Positions 1 through 64,000 of a stretch of DNA of 64,000 bases are shown here, piece after piece. Origin of the DNA: Verrucomicrobiia bacterium (lineage in GTDB: Bacteria; Omnitrophota; Omnitrophia; Omnitrophales; Aquincolibacteriaceae). A program made the translations under genes and the position numbers. The stretch's first letter is position 1, and each line of letters begins with the position of its first letter. The notes under the pieces are model-generated. The model was not told the origin of the DNA and did not search any database. It saw only the letters and a program-made list of their open reading frames with translations. The stretch covers positions 6,914 to 70,913 of the forward strand of contig DATJFP010000092.1 of the NCBI GenBank assembly GCA_035495615.1. The letters run 5' to 3'.

Positions 1-458
1 GCCAGGGCCGCGAAGAAACTCGCAAACCCGTTGGCACGCTCCAGCGGATGGTCATGGATGTTGATCGAAAAATCCGTCAAAGGCCCGTAATGCAGGGTCT
101 TCGAGAAAGGCCAGAACAGCATCAGGCCCTTGGGCGCGCGGCCGAAGAGGTCCAGCACAAGATGCGAAACGTAAGCGCCGAAGCTCGCGGGAAAATAATC
201 CCGGAAGCGCTCGGAGCGGAACTTCGAAAAGAACCAGGCGCAGGCGGTGCCGCAGACGAGCGCCGCAAAAAAGCTGTGGGTCGCGCCGCGGTGGAACGCA
301 GCGGCTTTGCCGGCCAGGATGCCGGGAAGGAAATCGAAATCCGGCATGTTGGCCAGGAGAACGCAGGCGGCGGCGAACAGAAAATCCACGGCCTGCTGTT
401 TCTTCGAGGCCCGGTAAAATCCGTACCCGGCGGCGGAATGGAGGACCGGAAGCGACAT
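1..458 (-). CDS. membrane-bound metal-dependent hydrolase, DUF457/YdjM-like; partial, C-terminus beyond left window edge
   Basis: My own minus-strand translation from the ATG at 458 reads MSLPVLHSAAGYGFYRASKKQQAVDFLFAAACVLLANMPDFDFLPGILAGKAAAFHRGATHSFFAALVCG... It contains an HRGxTHS motif and hydrophobic helices typical of DUF457. The frame is open to position 1, so it is absent from the ORF track. It replaces the low-complexity plus-strand ORF 48-464. Confidence 0.5.
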   Translation of the reverse strand, partial: MSLPVLHSAAGYGFYRASKKQQAVDFLFAAACVLLANMPDFDFLPGILAGKAAAFHRGATHSFFAALVCGTACAWFFSKFRSERFRDYFPASFGAYVSHLVLDLFGRAPKGLMLFWPFSKTLHYGPLTDFSINIHDHPLERANGFASFFAAL

Positions 459-460
459 TG

Positions 461-1342
461 CTAGACTTTCCCCCATTCGGTCCGGACGCGGCGCTTGCGT
501 TCGGGATGGTCGTCGGCACGATCGCCGGCGCGGCGGCGCACTTCGTCGTCCATGAGGATCTCGTCACGCGTGGGCGTGCCGATCATGCGGAGCGCCCAGT
601 CCGCGACTTCACTTTCGGGAGTCGGGATCGTGACCGGGGTAAGGTCTTTCTCAAAACGCTGCCACTGGCCGCTCAAAAAACGTTCGTGGAAAAGAAAACC
701 GAGGAATAGGAGCGAGGCGCCGAGCATTTTCACGACGGCCGATCCCATGAGAACGAGGGGCCAAAGCTGATGCTCGCGCGCCGCGTAGGCATCGCCTATC
801 GTCAGAGCCTGGGCCACCGAAGCCGCGGCATAAAGCACCGCGCCCAAAGCCAGGCATCCGGCGCTCTTCGCGGATTCGCGCAGCGCGTCACGAAGGCGGT
901 AACCGAGGACCACGAACGGAAGGATCAGCGCGATGGCCGTCACCCAGGGAGCGGTCTCGAGTTCGAAGCGGCTGAAATACATCCAGCCCGTAAAATCTTT
1001 CATGGACGCGGCCTCCTGGCAGGAAAGCAGCGCGAAAAACGCGCAGAAAATCCGCCAGGTGGTTTTGTGAGACGCTTTCGCGGAAAAATTGGCGAGGCTG
1101 CCGCAGACCAGCGCGGCGAACGCCAAAACCACGGCACAAAACCAGCCGAAAACAGAGTTCTTCAGGATGATGCCCTGCAGCAGCCCTTGCGAGGACTGGC
1201 CTCCGGAAGCGGCATACGTCAGAAAATATCCGGACGCGATGAGTCCCGCGAGGGTGAAAAGAAGCGTGGCCACCCCTTGGATCTCGAAATAATCGGCGAA
1301 CGGCTTCGGCATTGAAATTTTTTCTTTTTTGACTTGCATCAC
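461..1342 (-). CDS. hypothetical polytopic inner-membrane protein (6-7 predicted TM helices, charged C-terminal tail)
   Basis: 293-aa ORF with multiple hydrophobic helices (TLLFTLAGLIASGYFL, WFCAVVLAFAALVCGSL, WVTAIALILPFVVLGY, LWPLVLMGSAVVKMLGASLLFLGFLF). Its stop abuts the start of the DUF457 gene. No family recognised. Confidence 0.45.
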   Translation of the reverse strand: MMQVKKEKISMPKPFADYFEIQGVATLLFTLAGLIASGYFLTYAASGGQSSQGLLQGIILKNSVFGWFCAVVLAFAALVCGSLANFSAKASHKTTWRIFCAFFALLSCQEAASMKDFTGWMYFSRFELETAPWVTAIALILPFVVLGYRLRDALRESAKSAGCLALGAVLYAAASVAQALTIGDAYAAREHQLWPLVLMGSAVVKMLGASLLFLGFLFHERFLSGQWQRFEKDLTPVTIPTPESEVADWALRMIGTPTRDEILMDDEVRRRAGDRADDHPERKRRVRTEWGKV

Positions 1343-1369
1343 TCCTCCTGTGGGCCCAGGCCTCGAGAC

Positions 1370-2683
1370 CTAGAGCCGGACCACTTTCTCGGAATTCGCG
1401 CCCTTGAAGAAATTGCGGGTATCGAGAATCACCGGAAATTTTTCGACGAGCTGCTTGCGGTCGAACAGATCGTGGTCGGTGACCAGGATGGCCAGGTCCG
1501 CTTTGACGGGCTGGGAATCCAGGTTGACGGATTTGTACGCCGTTCCCGCCGTGATCAGTTCGGGCACATACGGATCCGTGTAGCTGACTTTCGCGCCTTC
1601 GTGTTCCAGCATCTCAATGATGTGGAACGCCGGAGATTCGCGGAAGTCGGAAACGTTTTTCTTGTACGTCACGCCGAGCACATGGACGCTCGTGCCGCGC
1701 AAGGGCTTGCTTGAGCGGTTCAGGATCGTCTGGGCCTTGCGGACCACAAACTCCGGCATGTTGGAATTCACGGCATCGGCGAGGTCGATGAAGCGCGGGC
1801 TGAAACCGGTGCTGCGCGCCTTCCAGGCCAGGTAATGCGGGTCGATCGGAATGCAGTGTCCGCCGAGGCCGGGGCCCGGGAAGAACGGCATGAAACCGAA
1901 CGGCTTCGTGGCCGCGGCTTCGATGATCTCCCAGATATTGACGCCGAGCTTTTCGGACATCTGGCACATTTCGTTGACGAGACCGATATTGACGCTGCGG
2001 AACGTGTTTTCGAGCAGCTTCACCATTTCGGCGGACTGCGTCGAGCTGACGACGTGCACTTTTTCGATGGCCAGCGCGTAAAACTGCCGCGCGAGTTCGG
2101 TGCACTGGGGCGTGACGCCTCCGACGACCTTCGGGATGTTACGCGTATGATACGTCGCGTTTCCCGGATCGACGCGTTCGGGCGAAAAGGCCAGGAAGAA
2201 ATCCTTCCCGACTTTCAGGCCGGTGTCTTCGAGCATGGGAAGAATGACTTCTTCGGTCGTGCCCGGATACGTGGTGCTTTCCAGGATGACAAGCATGCCG
2301 GGATGGACGTATTTGGCGATCTGTTCGGCCGCCGCGACGATATAGGACATGTCCGGATCCTTGGACTTGCGAAGCGGAGTCGGCACGCAGATGTTGACCG
2401 TGTCCAGCTCGGAAATCACGCTGAAATCCGTTGTCGCGCTGAGCTTCTTGGCCGACGTCAGGTCTTTCAAGGTGTTCTGCGGCACGTCCTGGATGTAGGA
2501 CTTGCCTTCGTTGACCGACGCCACTTTGCGGGTGTCGACATCGATGCCCGTGACGCGAATGCCGGCGTGGGCAAATTCCACCGCGAGCGGAAGGCCGACA
2601 TAGCCGAGGCCGATGATGCCCGCGCGAATGGTTTTCGTCTGGATTTTCTGCTCTAACGTCTGGTTCAAGGCTGTTTTCTCCAT
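1370..2683 (-). CDS. UDP-N-acetyl-D-glucosamine/mannosamine 6-dehydrogenase (TviB/WecC/WbpA nucleotide-sugar dehydrogenase family)
   Basis: 437 aa. Has an N-terminal Rossmann motif IGLGYVGLPLA, the catalytic-Cys motif GGHCIPID, and the length and architecture of UDP-glucose/GDP-mannose dehydrogenase family members. Confidence 0.9.
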   Translation of the reverse strand: MEKTALNQTLEQKIQTKTIRAGIIGLGYVGLPLAVEFAHAGIRVTGIDVDTRKVASVNEGKSYIQDVPQNTLKDLTSAKKLSATTDFSVISELDTVNICVPTPLRKSKDPDMSYIVAAAEQIAKYVHPGMLVILESTTYPGTTEEVILPMLEDTGLKVGKDFFLAFSPERVDPGNATYHTRNIPKVVGGVTPQCTELARQFYALAIEKVHVVSSTQSAEMVKLLENTFRSVNIGLVNEMCQMSEKLGVNIWEIIEAAATKPFGFMPFFPGPGLGGHCIPIDPHYLAWKARSTGFSPRFIDLADAVNSNMPEFVVRKAQTILNRSSKPLRGTSVHVLGVTYKKNVSDFRESPAFHIIEMLEHEGAKVSYTDPYVPELITAGTAYKSVNLDSQPVKADLAILVTDHDLFDRKQLVEKFPVILDTRNFFKGANSEKVVRL

Positions 2684-2855
2684 GGGTATCTTCCTTCGCT
2701 TGAAATAAATTTTGATAATCCGATTGCGCTTGTCAGCACTATACCCCTTTGCCCGACAAATGTTAGCGGGGATTTGCCCACAAAATGGTCAGGCAAAAAT
2801 TGACACGCGAAAGGATTCATCGTACGACCGTCAACGGTTTCCCCTACCTGCGCCA

Positions 2856-4694
2856 TTATTCGACCGTTACACTTTTGGCCAAGTTACGCGGCTGATCGAC
2901 ATCGGTTCCGCGCAGCACGGCCACATAATAAGCCAGGTACTGGAGCGGCAGCGCCACCAGCAAAGGCGACAAGATTTCGCTGCACGCGGGAATCTCGATG
3001 ACGTCGTCTGAAATCTGAGCAAGCTTGGTATCGCCGGGATTCGCGATGGCGATGACGCGGCCCTTCCGGGCCTTGACTTCCTGGATGTTGGAAAACATTT
3101 TTTCGTACACCGGCGAATGCGGCGCGATGCACACGACCGGCATGTCCTGGTCGATGAGGGCGATGGGCCCATGCTTCATTTCGCCCGCCGGATGGCCGGT
3201 AGCATGGATGTAAGCGATTTCCTTGATCTTCAACGCGCCTTCGTGCGCGTTCGGATAATTGATGCCCCGGCCCAGGAACAGAAAATCACGGGCGCGGAAA
3301 TATTTCTCGGCAATCTTACGGATTTTTTCCTTGCCTGCGATGATCGCGCTCATCTTGGCCGGGATGCCCTGGAAGTCATGGACCAGCTCTTCATACACGT
3401 GGCTGGAAAGCGTTTCGCGGATCTGGCCCCAATAAAGGCTGAGCGCGACGAGCACGCCGAGCTGCGCCGTGTAAGCCTTGGTCGACGCCACGCCGATTTC
3501 CGGCCCGGCCTGCGTGTAAATCACGCCGTCGGATTCGCGGGCGATGGTGCTGCCGAGCACGTTGCAGATCGAAATCGTCTTGTAGCCCATATCCCTGCCC
3601 TTGCGCAAGCCCATGAGCGTGTCCACGGTTTCTCCGGACTGCGTGATGGAAAGGACGAGCGTGTTCTTCAAAGGAACGAGCGTGCGGTAGCGCAGCTCCG
3701 ACGAAACATCCACTTCGGTCGGGATGCCGGCCAGTTTTTCAAAAAGGAATTTGGCGGTGAGCGCCGCGTGCCAGGACGTGCCGCAGGCCTGGATGATGAC
3801 GCGTTCGGTCTTGCGCAGGGTTTCTTCGTCGAAGCGGAGCACGTCGAAAACGCGTTTCTCGGCGATTTTGCCGACGCGCTTGCGGACGAGCGCATCGAGG
3901 ACCTTGGGCTGTTCCTCGATTTCCTTCAGCATGAAATGTTCGAAGCCTTCCTTGCTGACGTCTTTCGCATCCCATTCGATCTTCGTCACCAGGTTGGGGA
4001 CGTCCTCGCCGTTCACGTTCGTCACCCGGACGTTGTCGCGCGAAATAACGGCCATCTGGTAATCCTCGAGGAAAATGACGTTGCGCGTGTAATCCAGGAG
4101 CGCGGGAGCATCCGAGGCCACGAGATTACGGCCTTCGCCCACGCCCACGACGAGCGGGCTTCCGTTGCGGGCCGCGATGAACTTGTCCGGTTCGCGCGTG
4201 CTCATGACGCAGAAGGCGTAGCAGCCTTCGATCTGCTTCAGCGCGCGCCGCACCGATTCCTCGAGCGGCATTTTTTCCTTGAGATGGTAGTTTTCCACGA
4301 GGTGGCAAAGCACTTCCGTGTCCGTGTCGGACTGGAAGACGTGGCCTTGGGCGATGAGAAGGTCTTTGAGCGCGGCATGGTTTTCGACGATGCCGTTGTG
4401 GACGACCGCGATGGAACCCGTGCAATCCGAATGCGGATGCGCGTTGGCCTGCGAAGGCTCGCCGTGCGTGGCCCAGCGCGTGTGGCCGATGCCCATGCGT
4501 CCCTCAACGGGATTGGCCAGGACCACTTCGCTCAGGTTGCGGAGCTTGCCCGCCTGCTTGTGGATGGAGATTTTATCTTCTTCGAGCGTCGCGATGCCCG
4601 CCGAGTCGTAGCCCCGGTATTCAAGGCGCGACAGCCCTTTCAATAAAACGTTGCCGACTTTTCCGTCACCAATATAACCAACGATGCCGCACAT
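2856..4694 (-). CDS. glmS: glutamine--fructose-6-phosphate aminotransferase
   Basis: 612 aa. Starts with the MCGIVGY N-terminal nucleophile Cys of a class-II glutamine amidotransferase, followed by two SIS domains. Confidence 0.95.
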   Translation of the reverse strand: MCGIVGYIGDGKVGNVLLKGLSRLEYRGYDSAGIATLEEDKISIHKQAGKLRNLSEVVLANPVEGRMGIGHTRWATHGEPSQANAHPHSDCTGSIAVVHNGIVENHAALKDLLIAQGHVFQSDTDTEVLCHLVENYHLKEKMPLEESVRRALKQIEGCYAFCVMSTREPDKFIAARNGSPLVVGVGEGRNLVASDAPALLDYTRNVIFLEDYQMAVISRDNVRVTNVNGEDVPNLVTKIEWDAKDVSKEGFEHFMLKEIEEQPKVLDALVRKRVGKIAEKRVFDVLRFDEETLRKTERVIIQACGTSWHAALTAKFLFEKLAGIPTEVDVSSELRYRTLVPLKNTLVLSITQSGETVDTLMGLRKGRDMGYKTISICNVLGSTIARESDGVIYTQAGPEIGVASTKAYTAQLGVLVALSLYWGQIRETLSSHVYEELVHDFQGIPAKMSAIIAGKEKIRKIAEKYFRARDFLFLGRGINYPNAHEGALKIKEIAYIHATGHPAGEMKHGPIALIDQDMPVVCIAPHSPVYEKMFSNIQEVKARKGRVIAIANPGDTKLAQISDDVIEIPACSEILSPLLVALPLQYLAYYVAVLRGTDVDQPRNLAKSVTVE

Positions 4695-4737
4695 GGATGA
4701 AAGCCCCTCTTGAGATCGTATTTTCGGCCGCAGTCCG

Positions 4738-5733
4738 TTAAACTAAAACGGTACGCCGCCGGGACTTGCCGGAACTTTTCTTCTTCGACTTCTTCTGGTC
4801 CAGGAGGCCGGAGTCGAGGAACCAAGCGACCGTCTTTTCGAGGCCTTCCTTGAAACGCGTCTGGACCTTAAAATTCAGGATCTTTTTCGCCTTCGAGATA
4901 TCCGCGAAGGTGCGCCTGACGTCGCCGGCGCGCTTGGGCTTCATCACGGGCTTGATGTGTTCCTTGCCAAGAATACGCTGCAGTTCCGTGTACATGTCGA
5001 GGATCGAATATTCTTCGTGGCAGGCGATGTTGATGACTTCCCCGCTGGCCTTGGGCGTCTTCATGGCCAGGATGTTGCCCACAACGACGTTGTCGACGTA
5101 CGAAAAGTCGCGCGACTGCTTGCCGTCCCAGTGCATTTCCGGGGCCTTATCATTGAGAAGCGCCTGGATGAAAATCGGAATGACCGCCGAATACTTGGAT
5201 TCGGGATTCTGGCGCGGGCCGAACACGTTGAAATAGCGCAGTGCGACGGTTTCGAGGCCGTAAAGCTTGGTGAAAATCTTGCAGTAGTATTCGCCCATGA
5301 TCTTGGAAGCGGCATACGGCGAGCAGGGTCCGGGAAGGTCGGTTTCCTTTAATACGGGCTGCTTGGTTTCGCCGTAAACGGACGAAGAAGACGAGAAGAC
5401 AAGGCGCTTTACGCCGGCATCGCGGGCCGCAACAAGAAGGTTCAGCGTGCCGCCGACGTTGATGTGATCGGTTTCGATCGGATTATCCACGGAACGCAGC
5501 ACGGCGCGCGCCGCGGCGAAGTGGAAAACACCATCAATGCCTTTCACGGCCTTTTTCACCGCCGCCATGTTGCGGAGGTCGCCCTTCACAAGCTCGGCTT
5601 CCGGATTGATGTTATGCTTATAGCCGGTGGACAGATTGTCGAGGATGCGTACGCTGTTCCCCTGTTTCACAAGTTCGTCCACGAGATTGGATCCAATAAA
5701 GCCGGCGCCGCCGGTCACAAGATATTTAGACAT
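4738..5733 (-). CDS. NAD-dependent nucleotide-sugar 4-epimerase (UDP-GlcNAc/UDP-glucose 4-epimerase family, TviC/WbpP-like) with Lys-rich C-terminal tail
   Basis: Has a TGGAGFIGS Rossmann motif, the SPYAASK (YxxxK) catalytic motif and the overall SDR-extended fold. The C-terminal tail KKSKKKSSGKSRRR is unusual. Confidence 0.85.
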   Translation of the reverse strand: MSKYLVTGGAGFIGSNLVDELVKQGNSVRILDNLSTGYKHNINPEAELVKGDLRNMAAVKKAVKGIDGVFHFAAARAVLRSVDNPIETDHINVGGTLNLLVAARDAGVKRLVFSSSSSVYGETKQPVLKETDLPGPCSPYAASKIMGEYYCKIFTKLYGLETVALRYFNVFGPRQNPESKYSAVIPIFIQALLNDKAPEMHWDGKQSRDFSYVDNVVVGNILAMKTPKASGEVINIACHEEYSILDMYTELQRILGKEHIKPVMKPKRAGDVRRTFADISKAKKILNFKVQTRFKEGLEKTVAWFLDSGLLDQKKSKKKSSGKSRRRTVLV

Positions 5734-5826
5734 CTAAAAATCCCTTCCTTATGCTTTTATTTTAAGTGGATAAAAAGAAGCAAGGAACCTTTCGGCACTT
5801 TTCCTCCAGGTTTCCTTGCTCGGATT

Positions 5827-6867
5827 TTACCCCTTTATTTCCGCTGTTTCTGTAAGGTCTTCCCCTGTTCCGACGGGCAAAATCGCTTTTTTCCCGCTTT
5901 TCAGGACATGCTTCTGCCACCAGGCATTGAATTTGTTCTCGGTGTTTTCAAAATTGATCCCAGCCACTTTCATGTGATGGCGGGCTTTTTTCTTGAAGCT
6001 GGTGTTGTCCAGCTCATGCCCGTAACCGAGATAATAGTTATTATAGTAGCGGTAGTCCGCCGACTGATACTGGACGTTGGTCAGCACGTAACCGAGCATC
6101 CGGGCACCCGCCTGCTTGAACAGCAGGTTGGACTGCGCGATCATGCTCTTGGGCGTGCGTCCGATCTGAATGATGAAGAGGACGCCGTCCACGTCGCGGG
6201 CCATGATGCCCGGATCCGCAACCGACATGATCGGAGGCGAATCGATGATGATGTAGTCGAAATACAGCCGGAGCTCCGCGATGAGAAGACGGAACTTCTG
6301 CGAGTTCACGAGCGTCGAGGGGTTCTTATGCAGATGGCCCCGCGGCATGATGCAGAGGTTCGGGATCGAATTCTTCACGAATACTTCTTTGGGATTCAAC
6401 TCCTCCGTCAGAAGGTCCGAGAGTCCTTTTCTCGTCCCGCCGAAACCCATGTATTCATGGATCTTGCCTTTTCTGAGGTCCGCGTCGATAAGCGCAACGC
6501 GAACGTCCTGGTCTTCCGCCAAAGAAAGGGCCAGGTTAGTCGACGTGATGCTCTTGCCTTCGCCCTGCAGCGAGCTGGACACAAGGATGACCTGGGCGCC
6601 GCTCTTCTGGAGCTGGCTCTTCAGGCTGGTGCGCATCATGCGGTACTGTTCCGTCACGAGCGAGTTGGGGAAATTGTACGTGACGATACGGATGTCGGGC
6701 TTGCAGTTCTTCTCGTGTTTAATGCCCGCATCCCAGGCAACCTTCTTTTCTTCGGTTCCTTCCGCGGCCACGCGGAACGACGCCGGCTTGGAAGCCTTCG
6801 GAGCCTTCGGGGCCGGGCTGTCGCTGTCATGCTGGATCTTGTTCAGGGCATCGCTAAACTTGCTCAT
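5827..6867 (-). CDS. BY-kinase (CpsD/CapB-type cytoplasmic tyrosine autokinase) with ~110-aa N-terminal extension
   Basis: Walker A SLQGEGKS, Walker A' ALIDADLRKG, Walker B YIIIDSPP and a C-terminal Tyr cluster (YQSADYRYYNNYYLGYGH). The start was moved to the internal ATG at 6867 (MSKFSDAL), which is preceded by AAGGAG. The full ORF extends to 6912. Confidence 0.85.
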   Translation of the reverse strand: MSKFSDALNKIQHDSDSPAPKAPKASKPASFRVAAEGTEEKKVAWDAGIKHEKNCKPDIRIVTYNFPNSLVTEQYRMMRTSLKSQLQKSGAQVILVSSSLQGEGKSITSTNLALSLAEDQDVRVALIDADLRKGKIHEYMGFGGTRKGLSDLLTEELNPKEVFVKNSIPNLCIMPRGHLHKNPSTLVNSQKFRLLIAELRLYFDYIIIDSPPIMSVADPGIMARDVDGVLFIIQIGRTPKSMIAQSNLLFKQAGARMLGYVLTNVQYQSADYRYYNNYYLGYGHELDNTSFKKKARHHMKVAGINFENTENKFNAWWQKHVLKSGKKAILPVGTGEDLTETAEIKG

Positions 6868-7699
6868 AAATTTTTTCTCCTTGGAAGCGCAGATCGGTGA
6901 TCGATTCCTCAATGATCTCTCCGGTAATCACCTTCGAGTCTTTGACAAATCCCGTCAGAAGAGAATGGTCGCAAAGCACGTTGACCATGCGCGGAATTCC
7001 CTTCGTGTATTCGAAAATCGCCCGATAAGCGTCCTCCTCGTAATAAGATTCCGCAGTGCGGCCGTTGGCGGTAACGGCGGCAAGGCGGTGCACAATGTAA
7101 TTCTTGGTTTCGTCGTAGCTGAGCGGCGTGATGTGGTAATGCACGGCCACGCGCTGGCGAAGCTGCTCGAGGGAGGCCATTTCGAGCTTTTTACGGAGCT
7201 CCGGCTGGCCGAGCAGCACAATTTGAATCAGTTTTTCCTTTTCCGTTTCCAGGTTCGAGAGCATGCGCACTTCTTCGAGGCACGCGGGGCTCAGGTTCTG
7301 GGCCTCGTCAATAATGAGAACGACGTTGTACCCTTCCATGATCTGCTGGATGAGGTACTGGTTGAGCTGGATGAGCAGCTTGTCCTTGGAACCGTCTTTA
7401 TAAGGAACGCCCAGGTCTTCCAGAATCATGGTGAGGACACCCTTCGGGCTAAGCGCCGTGTTCGTCACGACCGCGCTCTTGAACTTGCTGTCCAGGCGCT
7501 TGAGAAGCGTGCGGGCGACCGTCGTCTTCCCCGAACCGATGGGGCCGGTGATCACGACAAAGCCCTTGCGCTGCTTGATCGCGTAAATCAGCGCGTCCAG
7601 CGCGGCGCGGTGCTGCTCCGACGGGTAGAAAAACGACGAGTCGGGCGTAATGGAAAACGGGTTCTCTTTGAGCCCGAAAAAGTGCTTATACAGCGGCAT
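6854..7699 (-). CDS. ExeA/GspA-like AAA ATPase (type found in exosortase/PEP-CTERM-style EPS loci)
   Basis: P-loop VVITGPIGSGKTT and Walker B LIIDEAQNL. The N-terminus LKENPFSITPD is typical of ExeA-family secretion ATPases. Confidence 0.75.
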   Translation of the reverse strand: MPLYKHFFGLKENPFSITPDSSFFYPSEQHRAALDALIYAIKQRKGFVVITGPIGSGKTTVARTLLKRLDSKFKSAVVTNTALSPKGVLTMILEDLGVPYKDGSKDKLLIQLNQYLIQQIMEGYNVVLIIDEAQNLSPACLEEVRMLSNLETEKEKLIQIVLLGQPELRKKLEMASLEQLRQRVAVHYHITPLSYDETKNYIVHRLAAVTANGRTAESYYEEDAYRAIFEYTKGIPRMVNVLCDHSLLTGFVKDSKVITGEIIEESITDLRFQGEKIYEQV

Positions 7700-8900
7700 C
7701 GGCTTTGAGCCTTTCTCCCAGCAGGAGCTCTTCGGGATTAATTGTCGCGATCGTGCCGAAAATCGGGAGCTCGAGAAGCTCCCGCGCTTCGTCCACGGTG
7801 CGGATCGAGTTGTTGCTCATCTCGATCAGGAAAATAAGAGCGATGCCGGCGCCCAGGCCGATGAAAATGCCCGCGATGGAAATGATGACGCGGTTGGGCT
7901 TGAACGGCTTCAGCGGAAGGCGCGCGGGCTCAAGCATGCTGAACTTAAGGCCCTTTTCGGACTCTTCGAGCGTCTGCGAAAGCTTGGCGGTCTCCAGCTT
8001 CTGGAGGAATTGCTGGTAAATGTTGTTGTTGACGTTGTAGTCGCGGCGCAGGCGGGCCAGCTCCTGTTCCTGGAGCGGAACGCTGGAAACCAGGCGCGCG
8101 TAATTTTCGTCACCGACGTCAAAGCCGGCATCTTTTGCCGCGCGGAACTGCTTGTCGCGCTGCTCCTCGAGCTGGCGGATGAGTTCCTGCGTCTGGATGA
8201 CGCGCGGATGCTTCGGCGTGTTGTCGACCATGAGGTTGTTGAGGTCCATCTTGAGCTGCACGAGCTGCTCGTTGAGCCGGGTGGCGACAGGAAGTGTCGC
8301 GCTGTAGAGCTCGCTGAACTGGCGCAGCTTGGTCTCGGAAGACTCGAGCTTCGTGCGGTACTGGTCGAGCTGGTCGGTAATAAACTGAATGGCGCTGTTG
8401 GCCTGGAGGTTCGTGGAGGTCAACGTGCCTTCGACGATGATCGTGGCCAGCGCTTCGACGATGTTCTGCGCCTGCTTGGCGTCGGTCGCATCGGCCGCCA
8501 CAACGATGATGCCGTCGCCGCGCATCTTGATGTCAATATTGTTGCGGAGGTTGCGGATCAGGGTTTCATATTCAAGCGGCGACTTGACCTTCTTGTCGAG
8601 CTGCAGCTTTTCCGCCAGGAGCGTCAGGCGCGGCCAAGACAGCAGCTGTTCGCGCAGGGCGCGGAGACGCGCATGCTCGGAAGGCGTGATGGCCAGACCC
8701 GAAATCAGCGGGTTCAGGATCTGCTCGTTCTGGATCATCAGGACCGTTTCGGACCGGTAAACCTTCGGCAGCGAAAAGGAGAAGGAGACCGAACCGACCA
8801 CGCAAGCCAGCACCGTGATGGCCAGCAGCAGCTTGTGCCGCAGCACCATATAATAGTATTCTCTCAATCGGAACGACTGTCCCATACTCGTAATGTTCAT
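7686..8900 (-). CDS. polysaccharide co-polymerase / chain-length determinant (Wzz-like, PCP family) lacking kinase domain
   Basis: N-terminal TM helix (LLLAITVLACVVGSV), a long coiled-coil periplasmic region and a C-terminal TM helix (VIISIAGIFIGLGAGIALIFLI). AAGGAGAA lies upstream of the ATG at 8900. Confidence 0.75.
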   Translation of the reverse strand: MNITSMGQSFRLREYYYMVLRHKLLLAITVLACVVGSVSFSFSLPKVYRSETVLMIQNEQILNPLISGLAITPSEHARLRALREQLLSWPRLTLLAEKLQLDKKVKSPLEYETLIRNLRNNIDIKMRGDGIIVVAADATDAKQAQNIVEALATIIVEGTLTSTNLQANSAIQFITDQLDQYRTKLESSETKLRQFSELYSATLPVATRLNEQLVQLKMDLNNLMVDNTPKHPRVIQTQELIRQLEEQRDKQFRAAKDAGFDVGDENYARLVSSVPLQEQELARLRRDYNVNNNIYQQFLQKLETAKLSQTLEESEKGLKFSMLEPARLPLKPFKPNRVIISIAGIFIGLGAGIALIFLIEMSNNSIRTVDEARELLELPIFGTIATINPEELLLGERLKADAAV

Positions 8901-8942
8901 TGTTTCCCATTCTCCTTTAGGATGACGTACCGCCGGTCCGGG

Positions 8943-9080
8943 CGGTTAACCTTCGATCATGTCCCAAACATTAAAAACCATACGAAATACCAGCCGGCCT
9001 CCCGCTACGATCAACGGCCAGAACAAAAAGGTGCGGTAAAGCGCCGGGCCGGGATAAAAATGTTTGCGCCAGGGTTTCAT
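8943..9080 (-). CDS. possible 45-aa hydrophobic micro-protein translationally coupled to wza-like gene
   Basis: My own translation reads MKPWRKHFYPGPALYRTFLFWPLIVAGGRLVFRMVFNVWDMIEG. Its ATG overlaps the upstream TAA stop (TAATG at 9078-9082). It has one predicted TM helix and was not in the ORF track because it is under 60 aa. Confidence 0.3.
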
Positions 9081-10102
9081 TAATTATTCTTCCCCCCGGA
9101 GATGAACCCGCCGTCTTTGCTGCCGAAGCCGAGTTCATAAACGGCCGCGGCCTGGAAGAGCGGGCCCACGAGCCTCGAGAAACCGTTGACGAACCGGTCG
9201 AAGTAGCGCTGATGCACGACGAGCGTGTCGCCCGGCTGGAGCAGGAAGTCTTCCGCCGAGTCGCCTTTTTCGATCAGTTTCTTCAAATCAACTTTTTTCT
9301 TCGCGGCCTTGTCATTGTCGCGGAATTCCGAAGGACGGATGACATAAACGCGCTTGAGCGAGCCGTCCATGCGGGGAAGGCCCGCGGCCACGATGGCTTC
9401 TTTCACCGTAATCTTATTGCCCTTCATGGCGAACTTGCCGGGCCGGTTAACGAAGCCGAACACGTAGATGTTCTTGCTGCGGTATTCCGAGATCATGACG
9501 GCCACGTCGGGATAACGCACATATTCTTTCAGGCGCTCGGTGATGTCAGCCTTCAGCTCTTCTTTCGTCTTGCCTTCGGCCTTGACGTCGCCGACGAAGT
9601 TGTACTGGATGTTGCCGTTCGGGTCCACGATGTAGCGGCCCGAGAAATCAGGCTGGTTGCGGACGATGATCGTGACCACGTCGTCCACGCCCAGGGTGTA
9701 ATCGGAGCCTTCGCCGATGATTTCGACGTAGGGCGAGTACTTAGAATACGGGGAGACTTCATTGGCCGCGTAGGGATCGTTCGCACCCTGCTGCGGCTGC
9801 TGCGCGTAGGCCGGCATCATCTGGCCCTGCTGATAAGCCGTGGGCGGAGCGGACATGGGAGACCCCATGGGGCCGTAAGGAGAGCTCATGAAGCTCGCAT
9901 ACGGGCTGAATTGCGTCTGGTAGTTGGTGCTGTATCCCACGGAAGCCACGGGATAATCCCCCACTACAGCGCTGGTGCCATTCATATCGGTGCCGCTGTC
10001 ATTGCCGCGGTACGCGAGCGGCTCGGCCGAAACATAGGGCACGGCCAGAATCATCACCAGCACGCTGGCGGCCCCTTTTATTAGTGCAGTCTTTAATTTC
10101 AT
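9080..10102 (-). CDS. polysaccharide export protein (Wza/KpsD family: Poly_export + SLBB domains), with signal peptide
   Basis: Poly_export core YTLGVDDVVTIIV...YIVDPNGNIQYNFVGDVKAEGKTKEEL and SLBB-like ITVKEAIVAAGL...LQPGDTLVV. The likely start is MKLKTALIKG (ATG at 10102) with a signal peptide. An N-terminal S/Y/P/Q-rich low-complexity linker follows. The ORF extends to 10141. Confidence 0.85.
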   Translation of the reverse strand: MKLKTALIKGAASVLVMILAVPYVSAEPLAYRGNDSGTDMNGTSAVVGDYPVASVGYSTNYQTQFSPYASFMSSPYGPMGSPMSAPPTAYQQGQMMPAYAQQPQQGANDPYAANEVSPYSKYSPYVEIIGEGSDYTLGVDDVVTIIVRNQPDFSGRYIVDPNGNIQYNFVGDVKAEGKTKEELKADITERLKEYVRYPDVAVMISEYRSKNIYVFGFVNRPGKFAMKGNKITVKEAIVAAGLPRMDGSLKRVYVIRPSEFRDNDKAAKKKVDLKKLIEKGDSAEDFLLQPGDTLVVHQRYFDRFVNGFSRLVGPLFQAAAVYELGFGSKDGGFISGGKNN

Positions 10103-10130
10103 GGAATCCATCCTCACTTTGTCCGGGAAT

Positions 10131-10325
10131 TTAAATCTCATAAACGGAGTTCACAAGCCTTTCCAGCGCGTCCAGGTCTTCTTGCATGTAAACACGCCAG
10201 CCTTTCCAATCACGCTTGGGCTTTTTGACCTTGCCGGCCTTTTCCCACCGCATGATGGTCTTCGTGGTAACGCCGATCTTTTCCGCGACTTCTGTTATGG
10301 TGTAGCGGCCATTATCTTTCAACAC
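10131..10325 (-). CDS. small excisionase/MerR-type helix-turn-helix (HTH_17) DNA-binding protein
   Basis: 64 aa. YTITEVAEKIGVTTKTIMRWEKAGKV matches the HTH_17/excisionase-family motif. It overlaps the wza-like start by about 10 nt. Confidence 0.65.
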   Translation of the reverse strand: MLKDNGRYTITEVAEKIGVTTKTIMRWEKAGKVKKPKRDWKGWRVYMQEDLDALERLVNSVYEI

Positions 10326-10746
10326 AATTCCTCCCTGAATGACTCAAGACTATTAACTCAGTGCAATTCCTGACATTTCCAACTATGTCCTGGAGTGTCC
10401 AACTATGTACATGAATTATGCCAATCAGCAAAACCCTGAAAATATAATCACGGGTGTCTACGGATGTTTATTGTTGCTAGCGATCGCTCGTTTACCGTTG
10501 GGCCATTTCATCATCCGCAGACGGGCGGGATGTCTAAAAAATTAAACATCGTGGAAATAACTTAACGTATCTTATTGATACCAAATGAGTTATTTCATCA
10601 ATGTCAAAGACCCAACGAATGTCGATTTATTTCATCAAGCGGAAAACGATATTAGGCGGAAGCTTACCACCTGACTTTAGAAATTGCAAATCAGGGAGTA
10701 AAAAAAGTGTCCCATTAAGGGGAAAATAAGGGGGGACAGTCCTGGA
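10326..10746 (-). promoter_or_regulatory. AT-rich non-coding control region upstream of HTH/EPS genes with two pairs of direct repeats
   Basis: Markedly AT-rich compared with flanking DNA and has no ORF. TCCAACTATGT occurs twice (10378-10388 and 10398-10408). TTATTTCATCAA occurs twice (10590-10601 and 10627-10638). Confidence 0.4.
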
Positions 10747-11247
10747 CTATCGGCGGGAATGCTTGTTCATGGTCCGGGAATGCATGTCGGTCTTCAGGCA
10801 GGCCACGCGATCCAGGAAAAGAACGCCGTTCAAGTGGTCGATCTCGTGCTGGACGCAGATGGCTTCGATACCCTGAAACTTACTTTCGTGCTCCCGGCCG
10901 TCGGCGGATTGCCACCGGGCCGTGACGCTGTCATAACGTTTGAGATCCGCCGTGTAATCCGGGAGGCTCATGCACCCTTCCCGGCTCAGGATTTCTCGGC
11001 CCTGTTCAAGGATCCGGGGATTGACCAGGACGATGAGCGACGCGCCGGGAACGCGCGGCGAAACATCGACCAGAGCCACGGCGCGGCCGTCGCCGATCTG
11101 CGGCGCGGCAATGCCGATGCCGTGTTTCTGAGCACGCATGATCTTTTCCAGTTTACGCACGAGCTGCGCGAGCGAGGCATCGAACGCTGTCACGGGGCGC
11201 GCCTTTTGCCGCAGCACGGGATCGGGGAAAAAGCGGATTTCAGACAC
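10747..11247 (-). CDS. def: peptide deformylase
   Basis: Contains the three PDF motifs GIGIAAPQIG, EGCMSLP and QHEIDHLNG. Confidence 0.95.
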   Translation of the reverse strand: MSEIRFFPDPVLRQKARPVTAFDASLAQLVRKLEKIMRAQKHGIGIAAPQIGDGRAVALVDVSPRVPGASLIVLVNPRILEQGREILSREGCMSLPDYTADLKRYDSVTARWQSADGREHESKFQGIEAICVQHEIDHLNGVLFLDRVACLKTDMHSRTMNKHSRR

Positions 11248-11248
11248 G

Positions 11249-11788
11249 TCAAAACCGCAAGGATTCTACAGGCTTCCAGTGAATGTCGATGCGCAGGCTG
11301 CGGCGCAGCTTTTCCAGGCCCGCTTCGATCGTCCGTTTCGAAAATCCCCGTGGGACGTCGACTTCAAGGACCAGAACGTAAATCCCCTGCCTGCCCTGGG
11401 CCACGATCTTGGAATTCAGGTCCGTGATGTTCAACCTGCGGCCCGCGAAAAAACGGCTGACGTGGTAGACGATGCCCGTGCGGTCTTTGCCCGCCGCCGT
11501 CAGGATGTACCGGTCTGTCGCCTTTTGCTTTTTTGATTTGGCGCGAGCGAGACGCTTCCAGTTGATGGAAAGCCCGGCGCGGCGCCCCAGCGCTTCCAGG
11601 GCCTTGCGGACTCTCGGTTCGGCCCCGCCCGCGGCGAGCGAGACGATCAGGATCATCGCGAACTCACGTTCGAGGATGGTCATGCTGACGTCTTCCAGGT
11701 TTCCTTTTTGCTTGAAAAGAACGCCCGTGACTTCGGCGATGATGCCGGGTTTATCGTTTCCGGTCACGCTGATGACGGCATGCGGCAT
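11249..11788 (-). CDS. tandem ACT-domain regulatory protein (GcvR-like)
   Basis: Two ACT-like modules (VISVTGNDKPGIIAEVTGVL and YILTAAGKDRTGIVYHVSRFF). The start was moved to the ATG at 11788, which is preceded by GGAGGA. The longer ORF to 11941 overlaps the upstream gene. Confidence 0.65.
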   Translation of the reverse strand: MPHAVISVTGNDKPGIIAEVTGVLFKQKGNLEDVSMTILEREFAMILIVSLAAGGAEPRVRKALEALGRRAGLSINWKRLARAKSKKQKATDRYILTAAGKDRTGIVYHVSRFFAGRRLNITDLNSKIVAQGRQGIYVLVLEVDVPRGFSKRTIEAGLEKLRRSLRIDIHWKPVESLRF

Positions 11789-11825
11789 GGCTTCCTCCGT
11801 GATGGCAAGATGGGTCAGGTTGGGG

Positions 11826-13361
11826 TTATTCGGGCCGGTGCGGCGATGCGTCCACGGGGGCCCGCCACCACGCATCGGAAGGAGCTTCTTCTTTCTCGGC
11901 GGCGGGTTCCGGAGGCTGCTCCTCCGGATGGGCCGCGGCATAAGCGCTGATCTTGGCCTCGACGTAATCCGAATCGATTTTTAAATTCGCGTTCGGCAAA
12001 AGCCCGCGGTACATGAACGGCAGCACCATGCGGCCGTGCTCGTTCACAAGGCCGCCCAGCGACGGGAACTCGTCCAAGACCATTTGCGTGAGTTTTTCCA
12101 TCAGCACGATCTTGCCCTGCATGTCGAGCTGATGGTCTGCCAGCGAAACTTTACCTTCGGCTTCGATCGCATAACTTTCATGCTTCACCATCGCGTCACG
12201 GACAAAGGCCTGCCCCTGCACCACTTCGATGTTGGCTTGCGCAATATCAAACGGCAGTTTTTTTTCTTCCAGCACCGTGGCGAAAACGAGGAGGTTGAAT
12301 TCCGGCGATTTCCGTTTCCCGCCCGCGGCGTCTAAGGCCAGCGCCAGCGACTCCCGCACGATGTTTTTTTCGATGAAACGCCCTTTACGAATATCGACGG
12401 CGCCTTTCAACGCGGATTCCGGCAGCACCTCGCTCAGCTTCGTCAAAGGGCTGCGGCCTTCCAGATGCGCGGTCATCTCCCCTTCCAGGTAATCGTTTTC
12501 AATACCGAGAAGCTCCATGACGCGCTGGAAGCTGATGCCCGAAGATTCGATTTCCCCCTCGAATTGCGGCTTGCCGCGCAGGAAAGGCTTGATCTCGCCT
12601 TCGAACATCAGTGTCTCGTCCGCATCGCTCATGGCTGCGGAAAAAGAATCCTCGGCCGGCTGGTAAACGCCCTGCAGGCTGTAGGTCTGCGCCGGCGCGT
12701 CTTGCGGGCTGCCGACGGCATCCACCTGCCAGGCTCCGCCTTTCTGCGCTTCGGCCAGAAAATGAACAGAATAGGCCGCGGCCGGACCGCCGGATTTCCG
12801 GTCGGGGCGGAAAATCACCGTAGCTTCGCTAGCCGTCATGGACTGCAGGACGAACTCCCAGCTCGAAGGATCACGGAAATCAGGAATTTTCGGCATCGGC
12901 AGTTTTTGCGCGAGTCTTCCGCCCGCGGGCTGAGGCGGCACGGCGACGCTGAGATCGATGTAGGGTTTAGTGAACTCGAGATTTTCCGCGATGAAGCGGC
13001 CTGAAAAAAGGCCGCGCCAGCTCAAGGTGACTACAGCCTGAGGCGCGGACAATACCGTTTCATGCGTCACGGGCGCGGAAACGCGGAGACCTTCGGCAAT
13101 AATTTTGGGCTGGCGGCCGGGGCGGATGGAAATCGTGCCCAAATCCACATCGCAGGAAAACGTGCGGGCCAGCGATTCTTCGATGCTCTTGCGGAAAGAT
13201 TCCGTGGAATAAAGCGTGGTGGTGGCCAGCATGGAGAAAAAAGACGCGGCCAGGCACAGCGCGAGCAGCAGCGGCGGAATCAGGAGCAGCGGGTTTTTCG
13301 CCTCACCCGGATCAAGAGACCGGTGGAGGTGATACCGGGGCTTGTGAAAAGTTTTCTTCAT
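11826..13361 (-). CDS. AsmA-family / large periplasmic protein with N-terminal membrane anchor
   Basis: 511 aa. Has an N-terminal TM helix (LLLIPPLLLALCLAASFF) and a long beta-rich body. The AsmA-like assignment is by architecture only. Confidence 0.4.
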   Translation of the reverse strand: MKKTFHKPRYHLHRSLDPGEAKNPLLLIPPLLLALCLAASFFSMLATTTLYSTESFRKSIEESLARTFSCDVDLGTISIRPGRQPKIIAEGLRVSAPVTHETVLSAPQAVVTLSWRGLFSGRFIAENLEFTKPYIDLSVAVPPQPAGGRLAQKLPMPKIPDFRDPSSWEFVLQSMTASEATVIFRPDRKSGGPAAAYSVHFLAEAQKGGAWQVDAVGSPQDAPAQTYSLQGVYQPAEDSFSAAMSDADETLMFEGEIKPFLRGKPQFEGEIESSGISFQRVMELLGIENDYLEGEMTAHLEGRSPLTKLSEVLPESALKGAVDIRKGRFIEKNIVRESLALALDAAGGKRKSPEFNLLVFATVLEEKKLPFDIAQANIEVVQGQAFVRDAMVKHESYAIEAEGKVSLADHQLDMQGKIVLMEKLTQMVLDEFPSLGGLVNEHGRMVLPFMYRGLLPNANLKIDSDYVEAKISAYAAAHPEEQPPEPAAEKEEAPSDAWWRAPVDASPHRPE

Positions 13362-13806
13362 AGGACCAGATTCCTTGGGCTTTTTTCTTGGCTTCGTCTT
13401 CGAGCCGGAGAAAACCGTCGAGCTCCTGGCAGGGTTTCGAGCGGTCGACCTTGGCCGCGCCGAGAAACAGCAGAAGCTCGTTCACCATGACTTTCTTTTC
13501 CCGCGTCTTGAATTTGTCCGCAAAGGGCATGTCGATTTCCGACGTATTCACAAAAAGGTACGCGGGCACGGGGCCTTCCGCCGGAGCCGTATCCGGGCGG
13601 ACTTCGATGTCTTTCCCGCCTAAAAGAATGGGCAAAAGGCGGAGGGTTTCCTCGGGAAGCTCCAGGCCTGCGAGCTGTACGGTTTGGCCGTTATCCAACG
13701 CCAGACTGCCGTCCGGATGAATCGAGGAAACTTTCTCGGCCCAAAGACGCGGCACAACGCTCAAAAAAACCACCAACACTAGGAGTAACGTCTTCACAGA
13801 GGCCAT
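13312..13806 (-). CDS. secreted thermonuclease (SNase)-like protein
   Basis: Signal peptide MASVKTLLLVLVVFLSVVPRLWA. The DGSLALDNGQTVQLAGLELPE segment resembles the SNase DGDT...RLxGIDxPE motif. Confidence 0.4.
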   Translation of the reverse strand: MASVKTLLLVLVVFLSVVPRLWAEKVSSIHPDGSLALDNGQTVQLAGLELPEETLRLLPILLGGKDIEVRPDTAPAEGPVPAYLFVNTSEIDMPFADKFKTREKKVMVNELLLFLGAAKVDRSKPCQELDGFLRLEDEAKKKAQGIWSYEENFSQAPVSPPPVS

Positions 13807-13838
13807 TCTGCCCCACCCGGCTGTGAAATCAAAGGGGT

Positions 13839-14270
13839 TTATTCCAGCACGGCGGCAGACGGCGCCGGAGCCTCAGTTTCGGGAGCCGGAAACTTTTTGT
13901 AGCGGATCATTTCTCCCCGCGCATGGATATAGCCTTCCGGAAAAACGCTGGAAGCAGGATCCGGCCAATACGTGACGTTCACCACGGCATTGGCGCCGTA
14001 ACGGTTTTTGGCGGTGCGGGCAAGCGTATCCTTCAATTTGTTTTTGTACATCTCCGCGCGCGAGGTGTCGGCCCTTCCCAGGGTTACGGCCTCTTTCGTC
14101 ATGCCGGTAAGAACCGGCGCGATACGGCAGGCGCGTTCCTGGACTTCAAGAGTTCCGAGCGTATCGTACGGCGCGGAAGCCGGAGCTTCCACGGCACGCA
14201 CCTTTTCCGTGCGCGCGCAGCCGGAAAAAGCAAAGATGAGAATCATGACGGGAACGATTTTTTTTTGCAT
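13839..14270 (-). CDS. hypothetical lipoprotein
   Basis: Signal peptide with a lipobox-like IFAFSGC. 143 aa. Confidence 0.5.
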   Translation of the reverse strand: MQKKIVPVMILIFAFSGCARTEKVRAVEAPASAPYDTLGTLEVQERACRIAPVLTGMTKEAVTLGRADTSRAEMYKNKLKDTLARTAKNRYGANAVVNVTYWPDPASSVFPEGYIHARGEMIRYKKFPAPETEAPAPSAAVLE

Positions 14271-14329
14271 AAGGCCTCCTGTGGGGACCTTAGGATATCG
14301 GTTTTTGATGGTAAAACCTTGAGGGGCTG

Positions 14330-15658
14330 TTACTTAGCCTTGCGGAGCTGCTTCTCCGCCCAAGCCAGGGCCTCGGCCTTGCCGGGAAAAGCCCCTTCCA
14401 GCTGCAGGGTATAAGCCTCGTCCAGAATCTCCCGGATCAGCGGCCCAGGCGCGGCTCCCATGGCCAGCAGGTCATGGCCGTTGAGGAGCGGCTTGGGCTT
14501 GAGCTGCTCCTCCGCGAAAGCCGCCCGCTTCTGTTTGAGGAAGTCATAATTGTCGAGCTTGCCGTGGCTGGAAAGACAGTCGATGCGGTGCAATTCCAGC
14601 TCTTCCCCGAAATTGTCGCGGGCGATAAAACGCATGAGCTTCCCCTCGCGCATTTTCTGCACGTCCGCGAATTTCATGTGGTTTTCCACGGCTTCCGAGA
14701 CTTTGTCGATTTCTTCATTTGAGAACCGCAGACGCTTCATGATCTCACGCGTCATCTTGGCGCCGATGGGCGCATGCTCGTAAAAACAGATCTTGCCGTT
14801 GCGAATCGCATACGTGACCGGTTTGGCCACGTCGTGGAAAAGCGCGGAAAGCGCGAGCGTTGCCGAGGGCTCGTTCAGTTTTTCCAGCAGCATGCGCGTG
14901 TGAATGAACACGTCGCCTTCCGGATGGTATTGCGGCGGCTGCTCCACGCCCTTCATGGCTTCGAGTTCCGGCAGGATGACTTTTAGAAGACCGGACTCGG
15001 ACAAAAGCGAAAAACCACGGGCCGCGCCTGTTCGAGTCAGAATTTTTACGACTTCGTCGCGGATGCGCTCCGGACTGACGCACCGGATCTCGGCCGCCAT
15101 TTTTTTCACGGCGTTCCAGGTTTCCGGCTCAATCTCGAAGCCGAGCACCGAAGCAAACCGGACGGCCCTTAAAAGTCTCAGCTTGTCTTCTTCAAAGCGC
15201 TTTTCCGGTTCACCAATCGCGCGGATGACCTTCTTTTTCAAATCCTCGCCGCCGCCCACGAAATCAATGACTTTTTCTTCGAAGGGGTCATAGAAAAGAC
15301 CGTTCACCGTAAAATCGCGGCGCGCCGCATCTTCCTTCGGGCCCGTAAAGCTGACGTGGGTTGGGTGCCGGCCGTCCTGATAGCCGCCTTCGGTACGAAA
15401 CGTGGCCACTTCGAAAACATGCTCGCCTTCTTCCACGACGAGCATGACGCCGAATTGCTTGCCGACCGGGATCGTGCGGGGAAAAAGCTTTTCGATTACG
15501 TCCGGAACCGCGGACGTCGCCACGTCGAAATCCTGAGGCGGCTTCTTCATCAGATGATCGCGGACGCAGCCGCCGGCGAAATAAGCCGTATGGCCCGCTT
15601 TACGCAGAGTGTCCGCGATGCGGACGGCTTTTTTTGCGAGTTCGGAGGTCAGATCCAT
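14330..15658 (-). CDS. cca: CCA-adding tRNA nucleotidyltransferase / poly(A) polymerase family with HD domain
   Basis: GGCVRD and DFDVAT polymerase-beta motifs, RRDFTVN, and an HD motif LFHDVAKP. The start was moved to the ATG at 15658 (MDLTSELAKK). The ORF extends to 15952 with an Arg/Ser-rich junk N-terminus. Confidence 0.85.
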   Translation of the reverse strand: MDLTSELAKKAVRIADTLRKAGHTAYFAGGCVRDHLMKKPPQDFDVATSAVPDVIEKLFPRTIPVGKQFGVMLVVEEGEHVFEVATFRTEGGYQDGRHPTHVSFTGPKEDAARRDFTVNGLFYDPFEEKVIDFVGGGEDLKKKVIRAIGEPEKRFEEDKLRLLRAVRFASVLGFEIEPETWNAVKKMAAEIRCVSPERIRDEVVKILTRTGAARGFSLLSESGLLKVILPELEAMKGVEQPPQYHPEGDVFIHTRMLLEKLNEPSATLALSALFHDVAKPVTYAIRNGKICFYEHAPIGAKMTREIMKRLRFSNEEIDKVSEAVENHMKFADVQKMREGKLMRFIARDNFGEELELHRIDCLSSHGKLDNYDFLKQKRAAFAEEQLKPKPLLNGHDLLAMGAAPGPLIREILDEAYTLQLEGAFPGKAEALAWAEKQLRKAK

Positions 15659-15677
15659 GTTTGGAATTTCCGGAAGG

Positions 15678-15998
15678 TTACGAGCCGAAAAAATCGCGGG
15701 CTTTTTTCTGGCCGACGGCTTTTTGAAAATCGCCGTAGTCGATGAAGACCATCTCCGGCCTTTTCTCCCGGATGCGGCGCACGGTGGTGAAACGCTCGCC
15801 CTGATGGGTCTCGATCCGGCGGCTCGTGATGTATTTGAACGGAACCCCGCATTCCGGGCAGGACGTGGCCGTGTAACCGTCGATCCCGAGCGCGCGGCAG
15901 GCCGAACAATCCGCCGACAAATCGCCCATGATGAGCAAATGCTTTTCCACATCCTCCAGGTCGAACTCCTGATACACGCGAAGATAATGTCTGGCCAT
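15678..15998 (-). CDS. small zinc-ribbon protein (two CxxC pairs)
   Basis: 106 aa with CSAC...CPEC. Tightly packed between neighbouring genes (17-20 nt gaps). Confidence 0.4.
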   Translation of the reverse strand: MARHYLRVYQEFDLEDVEKHLLIMGDLSADCSACRALGIDGYTATSCPECGVPFKYITSRRIETHQGERFTTVRRIREKRPEMVFIDYGDFQKAVGQKKARDFFGS

Positions 15999-16014
15999 AC
16001 GCCTCCCGCCTGCT

Positions 16015-16572
16015 TTAGATCCGGTACACTTTGTCGCCCACGGACACGTCGCTCTTGACCTCCAGGCCGATCTCCTCGCCCGGACGCCCCTGGTCGATCG
16101 GAATCCTGTTGATCTGCATGGACTTCACTTTTTGCCTTATCTTACCCGATTTTCCGAGGATCACAATAGAATCCCCAAGGTCGAGCGGCTCCTCCAGCTT
16201 GAGGACCGCCGCGTGGACTTTGGGAAAATAATGCGTCAAGTTGCCCACATAAGTTCCCGGCGCCTCGTCTTTCGGGAGAGCTTTGGCGGAAACCTTTGCG
16301 GGGCGCACCGGTTTGGTCTCAGTCTTCAACTTGGCCTTGGCTTTTACGACAGGCAGCTTTGCCGGCCTTGGGCTGGGCTTGGGCGCGGGCGCCTTCTTCT
16401 TGGGCTTGGAAGCTTTTTTCTGTTTTACGGGACGGGCAGCGGCCCGCCTGGCTTTGGGCCTGGCCTTTTTACGAGGAGCTCTGATCCTGCGCCTCTTTTT
16501 TTTGCGCGGCGGTTTCCCCGACCATAGGGACAAACCGGACAGGAATCGTTTCAATTTTTTTAAAATGCCCAC
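16015..16572 (-). CDS. histone H1-like Lys/Pro/Ala-rich basic N-terminus fused to EF-Tu domain-2-like beta-barrel
   Basis: N-terminus is KKKRRRIRAPRKKARPKARRAAARPVKQKKASKPKKKAPAPKPSPRPAKLPVVKAKAK. C-terminus is GNLTHYFPKVHAAVLKLEEPLDLGDSIVILGKSGKIRQKVKSMQINRIPIDQGRPGEEIGLEV. The start is uncertain because the listed ATG start overlaps the pcm 3' end by about 100 nt. Confidence 0.4.
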   Translation of the reverse strand: MGILKKLKRFLSGLSLWSGKPPRKKKRRRIRAPRKKARPKARRAAARPVKQKKASKPKKKAPAPKPSPRPAKLPVVKAKAKLKTETKPVRPAKVSAKALPKDEAPGTYVGNLTHYFPKVHAAVLKLEEPLDLGDSIVILGKSGKIRQKVKSMQINRIPIDQGRPGEEIGLEVKSDVSVGDKVYRI

Positions 16573-17107
16573 CTTGCTTGACTCCCAGGATAAGGTGCTG
16601 CTGATCGCTGCCGACAGGGATGATCATTTTCCCTCCGTCTCTTAATTGATCGGCCAAAGTCGGCGGAATTTTATCGGGAGCCGCCGACACGAGGATTTTA
16701 TCGAACGGCGCTTTTTCCGGCCATCCCTCCCACCCGTTGCCGAGACGAAGGTGCACATGCTTGCAGCGCAGGCGTTTCAGACGCGCGGCAGCCTCCTGAT
16801 GCAGCGTCTCTACGATCTCCACGCTGAAGACTTCCGCACCCAGTTCGGCGAGCACCGCAGTTTGATAGCCCGAGCCGGTCCCGATTTCGAGAACGCGCTC
16901 GCCGGGGCACACCTCGAGCGCCTGCGTCATAAATGCCACGATGTATGGCTGGGAAATCGTCTGCCCCGCACCGATGCAAACGGGACCGTCCTCGAAAGCC
17001 TGGCCGCGCACCGGTTCCGGAATAAACAAAGGCCGCGGGACTTTACGCATGGCCTGCAGGATTTGCGGGGAATGAATGTCACGGGTTTCGAGCTGGCGGG
17101 CCACCAT
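16469..17107 (-). CDS. pcm: protein-L-isoaspartate O-methyltransferase
   Basis: GQTISQPY and VLEIGTGSGYQTA SAM motifs. The start was moved to the ATG at 17107. The ORF extends to 17335. Confidence 0.9.
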   Translation of the reverse strand: MVARQLETRDIHSPQILQAMRKVPRPLFIPEPVRGQAFEDGPVCIGAGQTISQPYIVAFMTQALEVCPGERVLEIGTGSGYQTAVLAELGAEVFSVEIVETLHQEAAARLKRLRCKHVHLRLGNGWEGWPEKAPFDKILVSAAPDKIPPTLADQLRDGGKMIIPVGSDQQHLILGVKQGGHFKKIETIPVRFVPMVGETAAQKKEAQDQSSS

Positions 17108-17184
17108 GAGGCGGAGGTGTTCTTGAAGCGAAGGATCGGGATCTCGTGTCACAAGTACCTCGGGAGGCCTCCCCCCGGACGGCC

Positions 17185-18228
17185 TCAGGACTCGTCGTTC
17201 AGCAGGCCCTGGGCGTCGCGCTTTTCGATCGCGGAGAGTTTGTGGTGGATCTGGTCGAAGCGTTTCTCGGTCTTGTCGAAAGCCGATTTCGCATTGGACA
17301 GGTGCGCCCCAACCTTTTCGAAATCCGCCAGGCATTTGGCGAAGTCCGTTTCGAGCTGGCCCAGATTTTCGAGAATCAGCTGGGCGGAGCGCTCGATGCG
17401 CAGGCCCTTGAGGCCGCGCACAATGGCCTGGAGGTAAGCATAAAAACTGTTGGGCGAAACCGGGATGACCTTTTTCCGCATCGCGTATTCGGAGAGGCTT
17501 TCGTTCTGGCCTTCATGTTTGATGATGGTTTCGTAGTAGATGTTTTCCGCGGGAATGTACATGAGCGCGAATTCGAAAGTTCCTTCTTCCGGAAGGATGT
17601 ATTTTTCGGCGATGGAATCGATGTGCTTCTTCACGTCCGACGCGAACAGTTTGCGAAGCGACTTTTCTTCGTCGCCCTCCGCGGCGATCACGCGGCGGAA
17701 ATTTTCCAGAGGAAACTTCGCGTCCACCGGCACCATCCCCTGTCCGAGCGTGATGACCGCGTCCACTTTGCTTCCGTTCTGAAAACCGTATTGAAGACAG
17801 AAATGATCGGGCGGAAGGATTTGCGCGAGAAGCTCGCCCAGCATCAGTTCGCCGAGCCCGCCGCGCAGTTTGGGCGAGCGCAGGATGTCCTGCAGCGACG
17901 CGATGTCTTTGCCGATGTCGGACATTTCCTGGGTGGCTTTATGCAGTTCGCCCAGCTTGTGCTGGAGATTGCCGACCGTCTGGGCGTAACCCTGCTGGGA
18001 CGTCTGGAGGAACTTCTGGTTTTCCTTGAAATGCTCGTGGACCTGGCGCTCGAGGCCGAGGCTCTGGTCTTTGAGCGCGGTCCGGAGATCCGCCATTTCC
18101 TTTTGCAGCTGGGATACGACCGCGGCGTTGTCCTGTTTGCCGGCTGCGGTAAAACGGGCCAGGACAAACACAACGGCGCCGAGACAGGCAAGCACAAGCA
18201 GGAAAAGGGCGGCTGCGAGGAAAGTCAT
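17185..18228 (-). CDS. rmuC: DNA recombination protein RmuC
   Basis: N-terminal TM helix, a long coiled coil, and a C-terminal RmuC nuclease-like region (VDAVITLGQGMVPVDAKFP...). Confidence 0.85.
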   Translation of the reverse strand: MTFLAAALFLLVLACLGAVVFVLARFTAAGKQDNAAVVSQLQKEMADLRTALKDQSLGLERQVHEHFKENQKFLQTSQQGYAQTVGNLQHKLGELHKATQEMSDIGKDIASLQDILRSPKLRGGLGELMLGELLAQILPPDHFCLQYGFQNGSKVDAVITLGQGMVPVDAKFPLENFRRVIAAEGDEEKSLRKLFASDVKKHIDSIAEKYILPEEGTFEFALMYIPAENIYYETIIKHEGQNESLSEYAMRKKVIPVSPNSFYAYLQAIVRGLKGLRIERSAQLILENLGQLETDFAKCLADFEKVGAHLSNAKSAFDKTEKRFDQIHHKLSAIEKRDAQGLLNDES

Positions 18229-18312
18229 GCCCGCATTATATCAAGGCGCGGCCGGCGTTTCCAGCTTCAGACTGGAAAAGTTCTCGCCGTCCCGGCCTTA
18301 CCGAGGCCGGGT

Positions 18313-19896
18313 CTACTGGACAAACGTAATGTTGATGTCCTCGAGGTGCATGCTCGGCTCGGAAAACACGTAAATCCGGCTGTTTTTAGTGCTCTCCAGC
18401 TGCTGCAGGGCACGTTTCTCCTGATTCAGCAGGCGCTCGGAAACCGTCGGGTGCACGTACGCATTGACCAGCCTGTTGCTGGAATGCGCCAGGGCCTTGC
18501 GCAGTTCCCGGATGGTCTGGATGGCCATGCTCGTCGGCGATTTGACGATGCCGCGGCCATTGCAATACGGACAGGTCCTGTGAACCGTGCTTTCGTGCGA
18601 AGCCTTGATCCTCTGCCGCGTCATTTCCACGAGGCCGAGCTCGGACATGGGCAGGATGTTGATTTTAGCGCGGTCCGGCCTCACGGCTTCCTTGAAGGCG
18701 CGCATCAGGTTCCGCCGGTTTTCGTGCCGCTCCATGTCGATGAAGTCGATGATCACGATGCCGCCGACGTCCCGCAGCCGGAGCTGCCGGGCAACTTCCC
18801 AGGCCGCTTCCATATTGTTTTTGTAGACGGTTTCCTCGAGATTTCGGGTGCCCGTGAATTTGCCGGTGTTCACGTCGATCGCAACAAGGCTTTCCGTCTG
18901 CTCGATCACGATGTGGCCGCCGGATTTCAGGTACACGTTGCGCTGGAACGTGGCCTCGATCTCTTTTTCGACGTTGAACTTTTCGAAAAGCGATTCGTTG
19001 CCCTTGTACATCTCGACCTTGAGCGTGTGCCCGCCCTGGAGGTAAATCCCGACGAAGCGTTTAACCCGGTGAAACAGGTCTTTGTTGTCCACGACGATCT
19101 TGTCGGTTTCATCGGTCAGGTGGTCGCGGATCACGCGTTCGACGAGATCCAGCTCCTGATGGATGAGGTTCGGAGCGCGCCCCTCGTTCATTCCCTTTTC
19201 AATGCGCGCCCATTGACGGGTCAAATACCGGATGTCGCGCGCGAATTCTTTTTCGCTCTTACCTTCACCGGCCGTGCGCACGATGAAGCCGACGCCCTTG
19301 GGCAGCTCCATGGATTCGAAAATCTGTCGGATGCGATCCCGCTCTTTCCGGTCTTCGATCCGGCGTGAAATACCGACCTTGGATTCGCCGGGCATCATCA
19401 CCAAATAACGCGCGGGAATGGAAAAGTGAGTGGTCAGGCGGGGCCCCTTGTTTCGGATGGCCTCCTTGACAACCTGCACGATGACTTCCTGGCCGATTTT
19501 CAGGACTTCGTCGATGGACTTCATCCGCTCGCGCCCCTGATGGTGGCGGCGGCGCTTCTTCTGCGGACGGCCATTGCCTTCCGCTTCGTCCTCGTCGTCT
19601 TCTTCATCATCAATATCGCCGGAGTCGCCGTCGAGTTCCGGATCCAGAGGGTTTTGCAAGGCGTCGGCGACATAGAGGAACCCGTCTTTCTTGGTTCCCA
19701 GGTCCACGAAGGCGGCGCCGATGCCCTTGATGACGGTCTTCACCTTTCCTTTATAAATATTCCCGAACATTCTTCCGTGGTCGGAGCGCTCCATGTAGAG
19801 CTCTTCCAGACGGCCGTCTTCGAGAATGGCGACCCTTTTTTCATTGGCTTCCTGACTGATGAGAATTTCCCGTTTCATAAAACAAGTTCCTTTCAA
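18313..19896 (-). CDS. rng: ribonuclease G/E family endoribonuclease
   Basis: S1 domain (GNIYKGKV...AAFVDLG) and an RNase E/G catalytic domain (VAIDVNTGKF, GGIVIIDFIDM). An acidic insert is present. The start may be the internal MKREILIS. Confidence 0.9.
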   Translation of the reverse strand: MKGTCFMKREILISQEANEKRVAILEDGRLEELYMERSDHGRMFGNIYKGKVKTVIKGIGAAFVDLGTKKDGFLYVADALQNPLDPELDGDSGDIDDEEDDEDEAEGNGRPQKKRRRHHQGRERMKSIDEVLKIGQEVIVQVVKEAIRNKGPRLTTHFSIPARYLVMMPGESKVGISRRIEDRKERDRIRQIFESMELPKGVGFIVRTAGEGKSEKEFARDIRYLTRQWARIEKGMNEGRAPNLIHQELDLVERVIRDHLTDETDKIVVDNKDLFHRVKRFVGIYLQGGHTLKVEMYKGNESLFEKFNVEKEIEATFQRNVYLKSGGHIVIEQTESLVAIDVNTGKFTGTRNLEETVYKNNMEAAWEVARQLRLRDVGGIVIIDFIDMERHENRRNLMRAFKEAVRPDRAKINILPMSELGLVEMTRQRIKASHESTVHRTCPYCNGRGIVKSPTSMAIQTIRELRKALAHSSNRLVNAYVHPTVSERLLNQEKRALQQLESTKNSRIYVFSEPSMHLEDINITFVQ

Positions 19897-20033
19897 TGCG
19901 ATTAAAGATAAGACACGGGGACAAACTTTGGGGCATGCTGGCTGGGAAGGAAAGACAGAGGAAATCGCGTGAAATGCAAAATCAGATCAACCGGTCAAGG
20001 ACCGGCCTTTGGAGTTCTATTCCAAAGCCCCGT

Positions 20034-21680
20034 TCACTGAGCCGCGGCCGCCGGAGGCTGAGCCGCTGTCCCCGCTTCGGGTTGAGCGTTTTGTGCGGGC
20101 GGAACCGTAGTTTGCCCGCTTTGCATGCTTGCTGTTTCGTCTGCTGCGCCTGAGGCCTGGGCGGCGGAGCTCGACGCGGGCGCATGCGCCGCAGCGCTGC
20201 CCACGTTTTGTTTCCCCGCGACCCTTTGGCCGGCCGGTTGACCTTCCGTATCCACCATGGTCACCGTGACAAAAAATAGTGTTTCGACTTTTTTATTAGC
20301 ATCTCCTGCCGTTTGACGTTTTGATCTGAAAGCTTTACCTACCAGGGGTAGATCTGCCAAATAAGGTACCTTCGATTCATTCATCGCGACATTGTCCGTG
20401 AGCAGACCGCCGATGGCGATGGTTTCACCGCTGCGGATCAGCACCTGCGTGATAGCCTTTGTCACGTTAAAGCTTGGAATTTGGAACTCACCGAAATCAA
20501 TGTTGGCCCCGGTCGAGCTGACCTCGGGGTTGAGGTCCACAAGAATTTCTTCTTCGGAATTGATGTGAGGCGTCACTTTCAGGACAACGCCGACCTGGCG
20601 GTAATAAAAACCGCTGATCTCGACGCTGCCCGTCGTTTCGTTGCGCTCGAAAGTGGGAAGAGGAATATCGCTTCCGACCTGGATGTTCGCGGACTGGTTG
20701 TTCAAGACCACGATCCTGGGATTGGAAACAACTTTGGTGTTGCTGCGGGTCTTCAGCATCTGGAGGATGGCGCTGAAACCTGAAAAATCCAGCGTGCCGT
20801 AATTATAGGTGGTGCTGGCGGAGGCTTCCGGTTCCGGAAAGCCGCGAGGATCGTTCGGATTTGCAGCGGCAGTGCCCGGGTCCGTATTGAGAACCGGGAA
20901 ATACTGCTGCAGCGCATTACCGATGTTACCGCCGAACAAATTATCGGTTTTGCTGGCAAACGGAAAAGTCGTGGGTCGGCTCGAGCCCGAGAGCTTGAGA
21001 AGCTGCGTCGCGGAATCGCCGCCGGTACGCCATTCGACGCCGAGGTTTTCCGCGGTCCCGACGTCGGTTTTGACGACCTTGGAATCGATGTACGCCTGCG
21101 GCGTCACCTTATCCAGTTTTGTCACGACTTCTTCGATGCTGTAAAGGTTGGTGGGAATGTCCGTGATGACGAGCATATTCGTGCGCTCCGCCACCTTGAT
21201 GCGTCCGCGTTCGGTCAGCATGTCTTTGACCGCTTCCATGACTTCCGCGGCCTTCGAGTAATTCAGGATGAACGTCTTGGTGACAAGCGGTTCGGCCGCG
21301 AGATTTTCCCGCGTGGTCACGCGGATGATATTGCCGTCCTTCTCGAACACGTAGCCGTAGGTCCGAAGCACCACCTCAAGCGCCTTCTTCCAGGGCACGT
21401 TTTCCAGGCGAATAGTCACGGTCCCCTGCACTTCCGGGCCCGCCACGATATTGACGCCGCTTTTGAGGCTCATGACGCGGAGCACCGTATTAATGTCCGC
21501 GTCTTTGAAATCAAGCGTCACCGTGGTCATCGCTTCTTCATTATTATTGGCCTCAACCGCGGGCTGGCTGACGGGCTGCGCCGCAGGCTGCTGGGCATAG
21601 ACCGTCTGAGAAACCAGGGTCAAAAAGGAGGCGAGGAGGGCGACGAACGGCTTATTTCTTTTGGGGGCTTTTAATATCAT
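20034..21680 (-). CDS. pilQ: type IV pilus secretin
   Basis: Signal peptide, an AMIN-like N-terminus, N0/N1 domains (VTLDFKDADINTVLRVM), and a secretin domain (RIVVLNNQSANIQVG...ETIAIGGL...VPYLADLPLVGKAFRS). An Ala/Gln/Pro-rich C-terminal tail is also present. Confidence 0.9.
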   Translation of the reverse strand: MILKAPKRNKPFVALLASFLTLVSQTVYAQQPAAQPVSQPAVEANNNEEAMTTVTLDFKDADINTVLRVMSLKSGVNIVAGPEVQGTVTIRLENVPWKKALEVVLRTYGYVFEKDGNIIRVTTRENLAAEPLVTKTFILNYSKAAEVMEAVKDMLTERGRIKVAERTNMLVITDIPTNLYSIEEVVTKLDKVTPQAYIDSKVVKTDVGTAENLGVEWRTGGDSATQLLKLSGSSRPTTFPFASKTDNLFGGNIGNALQQYFPVLNTDPGTAAANPNDPRGFPEPEASASTTYNYGTLDFSGFSAILQMLKTRSNTKVVSNPRIVVLNNQSANIQVGSDIPLPTFERNETTGSVEISGFYYRQVGVVLKVTPHINSEEEILVDLNPEVSSTGANIDFGEFQIPSFNVTKAITQVLIRSGETIAIGGLLTDNVAMNESKVPYLADLPLVGKAFRSKRQTAGDANKKVETLFFVTVTMVDTEGQPAGQRVAGKQNVGSAAAHAPASSSAAQASGAADETASMQSGQTTVPPAQNAQPEAGTAAQPPAAAAQ

Positions 21681-22086
21681 TCTTGGCTTCGCCGGGTTGT
21701 CCGGTTATTTCTTCTCTTAACCATATCGTTTTTTCTTCGTCTTCCTGGGCGAGGATGATGCGGTCCTTGAAAATCTGGAGGAGCGTCGCCTCGCCTATTT
21801 TATCTCCGGCGTGATAAACATCGCCGTTGATGAGCACCATCGAACCGCCTTGCGGATCGATGATAATGCCTTCGATCTGGAACGCGGCTGCTTTTGGCTG
21901 GCGGGTGATGATCCCGTGAGGCCCGACTAAAGGGATGAAGGGATCTCTCCGGCCTTCGCTATGATATTGAACATTTTCAGCCAATGCAACCGGAAAAACT
22001 GACGCGGTCATGAGGACAAAGAGCCAGGCGGCTCGAAACGCCGCTTTGTATTCCCGCTTAAAGCATCGGCTTCTCTTGAAAAACAT
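21652..22086 (-). CDS. pilP: type IV pilus assembly lipoprotein-like PilP
   Basis: Small protein with the RRDPF motif, positioned between pilO and pilQ. Confidence 0.55.
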   Translation of the reverse strand: MFFKRSRCFKREYKAAFRAAWLFVLMTASVFPVALAENVQYHSEGRRDPFIPLVGPHGIITRQPKAAAFQIEGIIIDPQGGSMVLINGDVYHAGDKIGEATLLQIFKDRIILAQEDEEKTIWLREEITGQPGEAKNDIKSPQKK

Positions 22087-22116
22087 AAAGTTTATTTTTT
22101 CCCTTTCTAAGAAATT

Positions 22117-22740
22117 TTAGGTGCCGGCTGCGGCGGCGGCCTGAGGCTCCTGCAGCGATACGGCCGAAAGCGTCAGGTGGACCATGTGCTTTTCCGGCGT
22201 GTCCTCTTCCGGCGTGATCGTGAAGTCTTCCACCCGCAGGATCTTGTCGTAGGATTCCACGCGGCTGATGAAGTCGGCGATCTGATGGTAGCCGCCTTCC
22301 ACGGTGAAATCAAAATAATCAGCTTTGTACTTCGCGTCAAAAGGCTTCGGAAAATCCGTTTTGACCTCCTGCGGCGAGGACGAAACGATCTTGATCTGGC
22401 TTTCGTCCGCAAGTCTTGCGATCTTTCCCAAAAGCAGCGATGTCTCCCCCGGAAAATAAAGGCGGCCTTTGACGTCTTTGATGAATTTTTCCGATGCTTC
22501 TTTTTCCTGAGTCCACACCGTTTTTTTCCGTCGCAGCGTCTGCAGCTGGATGATCTGCCCCTGCACGGCCGCGATCTGAGTCTTGACCATGGGCCGCTTG
22601 ATCCAGGCGGGCCAGACAAGAAAATACGTCAGCAAGAGCGCCCCGGCCGCTCCGGCCCCGATCATCGTCCAGGTCTTCTTATCGATGGATTTGGCCAGCA
22701 CGAGAAAGTCCTGAGGCGTCATCTGGTTCAGCGGCTTCAT
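22117..22740 (-). CDS. pilO: type IV pilus assembly protein PilO
   Basis: Single TM helix plus a periplasmic domain. The start was set at the ATG at 22740, which overlaps the pilN stop (ATGA). Confidence 0.6.
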   Translation of the reverse strand: MKPLNQMTPQDFLVLAKSIDKKTWTMIGAGAAGALLLTYFLVWPAWIKRPMVKTQIAAVQGQIIQLQTLRRKKTVWTQEKEASEKFIKDVKGRLYFPGETSLLLGKIARLADESQIKIVSSSPQEVKTDFPKPFDAKYKADYFDFTVEGGYHQIADFISRVESYDKILRVEDFTITPEEDTPEKHMVHLTLSAVSLQEPQAAAAAGT

Positions 22741-23348
22741 GCTTTTTTCGCCTCCCCTGTGTCCCATTGAAAAATCGCCGTGAACTGCGTGAGCTCGACG
22801 TTTTCCACGATTTGACGCGACGTCGTGAGCGAAAGCTTGGTCTCGGGCATCAGCTCTTTGAGCTGGTGCAGGTAAAGTTCGATGGATTCGATGCTGGATT
22901 TTTCCTTAGTCGCCAGGCAAAGCCCCTGGATCACGAGATCCCGCTTCTGGGCCTGATGTTTCAGGCTCACGCCCGTCAGCCACCCGCTCTCCGGCAGATT
23001 GCCGCTCAGCCACTCGAGGACCTGCGTGAGGGGCCGCTGCGTCGTGACGAACCGCTCCAAAAAATCCTTTTCGGTCTTGAGGACGTTTTCCACTTCGTTT
23101 TTCAGGTTGTTGAGGACCTGGGCCTGCGGCTGGACTTCCTTCCACTCCGCGTCCAGCTTTTTGAGACGCGCGTTGCTGCCCAGATAATCGAAATAAAAGA
23201 AGACGGTCAGGAGCGCCAGGCAGGCGCCTGCGGCGATGCCGATCTTGACGAGCGGCAGCTGGGTTGTCTGCGCTTTTTCTTTGACGCGGAATTCTTCGGG
23301 TAAAAGGTTGATTTCCAGCATCACGGGGCCTTCTAGTTCCTCAAACAA
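22737..23348 (-). CDS. pilN: type IV pilus assembly protein PilN
   Basis: INLLPEE N-terminal motif, one TM helix and a coiled coil. The start may be the internal MLEINLLPEE. Confidence 0.65.
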   Translation of the reverse strand: MFEELEGPVMLEINLLPEEFRVKEKAQTTQLPLVKIGIAAGACLALLTVFFYFDYLGSNARLKKLDAEWKEVQPQAQVLNNLKNEVENVLKTEKDFLERFVTTQRPLTQVLEWLSGNLPESGWLTGVSLKHQAQKRDLVIQGLCLATKEKSSIESIELYLHQLKELMPETKLSLTTSRQIVENVELTQFTAIFQWDTGEAKKA

Positions 23349-24457
23349 AGTCCCAGCGCCACGGGAATCAGGCGCTGATTTTTTTCAAAAAGAGCCCGGT
23401 CCATGCCCGGCGCCAGGATCAGCTTGTCGGCCTTCATCAATTCGGACGGGATGCCGAGCTGCTGCTGGAGGATGCTTCCGACGACCTGGAGGTCCCCTCC
23501 GCCTCCGCCCAGGTAAATCTTCTGCACCGGGCGCGCGTCCGTCACTTGTCCGAGATAATAATCGAGCGTCACTTTCAGGTCGGAGCACAACGTCTCCACG
23601 GCTTCCACCAGGACTTGCTTGCTTTCCGGCGTGGCCGCACTTCCGCCTTCCAGAGTCTTCTCCGCGTCTTCCTGCGTCATCCCGAGCTTCCTCCGCAGGC
23701 GTTTGGCAATGTCTTTGCCCCCGAACGAAATGTCCCGGATGAAACGCGGCTTACCATCCAGCACGATGCTCAGGCTGGAAATTTCGTCCCCGATGTCCAG
23801 GAACGCTATGGCCCCGGTCTTGAATTCTTCGGGGTGCAGGTATTCGAGCGCGTTCAGCGAGGCAAGGATATCCACGTCGATCAGCCCGATCGAGATGTCG
23901 GCGTCCTGGAAATCCTTGATGAGCGGGTAGATCTCCTCTTTTTTGACCGCAATCAAAAGCAGGTCGAGCAGGACTGCCGCATTGTCAGACTTCCGCTCCC
24001 CTAATATATGGAAGTCCAGGATAACTTCGTCGAGTTTGAACGGGATGTAGTTCTCCGCCTCGTAAGCGATGGCGCTGCGGAGTTCGGCCGGGCTCATTTT
24101 AGGAAACTGGATAAAACGGATGATGACGCTCTGCCCTTTCACGGAGATATGGACTTTTTCGGGCGAGATTCCCGCGAACGCTTCTTTCAGCGCATCAGCG
24201 CTCTTTCCCGACTCTTTCGGACGACGCACGATTTTGAAGTTCTGCACGGAGATGCCCGCGGCACTCTTTTCGAGGTCCAGCACCAGGATCTTCGAGGCCC
24301 CGTAATCGCAGGCGACGGCCCTGACGGGCCCTTCTTTTGCCGCGGCACCCGATTTCATGCCGCCTAATTTACCGAGCAAAGGGCCGGCCTTTTCCTGGAG
24401 CTTCTGCAGGACCGGTTGAATTTTGTCGAGTTTCGGAAGGTCGAACTTCATGTTCAC
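23333..24457 (-). CDS. pilM: type IV pilus assembly protein PilM (actin-like ATPase fold)
   Basis: 374 aa with the FtsA/PilM-like architecture (GGGGDLQVVGSILQQQLGIP). Confidence 0.75.
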   Translation of the reverse strand: MNMKFDLPKLDKIQPVLQKLQEKAGPLLGKLGGMKSGAAAKEGPVRAVACDYGASKILVLDLEKSAAGISVQNFKIVRRPKESGKSADALKEAFAGISPEKVHISVKGQSVIIRFIQFPKMSPAELRSAIAYEAENYIPFKLDEVILDFHILGERKSDNAAVLLDLLLIAVKKEEIYPLIKDFQDADISIGLIDVDILASLNALEYLHPEEFKTGAIAFLDIGDEISSLSIVLDGKPRFIRDISFGGKDIAKRLRRKLGMTQEDAEKTLEGGSAATPESKQVLVEAVETLCSDLKVTLDYYLGQVTDARPVQKIYLGGGGGDLQVVGSILQQQLGIPSELMKADKLILAPGMDRALFEKNQRLIPVALGLCLRN

Positions 24458-24554
24458 ACTTGAGGTTGAGAGCCCGTTTGGGCGGTTGCAAGAGCTCTTT
24501 TAATGATACCTAGATATCGTCCGACAAAGCCTCTTCATGCAGGTTAAAAAAAAA

Positions 24555-24592
24555 CCCGCCCCGCAACGCTGCGGGGCGGGTTTTCCGTGTTT
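24555..24592 (-). terminator. rho-independent terminator downstream of pilin copy 1
   Basis: CCCGCCCCGC-aacgct-GCGGGGCGGG hairpin. On the minus strand it is followed by a T9 run. Confidence 0.7.
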
Positions 24593-24603
24593 CAAACCAC
24601 TTA

Positions 24604-25095
24604 CTAGCCAGCGATCGCGGTACCACCAGCGCAACCCGCAGCGGCGCCAGCAGGAGCACCTGCACCGTTCACCGAACCGACGATCACACCCGTCTGGTCA
24701 ACGCAATAGGTGTTGGTCGCAGTCTGGTTGGCCACAACCGGCGTGGAAAGCAGCGAGAACGTGTTCGGGGTACCCGCACCACCGCCCGCATAAGCGAGGT
24801 TGAAGCCGTGTTTACCACCGGCAGCGCCCCAAGACGCGTCCAGATAAGCCGGAACAGCGCCCGTCAACGCGGCAACGTTCGCCGCATAGGCCGGAGGATT
24901 TTGTGCAGCGCGAAAGCTTTCATTTGAAGAGCTAAAAGCACGAAGGTCCGTCTTCATGGCGCCTTCGTTAGCGTTCATCCTAGCACGTAGCAAGTTCGGA
25001 ATCGCGATCGCGGCGAGCAGGCCGATGATGGCCACCACGATCATAATTTCTACAAGCGTAAAACCTTTTTGGTTCTTCCTTATCATGCGTATCAT
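24604..25095 (-). CDS. pilA: type IVa major pilin / pseudopilin (copy 1)
   Basis: Class III signal QKG|FTLVEIMIVVAIIGLLAAIAIPNL with Glu at +5. Has a C-terminal Cys pair (YCVDQ...AAGCAGG). GGAGG lies 6 nt upstream of the ATG. Confidence 0.85.
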   Translation of the reverse strand: MIRMIRKNQKGFTLVEIMIVVAIIGLLAAIAIPNLLRARMNANEGAMKTDLRAFSSSNESFRAAQNPPAYAANVAALTGAVPAYLDASWGAAGGKHGFNLAYAGGGAGTPNTFSLLSTPVVANQTATNTYCVDQTGVIVGSVNGAGAPAGAAAGCAGGTAIAG

Positions 25096-25278
25096 TTAAC
25101 ACCTCCATTATGTCATCGCGACTATTACAACTATTACCACATGGGTGCTGTTTCGGCAAATTCTATCAAAACTAAAACTCCTCAGATTCCTATAGTTCTT
25201 TTGCTTCCTTAAATAAGTCCCAATCACCCGTTAAGCCTTGCGATAGAAACGTTTTCCACAGGATAGGCAAAGAAAAAC

Positions 25279-25312
25279 CGCCCCGCAAATTAATGCGGGG
25301 CGGTTTCCCAAA
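25279..25312 (-). terminator. rho-independent terminator downstream of pilin copy 2
   Basis: CCGCCCCGC-aaattaat-GCGGGGCGG hairpin with a T-run on the minus strand. Confidence 0.7.
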
Positions 25313-25333
25313 CGTCCTAAAATGCGCTGCGGC

Positions 25334-25825
25334 TTAGCCGGAAATGGCCGTACCGCCCGCACAACCGGCCGCCGCTCCGGCAGGAGCGCCCGCGCCGTTT
25401 ACCGATCCTACGATCACGCCCGTCTGGTCCACACAATACGTGTTCGTCGCTGTCTGGTTGGCAACGACAGGCGTCGAAAGCAGCGAATACGAATCCGGAG
25501 TACCCGCTCCTCCGCCGGCATAGGCCAGGTTAAAGCCATGCTTTCCGGTAGCCGCTCCCCACGAAGCATCCAGATAAGCAGGCACCGCACCGGTAAGAGC
25601 GGCCACGTTTGCCGCAAAAGCCGGCGGATTCTGTGCCGCCTGGAAGCTGGTGTTGGCAGAGCTGAAAGCCCGAAGGTCCGTCTTCATGGCACCTTCATTG
25701 GCATTCATCCTTGCACGAAGCAGGTTCGGAATCGCAATCGCGGCCAAAAGGCCGATAATGGCAACCACGATCATGATTTCGACAAGCGTAAAACCTTTTT
25801 GATTCTTCTTTGTAATAAAATTCAT
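25334..25825 (-). CDS. pilA: type IVa major pilin / pseudopilin (copy 2, ~94% identical to copy 1)
   Basis: Same prepilin leader and C-terminus as copy 1. The start was set at the ATG at 25825, which has GGAGG at 5-nt spacing. The ORF extends to 25837. Confidence 0.85.
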   Translation of the reverse strand: MNFITKKNQKGFTLVEIMIVVAIIGLLAAIAIPNLLRARMNANEGAMKTDLRAFSSANTSFQAAQNPPAFAANVAALTGAVPAYLDASWGAATGKHGFNLAYAGGGAGTPDSYSLLSTPVVANQTATNTYCVDQTGVIVGSVNGAGAPAGAAAGCAGGTAISG

Positions 25826-25958
25826 ACATGCCTCCATACAATCAGATTTACTGCTAATTCAACTGTAAGTTATTCCTACCAAAACTTCAAATCCTCACAA
25901 GACTAAATTTCGTTAAAATCTCAGTTTTTTTCATCTCGTTAAAAACTCTTTCCGCTTC

Positions 25959-27188
25959 CTATTTAATATGCTGCGTCAGCGTCAGGATCGGCAGGAAGAG
26001 CGCGATCACGATGCCGCCGATGACCACCCCGAGAAACAGGATGATCAAGGGTTCGATCAGGGAAGTCAGGCCGTCCACCGCCGCATCGACCTGCGTGTCG
26101 TAAAAATCGGCAATCTTCATGAGCATCTCTTCCAATTCGCCCGTCTCTTCGCCGACGGCGATCATGCGCACGACCATCTGGGGGAAAACGTCGCTTTTGA
26201 GGAGCTGTCCTGAGATACTTTCCCCTTTCTTGACCGAATCCATCAGCGAGGTGATCACCAGCTCAATGCGCCTGTTGCCCGACGTCTTCGCGACGATTTC
26301 CAGGGACTGCAGGATGGAAACGCCGCTTCGGACAAGGGTGGCGAGGGTCCTCGAAAATTTACTGACGGCCACTTTCAGGAGGATGGGCCCGAAAATCGGC
26401 ATTTTGATGATGAAAGAGTCAAAGGCCAATCGTCCTGCCGGCAGCTTGATGAGCTGCGTGAAAAGGAAGATCGCGCCGCCGATACCCCCCAGGATCAGCA
26501 GCCAGTTGGCGGCCATGAAACGGCTGATGTCGATCAGCGTCTGCGTGATGACCGGCAATTTCGCGTCCAGACCTTCGAAGATCTCCGCGAATTTCGGGAT
26601 AACGAAGGTCATCATGCCGAAGGTGATCAAAAAGGCGATGATGGTGACCGACAGCGGATACATCATCGCGGACTTCACCTTCTTCTGCAGGGCGCTCGTT
26701 TTTTCGAGGTAGTTGGCGACGCGGTCGAGAATCTCTTCCAGGCTTCCGCTGGTTTCACCGGCGCGCACCATGTTGATGAAGAGAGTCGAGAACACCTTCG
26801 AATGTTTCTGCATGGCCTCGGAAAAACTTTTGCCGCTCTGCACGTCCTGGTGCATGGTTTTCAGGATGACGCGGAACCGGTCTTTCTCCACCTGCTCGCC
26901 GAGAATGTCCAGCGCCTGGATCAACGGGATGCCCGCGGACACCAGCGTGGCCATCTGGCGGGAAAAGACGACGAGGTCGTCCAGCTTGACGCTGCCGCTC
27001 TTTCCCTTTCTCTTGGCCGGGCCTTTGGAGACGTTGAAAACTTTCTTCGCCTGGATCTCGTTCACCCGGACGATGATGAGGCCCTGGGAACGCAGCGTGC
27101 CGACAAGCGTGCCCACGTCCGGAGCTTCCTGAATCCCGCTCTGATCTTTGCCTGTTCTGTCTTTGACCTGATACTCGAAGGTTGGCAT
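25959..27188 (-). CDS. pilC: type IV pilus assembly platform protein PilC (GspF family)
   Basis: Two T2SSF repeats (SAGIPLIQALDIL and RSGVSILQSLEIV) and three TM helices. Confidence 0.9.
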   Translation of the reverse strand: MPTFEYQVKDRTGKDQSGIQEAPDVGTLVGTLRSQGLIIVRVNEIQAKKVFNVSKGPAKRKGKSGSVKLDDLVVFSRQMATLVSAGIPLIQALDILGEQVEKDRFRVILKTMHQDVQSGKSFSEAMQKHSKVFSTLFINMVRAGETSGSLEEILDRVANYLEKTSALQKKVKSAMMYPLSVTIIAFLITFGMMTFVIPKFAEIFEGLDAKLPVITQTLIDISRFMAANWLLILGGIGGAIFLFTQLIKLPAGRLAFDSFIIKMPIFGPILLKVAVSKFSRTLATLVRSGVSILQSLEIVAKTSGNRRIELVITSLMDSVKKGESISGQLLKSDVFPQMVVRMIAVGEETGELEEMLMKIADFYDTQVDAAVDGLTSLIEPLIILFLGVVIGGIVIALFLPILTLTQHIK

Positions 27189-27192
27189 AAGC

Positions 27193-28902
27193 TTAGTGGT
27201 CCGAAGCGGTCACCCGCAGGACTTCCTCCATGGTGGTTTGGCCGAGTTTGAAAAGAGAGAAGGCATTTTCAAACAGCGTCTCCATTCCCTTTTTAACGGC
27301 AGCCTCGTGAATAACATTGCTGGATTTTCTTTGAATGATCAATTCCCTGATTTCATTGTCGATCGTGAGAACCTCGGTTGTGCCGAGGCGCCCGTAGTAA
27401 CCGGTGTTGTTGCATTTCGCGCAGCCCTTGCCTTTAAAGCTCTTAATGTCCTTCATGTCTTCGGGTTTCATGTGGCAGCGCCGCATCACGTCTTCCGGAA
27501 CTTCGCACGGCGCTTTGCAGAACTGGCAGATTTTTTTCATGAGCCGCTGCGCGGCCACCCCGACCAGCGAGGACGCGATGAGGAAAGGCTCCACACCCAT
27601 GTCGATGAGGCGCGTGACGGCGCCGGCCGCGCTATTGGTGTGCAGCGTGCTGAAGACAAGATGGCCGGTCAACGCGGCTTTGACCGCGATGTCCGCGGTT
27701 TCGCCGTCGCGGATTTCGCCGACCAGCACGATGTCCGGGCTTTGGCGCAAAAGCGAGCGCAGCCCCGCGGCAAACGTGAGCCCGACTTCGGGGATCACGC
27801 CGGTCTGGCTTATGCCTTCCACCTGGTATTCGACGGGATCTTCGATGGTCATGATGTTCCGGTCGGCCGTGTTCAACGTCCCCAGGATCGTGTAGAGCGT
27901 CGTGGATTTTCCGCTGCCCGTGGGGCCGGTCACGAGCATCATGCCGTAAGGATGCTTGATGATCTCGGCGATCCTGGACGTGGGCCTTTCCGTGAAGCCC
28001 AGTTTGTCGAGGCCGGATTTCAAACCCGATTTGTCCAGCACGCGGAGCACCATTTTCTCTCCGAAATACGTCGGCAGGATGGAAACGCGGAAATCCACCT
28101 CCGTGTTGTGAACCTTGATGCGGAAGCGCCCGTCCTGCGGCACGCGCTTTTCCGTGATGTCCAGCTGGGAAATGATTTTGACTCGGGCGACCACGGCGGG
28201 ATAAACGTCCTTGGCATGCGCGAACGATTCGTGAAGCGCGCCGTCGATGCGGTAGCGCACGCGGAATTCTTTTTCGTACGGCTCGAAATGGATGTCCGAA
28301 GCGCGAGACTTCAGCGCGCCGTCCAGGATCACGTTCACCATGCGCACGACCGGGGCATTGTCGATCTTGCCCCCGGAGCCCTTGTCCTCATCTTTGTTGT
28401 CTTCCTTGATGACTTCGAGGCTGTCTTCGTCGATGCCTTCGATGATTTCATCCAGGTTGGCGCTTTCGGAATAGTACTGCTCGATCAGGCCCGAAATCAT
28501 TTTGGGAGGCGCGAGAACCAGAGCCACGTCGCAGCTGAGAAGCCCTTTGATGTCGTCTTTCAGCATGAGATCGAAAGGATTGCTGGTCGCCAGCGTAACA
28601 AGTTTTTTAATGCGCGACAGCGGGATGACGCGATAACGTTCCGCGATCTTGGCCGGAAACGATTTGATGATTTCTTTGGGGATACGGTAAGCCGGAAGAT
28701 TCAGGAGGGGGATCCCGAGATGGTTGCTCATGAAATCGATCATCTCGTCGTCCTTCATCATCTCTTTTTCGGTGATCAGCTGCAAAACCGTCTTTTTTTC
28801 TTTCCGTGCAAGAGGCATCAGCTCTTTCAACTTTTCCGCGTCCACCTTTTTTTCCTCGACGAGGAGCTCGGCCAGTTTGTCCGCGGAAAAATGAGGCGTC
28901 AT
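27193..28902 (-). CDS. pilB: type IV pilus assembly ATPase PilB/GspE family (copy 1)
   Basis: GspE N-domain, Walker A LVTGPTGSGKSTT, Asp box, His box, and a tetra-Cys zinc motif (CQFCK...CAKC). The start was moved to the ATG at 28902 (MTPHF), which is preceded by GGGAGGGAAGG. Confidence 0.9.
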   Translation of the reverse strand: MTPHFSADKLAELLVEEKKVDAEKLKELMPLARKEKKTVLQLITEKEMMKDDEMIDFMSNHLGIPLLNLPAYRIPKEIIKSFPAKIAERYRVIPLSRIKKLVTLATSNPFDLMLKDDIKGLLSCDVALVLAPPKMISGLIEQYYSESANLDEIIEGIDEDSLEVIKEDNKDEDKGSGGKIDNAPVVRMVNVILDGALKSRASDIHFEPYEKEFRVRYRIDGALHESFAHAKDVYPAVVARVKIISQLDITEKRVPQDGRFRIKVHNTEVDFRVSILPTYFGEKMVLRVLDKSGLKSGLDKLGFTERPTSRIAEIIKHPYGMMLVTGPTGSGKSTTLYTILGTLNTADRNIMTIEDPVEYQVEGISQTGVIPEVGLTFAAGLRSLLRQSPDIVLVGEIRDGETADIAVKAALTGHLVFSTLHTNSAAGAVTRLIDMGVEPFLIASSLVGVAAQRLMKKICQFCKAPCEVPEDVMRRCHMKPEDMKDIKSFKGKGCAKCNNTGYYGRLGTTEVLTIDNEIRELIIQRKSSNVIHEAAVKKGMETLFENAFSLFKLGQTTMEEVLRVTASDH

Positions 28903-30662
28903 GCGGCCTTCCCTCCCGTTTTCGCCTGGTCCGCGGCGGTCACGCGGTAAACCTCTTCCAGCGACGTCTCCCCTTCCGAGGCCTTGCGCACGGCGCATTC
29001 GCGGAGCGTGGTCATGCCCTGCTCACGCCCCTGCGCCTTGATGTCGTCCGAAGAAGCGGCCTTTGCAATCATCGAAATCACCTGCGGCGTCATTTCCAGG
29101 ATTTCCGTGATCACGGTGCGGCCGGCGTAACCCGAATTGCGGCAGCGCTGGCAGCCTTTCGGCTGAAAAAAGGTGTGGGGCTTCGAAGGATCCAGGCCCA
29201 GGTTTTTCAATGTTTCGGCATCGACTTCATAAGGCTGGCGGCATTTGAAGCACAGGCGGCGCACCAGGCGCTGGGCGGAAATCATGATCACAGTCGATGC
29301 GATGAGAAATGGTTCCAGCCCCATGTTCATCATGCGCGTGACGGAGCTCGCGGCATCGTTGGTGTGCAGCGTGCTGAGCACGAGGTGGCCGGTGAGCGCG
29401 GCCTTGACCGCGATGTCCAGCGTGTCGTTGTCGCGGATTTCACCAATGAGGATGATGTCCGGATCCTGGCGCAGGATCGAACGCAGCGCCGCCGGAAAAG
29501 TCAGCCCTACGGTGTCGCGGACGTTCACCTGGTTGATGCCGATCATCTGGTATTCCACGGGGTCTTCGACCGTTGTGATGTTCACTTCGGGATCGTCCAG
29601 GTATTTGAGCACAGAGTAAAGCGTCGTGGTTTTGCCGCTGCCCGTAGGGCCCGTCACCAGGATCATGCCGTGCGGCCGCTGCGCGGAATCTTTGATGATC
29701 TGCTGCTCGCGGTCGTTGAACCCCAGCTTGCTGATGTCGTGGCTCTGTGACGACGTGTCCAGAATACGCAAGCACACCTTCTCGCCGAAGCTCGTCGGCA
29801 AAATCGAAATGCGCATGTCCACCTGGCGTTTTTCGGCTTTGACCTTGATGCGGCCGTCCTGCGGGACCCGGTGTTCGGCAATGTCGAGGTTGCTCATGAC
29901 CTTGATCCTGGAAACGATGGCCGAGGCCAGCGACTTGGGCGGCCGGATGACTTCTTCCAGAAGCCCGTCGACGCGCGCGCGGACGCGCACGTGGTTTTCC
30001 CAGGGCTCGATGAAAATGTCGCTGGCGTGCCGCTTGATGCCCTCGATCAAGAGCCGGTTCACGAGCTTGATGACCGGCGTTTCGAACGCTTCCTTCATCA
30101 GGTCGGAAGTCTGGACGGCGGGGCCATCCTGCTCGATCTCGATGGCCTTCACGATGTCGTCGAGCTCCTCGCTGTAATTTTTCTCCGAGCCCCCGGCCGC
30201 CGGCGCCTCGCCCGGCTTGGCTTCGAAGTAGTACTTCTGCACGTATTTTTTCAACACGCTGTATTGCGCGACCGCGGCCTTGATGCGCAGGCCCGTGATG
30301 CTGTGGAGCTCATCGATGGCCTTCAGGTTCAGCGGATTGGCGAGCGCCACGGTCAACGTGTTCTCCAGGCGCGTGATCGGCAGAGCGTTGTACTTCTCCG
30401 CGATTTTGGCGGGAATCAGCTTGATGAGCTCCGGCTCGATGACGAAGATCGCGGGATTGACCGATGTCATGGCGTACTCCTGGCTGAGTACTTTGACGAG
30501 CGCGCGCTCGTCGCATTTGCCCAGCCGCAGGAGAACGTCGAGGAGCGGCTCTTTGGTTTCTTCGTGCTCGCGAAGGGCCTGATGGATGTCGCCGGGCGCC
30601 GCGACGTTACCCTTGATCAGGCTATTTTGAAGCTCGGCGTAAATATTTTCTTTTCCCGGCAT
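28899..30662 (-). CDS. PilB/GspE/MshE-family secretion ATPase (copy 2, tandem paralog)
   Basis: Walker A LVTGPTGSGKTTT and a tetra-Cys motif (CFKCR...CQRC), with the same architecture as copy 1. It overlaps copy 1 by 4 nt. Confidence 0.85.
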   Translation of the reverse strand: MPGKENIYAELQNSLIKGNVAAPGDIHQALREHEETKEPLLDVLLRLGKCDERALVKVLSQEYAMTSVNPAIFVIEPELIKLIPAKIAEKYNALPITRLENTLTVALANPLNLKAIDELHSITGLRIKAAVAQYSVLKKYVQKYYFEAKPGEAPAAGGSEKNYSEELDDIVKAIEIEQDGPAVQTSDLMKEAFETPVIKLVNRLLIEGIKRHASDIFIEPWENHVRVRARVDGLLEEVIRPPKSLASAIVSRIKVMSNLDIAEHRVPQDGRIKVKAEKRQVDMRISILPTSFGEKVCLRILDTSSQSHDISKLGFNDREQQIIKDSAQRPHGMILVTGPTGSGKTTTLYSVLKYLDDPEVNITTVEDPVEYQMIGINQVNVRDTVGLTFPAALRSILRQDPDIILIGEIRDNDTLDIAVKAALTGHLVLSTLHTNDAASSVTRMMNMGLEPFLIASTVIMISAQRLVRRLCFKCRQPYEVDAETLKNLGLDPSKPHTFFQPKGCQRCRNSGYAGRTVITEILEMTPQVISMIAKAASSDDIKAQGREQGMTTLRECAVRKASEGETSLEEVYRVTAADQAKTGGKAA

Positions 30663-30664
30663 TC

Positions 30665-31147
30665 CTAACCCGCTTTTCTCTTTTCGACTTTCGGGGTTTG
30701 TTTGGAGTAGGCAAGGTCCAGCATGTTCAAAATCTCGCTCGCGGTGGAAACAAAGACCTGGGGTTTGAGCTTCAAACGCTGGCGGAGGTCTTCGATGACG
30801 GTGGCATTCAAGGGATCGCTGACCGCCACAAAGACCCGGGTTTCGTCGTAGTCAATGACCACAAGCACCGCATGGCGGCAAAATTCTTCGGTCAGCAGAT
30901 GAACGGCTTCCATGTTGACCGCGTAATTCACCAGAGGCAGGTACGGCATTCCGAGCTGACGGCACAGCGCGCTGACGAGATCCTCTTCGCTCAGATAGCC
31001 GAGCTGGATGAGGATCTGGCCGATAAGGCCGCCCTCTTTTTTCTGGTAGCAAAGCGCTTCTTCCAGGTTCTCCTGCGTGAGGAGCCCGTCTTCAATAAGC
31101 AGTTCTCCCAAACGGCGTTTGGGTTTCTCCCTGGGGACAGTATCCAT
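30665..31147 (-). CDS. stand-alone MshEN-type c-di-GMP-binding domain + GspE N-terminal (T2SSE_N) domain protein, no ATPase domain
   Basis: Tandem 24-aa motifs RLGELLIEDGLLTQENLEEALCYQ and LIGQILIQLGYLSEEDLVSALCRQ separated by a 5-aa spacer (KKEGG). This is the canonical MshEN RLGxx(L)(V/I)xxG(I/F)(L/V)xxxxLxxxLxxQ x2 arrangement. Confidence 0.7.
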   Translation of the reverse strand: MDTVPREKPKRRLGELLIEDGLLTQENLEEALCYQKKEGGLIGQILIQLGYLSEEDLVSALCRQLGMPYLPLVNYAVNMEAVHLLTEEFCRHAVLVVIDYDETRVFVAVSDPLNATVIEDLRQRLKLKPQVFVSTASEILNMLDLAYSKQTPKVEKRKAG

Positions 31148-31272
31148 GCTATAAAAAGTATAATGAATGATAGTTTTGTTTTCAATTTGCTCTAAGATAG
31201 ATTTAATATAAAAAGGACAAAATGATGCTAGTTAATGCTATCTAATGATATCTAAAGATAATTCTGAAGAAA

Positions 31273-31986
31273 TCAGAGGTAGGATGCCAGCGGACAGCCT
31301 TCGCAATCAAACCGCGTGGCTTTGCAATGGCGTTTGCCCAGTTCGACGATCTGGGCATGGAAATCGTTGTAAAGCGAGACCTTGGGCGGCAGCGCGTTAT
31401 GGAATAGACGCTGCCATTCGTGATAATCCGCCTCGAAATCATGCAGGCCGTGGCGGGAAAAAATCCTCTTGGTGTAGGCGTCCATGACAAAAGTCAGCTT
31501 GCCTCCCGCATAGAGCAGGATGGAGTCCGCGGTCTCGGGCCCGATGCCGTTTACGCCCAGGAGTTCCTGCCGGAGCGACGCCGCGTCCTGGCGGAACATG
31601 GCGGCCAGGCTGCCACCGTAGCGACGCGTGAGAAAATCTGTGAAATGCTTCAAACGCTTGGCCTTCACGTTGAAATACCCCGCCGGCCGGATCAGCCGCG
31701 CAAGCGTCGAAGCCTTGGTGCCGTGCATGGCCTTGACCGTGAGTTTGCCCGCGCGTTTGAGATTCAGGAGCGCTTTTTCCACGTTGGTCCAGGCCGTGTT
31801 CTGCGTAAGGATGGCGCCGACGATGATTTCGAAAGGCGTGTCGCCGGGCCACCACGCGCGATGGCCAAAGGCTTTGAGAAGGCGGCGGTAGATTTCGGGA
31901 AGTTCGCCCGGCGTAAGCTTACGCCGCGAAAGGAAATTTTTCGACGGCTTCATAGACCGGGCCCGTTCCGGAGGAGTGGCTTTCAT
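31273..31986 (-). CDS. HhH-GPD superfamily DNA glycosylase (endonuclease III-related)
   Basis: HhH-GPD motif LLGVNGIGPETADSILLYAGG plus a catalytic Asp region. Confidence 0.7.
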   Translation of the reverse strand: MKATPPERARSMKPSKNFLSRRKLTPGELPEIYRRLLKAFGHRAWWPGDTPFEIIVGAILTQNTAWTNVEKALLNLKRAGKLTVKAMHGTKASTLARLIRPAGYFNVKAKRLKHFTDFLTRRYGGSLAAMFRQDAASLRQELLGVNGIGPETADSILLYAGGKLTFVMDAYTKRIFSRHGLHDFEADYHEWQRLFHNALPPKVSLYNDFHAQIVELGKRHCKATRFDCEGCPLASYL

Positions 31987-32503
31987 AAAGGACCATGTGG
32001 CCGATCACGGCTTCGGCTGTGGCCGGAAAATCAACGCGCGGCTCCAGCCGGAATTCCGCGATATTTTTGACGCGCGCGATCGTGGCATGCGGGCGGAAGG
32101 CCCGCTCTTCGACCGGAAACCCCGCAGCCTTCAGGGACGCCTCGATCCGCGCCTGAAAAGCGGCGAGCGGCTCCAACTCCCCTTTCAATCCCAGCCATAC
32201 CACCCGCGGCCGGCGCTCGTCGGGAAAAAATCCCAGGCCTTCCATGGCGATTTTCAAGGGCCGCATCTTTTGCGCTTCAGCCGCGCCGAGGGTTTTGATC
32301 TTGGGATAATCTTCGTCAGGAACGGGGCCGAAAAAATGCAGCGTCGCATGGATCTGAGAAGGCACGCACCATTTCATGCCGCGGCTCTTCGCCTGCAGGC
32401 GGGCCATGTAGGCCTCCGTCGGCCCCTCGAAATATTCCGCCAGCGGCAGCGCGAAAAAAAGACGCCTCACCGCAAGCCCCGGGGGCCGCGCAGCTCGCGC
32501 CAC
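31919..32503 (-). CDS. thpR: RNA 2',3'-cyclic phosphodiesterase (2H phosphoesterase, LigT/ThpR)
   Basis: Two H-x-T-x motifs (HATLHFFG and HATIARV). The start is uncertain because the listed start overlaps the cinA 3' end. Confidence 0.8.
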   Translation of the reverse strand: MARAARPPGLAVRRLFFALPLAEYFEGPTEAYMARLQAKSRGMKWCVPSQIHATLHFFGPVPDEDYPKIKTLGAAEAQKMRPLKIAMEGLGFFPDERRPRVVWLGLKGELEPLAAFQARIEASLKAAGFPVEERAFRPHATIARVKNIAEFRLEPRVDFPATAEAVIGHMVLYESHSSGTGPVYEAVEKFPFAA

Positions 32504-33711
32504 AAAAGCTCCAGGGCCTTGACTGTGCTTTTGGTTTGAATCGCCTGACGGTCGCCGGAAAACACAAATTTCCAGACCCGCGTCTGGCGCGGGCCCGCGA
32601 GAGCGATGCAGACCGTGCCCACGGGTTTTGTCTTAGTGCCGCCGTCCGGTCCCGCAATTCCGGTAATCCCCACGCCGTAAACCGCGCGGCATTTTTCCCT
32701 CACCCCGCGGGCCATGGCGCGCGCGGTTTCGGGCGAGACCGCGCCTTTAGAATTCAGTACGGCTGCCGGAACCCCCAGCTGCTTTTCTTTGATTTCATTG
32801 GCGTAGGCGACCACGCCTCCTTTGAAATAACGGCTGGAACCGGGCACCGACGTCAGGACCGCCGAAAGCGCGCCGCCGGTACAGCTTTCCGCGGCCGCGA
32901 GCGTGGCTCTTTTTTTCAAAAGCAGACGTCCCACGACTTCCGCCAGCGAAAGGTCCTCGTAAGCGTAGACGTGTTCCTTGAGACGCTTCTCGATGTGGCG
33001 GCGCAGCCGCGTGATCACGGCCGGAGTTTCCGCCTGGTTGAAAAAAGAGACTTCTCCGGCGTAAGGATAAATACCGAAATCAAACGGGTCGGAGAAAAAA
33101 GACGATCCTAGTTTCGACATGACGTCCGGCTCGGAAATGCCTGCGGTCTTCACCACGAGCGAATACTTGGCTTTGAGGCCCGGAAATTTCTTTTTGAGGA
33201 GCGGCGTGACGAGCTCCGCGAACATTTTTTCCTGCTCGCGCGGCACGCCCGGAAGCACGGCCACGAGGTGTTTCCCATCTTCGATGGAAAAGCCCAGCGC
33301 GATGCCGTGGCGGTTGACGAGCGGCACCGCGTTCGAAGGAAAAAGCGCTTCTTTACGCACGATGGCGGGAACGTTTTTTTTGCGGCCCTTGTAATAGCGG
33401 ACAATGTGGCGGTACTGGTCCTGGGAAAATTCCAGGGAAACGCCGTAATGTTCGGCCACGGCTTCCCGCGTCACGTCGTCGGGCGTGGGGCCCAATCCCC
33501 CGGTCAGCACCACGACCGGAGCTTCAGCGAGCGCCTCGCGCAGCGACGCGATGATGGGCCCGGTTTCGTCCGGACAGGATTTTTGCGCGCGGACTTTGAA
33601 TCCCAGGCGTGTCAATTCACGCCCCAGAAACTGCGCGTTGGTATTGAGCGCGCGCCCTTTCAGGAGCTCGTCGCCGATGGTGAGGATCGCAGCCGTGGGC
33701 CGGGTTTCCAT
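32467..33711 (-). CDS. cinA: CinA-family competence/damage-inducible protein (MocF-like + NMN deamidase PncC domains)
   Basis: N-terminus AILTIGDELLKGRALNTNAQFL. C-terminal CinA domain TLAAAESCTGGALSAVLTSVPGSS. Confidence 0.9.
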   Translation of the reverse strand: METRPTAAILTIGDELLKGRALNTNAQFLGRELTRLGFKVRAQKSCPDETGPIIASLREALAEAPVVVLTGGLGPTPDDVTREAVAEHYGVSLEFSQDQYRHIVRYYKGRKKNVPAIVRKEALFPSNAVPLVNRHGIALGFSIEDGKHLVAVLPGVPREQEKMFAELVTPLLKKKFPGLKAKYSLVVKTAGISEPDVMSKLGSSFFSDPFDFGIYPYAGEVSFFNQAETPAVITRLRRHIEKRLKEHVYAYEDLSLAEVVGRLLLKKRATLAAAESCTGGALSAVLTSVPGSSRYFKGGVVAYANEIKEKQLGVPAAVLNSKGAVSPETARAMARGVREKCRAVYGVGITGIAGPDGGTKTKPVGTVCIALAGPRQTRVWKFVFSGDRQAIQTKSTVKALELLWRELRGPRGLR

Positions 33712-33715
33712 GAAG

Positions 33716-34723
33716 TTATCCCAAAATGAGCTTGAGGATCAGCCAGCTGTAAATGCCCGCCCCGAGATCGTCGAGCATGATGCCCCAGAAGCCGTGGATC
33801 TTTTCCAGGCGGCGAAGCGGGAACGGCTTCAAGATGTCGAAAAAACGGAAAAGCAGGAAGCCGAGCCCCAGCGACATCCAGCCCAGGGGCAGGCCGGCAA
33901 GCGCGAGCATCATGCCGCAGGTCTCGTCCACGACCACGTACGACGGGTCTTCGTGTTCCTTCAATCCAAGGCGCCGTACGCCCCACCACCCCGCGCAAAA
34001 AATAATCACAAAGGAACCGGCGTAGACCGCGGGATGGACGCTGCAAAGGATGATGAGCGGGATGGCAAGCAGCGAACCCCACGTGCCGGCGGGTCCGGGA
34101 AAAAGCCCCACGCCCATGGCGCTTGTGTATTTGGCAAAAAAAGGAGTAAGGCAAAGCTTGTGGTTGGAAATCATGAACGTGATTCCCGAGACGATCGTCA
34201 TGATCACGGCAGCAACCACAAAGAAAAACATCACGTGCCGGAGGATGGCATTCTCATGATAATCGCTCACCATCTGGTAAATAAGAGAGAACGACACCGC
34301 CGCGATCTGGAGGCCCATCTTGAATTTGCCGAGCTTTTCCGCGCCGATGGCTTTGCCTTCGAGCAGCCAGCCTGTCCGGCAAAACGTGATGATGATTTCG
34401 CGGGCAAAAACCGGAACCACCCACCAAAAGGAATAATAGCCGAGCGCGGCAAAGGCGGACAAAGGCCCGAGGATGAGGACCTTGTCGGCCAGAGGATCCA
34501 CGTACTTTCCAGTATCACTGACGACACCCATCTTGCGCGCAAGCAGTCCGTCCCATTGGTCGGTAAAGGCGGCAAAGCCGTAAATCCAGGACGCAAGCTG
34601 ATGGGCTTGAGGTTCGTGGCGGAAAATAAAATACGGAAGGATACAGCCCAGAACGGCTCTCAAGGCGCTCAGGGCATTAGGGAGATGCGAAAAACCCGGC
34701 TTAGATTTCACCCAAAAGGTCAT
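33716..34723 (-). CDS. fused CDP-diacylglycerol--glycerol-3-phosphate 3-phosphatidyltransferase / phosphatidylglycerophosphatase A (PgsA-PgpA fusion)
   Basis: N-terminal half has the CDP-alcohol phosphatidyltransferase motif DQWDGLLARKMGVVSDTGKYVDPLADK (DG..AR x8 G x3 D x3 D). C-terminal half has PgpA motifs PAGTWGSLLAIP, DETCGMMLAL and FRFFDILKPFP. Confidence 0.8.
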   Translation of the reverse strand: MTFWVKSKPGFSHLPNALSALRAVLGCILPYFIFRHEPQAHQLASWIYGFAAFTDQWDGLLARKMGVVSDTGKYVDPLADKVLILGPLSAFAALGYYSFWWVVPVFAREIIITFCRTGWLLEGKAIGAEKLGKFKMGLQIAAVSFSLIYQMVSDYHENAILRHVMFFFVVAAVIMTIVSGITFMISNHKLCLTPFFAKYTSAMGVGLFPGPAGTWGSLLAIPLIILCSVHPAVYAGSFVIIFCAGWWGVRRLGLKEHEDPSYVVVDETCGMMLALAGLPLGWMSLGLGFLLFRFFDILKPFPLRRLEKIHGFWGIMLDDLGAGIYSWLILKLILG

Positions 34724-36077
34724 ATTCCCTCACCGCCGTGATGCGGACGGGATGAAATTCTCCCGGCCGGAGGGTTCTGGAAGATTTCAACAAAACGTTG
34801 CCATCGACTTCGGGAGCGTCCATGTAGGAACGGGCCACCCAGATCTCGGGGTCTTTTTCGTCCTGCCCTTCGATCATGACCTGGAACGTCTTTCCCAGAT
34901 GCGCCTTGTTCTGCGCAAGCGACACCTTCTGCTGGACAAGCATGGCCTGCTCGAGGCGTTTTTCTTTCACCTTTTCAGGGATCTGCCCTTCCAGTTGAGC
35001 TGCGGGAGATCCCTCTTCCTGCGAATACGTAAAAATCCCCAGCCGGTCGAAGCGCGTCTCTTCGATGAATTCGAGAAGCTCCTGAAAATCACGCTCGGTC
35101 TCTCCGGGAAAACCCACGATGAACGTCGTGCGGATCGCGACGTCCGGCACGATTTCACGGAAGCGGCGGATCAGGTCGATCGTACGGCGCTTGGTGATGC
35201 CGCGCTTCATGGCCAGCAGCATCGGATCACTCGCATGCTGAAGAGGCATGTCGAGGTAGTGGCAGACTTTTTTGGACTGCGCCATGGCTTCCATCAACTC
35301 CTCGGTGACGCAGGACGGATAAGCGTAAAGGACGCGGAGCCATTCGATGCCGTCCACCTTGTCAAGCTGGCGCAAGAGTTCGGGAAGGAGAAATTTTCCC
35401 GTGGTGTCGCGCCCGAAAAAGGTCGTGTCCTGTCCGGTTAAAATGATTTCTTTGGCGCCCTGCGCGGCGAGATCCTCGGCTTCGCGCACCACATCGTCCA
35501 GCGTGCGCGAGCGGTGCTTGCCGCGAAAAGACGGGATCGTGCAGAAGGTGCAGACATGATCGCAGCCTTCGGAAATTTTAAGATACCGGTAATGCGTCGG
35601 CGTCAGGGCCACGCGGCGCTCACGGGCCGTGGAAAGATAGCCGGGCTTACCCAGCGACACCACATGGTCGCCTCCCATCACCTTCCCGACGATGTCCTGG
35701 ATTTTGGCGTACTCCCCGGAGCCAATGAAAGCGTCCACCTCTTTCAATTCCTTCTGCAGCTCCTTGGGAAAACGCTGGACCAGGCATCCCATGACCACGA
35801 CGGCCTGAATTTTCTTTTCCTTCTTGAGCTCCAGAAGCTCCAGGATCCGGTTCACGGATTCTTCCTGGGCGTCTTGGATAAAAGCGCAGGTATTCAGAAG
35901 GGCCACGTCGCAGTCTGTGACCGAAGGCACGAGCTCATAGGAAGGCCCGCCGAGCTTTCCGAGGATGACCTCGCTGTCGACCAGGGTCTTGGGGCACCCG
36001 AGGGACAGCATACCGACCCGGACCGGGCGGTCTTTCGAAACAGGAAGCGATGAAGTTTTGGTTTTGGTGGTTGCCAT
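34701..36077 (-). CDS. rimO: ribosomal protein S12 methylthiotransferase (radical SAM MTTase)
   Basis: MTTase N-domain (SLGCPKTLVDSE), radical-SAM CxxxCxxC (CDHVCTFC) and a TRAM domain at the C-terminus. Confidence 0.9.
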   Translation of the reverse strand: MATTKTKTSSLPVSKDRPVRVGMLSLGCPKTLVDSEVILGKLGGPSYELVPSVTDCDVALLNTCAFIQDAQEESVNRILELLELKKEKKIQAVVVMGCLVQRFPKELQKELKEVDAFIGSGEYAKIQDIVGKVMGGDHVVSLGKPGYLSTARERRVALTPTHYRYLKISEGCDHVCTFCTIPSFRGKHRSRTLDDVVREAEDLAAQGAKEIILTGQDTTFFGRDTTGKFLLPELLRQLDKVDGIEWLRVLYAYPSCVTEELMEAMAQSKKVCHYLDMPLQHASDPMLLAMKRGITKRRTIDLIRRFREIVPDVAIRTTFIVGFPGETERDFQELLEFIEETRFDRLGIFTYSQEEGSPAAQLEGQIPEKVKEKRLEQAMLVQQKVSLAQNKAHLGKTFQVMIEGQDEKDPEIWVARSYMDAPEVDGNVLLKSSRTLRPGEFHPVRITAVREYDLLGEI

Positions 36078-36173
36078 AGGAACCGGGTATTGTACCTTAC
36101 GGGGAGGAATTATGCAAGTGCTTATAAATGAGATGTTTAGAACATCTGCTCCCGGCTTTTGAGGGGAAATCCG

Positions 36174-37847
36174 CTAGCGGGAGGCGGTTTTGATCATTTC
36201 CTTGGCATGGGACCGGGAAATTTCCGTTTCGCGGCTGCCGCTCATCATCTGGGCCAATTCCTTGACTCTGTCGTCCCCTTCCAGCAGCTCATAGCGCACG
36301 CGCGTCGCGCCCTTGAAGACCGTCTTGATGACTTTGAAATGGCGCTCGGAAAAAGACGCGATCTGAGGCAGGTGCGTGATGAGAAGCACCTGGCGCTCGG
36401 AGGCAATCTCGCGCAGCTTGCGGCCCACGGTCTCGCCCAGGCGTCCGCCGATGTTGGCATCGATTTCGTCGAAAATCAGACAGGGAATATTATCCACCCG
36501 CGCCAAAGCGCGTTTCAAGGCGAGCAGGATCCGCGACGCCTCGCCGCCGGAAGCGACTTTGGCCAGCGGCTTCAATTCATGGCCGGGATTCGGACTCAAA
36601 TAAAATTCGATGTGATCCTTCCCGTGCTCCGCGAGCTCCGTATCAGACAAGCGGCATTCGAATTGGGCCTGCAGGAATGCGAGGTCTTTGAGCTCACGCT
36701 CGACCTGCGTCTTTAAATTTTGGGCCGCGCGCTTGCGGAGCTTGGAAATTTCGGAAGCTTTTTTGTCCAGCTCCGGCAAGAGCTTCGCCATTTCGCCTTG
36801 CAGGTCTTTTTCCACGATCTCGGAATCCACGAGCTCGTCGTATTCTTGTTTTGAAGTTTCGAAAAAGGCCAGGACTTCGGTCAGTGTGCCGCCGTATTTG
36901 CGCTTCAATGTCTCGAGCTGGTCCAGACGCTGCTGGATTTCGTCGAGGCGCCCTTCGTCGAACGACAATTTCTCCTGGTAGTCGCGCACGTCCCGCAGCA
37001 GCTCTTCAAGGCCGGTCTGGACGTTCTCGAGATTTGCGCGCAAAGGCTCCGCGCTTTCGTCGATCTTGATCCAGGACTGGAACTGCCGGAAAGCCTCCAG
37101 CACGCGGGATGAAGCCGAGATGTCTTCTTGATCGAGAGCGCCCAGGATCGCGCCCGTGATATCAAAGAGCTTCTGGGCATGCGACAAACGGATGCGCTCG
37201 GTCTTGAGCTCTTCCTCTTCTTCAGGCCGCGGCGCGATTTTTTCGATCTCGTCGATCTGGTAGCGTAAGAGATCAAGACGCCGCTGCTTGCCCTGGCAGG
37301 CTTCGAGAAGACGTTCGTGGCGCGAGCGAAGGTCTTTGTAGGTCCGAAAAAGCTCGGCATAGGACTTCGTGAGCCCGGTATGCTCGCCCTGCAGGCCAGC
37401 CAGGCGGTCCAAAAGCCCGCGGTGCGCGTCCGGCAGGAAAATCGTCTGCTGGTCGTTCTGGCCGTGGAATTCAATGAGGCGCTGCCCCGCTTCCCGCAAA
37501 AGCGAGAGGTTCACGATCTGCCCGTTCATCAGGCATTTGCTTTTGCCTTCGGGGGAAATTTCGCGCTTCAGGATGAGGCATTCGTCGCCGGCGGCGAAGA
37601 AACCGGCAAATTTTTCATCTGCAGCGAAATCTTTGTCCGCGGAAAAAGCGGCTTCGATCACGCAGGGCTTCCCAGGCAGAAGGAATTCCGTGCGGTCCAT
37701 GCGCTCGCCCAAAGCAAGCCGGAGCGCGTCGAGAAGGATGGATTTACCGGCCCCGGTTTCGCCGGTGAGAACGTTCAGCCCTCCGGTGAATTCCAGGCTC
37801 AATTCGTCGATGAGGGCAAAATTGCGGATGGTCAGTTGAAGGAGCAT
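36174..37847 (-). CDS. recN: DNA repair protein RecN
   Basis: N-terminal Walker A LTGETGAGKS, a long coiled coil and a C-terminal ABC signature. 557 aa. Confidence 0.95.
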   Translation of the reverse strand: MLLQLTIRNFALIDELSLEFTGGLNVLTGETGAGKSILLDALRLALGERMDRTEFLLPGKPCVIEAAFSADKDFAADEKFAGFFAAGDECLILKREISPEGKSKCLMNGQIVNLSLLREAGQRLIEFHGQNDQQTIFLPDAHRGLLDRLAGLQGEHTGLTKSYAELFRTYKDLRSRHERLLEACQGKQRRLDLLRYQIDEIEKIAPRPEEEEELKTERIRLSHAQKLFDITGAILGALDQEDISASSRVLEAFRQFQSWIKIDESAEPLRANLENVQTGLEELLRDVRDYQEKLSFDEGRLDEIQQRLDQLETLKRKYGGTLTEVLAFFETSKQEYDELVDSEIVEKDLQGEMAKLLPELDKKASEISKLRKRAAQNLKTQVERELKDLAFLQAQFECRLSDTELAEHGKDHIEFYLSPNPGHELKPLAKVASGGEASRILLALKRALARVDNIPCLIFDEIDANIGGRLGETVGRKLREIASERQVLLITHLPQIASFSERHFKVIKTVFKGATRVRYELLEGDDRVKELAQMMSGSRETEISRSHAKEMIKTASR

Positions 37848-37907
37848 GCCACTCCCTCCTTAGGTACCGGGGACAAGCCTAAACGCATGTCCCCAGGAAG
37901 ATTCCGC

Positions 37908-38684
37908 CTAAGCCATGGAAAGGCGGTGCTTGAATTCCTGCCAGGGGAAATTATTCCCCGGGCATTCCGTATGCTTTCCTTTCACGTCGCGGTGACGGAT
38001 GACGTGCGAATCGGGAATGCCGTAATAATTCTGAAGCGTCTGGACCAGAAACACGAGTGAATCCAGCATGTGCTCCGGAACGCGGGTCTCCGAAAAATTG
38101 CCCACGAGCGAAATACCGATGCCCTTCTGGTTCATGCCGTCCGCGTTCGCGTGCGCGCCGTCGGACTGCTTCACCCAGCGCGGCCCCACTTCGATCAGGC
38201 CCTGCTGCTTGCCGTCGGTCCCGTTGTCGATCAGAAAGTGATAGCCCAGGCCGTTCCAGAAGCCGCGCTTGTGATGCAGGTCGTTGATCGTCATGGCATT
38301 GCCCGCCTCAGTCGCCGTGTGATGGATCACAATATACTGCCACTTTTTCGAAGGATAAAGAGGAATCACGGGCACCGGGCCCTGCGTGTCCGGAATCACG
38401 AGCACCTGGCCCATCGTGAGCTTGCTATTGCTGGTCAGGTTGTTGGCCCGCATGATGGTATTCATGTCCACGTGATACATTTTGGAGATGCGCCAAAGCG
38501 TTTCAGAAGGGCCGACTTGATGGCGAATGGTCCGCGGCGATGCATACGGAGCCGGCATGGACACCGAAATCGGGCCCGCATAACGCCCGGGGCGCGTGGA
38601 TGGCGTGGACGAGCAGCTTGCAAGAAACACGGTTGCTGCCGCCAGCAGAAGATGGGCCGCAAAGGCCTTAGATTTTAATCGCAT
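37908..38684 (-). CDS. N-acetylmuramoyl-L-alanine amidase (Amidase_2/PGRP) lipoprotein with LysM domain
   Basis: Lipoprotein signal MRLKSKAFAAHLLLAAATVFLASC (start moved to the ATG at 38684). LysM segment VGPSETLWRISKMYHVDMNTIMRANNL. Amidase_2 core QYIVIHHTAT...GYHFLID...HVIRHRD...ECPG. Confidence 0.85.
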   Translation of the reverse strand: MRLKSKAFAAHLLLAAATVFLASCSSTPSTRPGRYAGPISVSMPAPYASPRTIRHQVGPSETLWRISKMYHVDMNTIMRANNLTSNSKLTMGQVLVIPDTQGPVPVIPLYPSKKWQYIVIHHTATEAGNAMTINDLHHKRGFWNGLGYHFLIDNGTDGKQQGLIEVGPRWVKQSDGAHANADGMNQKGIGISLVGNFSETRVPEHMLDSLVFLVQTLQNYYGIPDSHVIRHRDVKGKHTECPGNNFPWQEFKHRLSMA

Positions 38685-38764
38685 AGTAAGACTATCAAGC
38701 CATTCTAATGGGTTGGATGGTGAAATTTCGGCAATACCCCGTGTTTTCTTGACGCAAAAGGTCC

Positions 38765-41632
38765 TCAAGAAGCCGGGTTTTTCTGCTTCAGGTAACGAAC
38801 GAGCTGCTTTTCGAAGGCTTTGAGGCCGCCTTCCAGGTCCCGGCCCAGATCCACGGTCATGGCCGGAAGCCCGCGGTCGGAAAGCGCCTGCGAGTCCCCC
38901 GTGGCCTGCGCCTTCTTCAGGTCGGAAAAGCTGAATTTCACGTGCGGGATCTTGGCATCGCGCGGATCCTGGAGCGTGAAAAACAGAAAGTTTCCCGTTT
39001 CCGGGCCGCCCTTGAAAAGCTGTCCGATGGAGTGAAGGTAGCGCGGACCGAAGCCCACGGTCACCGGCACTTTGAAGGCGTCGCGCAGCACGGCCTGGAT
39101 CCTCTCGAAATACGCCGTGGTCTTGGGCGAACGCATAACATAAGGAAGCAGCGCGAGGTAACGCCCCTCTTCCAGGCTGCGGAAAAAATCGTCGAAATCA
39201 ATGGGCTTGCGCGCCTTGACGAGATTTTCCGGGTCCACGATTTCCCCGTCCCGTTCCGATTCGGTTAAAAGACGCGTGGTAATGTCCTTGCTCTCTTTGA
39301 CGTTGGGCTCGTCAAAAGGGTTGACGCCCATCACCGCACTTGCAACGGCCGTGCTGATCTCCCACCGAAGAAATTCAGCGCCTAGAGACGTGCGGTCCGG
39401 CCAATCCATTTCAAGGACAGGGAAGCCGGCTTTTTTGAGTTCTTTGACCTGCGCGGCCAGGCGCTTGTTTTTTTCGCCGGCCAGTTTCAAGATAAGAAAC
39501 GAACGGTCCTTGCCGTAGACGTCTGTCTTGCCCGGGCGTTCGCCGTCGACGGGCAAAATCCCCTGGCCTTCCTTGCCCGTGCTTTCGGCCACCAGCTGTT
39601 CGAGCCAGGCGCCAAACGGCTTGAGCCGCGGTGAAGTCCATACCGTCAGCTTGCCCCGGCCTTCACGCGCCAGCGTTCCCAAAAGCGCCCCCAGATAAAA
39701 GGAAGCGTTCTTTCTCAGGTCTTTTTCGGATTCCGCGGACGCAAACAGCGTCTTCGCCTGTTTCAGCAGCTGCCGCACGGAAATCCCGAGAAGCGCGGCG
39801 GGCACGAGGCCGAAAAACGAAAGCGCGGAATAACGGCCGCCCACGTCCGTAGGATTGATGAACACCTTGCGGAAGCGCTTGTCGTAACCTTCCTGCTCGA
39901 GCCGCGACCCTTCGTCCGTGATGGCGATGAACTGATTTCCCGACAGCGAAAGCTTGTCCGGGTTCCCCGCGTACTGCTTGAGGACCTTCTCGTGAAAGTA
40001 CTGGTACTGCGACATGGTTTCCACCGTGGATCCGGATTTACTGGCCACGATGAAAAGCGTCTTCTGCAATTTCACTTTCCGCTCCACGGCCAGGAGGGCG
40101 CCGGGATCGGTGGTGTCGAGCACATGGAAGCGCATTTTCTTACCCCGGCCCAGACGCGGCACGATCAGACTCATGACTTCAGGCGCCAGGCTCGAGCCGC
40201 CCATGCCCAAAAGCACGAGGTCGTGATAATGTTCATTCCACACGTCGTCGGAAAGCTCGTCGAGTTCATAAAGGCGTCCCAGCATCCAGTCCGCGATGCG
40301 CAGCCATCCCATGCGGTTGTTGATCACCTGCTGGTGTTCTTTTTCGGTTTTCCACAGGGACGGGTCGGCTTTGAAGAAACGTTCCCGGAACGATTCCTTT
40401 TCCATGCGTTCGACCGGCACCTTGCGCGTCACGATTTCCGAAACCGTGGCCTTGAGGCGCGCCAGCGTCGTTTTCCCGCGAAAATGCTCGCAGGCCAGCT
40501 CCAGCGTTTTCATGAGCGAATCAAACGAGTTTTCGAACGCGATGAGGCCGTCGTGCTGCAGTTTCTGCCCGACCTCGTTGAGGTCCAGCCCCCATTCCTT
40601 GAGACGGTCCACGACTGCGGCGGCCTCTTCCACGTTTTCTTCGACGGCGCCGATCTTCACCTGGCCGTGATCGAGAAAAGCGGTGAACGTGGGCTCCGGC
40701 ATGGTGTTGACGGTTTCTTCCCCGATAAGCGGTTCCACGTAAAGCAGGTCCGGATATTTGGGATTTTTCACGCTCGTGCTGCCCCACAGGACTTTTTGCA
40801 CGTTGGCGCCGTTGGCCTTCAAGGTCTGGAAGCGTCCGCCCGCAAGCACCTTGCGGAATTCCTGGTAGATAATCTTGGAATTGGCGACGGCCGCCTTGCC
40901 CTTCAGGGATTCGAGATCCGCGCGTTCGTCCGCGTCGGATTCGCGCTCCTGGAGCTGGGCCAGGCGCACGTCGAGCAGCGAATCATAGCGGCTGACGAAA
41001 ACGCTGGCGACGGAATGAACCTTGGAAAGATCGGCTCCCTTGCGCAGGCGCTCTTCGAGGCCTTCCAGGTAAGCATTCAGGACGGAAAGATAATGCTCGA
41101 GAGAAAAGATCAGCGTCACGTTGACGTTGATGCCGCGGGCCGTAAGCTCGCGGAAGGCTGCGACGCCGGCGGTCGTCGCCGGGACCTTGATCATAACGTT
41201 CGGCCGGGCCACCCTGCCGAAAAGCCGGACGGCGTCTTCGACCGTGCGCTTTTCATCATGCGCGAGATCGGGACGGACTTCGAGGCTGACATAGCCGTGC
41301 TCGCCTTCAGACTCGGTGTGCACGCCCTTGAAAAGGTCGCAGGCCTCCTGGATGTCTTCGATCGTCAGCGCGTCGTAGATCTCGAGCGTGGACTGGCCTT
41401 TGCGGCTCAGGCGCTTGACGTCTTTGTCGTAACCGGCGCCCGGCGTGCCGATGGCCTTTTCGAAAATGCTGGGATTGGAGGTCACCCCGAGAAGCCCTGC
41501 GTCTTCGATCAGGGACTTCAGTTTTCCGGACGAAAGGAGCTGGCGGCTGATGAAATCAAGCCAGGGGCTCTGCCCTGCACGGGCGAGCTCGAAGGTCGAG
41601 GCATTGCCGGACGATGCGTTCGTAGTCTTCAT
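38765..41632 (-). CDS. bifunctional transaldolase / glucose-6-phosphate isomerase fusion
   Basis: N-terminal transaldolase segment (SPWLDFISR...GVTSNPSIFEKA) and C-terminal PGI segment (GGRYSALSFFGLVPAALLG, GSTVETMSQYQYF). The start was moved to the ATG at 41632, which is preceded by GGAGGA. Confidence 0.9.
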   Translation of the reverse strand: MKTTNASSGNASTFELARAGQSPWLDFISRQLLSSGKLKSLIEDAGLLGVTSNPSIFEKAIGTPGAGYDKDVKRLSRKGQSTLEIYDALTIEDIQEACDLFKGVHTESEGEHGYVSLEVRPDLAHDEKRTVEDAVRLFGRVARPNVMIKVPATTAGVAAFRELTARGINVNVTLIFSLEHYLSVLNAYLEGLEERLRKGADLSKVHSVASVFVSRYDSLLDVRLAQLQERESDADERADLESLKGKAAVANSKIIYQEFRKVLAGGRFQTLKANGANVQKVLWGSTSVKNPKYPDLLYVEPLIGEETVNTMPEPTFTAFLDHGQVKIGAVEENVEEAAAVVDRLKEWGLDLNEVGQKLQHDGLIAFENSFDSLMKTLELACEHFRGKTTLARLKATVSEIVTRKVPVERMEKESFRERFFKADPSLWKTEKEHQQVINNRMGWLRIADWMLGRLYELDELSDDVWNEHYHDLVLLGMGGSSLAPEVMSLIVPRLGRGKKMRFHVLDTTDPGALLAVERKVKLQKTLFIVASKSGSTVETMSQYQYFHEKVLKQYAGNPDKLSLSGNQFIAITDEGSRLEQEGYDKRFRKVFINPTDVGGRYSALSFFGLVPAALLGISVRQLLKQAKTLFASAESEKDLRKNASFYLGALLGTLAREGRGKLTVWTSPRLKPFGAWLEQLVAESTGKEGQGILPVDGERPGKTDVYGKDRSFLILKLAGEKNKRLAAQVKELKKAGFPVLEMDWPDRTSLGAEFLRWEISTAVASAVMGVNPFDEPNVKESKDITTRLLTESERDGEIVDPENLVKARKPIDFDDFFRSLEEGRYLALLPYVMRSPKTTAYFERIQAVLRDAFKVPVTVGFGPRYLHSIGQLFKGGPETGNFLFFTLQDPRDAKIPHVKFSFSDLKKAQATGDSQALSDRGLPAMTVDLGRDLEGGLKAFEKQLVRYLKQKNPAS

Positions 41633-41788
41633 TCCTAGAAAATCCTCCAACTTGGACTTTAACGATGATGGATGTGGCCGGGGATAAACCGGCGGAATAA
41701 CTGCCGGAATAATGCCATAAAATACCAAAAAAGGCGGGGAAATACCATCACAAGGTTAGAAAAAAAGGAAAAAAGGTGTGAATGAAAA

Positions 41789-42844
41789 TCAGGCCGCGGT
41801 TTTACGCGCGGAATGCAGCGGGCTTTTGGAAATGGGCAGCGTGAAAAAGAAACTGCTCCCTTTGCCGAGCCCTTCGCTGAAAATGCCCACGGTGCCGCCC
41901 TGCGCTTCCACGAGCTGCTTGACGATCGTCAGGCCCAGGCCGCTGCCCGAATATTTCTTGCCGTGATTGTGCTGGGCGCGGAAGAATTCCTGGAACACAT
42001 GGCCCTGGTCTTCGGGAGCAATCCCGATCCCGGTGTCGTCGATCTTGACCTTGACCTGCTGCGCGGCCTGGTCATAAGCGGCGGAAAGCACGATCGTGCC
42101 GCCCGGATCGGTATATTTAATGGAATTATTGACGAGATTGACGATTACCTGGGTCACGCGCTCCAAATCGCCCACGACATCAGGAAGCACGTCCGGAATC
42201 TCGTCCCGCAGTTCGATCTTCTGCTGCTCGCACACGATCTGATGGTCGTCGATGCAGGCTTTCAATACCGGAACCAGGTCGAAGACGTCCTTGCGGCATT
42301 CGATCTTCCCCCGCCGGATGCGGGAAAGATCAAGCAGTTCATCGATGATCCGGTTCAGCCTCTGTCCCTGCATGAGGATCTTCCGGACGCGCCGTTTCTG
42401 CTCGTCATTGAGCGGCCCAAGCTTCTCGCGGACCAGGATTTCGCCGAAGCCGTTAATCACCGACAGCGGCGTGCGCAGCTCGTGGGACGCGACAGAAAGG
42501 AACTCTTCCTTTAATTTGTCGAAGCGGTCTTTGGAGGCCTCGATGTCGGCCAGGCTGAACCCGAAATTCTTTTTCGTTCCCGCCAGCAGGAAGATCATGG
42601 CCGGCACCGCGCTCATGACAAGGCAGAGCGTCTCCGACCACGGCTCCTTCCATTCCGGGGCGAGAAGTGCCTGGGCGAAAAAAATCAGCGTGATGACGCC
42701 GAAAAGCAGGACGATTGAAATTGAAAACATGCTGCGCAGCCCGGCGGGCAGAAGCATGTTCTTGAACACGAAAAAGAAAATGAGGAGATAGGCGCTGCCG
42801 ACGAGGAGATTGCCGTAAACGTGGATGACCGCCGAGGGGGGCAT
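41789..42844 (-). CDS. membrane sensor histidine kinase (HisKA + HATPase_c)
   Basis: Three or four N-terminal TM helices, an H-box SHELRTPLSVINGFGEIL, and N/G1/G2 boxes (DDTGIGIAPEDQ...GSGLGLTIV). Confidence 0.85.
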   Translation of the reverse strand: MPPSAVIHVYGNLLVGSAYLLIFFFVFKNMLLPAGLRSMFSISIVLLFGVITLIFFAQALLAPEWKEPWSETLCLVMSAVPAMIFLLAGTKKNFGFSLADIEASKDRFDKLKEEFLSVASHELRTPLSVINGFGEILVREKLGPLNDEQKRRVRKILMQGQRLNRIIDELLDLSRIRRGKIECRKDVFDLVPVLKACIDDHQIVCEQQKIELRDEIPDVLPDVVGDLERVTQVIVNLVNNSIKYTDPGGTIVLSAAYDQAAQQVKVKIDDTGIGIAPEDQGHVFQEFFRAQHNHGKKYSGSGLGLTIVKQLVEAQGGTVGIFSEGLGKGSSFFFTLPISKSPLHSARKTAA

Positions 42845-42902
42845 GGGGCTAAGGCCTCTTCTGCGACTTACGAGTTTGGATCATTCCTTCCGGTCCTTTG
42901 AT

Positions 42903-43517
42903 TTAAGCGCTTTTCGCGCCCGAGGTGCCGTTCTTCCCGCCGCGGTAATATTCGATTTTTTCCAGAAGCTTGTCCAGGGTGAACGGCTTGTGGATGACGT
43001 CGTTGGCCCCGGATTCTTTCATCTTGGCCTGCTCGCCTTCGCCTTTCAGTCCCGTGACCGCGACGATGATGACTTCTTTGAAGCGGGGGTCTTCGCGCAC
43101 GAACCGGCAGAACTCGAAACCGTCCAGCTCCGGCATGCGGAAATCCAGAAGCACCATATCGGGCCTCTCTTCGACCAGCTTCGCGCCGGCCGTGAATCCG
43201 TTGTTGACCGTAATCAGCTTGAGGCCCTGGATGCCGGAGAACATGTCCTGCAGGAGTTCCAGGACGTCCGTTTCATCGTCCACGGCGAGGATGACGTAAT
43301 CTTTCCTTTTTTCCAGCTCTTCTTCGCCCTGCCAGGGAAGATTGTAGGCCTGCGCGAAATGAACGAGCTCGTCATGCGCGATGCGGCGGTGCCCGCCGAC
43401 GGTCGTGAAACAGCTGAACTTCCCGCCTTCGATCCACCGGATCACGGTGATCGGCGTGACCCCCAGAAGCCTGGCCACTTCGTGCGTCGTATAGAGCTTT
43501 TTGGTTCCCTGTTCCAT
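42903..43517 (-). CDS. response regulator with inverted architecture: N-terminal excisionase/MerR-type HTH_17, C-terminal receiver domain
   Basis: N-terminus LYTTHEVARLLGVTPITVIRWIEGGKF. C-terminal REC domain with the acidic pair ILAVDDETD, phospho-acceptor LLDFRMPELDG, AVTGL and HKPF. Confidence 0.8.
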   Translation of the reverse strand: MEQGTKKLYTTHEVARLLGVTPITVIRWIEGGKFSCFTTVGGHRRIAHDELVHFAQAYNLPWQGEEELEKRKDYVILAVDDETDVLELLQDMFSGIQGLKLITVNNGFTAGAKLVEERPDMVLLDFRMPELDGFEFCRFVREDPRFKEVIIVAVTGLKGEGEQAKMKESGANDVIHKPFTLDKLLEKIEYYRGGKNGTSGAKSA

Positions 43518-43836
43518 GTCATCCCCCTCGGGTCTTGGACTATGAAGATAAAGACATGATAACTATGTAGGTTTTGTTATTCTGAGTAAAGTATAGCCAC
43601 CGGGTTTCCGTAATTCAAATTCTGAGGCGAAGAATATTTAGCCCTAAGCGCATTGCTTAAATGGAGTTACAAATAATAAGCCCACAATTTTAAGAGAGGT
43701 TTTCGAAGCAGGTCCGCGGGTTTGAGGAGCGGCGGCGTCTTTATGATAGAATTATCCGGGACGCTCCTGGACATGGGGACGTTTAAAATTTGCTATGGAA
43801 TTCGCGTTCCTTGCCGTAAATTAGCCCTGATATCTT
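43518..43836. promoter_or_regulatory. AT-rich divergent intergenic region between the response-regulator gene and the lipoprotein gene; contains an ACTATG direct repeat
   Basis: 319-bp non-coding region. It contains GGACTATGAAG and ATAACTATGTAGG (43547-43579), a motif related to the one upstream of the HTH gene at 10378-10408. Confidence 0.35.
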
Positions 43837-44439
43837 ATGAAGAAAGCCATTCTTATTTCCTTATGCGTGCTGGCCGCCGGCCTTCCCCTTACCGGCTGCC
43901 GCAAAAAACCTCTCCAAGAGCAGCCTCCTGCCAAGCAGGAAGCCGCGACTCTCAAGCTATTAAAGAAGGCCGGCCTCGAGGTCTATCCGAAGAGCGAGAT
44001 CCTGGATCAGTCGCTGAAGAATCAGGAAACCGAAAAGCTCTATGGAGCGAACCCGGAGGCGAAAAGCGAAGTGACCGTAGCGCGGGTGTGGGCGGCGGTG
44101 GATGCGCCGGTCGAAGAAGTGCGGGCCTACTACGCGAAAACTCATCCCTATGTCCTGCGCGACGAGCATAAGACCGACGGCACCGAATTCATCCAGCTCT
44201 CTTCCGTGGAAAAGATCGCCTCAGCCATCACCGAAGGTGTGACCCCGATTACGCTGGTGGACATCCGCAAGAACAAACTGACCGCCGACGAACGCACGGG
44301 CTACGAAGGCGAGCTGAAGGCCTTGCAGGAAAAAAAGGGCCCGGATCTCGTCGACGAAAACAGGATCAAGGAACTGCAGCGGCTCCTTGCGGAAAAAACC
44401 ATCGTCAAGCTGAGCCTCCGCGCGGAAAAACCCTCCTAA
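43837..44439 (+). CDS. hypothetical lipoprotein (only plus-strand gene in window)
   Basis: Signal peptide and lipobox LISLCVLAAGLPLTGC. 200 aa. Followed by a strong terminator. Confidence 0.55.
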   Translation: MKKAILISLCVLAAGLPLTGCRKKPLQEQPPAKQEAATLKLLKKAGLEVYPKSEILDQSLKNQETEKLYGANPEAKSEVTVARVWAAVDAPVEEVRAYYAKTHPYVLRDEHKTDGTEFIQLSSVEKIASAITEGVTPITLVDIRKNKLTADERTGYEGELKALQEKKGPDLVDENRIKELQRLLAEKTIVKLSLRAEKPS

Positions 44440-44446
44440 AGGAAAC

Positions 44447-44523
44447 GGGGACACACCTGAAGGTATGTCCCCGTATCAAAAAAAACGTTTGGGGACAGGT
44501 CTTTAGACCTGTCCCCTTTTTTG
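44447..44523. terminator. bidirectional rho-independent terminator shared by lipoprotein gene (+) and giant gene (-)
   Basis: Two GC-rich hairpins: GGGGACACACC...GGTATGTCCCC (44447-44472) and GGGGACAGGTC-tttaga-CCTGTCCCC (44491-44516). The second is followed by T6 on the plus strand and by a T8 run on the minus strand after a 4-nt gap. Confidence 0.75.
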
Positions 44524-44551
44524 TGCGCCGCAATGGCGGATGCTGAAGGAA

Positions 44552-47500
44552 TTATGCCGAGGATTTGACCTGCATTTCCTCGAGCAAGGAATCGGTCAAC
44601 GAAGCGGCGACGGCTTCGGCGACCAGCATGCCGCGGTTACCGTTCGGAGCCTTGGCCGCGTCAAAGACGTACGGCGGAATTTCCTTCAGACCCAAGATGG
44701 ACAGGACGAGCGCGGTCTCGATCAGTTTACGGATGGCAAGATCGCGGTCCTTGGCTTCGGCCGCGGGATTGACGACAGCAAGACCGACGGCCAGTTTGCC
44801 GGCGTAGTCCGCGTTGACGGCCTGATACATGTCGGATTCGGCGCCCTGGACCATGATGGCCTGGTTGCCTTCGGCGGCGATCTCGGCATTGAGGTTGACC
44901 ATCGTGCCGAGCTGATCCACGTTCGTGGCAAACCGCACGGTCTGCGTTCCGTAGTAGGCGGCCAGCTGCGCCCAGCGCGCGTCGAACTGCACGCCGGCGA
45001 TGACCACTTGGTGGCGCCTGGCGAACATTTCGGTTTCGAGGGCCGGCATCGAGATCATCATGGCCTGCGCCGGGTGCACGCCGCCCATCGCGCCCTGGAC
45101 ATTCATCACCCAATCCGTGACGGTCAGGAGGCCGTCTTCCTTGGCCAGCGCTTCTTTGAGTTCCGCGCCCGTATGCTGCGTGGCCATACGGATGAGAAGC
45201 TCGATGTTTTCGCCGCGGCCCTGGAAGTAGTCGCGCGCGGCGGCGGACGTCTTCGGATCGTTCAGGATGCCTTCGATGTCGCCGAGCGTCGTCGAGTACG
45301 CGGCCAGTTCGTGCAGGACGTCGAACGCGTGAGAATTGTAGCCCAGCGTATCCAGCGAAGCGCGCAGCTGCGGGTTGGCGGCCAGGGCTTCGATCTTTGC
45401 ATGCAGTAAGGCGTGCGTCTTTTCGTGGTTCAGGAAGATCCGCAGGTGCTGGGCGCGGATCGTGCGGTCCAGGCTTGTGTCCACGAAGCGTTCGGGCGTC
45501 ACGACGATCTTGGTGCTGCCGTCTTCCATGTGGCGCGCATAACCCAGACGGCGGTTGTCCTGCGCGAGCAGCGTGTCTTCCGGGCGCTGCACGAAGAACA
45601 TATGGATGTTGTCGGGATTCGTGCCGCGCAGCATGGAGAGCACTTCCTCCGGCGATTCGAAGGCCGCCGCGAGGACGTTTTCGAGTTCGGCAGTCTGTTC
45701 CGGCGTGAGGCCGAGGTCCTGGCCCGCGAGTACGCCTTCGAACGGGGCTTCGCGCAGTTCCGACTTCGGCGCGGCCGGCGCCGTTTCACGCAGCTCGCCG
45801 CGGATTTTCTTGAGCGCCTGAACAAGCGTATCCCCTTCGAGGCCGGCAAGATTGTCCAGCCATGTTTTCAGCTGGCCGGGCAATTCTTCGATGCCGGAGA
45901 AGAACTGGTCGGCGCCCGCCTGGATCGCAATGCCGTCGTTCAGGATCCGGTCCACGAGGCCCTTCATGAATTTCACTTCTTCGATCGCCGGCATCTGCTG
46001 GCTCTTGTCCGCGATGCGGTTGTACATGATCGGGACGAGGAGCGCCATGACGCGGGCGATCAGCGCGTTGACGTCGGCGCGCTCCGGAGCGGACGCGTCG
46101 AGGCTGGCAAGCAGCTGGTCGAGCGACTCCAGCGCGCCGAGCAGCTCTTTCGCGGAACGGTTCTGGTCCTTGCGGCTCTGGATTTCGTCGATCGTCCAGC
46201 GCAGGCCGTTCACGAGATCGGCGCGGCTGTTCGAGAAATCCACTTTCGGCATGAATTCGGACAGCTCGCGGAGCGAAACAGGATCGGCCTTGGCCATGCG
46301 TTCGTCCATCCAGGACTTGGGCTTGAACTCGATGATGACATGCCGGCTTCCGACCTTGGTGATGAACTGGAAGGCCTGGCCCTGGCGCGCGAGGCCGTTG
46401 TACTTTTCACGCGTCTCCTTGACATTGTCGCCGTCATAGATCTGGTCTTGCGGGTAAGTCGCTTCGTCGTCCAGGCGCTTGTCGCCGATCGGCAGGAGCT
46501 GGTAGCGCGTTTCGCCAAGGCCCGTGCCCGCATAGCCGTAAGCGCCTTCGGCGAGCTGGTAGATACCGTCATAATCACGCAGCGTATCGCCCATCACGCT
46601 GGAAGGCAGGACATCGTAAGTTCCCCTCGCGCTCCTCGGATGGATATGATAGAAGCCGCCGAGCTGATTCTTGGCGTAAACTTCGACCTGGTTGTGCTTC
46701 AAGCCGGTGGTCAGGATAAAGCGCTCGCGGCCCGTGGACGGGTCGATCTGGGCGCTGATCGCGAATTCGTACGGCATCTTCTTCATCATTTCCAGCTCGT
46801 CGCGCGTGGGCTTGGCCGAAAGCTCGACCACATAACGGCCGTTCGCACCGAGATCGCGGTGCAGCGCGCGCGTGGCCGAGGCCTGCGCGAGGACGTCGTC
46901 GCGGTCGAGCGCGGCCGCGGCGGCTTCCGCTTCCGCCTTCTCCTGATGGAGTTCCATGTAGCGTTCCGACAGCTGCTGCATCTGAGACGGATCCATCGTA
47001 CGGGCCATCTCCGACAGCTGCTGCATTTCCTGATCGATTTCTTCGGGACGGTTCAGGATCTTGAGCTGTTTGGCCAGCTTCAGGCTGTCGTTCAGAACCT
47101 CGGCCAGCGAAACGGTTCCTTCCATGCCGAGGAACTTCACGTTGTAGGCGTGGACGCGAGGATTGACGCTGCCCGCTTCCCAGAGCGCGGCCATGGCCAG
47201 GATGCCGAGCTCCGTATCGTCGGAGCGCAGGAACTGGGCGATGAGGCCGAGCGCCCGCTGCAGGCGCGCATCCAGCTCGTCCTGCGTCGGAGGCGTGGGA
47301 GGAATTCCCGCGCCGGCCTTGCGTCCGTCATACTGCAGGGCGACGTCGATGATCTTGTCGAAGACCTTTCTCATGGTGCGGTTCTTGAACGCCACTTCAT
47401 CAACGGAATCATTCGGCGCGTAATCCTGCAGCTCTTTGGCCAGCGCCTTGAGCTCGGTGCCGTCCGCGTCGTAATCCGCGTCCGCGGCGAGTTTCTCAGC

Positions 47501-50500
47501 GTAGGACTTGGTCTTGTTTTCGTAAGCGGCCATCACCGAAGGCTTGGCCGCGTCCGCGCCGATCTTGCTGTTGAAGGCCTGGCGGCTCGTTTCGATCTGC
47601 TGGCCGACGCGGATGACTTCGTCCGGCGTGAGATTCAGGAAGCCCGTGATGTCGGAGATCGTCTTGGCCGTGCGCGCGATGTACATGACCTGCGCCGGCG
47701 TCAGATAGCGTTCCAGGTAGCGCATGGCCGCGCGCATCTGCTTCATCTGGCGCAGTTTGTTCAGCTTGCGCTCTTCCAGGTTCTGCGACTTGAGGAAGTT
47801 CTGGTAAACGTCCGAACGTTCGACCTTCGCGTCGAGCGCCGACACCTTCGGGTCGACACCCTGCGTCACTTCGCCTCTGAGGCGCGCCATGTAAGCGTTC
47901 AGCTGGTTCTGCAGTTCTTGTTCCTGCTGCTCGTCCAGCTTGTCAGTCTTCAATTCCTTGAGCTTCATTTCACGGTACAGCTGCTGCCACTGGAACCGCT
48001 TGACGTTCTTTTCTTCATCGCGGTACTGGTCCATGGCGTACGAGAAGATCGGGCCGTTCTCCATGCTGTCTTCGTCGTAGGAGCGGCCGCTCTGCTGGAT
48101 CTTGCGGATCAGGATCTGCACCGTGTACGCCTCGTTTTCGTCGAGCAGCGTGCGGTCGGCGGTGCTGTCCTTGCGCTTGCCGGTCGGATCGGTCGGATCG
48201 ACGTAAGCCTGCTCTTTGCGCTGCGTGCCAAGGCCCAGGTCGATCATGTGGGTGGATTCGTGTTCGAGCGCTTCTTCTTCGTAACCCGCGATCGAGAAGA
48301 TGTAACCGGACTTGCGGAACACATGTTCCTGGCCCTTGAACTTATCGGGACCGGAGACGACAGGAATGTTCTTGGTTTCGTCCGGACGCGTCGCGTTGGC
48401 CTGGCCGGTCGCCGACAGGAAGCCTTTTTCGCGCAGCCACTGCAGCGCGGCCTTGGGCACGGAGATTGAAATGACCGGGACGTCCGGCAGGCCGAAGATG
48501 TCCTGCCACACTTTCAGGAGCGGGTCGCTGCTCGCCATGCGGACGCTGACCTGGACGGGCCTGTCGGTGCCGGCCGCCTTTTTCAGGCCTTCCTTGTCGA
48601 TCTTGGGCTTGTCGTAATAGTTGTTGAGGCCTTCGAGCACGTAATCCAGGGCCTTCTCGTATTCCTCGGCCGAGCTTCCGTCTTTCATCATGTTGCTGAT
48701 CTCGAGCAGGTCAGCCTGCGATTCGCGCATGCGCTTGATCTTTTCGTAATAACGCACGACGTCCGCCTGGTCCAGCGGGCCTTTTTCGAACCGCTCCTGC
48801 AGGGTTTCCGCATTGATGCCTTTCACATAATCGTCTTTCAGGTCGTCGTCTTTTTCGCTGACGCGGTACTTCACTTTCAGCACCGAGGCCGCGGCCTGCG
48901 CCGACGCATCCGCCTGGACGGCCAGCCGCAGCAGGTTGAGGCCGACGAACTTGTAGCTGTCGTCGATCAGTTTGTCTTCCATCAGGAAGCTCTCGGCCAT
49001 GTCGAGGAGGACAAGGCTGAGACCCTTTTTCAGCGCCTTCACGTCATCCGCGGCTTCCTGCTTCGCCGTGGCATCCGCCGCCGCGGCGCCGCGCGCTTCG
49101 GCCTGCTTGATCGCGGCTTCGTAAATCGACTTGAGCTGGACCATCGCGAGCGGCTTCGTCAGATCGATGTTCAGGGCCGCAAAATCCAGGCCCGTGCGGT
49201 TCAGCAGCGCGCCGCCGTCCTGGCCCGCAAGCGCTTCCAGCACCTGGGTCGTGGTCAGCGCGCCGGTATCGATGCGGGTGCCGCGGGCCGCGAGGAGCGG
49301 CACGATAAGCGCCAGCTTGTCCCCTTGCTCGGCGAGAGCTCCGGTAAGGCCGATCTTCGGCGCGACGAGCGACAGGAACAGCATGCGTTCGAACAGCGTG
49401 AGGTCGTAACGGTCCATGATGCCCGTGACTTCCAGCAGGTTGTCCGGACGGCTCACGCCTTCGGCGAGAGCGTTCATCTTGTAGAGGATCTTGGCGATCT
49501 CTTCCAGCTTCAGCTTGAGGATCGGCCAATGCCCGCGGATAGCGACGGTGAAAATGTCCCAGACGCCGCGCGGCACGAAGGCGAGATCAGGATCGAAGCG
49601 CACGAGGAGATCCGGAATGCTGCCCAGGTCCGGCGCCGTGGTCTTGTCGTCCAGCTGCTGGTGCTTGGCGGCCAGGAACGGCTGGTCGATCGCAAAGAGA
49701 TTGCCCGGCCGCAGGTTGTCTTCGAAATACGCCGCTTCGATCTCGCGGCGGCTCTTGCCCGTGCGCTTCTGCGTGTTTTCGACGTAGGCATTCAGGCGGA
49801 AGTGGTCGTAACGGCGCGCCGTGCGGATCTGGTTGTCCAGGGCCTGGCCCGTCTTGATCTGCAGGTCGTCCTGGTCGAGCAGCTTGCCGAGGCGCGCGTA
49901 CGCGTCCTGCTGCAGCTTCATCAGGACTTCGAGATTATTCTCGTCAAATCCTTTTTCTTTGTTCAGACCCAGGCTCTTGGCCGCATCCAGCGCGCGTTTC
50001 TTGTCGCGGTTCACGTCCTTCTCGGAGACGTACGGCGACGGCTTGCCGAGCGCCTTCGCCTGTTCGATTTCCCGCTGGATCTTGGGATCTTTGTAGTCCA
50101 CGGCGCTCTTCTGCAGCGCCACCAGCGTGTCGAGCGCCTGCTTCGCGCGGACCGCGTTGAGAAGGTCGACGAGCGCCTCTTCGACCGCTTCGACGCGGGC
50201 GTGGTCGCCGGCGGCCGTGGCCGCGTCATGTTCGGCGCGCAGCTTCATCATTTTGAGGTCGAACGCCGTTTCCTGGCTCGGTTCCTGGAAGCCTTCGGCG
50301 CCGGCCTTGTAGAGGTCGGACCAGGCCTGGTCGATCTCGTTACGCGTGAGCGGCGAGAACAGGCGTCCGAAGAAGCTGGTCTTGCGGTCCAGCGCCTCGG
50401 CCTTGTTCAGGAGGTACTCGCGCACTTCTTTTTCCGTGCGCTGGCTCTGTTCGACGAGCGTCTGCACGGCCTTTTCCTGGCGGACCAGGTAGTACAGCGC

Positions 50501-53500
50501 GTCGAGCGACAGGTCGACGAGCGCGTCCATGCCATAGCCCGCGACGGCGCGGCGCAGGTCGTCCCGGAAGTTCAGCGATTCGTCCTGGGCCAGGAGGTCG
50601 ACCACCGACAGGAACAGGTTGTGCTGATACGCATCGACCTGGCCGGGCGTGGCGCCCCGCAGGAACGCGGGCTTGAGTTCGTGAATGTCGGAGAGCTTGA
50701 AGCCCTTCAGCGTGGCGCGCAGGCTTTCGAGGGCTTTCTGCTGCTGGCGTTCGTACTTGGCCTTGGCCTTCTCGAGGCTCGCCTTTTCGCGGTCGATTTC
50801 TTCGCCGGTCGCCGTGGCAAAACCGCGCTCGGACTTGCGCAGCGCGATCTTCTGCAGCTCGATCTCCGCGGACCGCAGGCTGTCGCGCTGCTGGGACAGG
50901 CGCGTGTAGAGCTGACGGACAGGCTTGGGCATGTCGGAACGGGCGTTCTTCAGGGCGATCTGCGCGATGCGGCCGGCCGGGCTCAGTTCGCCGTAGCCGT
51001 CGCCGTAGATGTCGAAGAGGAGCTTCGAGTCCACTTTGCTTTCGATTTCTTCGCCGGTCAGACCGACGTTCTCGAGATGGCGGACCACGTTGAGCAGCTG
51101 GTTCAGGCCGCGGCGGTCGTAGCTGGTGAAGTCAACGAAGCCGCGGTCGGAAAGTTCCAGCGCGATGCGGTAAAGTTCGCGGTCATCTCCGTCGTCCCAG
51201 TGGAAGCCGAGCTTGCGCAGGCTGTTCTTCTGATAGTCGGACAGGTTCTGCAGGTCTTCGATGGTCCGCGTGAACGCCTGGCCTTTACGGGTCAATTCGT
51301 AATGACTCTGCTCGACCGTCTCGCCGTTCCTGACGTCGGTAACCTCGCGTTTCTGCTCGCTGACAAGGCCGCGGCTCTCCAGGTTTTCAGCCACGGCTTT
51401 CGCGGCTTCGGCCTGGTTGTTGCCCAGATGCGCGATCGCGCGGTTGGCGTCGGCCAGGTTCGCGGACTTCACTTTGATTTCCTGATGACGTTCCACGGCT
51501 TCGGCATTGATGACCATCTTCTCCAGGTTCTTGGCCAGGCGGACCGTATCCACCAGGTTGTTGGTCGTGGACAGGCTTTCCTTTTCGACGCGCAGGCCCG
51601 GCGCGACGCTTTCTCCGATATTCAGGTCGCGGAGGATCTGGATGCCGCGGTCGCTGAACCGGACCGAGCACGAGGAGCACGATTCGCTGAGCTCGACCAG
51701 CAGGCCGCGCAGTTCGGTCTTCGACACGTCGGCAAGCAGGGCTTTCAGCGCCGGGTTCTGCTCGGCGAGGAGCGCCAGCGTGCGGAACGTGCTTTCCGAA
51801 CGCGCCACATTGTCTTCGTGACTGGCCAGGACGTCGCGCTGCTGGCCCTTGATGATCTGCTCGAGAAGCGCCTTCAGGGCCGATTCCGCGGTGGCCGGCG
51901 AATTAAGGGCGGACTCGGAATTCGCGAACAGGTTCTTGATCTGGCCTTCGAGCGCGACTTTGTTCGCGTCCACCGTCGAGCCGAACAGCAGCTCCTTCTT
52001 GGCCGCGTCGATTTCCGCGAGGAAGCCCTTGATCATGTCCATCGGATCATCGCTGTTCTTGGCGAAGTCGTGGATGTCGGTTTCCATGGCGTTCAGGTCC
52101 ATCGCCTCATTATTCAGCGCCAGCATGTTGCGGTAGCCGGCGAGGTAGGCCTCGCGCATGGAGTTGAGTTCGCCCAGGACGCGCGACTGCATCTGCTCGC
52201 CGCCGGTCAGGTATCCCTTTTCCTGGAAGTCGAAGTTCACGTCGTCGTCCTGCGCCTCGCGGTTCTGCCAGTCGGTATAGAAATCGTTGATCGCCTGGTG
52301 GACCTTGGCTTTGGCCTTGTAATCCTCGCTGAACTGGAAGCCGTGCTCTTCCATGCGCTGCAGTTCGGCCAGCGCGCTCTTGAGCTCGACGCGCCATGCG
52401 GTCACCATCCGGCGGGCCTCGTCACCCCGGGCCGTATTGTCGCGGCCGGCCAGGCTCGAGTAGTTCTGGATGTTCTTGGAGAGCTCCTTGATGTCCTCGA
52501 CCAGCTGCTTCTGCCGGTCTTCGAACGCCTTCCGCTCCTGTTTTTCCATCTGGGCGAGCTCGCCCTTCAAGCCGTTCAGCATGGACTGCGCGATTTCGTG
52601 GCCGCGGTCTTTCAGCGTTTCGCCGACCTTGTGCAGCAGCGAGCCGGACACGTCGTTCTTGATGTAGTTCCACGCCGACACCATCATGAACCATTCGATC
52701 TCGGTCAAAGTGTCCTTCATTTCGAGGCGCTCGATCAGGTTCAGCGTCAGGCGGAATTCGTTTTCTTTCATTTCTTCCTGGTACTTTTTCAGCGTGATCT
52801 TGCCGCGGTTCAGATCCTTCAGGAGGCCGGCCTCGAACTGGGCCAGGACTTCCTGCATGGCGCCCTTGAAGCTGTTGTTGCGCTCGTGGATGTCCATCTC
52901 GATCGAATTGCGGATGGCCTGGAAATCCTTGGTCGGGAGCAGCACCTGGCGATGGCCGATTTCACCCTTGCCGCGGACGATGCGGCCGAGGATCTGCATC
53001 ATTTCGCGGAAGCCGCGGCTCGCGGACTTGATGGTCAGCGACCACTTGCCCTGGAAGTCGACGCCCTGCTGCGTGTCCTGGATGTTGTTGGTGACGACGA
53101 GCGACGGCGTGCCCAGCGACGCGGCCACGCGCGCGACCGTCGGGATGAGTTCGCTGAAGGCCACGGCGTCGACCGCGAACATGTAGCTCTTGTTTTTGTC
53201 GGTCAGCTTCGGAAGCGCTTCGAGCTCCTGCTGGTCCTTCTGCGTGGCCTCGAGGATCATGTCCGTCTTCTTCTTGAGGTTGTCCTGAATTTCCTGGTAA
53301 CGCTGGCTGCTCCACACGTTGTCGCCCAGCTGCCGTTCGAGCTGCGTGGCCTCTTTCTGGAGGCGTTCGAACAGGCCGATGACCGACTTGACGTTCTTGC
53401 CCACATCGACTTCGATATACGTGCGGCCGCCGTTGTCCTTTTCCGCCTTGAAGCTTTCGAGGACCTTCGAATACTCCGTGTGGTCTTCCACGAACATCAG

Positions 53501-56500
53501 ATGGGCCCAGCCCTTCTCGAGGTATGCCCGGCCGATTTCCAGCATCTTGGCCACGCCGTTTTCTTCGTCGACGAACATGAGGTTCTTGGCGTTGGCCCTG
53601 CCGATCTCGTCGTTCTTCTTCGTGGCTTCCGCGGCTTCGGATTTCGCGATGAGCTGCTTCACGTCATTGGCCGTGATGTCTTCGGCATAGGTCCAGGCCG
53701 CGCTGATGACATTGCCTTCGTTGTCGCGCTCCTCGCCCTGCTGCATGCGCGAACGGTCGCGCGCCACGGTGTGCACGCCCATCAGGATGGACGACAGCGG
53801 GCTGTAAGTCGCGGTGCTGCCCGCGCGGCGGATGTGGCGGCGCAGGAGCAGCTCGCCTTCCGCGGTCTGGGTCACGGTGATGTGGTTGTTGAGGTTCAGG
53901 ATGCCCTGGTTCTTCCCGTTGTTTTCCTGCGGGATGTCGCTCATGCGGATAAGGTCGCGGCCGTAGCGGCCTTCGACGACCAGGTATTCCGCGCCATTGA
54001 TCTGCACGCGCTCCAGCGTCACGTTCGACGCCGTGTTGGTGATTTCCGCGTGCGCGCCCACCTGGACTTCCGTACGGCCGGTGATGTCGGCGATCTCGAT
54101 CCGCGTGACGTTCTTATTCGCCTTGTCGATGATGCGCTTGATCAAGCTCATCTGCGTGGAGGTCGCCTGCGTCAGCGAATTCTCGAGCTCGTGCTCCTTG
54201 ACCATCTTGTCGTTGACTTCGGCCAGCTCGCCGCGAAGGACGTTGATTTCGCGGATGCGCGCCTGGATGTCGTCGCGCTGCGCGGCATCCGCGGTGGTGA
54301 GCAGCTGCTTCTCGAGGTTCTCTTTCTCGGTTTCGATTTCCGCGAGGTTGCGGCCCTGGATCTTCTCCAGACGAGCTTCCTTTTCCTTGATCTTGTCCGC
54401 GTTCGCAGCCGCGTCGGTCTTCAGTTTTTCCAGGTCGCCCTTGAGCGCCGTAACTTCATCCGTAAGCTTCGCGGCCTTCTTCGCCAGCACCTCGTTGCTG
54501 ATGAACGACAGGACGAGCTTCGTCACGCGGCCGCTGAAATTCGTGGACTGGATCTTACCGTTCTCTTTCGGGTGCAGCTCGCCGTATTCGTTCGTTTCGA
54601 AGTGCTTGGCATACTGCATGCCGAGCGCGCGGACCGCTTCCTTGACTTCTGAGGCCCGGAATTCGCCGGACACGATGCGCTCTTTCACGCGCTCCTTCAG
54701 GGCCTTGGACATGTACACTTCCGCGTCCTTGTCGGTGCCTTCGACGATCAGCTGCGCGTTTCCGAATTTGTCCGCGATGTCGAGCAGCCGCTTGGCCTCG
54801 CGGTTGTCTTTGGCGACCAGAAGCGCGTTCTTGTTGGCAATGCCGTTTTCGTCGTAGGTCACGCCGAGCATCGTATACAGCTCGCGGATCTTGTTGATGT
54901 ATTCCTCGGCGTTTACGGTCGCGTTCTTCGTGTCGGACAGGATGTACTGCGTGATTTCCGCCTGGAACTTATCGATTTCTTCGATGCCCCACGAATCCAG
55001 TTTCGCCATCAGGAGCTCGAGGATCGCGGGCTGGTCCTGGAGGGTAATCAGCGCGAAACCGACCTGGTCCGGGGCGATGACCTTGATGGCCTCGTCGTTT
55101 CTGAGCGCCGCTTCCAGCTTTTCGAAATCGCGCGCGACCAGGAGCTTCTGGATGTCGATCAGTTCGCCCGCGCCGAAGAGCCGGACCAGTTCCTGGTTCG
55201 GGACGCTGACGCGGAGGTCGTTCGGGCCTTTGATGCCGGCTTTGCCGTTGGCGAAGTCCGCGCCCTTGGTTTCGGTTTCCGCCAGGATCACGCTGCCCGA
55301 GACTTCGCTGTTCTGCCGCGCGAGCGCGATTTCCGTGGACGCCTTGACCATGGCCACCATGTTCTTACCGACGGCGGTCTTACCATTGCCGATTTCTTCC
55401 ATCAGGAAGTCGCCGATGATGCCCTTCTGCACGGCGCGCAGGTCGAAGCGGTAAGCGCTGTCCGCGCGGACCTTATCCGCCGCGGCCTGGGCTTCTCTGG
55501 CGGCCTGATCCTTGTCGTGCGTCCGGCCTTCGACTTCTTCGTACGTCTTGCGGTAAGTCTCGCGCATGAATTCGATCAGCAGCCGGTGTCCGAAAATCTT
55601 GTTGTGATAAACCAGCAGGGATTCGCGGTCGAGCTTGTAACCGTCACCCAGGCGCGCCTTGACGCCTTCGACAAAGGCCTTGTACACCGCGGCGCCGTCG
55701 ATCGTGCCGTTCTTGAAGTAGTCCTGCAGCAGCCGGCCCGCCTGGCCCGCGGTCAATTCCATTTCGGCCTGGAGGTCGAAGATGCCGTACTTGATGTCCT
55801 GGGCGACGTTCGGATTGGCGCCCGTGAATTCCGCAATGGCTTTGTCCGCATACGCGTGCAGCTGCGCGCGCTGATCGGCGTCCAGGCTGTTGTTGGCGAG
55901 CGCCCTCGAAAGCACGGTCAGCGTGGCTGTATCGTTGCGCAGGCTCGACGGCATGCTGAAGGCGACATCGACGATGGCCTGCAGCGCGGCGAGATCCTTC
56001 GTTTCATAGGCTTCCTTGCGCAGGGCCGAGAGCTCGCCCTTTTCGAGCTGCTCGATCTGGTCTTCGAGCTGCTCTTCTTTCATCGAGAGCGACGGATCGC
56101 GCAGGCGCATCGGCATGCCGCGCACGACCGCGAGCTGGCTGCGGAGATCTTCCATCTTCACGAGCGCTTCCTGGAAACGGAAGGCCAGGCTGCCCGCGGC
56201 GGGCGCCGTCTTGAGCGGGCTTGCGGTCGGGGCCTGAGCGCTCTGGAATTCTTCGAGCGCCGCGGCGCGCGCAGGTTCCGGGGCCTTGGCCGCTTTCTTC
56301 GCTTCGGCCGCTTCTTTGGCGGTCGGCGTGGCCTTGGCGCTTTCGGCCGGGGCCTTGGCGGCTTCCCGGGCGGCCGCGGCTTCAGTGCGCGTGGCTTCCA
56401 GGCGGCCGAGGCGGGCCTGTTCCGAGATCTCGAAGCGCATCAGCATGGCTTCGCCGGCGAGCTCGGCGCGGCTCAGCTCGATCTGGCGGAGCGCCATGAA

Positions 56501-59500
56501 CAGGTCCTGCGCCGTGGCGTTGGCCAGCGTGATTTCCGTGCCGTCGCGCGCCTTCAGGTTTTCGAGCGCCGCCATCAGGCCGTGCGCGATCATCATGCGC
56601 TGCGCCCGGACCCGCGCGGAAACGCCGGCCGGCACCAGGATGTTGAAGAGCGGATGGCCGCGGAAGCTGTTGAAACCGAACGGCATGAATCCGAACATTC
56701 CGAGCGCGGCCGTCTGGTACGGCACGTCGCCCTGCACGTAATTGCCGAGGAATGCGAAGGCGTCGTTGAACGGTACGCCGTGGAAGGTGCCGAGCGCGGC
56801 CAGGGCCGCGACGATGCCGATGAAGCCGAGGCTGACGACAGCCGCGGCGCGCGCGAACTTCGCCAGCGGCGAGCGCGAGGCGCGGACCGGCGTTCCGAGA
56901 ACGTCGGCCAGGTCTTCGACCATGTCTTTATACTGCGTTTCGTTCAGTGAGCGGCCGTCCGCCGACAGGTTCAGGCGCTGTTCGACGTCGGCGACCGCAT
57001 CCAGGATCCGGTCCTTGGTCTGGCGTGTCGTTTCGAGCTGGCTGGCCAGGACTTTCAGAGTCGCCTGGTGCTGCGCGATCTGGCTGAGGAGCGACGAGCT
57101 CAGGAAGCGCGCGTTGACCGTGCCGAGAAGCGCCTGGATCTGATCGACGTACACCTGCGCGTTCGCGACGTCCATGCGGTTCAGCGCGGCGATGAGCGCC
57201 GACATCAGGAGATCGATATTGAGGACCATGAGCGAGTGCGTCTGTTCCTGCGCCCACGGATTGGCGGCATTCGTCTGAAGGGCCTGGATGCGCTGGCCGA
57301 GGTCCTGCAGGTCCTGGCGGAACTTCGCCAGCCGCGCGATGCCTTCCTGCGTATTCATCTTGTTCGCTTCGATCGCTTTTTTCAGGCCCGCGTATTCGGT
57401 CCTGTAACCGTCGAGCTTGGTGAGGACATCAAATTCTTCGGTGGCGCGCGTCTGGGCATCGGCCTGCGTGGCGTAGGTTTCAACCGTGATGCCGTTGATC
57501 GTGACCGCGTAGATCGAGCCGCCGTTGGAGAGCTGACGTTCTTCGACCACGACCGCGTCGCGGCCGAGCGTCTGTTTGGAAACTTCTTTGGAAGAGACCG
57601 TCACGGGGGCGGCCGGCGCCGAGGTGCCTGACAGCGCGGGCGCGGCCTGGGCTTCGAGCTGGGCCTGGCGCGCGGCGGCGAGATCGGTCTGGGCCTGGTG
57701 CAGTTCCTGTTGCGCATCCGCATAGGCTTTTTCCGCGGCGATGACTTCAGGCGATTTCACTTTCGCTTCGGCCTGCGCTTCCGTGCGCGCCTGGACCTGC
57801 GCCACGGCATTTTCCGCGACGCTCGGGGCTTTGGCGCCCTGCTCCACGGCCATGACCAGGCGGAGCGAGCGGCCCACGAGATACGCCGCGAAGATCTGGA
57901 TGCCGAGAACAGCCGGCAATCCGATCGGCGCCAGCACGGTGAGGCCGAGAACCGGCGCGGCCACCATGAGGACGGCGGAGGTGAATCCGCCGAGGACGCC
58001 TGCGGCCCACGGGCCGATGACGGCCGACACCATCCGGCCGATGAACGACGTAGGCTCGGCGCTCATCTTGCCGAAGAGCAGCGTGCCGATGCGTTCCATC
58101 CAGGCGCCGAAGACTTGGCCCGTGGTCGGGGCCGAAGACGCGGCGACGCGTTCCGCTTCGCGGATCGTCTGGGGCGCGGCGGCTTCTTCGGCCTGCGGTC
58201 CGGCGCGCGTCTGCGCGTTCGCACGGATCGCGGCGATGACTTTCACGGCCCAGATGAAGAGCGAGACGCCGCCCAGGATCGCGGCCTGGATCGCGGGCGC
58301 GAACGGGAGAATCGCCGCAACCACGCCGAAGCCGGTGGCGGCCAGAGCAATCGCGGTGCCCCAGATGATCGTATTCGTCCAGAGGTTGAAGCGCTTGGTC
58401 TGCGCGTTATTCTTGTTTTCCAGGTCGATGTTGGCGCCGAAGCGGTTGAGAAGCGCCGCGAGCGGAGCCTTCACCCAGGAAACCGAGGTCTTGAGAATGA
58501 AGGCCGAAAGGACCGTGATGACGCCCGGGATGCCGAAGACCGCCAGGAGGCCGCTCACGAACAGGTAACCCAGGCCGCCGACCAGGCCGACCGTGAGCAG
58601 CTGCGCCGTGATGTCCTTGAGAACGCCGAAGAAGCCTTTTTCTTCGGCTGCCTGTTTATTGAGGCCGAGGGTGGACTCGGAGAAGATCAGCGCGAACAGG
58701 CCCGGCAGCACGAGATTGATAAGGGCTCCGATCACCGGCGCCTTCTCGACCACCTTGAAGACGAACCATTCCTGGACCGCGTGCATGCGCTTGGCAAAGC
58801 GGCCGAAGGAGGTCGCCTCGCCTTTCTGCGCGAGGATCTGTTCCTGGATCACTTCGGCCACGGCCTCGAGGACTTCCAGGATGTTGAAGCCGTCGGCGTT
58901 CATCACCTGCTCGGCCACCTTCTGGAGCAGCTCGAGCAGCTTGGTCCGGTCGGCGCCGATCTGCGCGGCCAGGAAGTCGATCACCGCGCGGACGACGGCC
59001 AGCACGCGCAGCTTCGTCTGCTTGGCCTGGATGTCCATGGCCTTCTGGTAGTCCGCGCTCGAAATGCCGAGCAGGCCGTGCGTGTATTTCAGGATGAAGG
59101 ACGCGATGCGGCCCACGATCGAGGACAGGAACTGCACCAGAATCGAGCGCGAGTTCGTGGCCGGCGTCATGAGGTAATTCAGGAGGCGCAGGATCGCGTT
59201 CTGCAGCCAGCCGAGCAGGCCGTTTTCGGACTTGAGCAGCTCGCTCTTTTCCTGCGCCATGTCTTCGGTCGCCTGGTTGACCGCGTCCATGACGTCCTGC
59301 GCCGAAGCGTTCTGGTCGATCGTGATGCCGAGTTCCTGGGCCACGGCACGGGTCGCGCCGTCCGCGACTTCCTGCGCCGTGACGTCCGGCTGGCTGGCGA
59401 TGAGTTCCGAAATCGTCTGGAGGATCTTGCCCGCCGCCTTCTTCTCGTCTTTCAGGTTTTCAGAATCCTGGAGCGCCACGTTCTTGAACGCTTCCGTGAC

Positions 59501-62500
59501 CTTGTCGGTGCGCTGCTCGCTCGCAGCCTGTTCCGCCGCCGTCTTCGGCAGCTCGGTCCGGGCCGGCGCGTTCAGCTTGCCGCCGTTCAGCACGGTCTCG
59601 ATGGCGTCTTCCACGCGGCCCAGCGAATTTTCCAGCGCGCGGACTTCCGGCGTGGTCTCGGCGTACTGGGCGATCATGCCTTTCAGGCCGGCTTCATCCA
59701 CGTGTCCGGCGTCGATGAGGTCGGTCAGCCGCGCCGCTTCCTGCACCGAGATCTGGCCGCCGCTGCGGGCTTCTTTGACAAGGTCTCTGAGGAACGCGAT
59801 GCTGCGCAGCGATTCCTTTTGCTTCTCGCTCATCGGGGCCTGCTCGACGGCCTTGGCGCGGGCTTCCTCGATCTTCTTCTGGGCTTCTTCAAAGGACTTC
59901 ATCGCGCCCTGAGCCGTGGCATTGGCGGCCGCGAGCCTCTTCTCGGCTTCGGCCAGCCGCAGCTGCGCCTGAGTCTGGGCTTCGGCCAGGCGCGCCTTTT
60001 CCTTCTCGCCGTAACCGGCTTCGGCCTTGTCCGCATCGGAAATCGGAGCGGCGGCTTCTTCCAGCGCTTTTTCCGCGGCATAGCGGCTCTCGAGCGCGGC
60101 CTGGAGGTCGGCCTCGGCCTTTTGCACCTGGATCAGCGCGGCGGCCTTGGCATCCGCGTCGCCGATCGCGAGTTTTTCCTGGGCCTGACGCAGGGCCTCG
60201 CGCGCCGTTTCTTCCGCGGTCTTCGCTTCCTGCACGCGGTTGACCAGGCCTGCGCGGGCTTCGACTTTTTCCGCTTCCTTGGCCTTGGCTTCCGCGTCGG
60301 CCTTGGCTTTTTCGGCCTGGGCCCGCAGCGTGTAGGCTTCCTGCGCGGCCGCGAGCATCTGATAGTACGGCGTATTCTGGACTTCGAAATCAAGGCCCGC
60401 GAGCTCGAGCTTCGACAGCGCCTTCAGGAGCGCCACGCGGCGTCCTTCGGTCATCTGGCCGAAGCGGACCAGGTCGCCCAGCATCGCCGCCGCCTCGTCT
60501 TCGGTGTTCAGGTTGTGATGGGACAATTCGTGGCTGAGCGCGAAATCGAGGATCGCCATGATTTCGCGCGCGCTGAGCTTGGTCGTGCGCAGCAGGTCCG
60601 CATTGAAAGAGAACGTCGCCGTCGTGTTGTCGGCGCTCAGCGCGACGCCCGCGACCTGCGTGGTTTCTTTGAGGAGCCGGATCTGGACCTTCTGGAGGTC
60701 CGGCTGCATGCGCTGGGCCGCGAGAAGTTCCGTGGCGATCAGCCGCACGAGGCGTTCCTGCAGGACGCGGTAAGTGTCGTTGTCGATGCCCGCAAACAGC
60801 ACGCCGAAGACTCCGGCCAGTTCGGCGCGGAGGATTTCCCAGAGTTCCGCCTGGCTCTTCGCGGCTGAGGCAAGCTGCACGTCGATCGAGATCAGGCCGT
60901 TTTCGATCGTCACCAGCTGCGCGTTCTCGACCGAGGTCATGGAGTCGCCCAGCAGGTTCTGGCCTTCGAAGGTGCGCGCGCCCTTCGCGGCAGCCTTCAT
61001 GCTGATCGGGAACGCGGCCATGCCGTGATGACCGCCGGTTCCGTCCACGGCCTGGCGGAAGAAGTCCGCGATCTTGGCGATAACGGCTTTCTGACCGTCA
61101 TCCATTTCCCCGGTGAAGAAGATATCCTTCAAGCTGTCTTCCACGGCTTTCTGCGCGGCCGCCTGCTCTTCCTGCCTCAGTTTCTGCTGCTCGGCGGCGC
61201 TTTTCTTCATGTCATCGATCATCTGACGGATGCCGACCACGTTCTGCGTGAACGGAGCCGTGTCGGAGATCATGTCCCCGATCATGCCCTGGGCTTCCGC
61301 GCGGGCCTCAGCCTCGAGTTCGTCCGTGATTTCCGCGGCTTCGCTCATCTGCTGCAGGAGCACCTGGGCGAGTTCGGCTTCGAGCGCGGCGATGGTTTCA
61401 GCGCGCTGCTGCTGATGCGCTTTCGCCTGCTCGGCCGTGATCGTCACCGTGACGCGGCCGGACTTGATCTCGACCTGGCCGTTACGGATCGCTTCCTGCA
61501 GGGTCTCGTTCGACGCTTCCGTCAGGAGGCGCGCGGCCAGTTCTTTCTTGAAGGTTTCGATGCGGGCCGCGGTTTCCGCCTGGCGGGCCCGGGCTTCGAG
61601 GATCCGGTTCTCGGCTTCCAGGACCGCGCCGCGGTATTCCGCCTTGTGCGCTTCGTCCATGGCCGCGTAGCGCTGGAGATTGGCTGCGACGGCACGGACC
61701 GCGTCTTCCACGTTCGCGCCGGCGGCCGCGCGGTCGAGCGAAAGGATGAAGATGTCGATTTCAGCCTGCGTCATTTCCGAGAGATCCTGCAGCAGCTCGA
61801 CGCGTTCGTTGACGTCCATGCCGTGGGCTTCGGCCAGCGCGTCCACGAACCGCTGCGCCGCGGCCTTGCGGGACTCGCTCGCTTTGGCCACGACCGCCTG
61901 TCCGGCGCTCGCGACGCGTTCCTTGTTTTCCTGGGCCAGCGCCGCGGCTTTGAGTCGCGCTTCGTGCTCGGCCTTGACCTGCGCCAGCCGCTGGGCGCGC
62001 TGGTCGACGGCGGCCTGATGCGCCTGCTGGGCCTGGGCCGCGCGCGTGGCGTAAGCCGCGCTGCGCGCCGTGAGGTCCGCGACCGTGGCTTCGAGCGTCT
62101 GGATCTGCAGCGTGAACTGCGCGGCTTCGGAATTGCGGTCGGCCTGCAGCTTGCGGACCTTGTTTTCAAGATCCTCCTGTTCCTTGCTGAGCGACTGCAG
62201 GGCTTCTCCGCTCATGAAGCGCTGCATGCGTTCGAGCTTGTCGGCTTCCGTCATATTGATAAGGGCCTGAAGCTCCGCTTGCGCGGCCGCGATCTGCTTG
62301 TCCAGGTTCTCGAGCCGGGTCTGCTGAGCGGCACGCGCCTGGACAAGCTCATTCTGGGCGCTGGTCAGCGCGTTGGCAAACGTCAGGTTTTCACGCTGCG
62401 CGCGGAGCGCCGTGAGATCGCTCTGTATCTGGCGGATCTCGTCACGGTTTTCGAGGGCCGCCGCATAATCGGCCTGCAGGGTCGCAAGCTGCGATTCCAG

Positions 62501-64000
62501 GCCCGCGATCTGCTGGTCAAGCTCCTCAACGCGGTCCTCAAAACCGCTCAGTTCCGTGCCCATCAGTTCCGCCTGGTCTCTCAGGCCGCGGATCTGCTCG
62601 AGCTCCGCGAGCTCGGCCGCGAACACCGTTTCGCCGCTCTGTCCCGCTTCCGTGACAACGGCAAGGCCGCTCGCCAGTTCCGCGAGGTCGCCTTCGCTCA
62701 GGTTCATGAGCCGCTGCATGAGGTTCGCATTGGCCGCGATGGCCGCGATCCACGTGTTCAGCATGGCCTGGGCCTGGGCATCGAGGCGTCCGAAGGAGTC
62801 GAGGAACTGCACGGCCGCGCGCTGGAAGTTCTGCAGCGCCTGCAGCTTGGCCTGCGCGGCCGCGGTCGTGCCGAGGATCTGCTGGAATTGGCCGGCCAGG
62901 TGCGCCTGCAGGCCCGCTCCGAGAACCGCGAATCTTGCCGCGAGCGCGGCCAGGGCATCGAGCGCCTGCAGCTGCGCCGCGTGATCCAGCCCGCTGTCGG
63001 CCGCGGCAATCAGTTCCGCGATCTGGGCGATGACGCTCTTCATGGCATCCGGGAAGCTCTGGAACGCGGCGATGACGGACGCCTTCTTATTATTAAGCTC
63101 GGTCGCGCGGGCCTTCGCATCCAGTTCCGCCGGCGAAACATTGATGGCGGCCTGCACCGCGGCCGTATCCGTGGCCTTACCGAGGCTCGCGAGGAATTCT
63201 TCCTGGTGTTCGGCGCTCATGGCCTGGAACTCGGCGATCTTCGCGAGCACCGCGTTGACCGCCGCGACAGGGTCCGCCGCCTTAAGCGCATCCTGCAGCG
63301 CGCCCATGAAGGCATCCAGCACTCTCGCATCGAGATTCGCCAGAAGATTGAGCATGTTCACGCGCTCGGTCACGTCGATGTTGAGGTTGCGGATCGCTTC
63401 GGCCGCGCGCTGCGCCGCGTCTTTGGCCGTCGCCTTCGCGACGAGACGGCCTTCGGCTTCCGTCACGGAAGCGGTTTCTTTCGCTTTTCTTTCCTGCTCG
63501 CTCTTGGCGGCCTGGTAATCGGCCTGGCGTCCGGCAAGGCGCTGAGCGCGGGCCTGGACCGCGGCCTGCACGCTGGCGCCGGCCTGGGCCGCGGCAACGC
63601 GTCCGCTCACCTGCTCGCCGAGCGCGGTCAGGCGGCTGACTTCGAGCGTCTGGGCCGCGATTTCGCCGGTCAGGCGCGCTTCTTCGCTCGTGCGCAGCGC
63701 CTGGAGATTTGCGATCTCGGCTTCGAGCTGGCGTTCGGTGCGGCGGAATTCCATCAGGTCGACCTGGCCGCTCTGGATTTCGGCCTGCCAGGCGATCTGC
63801 TGTTCGGGCGTCAGGTCCTGGCGGCGGTGCGAGCGGAGGTCGGCTTCCGCGGCCGCGATCTGATCGGAGATGTCCTTAAGGCGCTGCGGCAATTCCTGGC
63901 GGAGCTGTTCGAGGCGGGCCTGCGCGGCCTGCAGCGCCTGGCTCTGAGACAGGGATTCACGTTCGGCGCGTTTGGAATTCAAGTCGCTGGCGATCGAGCG
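44552..64000 (-). CDS. giant uncharacterized protein, >6476 aa, partial (5' end beyond right window edge); Ala/Gln/Glu-rich helical/coiled-coil megaprotein with internal TM islands, NTPase-like and HEx[S/T]H motifs
   Basis: Uninterrupted minus-strand frame from 63982 to the stop at 44552. The frame remains open through 64000 (the listed first codon is TTG and the upstream codons are sense). Residue composition is protein-like, whereas the plus-strand ORFs inside it are antisense shadows. It ends at a strong terminator. Confidence 0.85.
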   Translation of the reverse strand, partial: RSIASDLNSKRAERESLSQSQALQAAQARLEQLRQELPQRLKDISDQIAAAEADLRSHRRQDLTPEQQIAWQAEIQSGQVDLMEFRRTERQLEAEIANLQALRTSEEARLTGEIAAQTLEVSRLTALGEQVSGRVAAAQAGASVQAAVQARAQRLAGRQADYQAAKSEQERKAKETASVTEAEGRLVAKATAKDAAQRAAEAIRNLNIDVTERVNMLNLLANLDARVLDAFMGALQDALKAADPVAAVNAVLAKIAEFQAMSAEHQEEFLASLGKATDTAAVQAAINVSPAELDAKARATELNNKKASVIAAFQSFPDAMKSVIAQIAELIAAADSGLDHAAQLQALDALAALAARFAVLGAGLQAHLAGQFQQILGTTAAAQAKLQALQNFQRAAVQFLDSFGRLDAQAQAMLNTWIAAIAANANLMQRLMNLSEGDLAELASGLAVVTEAGQSGETVFAAELAELEQIRGLRDQAELMGTELSGFEDRVEELDQQIAGLESQLATLQADYAAALENRDEIRQIQSDLTALRAQRENLTFANALTSAQNELVQARAAQQTRLENLDKQIAAAQAELQALINMTEADKLERMQRFMSGEALQSLSKEQEDLENKVRKLQADRNSEAAQFTLQIQTLEATVADLTARSAAYATRAAQAQQAHQAAVDQRAQRLAQVKAEHEARLKAAALAQENKERVASAGQAVVAKASESRKAAAQRFVDALAEAHGMDVNERVELLQDLSEMTQAEIDIFILSLDRAAAGANVEDAVRAVAANLQRYAAMDEAHKAEYRGAVLEAENRILEARARQAETAARIETFKKELAARLLTEASNETLQEAIRNGQVEIKSGRVTVTITAEQAKAHQQQRAETIAALEAELAQVLLQQMSEAAEITDELEAEARAEAQGMIGDMISDTAPFTQNVVGIRQMIDDMKKSAAEQQKLRQEEQAAAQKAVEDSLKDIFFTGEMDDGQKAVIAKIADFFRQAVDGTGGHHGMAAFPISMKAAAKGARTFEGQNLLGDSMTSVENAQLVTIENGLISIDVQLASAAKSQAELWEILRAELAGVFGVLFAGIDNDTYRVLQERLVRLIATELLAAQRMQPDLQKVQIRLLKETTQVAGVALSADNTTATFSFNADLLRTTKLSAREIMAILDFALSHELSHHNLNTEDEAAAMLGDLVRFGQMTEGRRVALLKALSKLELAGLDFEVQNTPYYQMLAAAQEAYTLRAQAEKAKADAEAKAKEAEKVEARAGLVNRVQEAKTAEETAREALRQAQEKLAIGDADAKAAALIQVQKAEADLQAALESRYAAEKALEEAAAPISDADKAEAGYGEKEKARLAEAQTQAQLRLAEAEKRLAAANATAQGAMKSFEEAQKKIEEARAKAVEQAPMSEKQKESLRSIAFLRDLVKEARSGGQISVQEAARLTDLIDAGHVDEAGLKGMIAQYAETTPEVRALENSLGRVEDAIETVLNGGKLNAPARTELPKTAAEQAASEQRTDKVTEAFKNVALQDSENLKDEKKAAGKILQTISELIASQPDVTAQEVADGATRAVAQELGITIDQNASAQDVMDAVNQATEDMAQEKSELLKSENGLLGWLQNAILRLLNYLMTPATNSRSILVQFLSSIVGRIASFILKYTHGLLGISSADYQKAMDIQAKQTKLRVLAVVRAVIDFLAAQIGADRTKLLELLQKVAEQVMNADGFNILEVLEAVAEVIQEQILAQKGEATSFGRFAKRMHAVQEWFVFKVVEKAPVIGALINLVLPGLFALIFSESTLGLNKQAAEEKGFFGVLKDITAQLLTVGLVGGLGYLFVSGLLAVFGIPGVITVLSAFILKTSVSWVKAPLAALLNRFGANIDLENKNNAQTKRFNLWTNTIIWGTAIALAATGFGVVAAILPFAPAIQAAILGGVSLFIWAVKVIAAIRANAQTRAGPQAEEAAAPQTIREAERVAASSAPTTGQVFGAWMERIGTLLFGKMSAEPTSFIGRMVSAVIGPWAAGVLGGFTSAVLMVAAPVLGLTVLAPIGLPAVLGIQIFAAYLVGRSLRLVMAVEQGAKAPSVAENAVAQVQARTEAQAEAKVKSPEVIAAEKAYADAQQELHQAQTDLAAARQAQLEAQAAPALSGTSAPAAPVTVSSKEVSKQTLGRDAVVVEERQLSNGGSIYAVTINGITVETYATQADAQTRATEEFDVLTKLDGYRTEYAGLKKAIEANKMNTQEGIARLAKFRQDLQDLGQRIQALQTNAANPWAQEQTHSLMVLNIDLLMSALIAALNRMDVANAQVYVDQIQALLGTVNARFLSSSLLSQIAQHQATLKVLASQLETTRQTKDRILDAVADVEQRLNLSADGRSLNETQYKDMVEDLADVLGTPVRASRSPLAKFARAAAVVSLGFIGIVAALAALGTFHGVPFNDAFAFLGNYVQGDVPYQTAALGMFGFMPFGFNSFRGHPLFNILVPAGVSARVRAQRMMIAHGLMAALENLKARDGTEITLANATAQDLFMALRQIELSRAELAGEAMLMRFEISEQARLGRLEATRTEAAAAREAAKAPAESAKATPTAKEAAEAKKAAKAPEPARAAALEEFQSAQAPTASPLKTAPAAGSLAFRFQEALVKMEDLRSQLAVVRGMPMRLRDPSLSMKEEQLEDQIEQLEKGELSALRKEAYETKDLAALQAIVDVAFSMPSSLRNDTATLTVLSRALANNSLDADQRAQLHAYADKAIAEFTGANPNVAQDIKYGIFDLQAEMELTAGQAGRLLQDYFKNGTIDGAAVYKAFVEGVKARLGDGYKLDRESLLVYHNKIFGHRLLIEFMRETYRKTYEEVEGRTHDKDQAAREAQAAADKVRADSAYRFDLRAVQKGIIGDFLMEEIGNGKTAVGKNMVAMVKASTEIALARQNSEVSGSVILAETETKGADFANGKAGIKGPNDLRVSVPNQELVRLFGAGELIDIQKLLVARDFEKLEAALRNDEAIKVIAPDQVGFALITLQDQPAILELLMAKLDSWGIEEIDKFQAEITQYILSDTKNATVNAEEYINKIRELYTMLGVTYDENGIANKNALLVAKDNREAKRLLDIADKFGNAQLIVEGTDKDAEVYMSKALKERVKERIVSGEFRASEVKEAVRALGMQYAKHFETNEYGELHPKENGKIQSTNFSGRVTKLVLSFISNEVLAKKAAKLTDEVTALKGDLEKLKTDAAANADKIKEKEARLEKIQGRNLAEIETEKENLEKQLLTTADAAQRDDIQARIREINVLRGELAEVNDKMVKEHELENSLTQATSTQMSLIKRIIDKANKNVTRIEIADITGRTEVQVGAHAEITNTASNVTLERVQINGAEYLVVEGRYGRDLIRMSDIPQENNGKNQGILNLNNHITVTQTAEGELLLRRHIRRAGSTATYSPLSSILMGVHTVARDRSRMQQGEERDNEGNVISAAWTYAEDITANDVKQLIAKSEAAEATKKNDEIGRANAKNLMFVDEENGVAKMLEIGRAYLEKGWAHLMFVEDHTEYSKVLESFKAEKDNGGRTYIEVDVGKNVKSVIGLFERLQKEATQLERQLGDNVWSSQRYQEIQDNLKKKTDMILEATQKDQQELEALPKLTDKNKSYMFAVDAVAFSELIPTVARVAASLGTPSLVVTNNIQDTQQGVDFQGKWSLTIKSASRGFREMMQILGRIVRGKGEIGHRQVLLPTKDFQAIRNSIEMDIHERNNSFKGAMQEVLAQFEAGLLKDLNRGKITLKKYQEEMKENEFRLTLNLIERLEMKDTLTEIEWFMMVSAWNYIKNDVSGSLLHKVGETLKDRGHEIAQSMLNGLKGELAQMEKQERKAFEDRQKQLVEDIKELSKNIQNYSSLAGRDNTARGDEARRMVTAWRVELKSALAELQRMEEHGFQFSEDYKAKAKVHQAINDFYTDWQNREAQDDDVNFDFQEKGYLTGGEQMQSRVLGELNSMREAYLAGYRNMLALNNEAMDLNAMETDIHDFAKNSDDPMDMIKGFLAEIDAAKKELLFGSTVDANKVALEGQIKNLFANSESALNSPATAESALKALLEQIIKGQQRDVLASHEDNVARSESTFRTLALLAEQNPALKALLADVSKTELRGLLVELSESCSSCSVRFSDRGIQILRDLNIGESVAPGLRVEKESLSTTNNLVDTVRLAKNLEKMVINAEAVERHQEIKVKSANLADANRAIAHLGNNQAEAAKAVAENLESRGLVSEQKREVTDVRNGETVEQSHYELTRKGQAFTRTIEDLQNLSDYQKNSLRKLGFHWDDGDDRELYRIALELSDRGFVDFTSYDRRGLNQLLNVVRHLENVGLTGEEIESKVDSKLLFDIYGDGYGELSPAGRIAQIALKNARSDMPKPVRQLYTRLSQQRDSLRSAEIELQKIALRKSERGFATATGEEIDREKASLEKAKAKYERQQQKALESLRATLKGFKLSDIHELKPAFLRGATPGQVDAYQHNLFLSVVDLLAQDESLNFRDDLRRAVAGYGMDALVDLSLDALYYLVRQEKAVQTLVEQSQRTEKEVREYLLNKAEALDRKTSFFGRLFSPLTRNEIDQAWSDLYKAGAEGFQEPSQETAFDLKMMKLRAEHDAATAAGDHARVEAVEEALVDLLNAVRAKQALDTLVALQKSAVDYKDPKIQREIEQAKALGKPSPYVSEKDVNRDKKRALDAAKSLGLNKEKGFDENNLEVLMKLQQDAYARLGKLLDQDDLQIKTGQALDNQIRTARRYDHFRLNAYVENTQKRTGKSRREIEAAYFEDNLRPGNLFAIDQPFLAAKHQQLDDKTTAPDLGSIPDLLVRFDPDLAFVPRGVWDIFTVAIRGHWPILKLKLEEIAKILYKMNALAEGVSRPDNLLEVTGIMDRYDLTLFERMLFLSLVAPKIGLTGALAEQGDKLALIVPLLAARGTRIDTGALTTTQVLEALAGQDGGALLNRTGLDFAALNIDLTKPLAMVQLKSIYEAAIKQAEARGAAAADATAKQEAADDVKALKKGLSLVLLDMAESFLMEDKLIDDSYKFVGLNLLRLAVQADASAQAAASVLKVKYRVSEKDDDLKDDYVKGINAETLQERFEKGPLDQADVVRYYEKIKRMRESQADLLEISNMMKDGSSAEEYEKALDYVLEGLNNYYDKPKIDKEGLKKAAGTDRPVQVSVRMASSDPLLKVWQDIFGLPDVPVISISVPKAALQWLREKGFLSATGQANATRPDETKNIPVVSGPDKFKGQEHVFRKSGYIFSIAGYEEEALEHESTHMIDLGLGTQRKEQAYVDPTDPTGKRKDSTADRTLLDENEAYTVQILIRKIQQSGRSYDEDSMENGPIFSYAMDQYRDEEKNVKRFQWQQLYREMKLKELKTDKLDEQQEQELQNQLNAYMARLRGEVTQGVDPKVSALDAKVERSDVYQNFLKSQNLEERKLNKLRQMKQMRAAMRYLERYLTPAQVMYIARTAKTISDITGFLNLTPDEVIRVGQQIETSRQAFNSKIGADAAKPSVMAAYENKTKSYAEKLAADADYDADGTELKALAKELQDYAPNDSVDEVAFKNRTMRKVFDKIIDVALQYDGRKAGAGIPPTPPTQDELDARLQRALGLIAQFLRSDDTELGILAMAALWEAGSVNPRVHAYNVKFLGMEGTVSLAEVLNDSLKLAKQLKILNRPEEIDQEMQQLSEMARTMDPSQMQQLSERYMELHQEKAEAEAAAAALDRDDVLAQASATRALHRDLGANGRYVVELSAKPTRDELEMMKKMPYEFAISAQIDPSTGRERFILTTGLKHNQVEVYAKNQLGGFYHIHPRSARGTYDVLPSSVMGDTLRDYDGIYQLAEGAYGYAGTGLGETRYQLLPIGDKRLDDEATYPQDQIYDGDNVKETREKYNGLARQGQAFQFITKVGSRHVIIEFKPKSWMDERMAKADPVSLRELSEFMPKVDFSNSRADLVNGLRWTIDEIQSRKDQNRSAKELLGALESLDQLLASLDASAPERADVNALIARVMALLVPIMYNRIADKSQQMPAIEEVKFMKGLVDRILNDGIAIQAGADQFFSGIEELPGQLKTWLDNLAGLEGDTLVQALKKIRGELRETAPAAPKSELREAPFEGVLAGQDLGLTPEQTAELENVLAAAFESPEEVLSMLRGTNPDNIHMFFVQRPEDTLLAQDNRRLGYARHMEDGSTKIVVTPERFVDTSLDRTIRAQHLRIFLNHEKTHALLHAKIEALAANPQLRASLDTLGYNSHAFDVLHELAAYSTTLGDIEGILNDPKTSAAARDYFQGRGENIELLIRMATQHTGAELKEALAKEDGLLTVTDWVMNVQGAMGGVHPAQAMMISMPALETEMFARRHQVVIAGVQFDARWAQLAAYYGTQTVRFATNVDQLGTMVNLNAEIAAEGNQAIMVQGAESDMYQAVNADYAGKLAVGLAVVNPAAEAKDRDLAIRKLIETALVLSILGLKEIPPYVFDAAKAPNGNRGMLVAEAVAASLTDSLLEEMQVKSSA

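Follow-up and report, generated by a model that had tools for sequence, protein, structure and literature searches.

The question raised by this locus is why a compact group of strongly hydrophobic segments sits far inside a very large and mostly helical protein, and on which side of a membrane the two long arms of that protein would then be held. Throughout, the window is the whole stretch of DNA analysed, 64,000 nucleotides in length, and residues of the giant ORF are numbered so that residue i is the codon ending at 64000-3(i-1), the N-terminus of the protein lying beyond position 64000.

The giant gene and its chromosomal setting

The peptides quoted in the preliminary description of this DNA as a hydrophobic cluster all fall in one minus-strand frame of a single uninterrupted ORF (Table 1), and the cluster therefore exists. 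In a Logan contig from SRR9009773 the gene call yields 7,575 aa and is still truncated by the end of the contig, giving a minimum gene size of 22.7 kb, of which 19.4 kb is in the window. Because its GC3 is 0.84, its codon usage correlates with that of the neighbouring genes at 0.96 (RSCU) and the 7,575-aa gene call is independent of ours, the giant ORF is a real native gene. The long plus-strand ORFs that lie opposite are shadows. We also reject a frame artefact, or a separate gene, as the source of the hydrophobic island, given the continuous reading frame, native codon usage and a gene call made independently.

The composition of the protein is unusual in one respect, as only 2 of its 6,482 residues in the window are cysteine, compared with 0.86% in the neighbouring genes. 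Such near-absence of cysteine is more typical of exported than of cytoplasmic proteins. The preliminary description had placed very long coiled coils on both sides of the island, a picture that holds in part: the flanks are indeed helical and poor in proline and glycine, but only about 21% of residues show heptad periodicity (5.7% in shuffled sequences) and the C-terminal ~3,700 residues are mixed and globular in appearance. Within the N-terminal arm, residues 1-270 and 523-790 are 37% identical (E 1e-16) in a targeted comparison, whereas self-BLAST of the whole giant protein detected no repeats and missed this one of ~520 aa.

The neighbouring genes encode housekeeping proteins (RecN, MiaB, PgsA, CinA, Tal-PGI, GlmS and RNase G), and the locus is a bacterial chromosome. 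A phage tape-measure protein or a polyvalent protein of a mobile element was considered and rejected on the basis of these neighbours, the lack of a PHROG match and the lack of a tblastn match in phage records. In genome contigs the best matches to Tal-PGI come from two Candidatus Omnitrophota MAGs (54% and 53% identity), followed at ~42% by Chloroflexota. One Candidatus Omnitrophota MAG, L001, has a syntenic response regulator (77% identity), a Tal-PGI of 54% identity and, at the position of the giant gene, a large ORF. Judging from these neighbouring genes rather than from a marker-gene phylogeny, the host chromosome appears to be Omnitrophota-like. The G+C content is 57-66%, a range above expectation for Omnitrophota. 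Counting downstream from the giant gene, the type IV pilus/T2SS-like cluster listed in Table 1 begins at gene 11.

Table 1. Features of the giant ORF and its surroundings, in window coordinates
Feature	Residues	Position	Strand	Remarks
Giant ORF		44552..64000, open at window edge	minus	no stop codon; 6,482 codons in window
N-terminal Ala/Gln/Glu-rich helical region		61631..64000	minus	~520-aa tandem repeat; composition
Amphipathic helices just N-terminal of island	1595-1682	58955..59218	minus	hydrophobic moment 0.32-0.47
TM1, predicted single span, APVIGALINLVLPGLFALIFS	1754-1774	58679..58741	minus	21 aa; GES 1.79; K/R-rich flank before
Hydrophobic stretch 2	1797-1837	58490..58612	minus	41 aa; one Lys at end; Hessa sum -0.28
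Hydrophobic stretch 3	1877-1925	58226..58372	minus	49 aa; predicted helix-LPFAP-helix hairpin
Hydrophobic stretch 4	1999-2043	57872..58006	minus	45 aa; zero charged residues; predicted helix-APIGLP-helix hairpin
Second hydrophobic patch	2382-2407 + 2430-2446	56780-56857 + 56663-56713	minus	Hessa sum -1.01
Candidate degenerate SF2/SecA-like ATPase		52964..55390	minus	motif reading, a lead only
C-terminal ~720 residues		44690..46846	minus	sole part with a detectable homologue (syntenic Omnitrophota MAG)
Type IV pilus/T2SS-like cluster		20034..31147	minus	MshEN protein, two PilB, PilC, pilin, PilM, PilO, secretin

For most of the giant protein, homology searches were of little help. The region that includes the island and the second patch (residues 1580-2480) gave zero matches in a word-indexed search of 5.8 billion proteins, in an exhaustive phmmer search of 1.84 billion cluster representatives, in GTDB genome contigs and in JGI metagenome contigs, and tblastn found none in 50,697 phage records; the P-loop region used as a query also returned zero matches. 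Neither Pfam, NCBIfam nor PHROGs recognized a family in the whole 6,482 residues, in sub-fragments or in the homologous protein of L001 above sub-threshold noise, and no adhesion, adhesin, dockerin or carbohydrate-active (CAZyme) domain was found by these three collections in the 6,482 residues. PDB sequence searches, the candidate ATPase region included, produced nothing meaningful. The single homologue found for any part of the protein is the L001 ORF, which matches the C-terminal region collinearly (E 1e-7 and 3e-6) and ends at its contig end, short of the transmembrane region; it has no cysteine in 1,534 residues. In the aligned C-terminal region an HxHP motif (around residue 5785) and an HExxH motif (residue 6192) are conserved, with H86, H88, P89 and H493, E494, H497 of the alignment (A1) invariant. 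The giant protein has three HExxH motifs, one of them conserved. When the two-sequence C-terminal alignment was itself used as a query, zero further matches appeared in proteins and metagenomes.

Hydrophobic segments and their controls

The island spans residues 1754-2043 (window 57872-58741), and about 60% of these 290 residues are uncharged and hydrophobic. In the hydrophobic stretches of the island and the second patch, Kyte-Doolittle means over 19 residues peak at 2.1-2.5 and summed Hessa biological-scale values range from -1.0 to +1.4 kcal/mol. In a TopPred-like GES scan 7 peaks are strong (at least 1.5) and another 3 are weaker, which agrees with the six to eight segments counted in the preliminary description. 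All seven observed segments fall within ~650 residues, compared with a mean of 0.6 such segments in shuffles of the whole protein, and the remaining ~6,000 residues hold nothing comparable to the island. The membrane proteins encoded in the window (PilC, PgsA-PgpA, a histidine kinase and a pilin) score in the range of the island, while the soluble controls RecN, MiaB, CinA, RNase G and PilM, and also the secretin, show no Kyte-Doolittle peak; with PilB and Tal-PGI, at least one scale produces a single weak false peak in each. The helical hydrophobic moments of the island segments are low (0.06-0.21), indicating segments that are uniformly hydrophobic rather than amphipathic. On all hydropathy measures computed, three scales in total, the proposal that the segments behave as transmembrane helices is supported.

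These same measurements bear on the possibility that no membrane is involved at all, and that the segments are buried core helices of a large soluble domain or the product of a non-coding or mis-assembled stretch. Single-sequence AlphaFold2 draws the island as continuous long helices, but at a pLDDT of 44, which makes the model unusable (a Foldseek comparison with the PDB gave a best E of 4.4), and Ala-rich helical parts elsewhere in the giant protein do yield moderate hydropathy peaks, at residues 346 and 2255. Buried or amphipathic helices would however have to account for runs of 41-49 residues that hold one charge at most and have such low moments, for scores equal to those of true membrane proteins in the window where the soluble controls have none, and, in the case of an artefact, for native codon usage and the presence of the same gene in an independent assembly. 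We consider a non-membrane origin extremely unlikely.

Whereas TM1 has the length of an ordinary span, stretches 2-4 are 41-49 aa long, carry at most one charged residue each and have centres rich in proline and glycine. Stretch 3 shows adjacent GES peaks of 1.99 and 1.56 with a tryptophan near both ends, and stretch 4 gives 2.0 and 0.85, the latter from residues 2027-2047. Stretch 2 has peaks of 1.19 and 2.09, its first half being the weakest, and it may be either one long span or a tight hairpin that turns at SG or GIPG. The second hydrophobic patch reported in the preliminary description is present 340 residues past the island as two segments (GES 2.12 and 1.61) joined by a 22-aa aromatic and acidic loop that lacks Lys and Arg, with Arg-rich flanks on both outer sides; it is a probable hairpin. 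From these features we infer 5-7 spans in the island and 2 in the second patch. The amphipathic helices that precede the island, which have a mean hydrophobicity of 0.39-0.41 and a single weak GES peak (0.73), may sit at the membrane interface. The hydrophobic stretches resemble one another no more than their shuffled versions do (z at most 1.2), and thus provide no evidence of an origin by duplication.

Topology of the island and competing readings

Counts of charged residues in the flanks and loops bear on the sidedness of the arms. Five K/R lie in the 20 residues preceding TM1, and the loops that follow hold 3 K/R against 4 D/E (1775-1796), 5-6 K/R (1838-1876) and 7 K/R (1926-1998), with 3 K/R in the 20 residues after residue 2043. 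In the second patch the loop 2408-2429 has 0 K/R, and the 42 residues that precede the patch and the 44 that follow it carry 6 each. Overall the K/R difference between the two sides is 18 in a model with an even number of spans and 14 in one with an odd number, somewhat favouring even. The positive-inside counts thus favour a cytoplasmic location of both long arms, although the parity of the spans is uncertain.

The reading that we prefer, with a probability of about 0.5, is that hairpins in the island anchor a giant protein of the Omnitrophota type in the membrane, with both of its arms in the cytoplasm. One ordinary transmembrane helix (residues 1754-1774) and three stretches of 41-49 residues would make up this anchor, with at least residues 1877-1925 and 1999-2043 forming helix/Pro-turn/helix hairpins that cross the bilayer and return, and with a similar hairpin at residues 2382-2446. 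Hairpins of this kind would bring the chain back to its side of origin and would leave the K/R-rich loops and flanks all on one side, so that both long arms would most likely be cytoplasmic. The helical repeat arm on the N-terminal side would be at least 2,800 aa long, and the arm on the C-terminal side, which carries a P-loop motif and HExxH motifs, ~4,000 aa; across the membrane, only a pair of 22-residue loops and some tight turns would be exposed. Such a module would tether the protein to the cell membrane from within, and would be neither a receptor nor a channel. A cytoplasmic C-terminal arm is also suggested by the downstream P-loop motif GNGKT, which, if functional, requires cytoplasmic ATP. 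Membrane insertion, the hairpin geometry and the cytoplasmic location of both arms are all things we infer from the amino acid sequence, and among the readings offered earlier an anchor module is the most economical one for segments that are transmembrane-like by hydropathy against controls from the window.

Several observations do not sit easily with an anchor that has everything in the cytoplasm: the near-absence of cysteine, an uncertain parity that stems from the choice between one and two spans in stretch 2 and from the low GES score (0.85) of residues 2027-2047, and the extracellular roles favoured by published hypotheses for giant proteins (bioRxiv 10.1101/2023.11.21.568195; PMC10066038). 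A signal peptide or additional transmembrane islands may also lie in the N-terminal part of the protein beyond the window.

If stretch 2 were a full hairpin, TM1 and three hairpins would amount to 7 spans and the arms would lie on opposite sides of the membrane. The N-terminal repeat arm could then be extracellular, as a fibre or 'coat', and the enzyme-like C-terminal arm cytoplasmic, or the reverse, with export perhaps through a signal peptide located off the window. Stretch 2 is long enough for a hairpin and has two TopPred-like peaks, and the exclusion of cysteine, the repeat architecture of the N-terminal arm and the 39% of catalogued giant proteins that combine a signal peptide with transmembrane helices (bioRxiv 10.64898/2026.06.07.730766) would all fit this arrangement. 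However, the positive charges before TM1 argue for a cytoplasmic N-terminal flank, the K/R difference is somewhat better for even spans, and the weakest peak (GES 1.19) belongs to the first half of stretch 2. We regard an odd-span anchor as unlikely.

The island could also be part of an autonomous translocation device, which we regard as improbable, and which might take one of two forms: a channel or anchor for ATPase-linked self-export, or a toxin-like multi-hairpin translocon that delivers the HExxH and HxHP modules. In the hairpins of colicins, the diphtheria toxin T domain and the large clostridial toxins, the hydrophobic segments are shielded while the protein is soluble and then insert into a membrane. 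A protein of this type would be secreted, for example with the aid of the neighbouring pilus/T2SS-like machinery, while amphipathic helices next to the hairpins shield them; once inserted in a prey or host membrane, the hairpins would either make a pore or bring in the C-terminal modules that bear HExxH. Hydrophobic stretches of hairpin length do adjoin amphipathic helices, cysteine is nearly absent here and in the homologue, one of the three HExxH motifs is conserved, a T4P/T2SS cluster is nearby, and earlier work on large ORFs of a similar kind suggested pore formation and a predatory or episymbiotic way of life (PMC10066038). On the other hand, a Pfam scan that admitted matches with E up to 1 returned noise only for residues 1580-2100 and 2101-2480, with no toxin translocation domain or other family; an island that is ~60% uncharged and hydrophobic would be hard to hide in a soluble fold; and the downstream P-loop motif suggests a cytoplasmic location. 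We consider the toxin-like form quite improbable.

In the self-export form, the island would anchor, or form the channel for, a degenerate SecA/SF2-like ATPase further along the chain. Motifs that resemble those of SF2 proteins, GNGKT (2871), GIEEID (3005), LMFVED (3501), VVTNNIQDTQQGVDF (3635) and QILGRIVRGKG (3669), supply candidates for motifs I, II, V and VI in the right order 830-1,640 residues past the island, and the pattern Q..GR..RG alone would occur by chance in 0.6% of shuffled proteins. A divergent SecA_DEAD or SecA preprotein-binding domain has been described in most, but not all, of the giant proteins of West-Roberts et al., who proposed that adjacent transmembrane regions anchor such SecA-like domains (bioRxiv 10.1101/2023.11.21.568195). 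Our reading of the motifs was nevertheless post hoc, the sub-fragments match none of the Pfam models SecA_DEAD, DEAD and Helicase_C even at E up to 1, the PDB offers no sequence match, and the AlphaFold2 model of the putative RecA2-like region, computed from the single sequence, has a pLDDT of 37 and is unusable. A self-export role is in our view very doubtful. Should a translocation device of either form prove to be true, it would be a membrane-insertion module of a new, sequence-orphan class, and would provide a testable mechanism for the action of Omnitrophota giant proteins on other cells.

Relation to known systems and to the giant proteins of Omnitrophota

Several known systems share parts of the predicted layout. 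In the sensor kinase KdpD, four close transmembrane helices form a central cluster, with a large cytoplasmic domain on its N-terminal side and another on its C-terminal side. The protein described here is like KdpD in having an internal transmembrane cluster with very short loops on the trans side and two large flanks that are (predicted to be) cytoplasmic, and in that membrane insertion must begin late in translation, but it is not homologous, is on a far larger scale, has stretches of the Pro-turn hairpin type and lacks a kinase domain. Hairpin anchors are found in the bilobed hydrophobic domain of the chlamydial Inc proteins and in the transmembrane hairpins of mitofusin and atlastin. These proteins, like the present one, have hydrophobic stretches, 40-50 residues long, that turn in the middle, and long helical or coiled-coil flanks on the same face of the membrane (predicted in our case); they differ in having one hairpin each, where three or four hairpins and a single span are predicted here, as well as in their secretion and targeting biology, and there is no sequence relationship. 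With the colicin pore domain, the diphtheria toxin T domain and the hydrophobic region of TcdA/TcdB the protein shares hydrophobic helical hairpins (predicted here) within a very large, mostly helical and Cys-poor chain, and with large toxins the presence of metalloprotease-like motifs. Unlike in those translocation domains, the island is much more hydrophobic overall, there is a probable nucleotide-binding motif downstream, and no profile match is found.

The closest parallel is provided by the giant proteins of Omnitrophota themselves. [quoted passage not shown] The giant protein of Velamenicoccus archaeovorus LiM, for example, has 39,678 aa and 42 transmembrane helices. The genes usually lie near T2SS/T4P genes (bioRxiv 10.64898/2026.06.07.730766; bioRxiv 10.1101/2023.11.21.568195; PMC10066038). 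Our protein has the features of this group: an Omnitrophota-like chromosome, an ORF longer than 20 kb, predicted internal transmembrane helices at low density, few or no annotatable domains, very fast divergence, and T2SS/T4P genes within 20 ORFs. It exceeds the published length criterion of > 20 kb (PMC10066038), while its known length, at least 7,575 aa, falls short of the 10,000 aa required for the catalogue (bioRxiv 10.64898/2026.06.07.730766). It further differs from the catalogued proteins in that homology is detectable solely in the C-terminal match to one syntenic MAG, in that it is without a SecA_DEAD, dockerin, CAZyme or adhesin domain, and in that its transmembrane helices are grouped in one island and one hairpin instead of being scattered. 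'Omnitrophota giant membrane-associated proteins' is a descriptive class and not a homologous family.

The topology had been called unusual in the preliminary description, a view that does not hold, as internal transmembrane helices and nearby T2SS/T4P genes have already been surveyed in the giant proteins of Omnitrophota. Since this layout has been reported there at scale, the present protein is a further example and not a new kind, and taken alone it leaves existing knowledge unchanged. It does bear on the function and cellular location of giant proteins in Omnitrophota and in other ultra-small episymbiotic bacteria. Because it is comparatively small, with one compact transmembrane island that has hairpin signatures, conserved C-terminal motifs of a metal-binding type and strict avoidance of cysteine, it also offers a tractable case for topology mapping, that is, for determining which side of the membrane holds the arms.

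The giant reading frame and its locus

The giant ORF occupies positions 44552-64000 of the minus strand as 6,482 uninterrupted codons, and its start is not inside the window. Residues are counted from the window edge, so that the codon for residue i ends at 64000-3(i-1), and all the peptides quoted in the preliminary description were traced to this single frame. The ORF has a GC3 of 0.84 and its RSCU correlates with that of 23 neighbouring genes at r = 0.96. An exact-match look-up with the adjacent response regulator recovered the same locus on the independent Logan assembly SRR9009773, where the gene call for the giant gene yields a 7,575-aa product that is still open at the contig end, indicating that the giant protein has at least 7,575 aa. 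The two long plus-strand frames opposite the giant gene were rejected as genes and assigned as non-coding shadows on the basis of GC1 exceeding GC3 and a lower codon-usage correlation; such shadow ORFs could mislead gene callers.

The other genes of the window all lie on the strand of the giant gene and are chromosomal housekeeping genes. Adjoining the giant gene are a response regulator, a histidine kinase, a transaldolase-phosphoglucose isomerase (Tal-PGI) fusion, a LysM amidase, RecN and MiaB, together with a PgsA-PgpA fusion, CinA, LigT and an HhH glycosylase. Beyond these, downstream, come a type IV pilus/T2SS-like cluster (MshEN protein, two PilB, PilC, pilin, PilM, PilO and a secretin) and RNase G, and still farther downstream RmuC, PCMT, a CCA/poly(A) polymerase, polysaccharide-export proteins, GlmS and UDP-glucose dehydrogenase. 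The MshEN protein is a separate 160-aa ORF upstream of the tandem PilB-type ATPases and holds that domain only. The 200-aa plus-strand ORF beside the giant gene, which had no family match, was called on the independent Logan contig too.

Searched against 185,579 species-representative genomes, Tal-PGI matches best in two Candidatus Omnitrophota MAGs, at 54% and 53% identity, followed by Chloroflexota at ~42%. One of these two MAGs (contig JAFGHI010000008.1, here L001) has the same gene order as the window and a response regulator 77% identical to ours, and a large ORF that runs off the end of the contig (L001:2-4603) takes the place of the giant gene. The final ~760 residues of this ORF are collinear with the giant protein at 23-28% identity (E 1e-7 and 3e-6). 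The conserved locus, taken with the low identity of the giant proteins, marks the giant gene as a fast-evolving occupant of this locus in an Omnitrophota-like lineage.

The L001 ORF is the sole homologue found and ends before the TM region. Pfam, PHROGs and NCBIfam gave nothing significant for the whole giant protein, its sub-fragments or the L001 homologue. No homologue of the TM region was found in a word-indexed protein search, in an exhaustive phmmer search of 1.84 billion cluster representatives, or in GTDB genomes, JGI metagenomes or phage records, and queries with the C-terminal alignment and the P-loop region gave no matches either. PDB sequence searches were empty or returned noise, and Foldseek with the AlphaFold2 model of the island (pLDDT 44, computed without an alignment) gave a best E of only 4.4.

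Features of the window, with giant-ORF residues where applicable
Feature	Window positions	Strand	Residues	Remarks
Type IV pilus/T2SS-like cluster	20034-31147	minus		two tandem PilB-type ATPases, 587 + 601 aa
CDP-alcohol phosphatidyltransferase (PgsA-like) + PgpA fusion	33716-34723	minus		335 aa
Transaldolase + phosphoglucose isomerase fusion	38765-41728	minus		987 aa; common to Omnitrophota and Chloroflexota MAGs
200-aa ORF	43837-44439	plus		gap between giant gene and response regulator; lipoprotein-type signal MKKAILISLCVLAAGLPLTGC
HExxH + HxHP	within 44690-46846	minus	6192; ~5785
HExxH	48248-48262	minus	5247
Long open frame	49325-54652	plus		1,775 aa; opposite giant gene; shadow ORF
SF2/SecA-like motif series	52964-55390	minus	2871-3679	sequence motifs
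Second patch	56663-56857	minus	2382-2407 + 2430-2446	two hydrophobic segments
Long open frame	57698-60868	plus		1,056 aa; opposite giant gene; shadow ORF
Stretch 4	57872-58006	minus	1999-2043	hydrophobic, 45 residues
Stretch 3	58226-58372	minus	1877-1925	hydrophobic, 49 residues
Stretch 2	58490-58612	minus	1797-1837	hydrophobic, 41 residues
TM1	58679-58741	minus	1754-1774	hydrophobic span
HExxH	60518-60532	minus	1157
~520-aa tandem repeat	61631-64000	minus		Ala/Gln/Glu-rich N-terminal arm

Hydropathy and predicted topology of the island

The segments of the hydrophobic island (TM1 and stretches 2-4) and of the second patch reach Kyte-Doolittle 19-residue means of 2.1-2.5, and the candidate spans have summed Hessa biological-scale values of -1.0 to +1.4 kcal/mol. 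A TopPred-like GES scan of the giant protein gave 7 strong peaks (at least 1.5) and 3 weaker ones. Shuffled versions of the protein have a mean of 0.6 such hydrophobic segments, compared to 7 observed, and all 7 fall inside ~650 residues. On the same scans known membrane proteins of the window (PilC, PgsA-PgpA, histidine kinase and pilin) have equal values, and its soluble proteins show no peak or one weak peak. At 0.06-0.21, the hydrophobic moments indicate that the candidate spans are uniformly hydrophobic; the helices directly upstream of the island (residues 1595-1682) are amphipathic. The cluster of hydrophobic segments that had been described is thus upheld far beyond chance, and its members are not amphipathic helices. 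At the level of hydropathy the assignment of the candidate spans as TM segments is well supported, and it is very improbable that they are not membrane-embedded at all.

Each of stretches 2-4 is roughly as long as two spans, carries no more than one charged residue and has a Pro/Gly-rich centre (GIPG, LPFAP and APIGLP); on the TopPred-like scan each shows up as a pair of neighbouring peaks. For stretches 3 and 4 the best reading is a helix-turn-helix hairpin, whereas a score of only 1.19 for the first half of stretch 2 leaves that stretch ambiguous. Comparison of the stretches with one another detected no repeat relationship.

The positive-inside rule was used to orient the spans. There are 5 K/R in the 20 residues before TM1, 3 K/R versus 4 D/E in loop 1775-1796, 5-6 K/R in loop 1838-1876, 7 in loop 1926-1998 and 3 in the 20 residues after residue 2043. 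The two segments of the second patch are joined by a 22-residue loop that is aromatic-rich and free of K/R, and both outer flanks are Arg-rich. An even number of spans fits these charges best: TM1 would run outward, stretch 2 would return, stretches 3 and 4 would follow as two hairpins, and residues 2382-2446 would form an additional one. Such a layout would leave both long arms in the cytoplasm, and only two loops of ~22 residues plus a few tight turns would reach the opposite face of the membrane. As we count it, this model has a K/R difference of 18 and a seven-span alternative one of 14, a preference that is real but modest. Our leading interpretation, with a probability of about 0.5, is that the island anchors an Omnitrophota-type giant protein in the membrane by hairpins and that both arms most probably lie in the cytoplasm.

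Motifs and composition of the arms

Downstream of the island is a series of motifs, GNGKT (a P-loop, residue 2871), GIEEID (3005), LMFVED (3501), VVTNNIQDTQQGVDF (3635) and QILGRIVRGKG (3669), which post hoc resembles SF2/SecA motifs I, II, IV, V and VI in canonical order, with very large inserts between them. The pattern Q..GR..RG, taken by itself, turns up in 0.6% of shuffled proteins. Pfam and PDB searches gave no profile or structural support for this reading, nor did AlphaFold2 without an alignment (pLDDT 37 for the putative RecA2-like region), and SecA_DEAD, common to many Omnitrophota giant proteins, was looked for in the giant protein and not found. If real, the series would echo the TM region beside a SecA-like domain described by West-Roberts et al. 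(bioRxiv 10.1101/2023.11.21.568195), and the C-terminal arm must be cytoplasmic, since the P-loop requires ATP. That the island is an anchor or channel serving a SecA-like self-export motor appears quite improbable.

Of the three HExxH motifs, the one at residue 6192 is invariant between the giant protein and its L001 homologue, as is the HxHP near residue 5785, at ~25% identity overall. This suggests that they are functional metal sites for metal-dependent catalysis in unrecognised families. A tandem repeat of ~520 aa lies in the N-terminal arm (residues 1-270 versus 523-790, 37% identity, E 1e-16), and additional copies may lie upstream, where the ORF extends at least 1,093 residues past the window. 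Heptad periodicity in this arm is only patchy, covering 21% of residues versus 5.7 ± 2.3% in shuffles.

Cysteine accounts for only 2 of the 6,482 residues of the giant ORF, both in SESCSSCS within the residue 4001-4250 bin, versus 0.86% in 28 neighbouring genes, and the L001 fragment has none in 1,534 residues. Cysteine exclusion is typical of exported proteins, and here it speaks more for an exported or extracellular protein than for a cytoplasmic one; among the observations it is the chief difficulty for the all-cytoplasmic model. An odd-span anchor would place the N-terminal repeat arm outside the cell, yet the charge count is lower for seven spans, and we consider this arrangement rather unlikely. 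A toxin-like translocation module, secreted and then inserted in a prey membrane, would also be an exported protein, and we hold it to be improbable. The readings differ in span parity, in the nature of the missing N-terminus and in the cellular location of the protein; the more novel readings of the island are of low probability.

Relation to giant proteins of Omnitrophota

The preliminary description had called an internal membrane module flanked on both sides by very long coiled coils unusual, a view that published surveys do not bear out. Seymour et al. (PMC10066038) reported ORFs > 20 kb in many Omnitrophota that are poorly conserved, carry few annotated domains and are predicted to contain multiple TM helices, including a 39,678-aa protein of V. 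archaeovorus with 42 TM helices. West-Roberts et al. found a divergent SecA_DEAD in most giant proteins, many of them near T2SS-like genes. In 916 proteins of at least 10,000 aa, Nielsen & Lui (bioRxiv 10.64898/2026.06.07.730766) used DeepTMHMM to predict TM helices or a signal peptide in 94% (46% being 'TM-only'); 137 proteins were without any domain match and 80% of sequence clusters were singletons. On these surveys, it is the rule in Omnitrophota rather than an oddity for a TM module to lie between long soluble stretches. The protein described here, Pfam-dark and a sequence orphan, adds one more giant protein with internal TM helices to this picture; it comes from an Omnitrophota-like bacterium and is encoded near a pilus/T2SS cluster. 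Its kind has already been described, as a descriptive class and not a homologous family, and it is this setting that explains the island.
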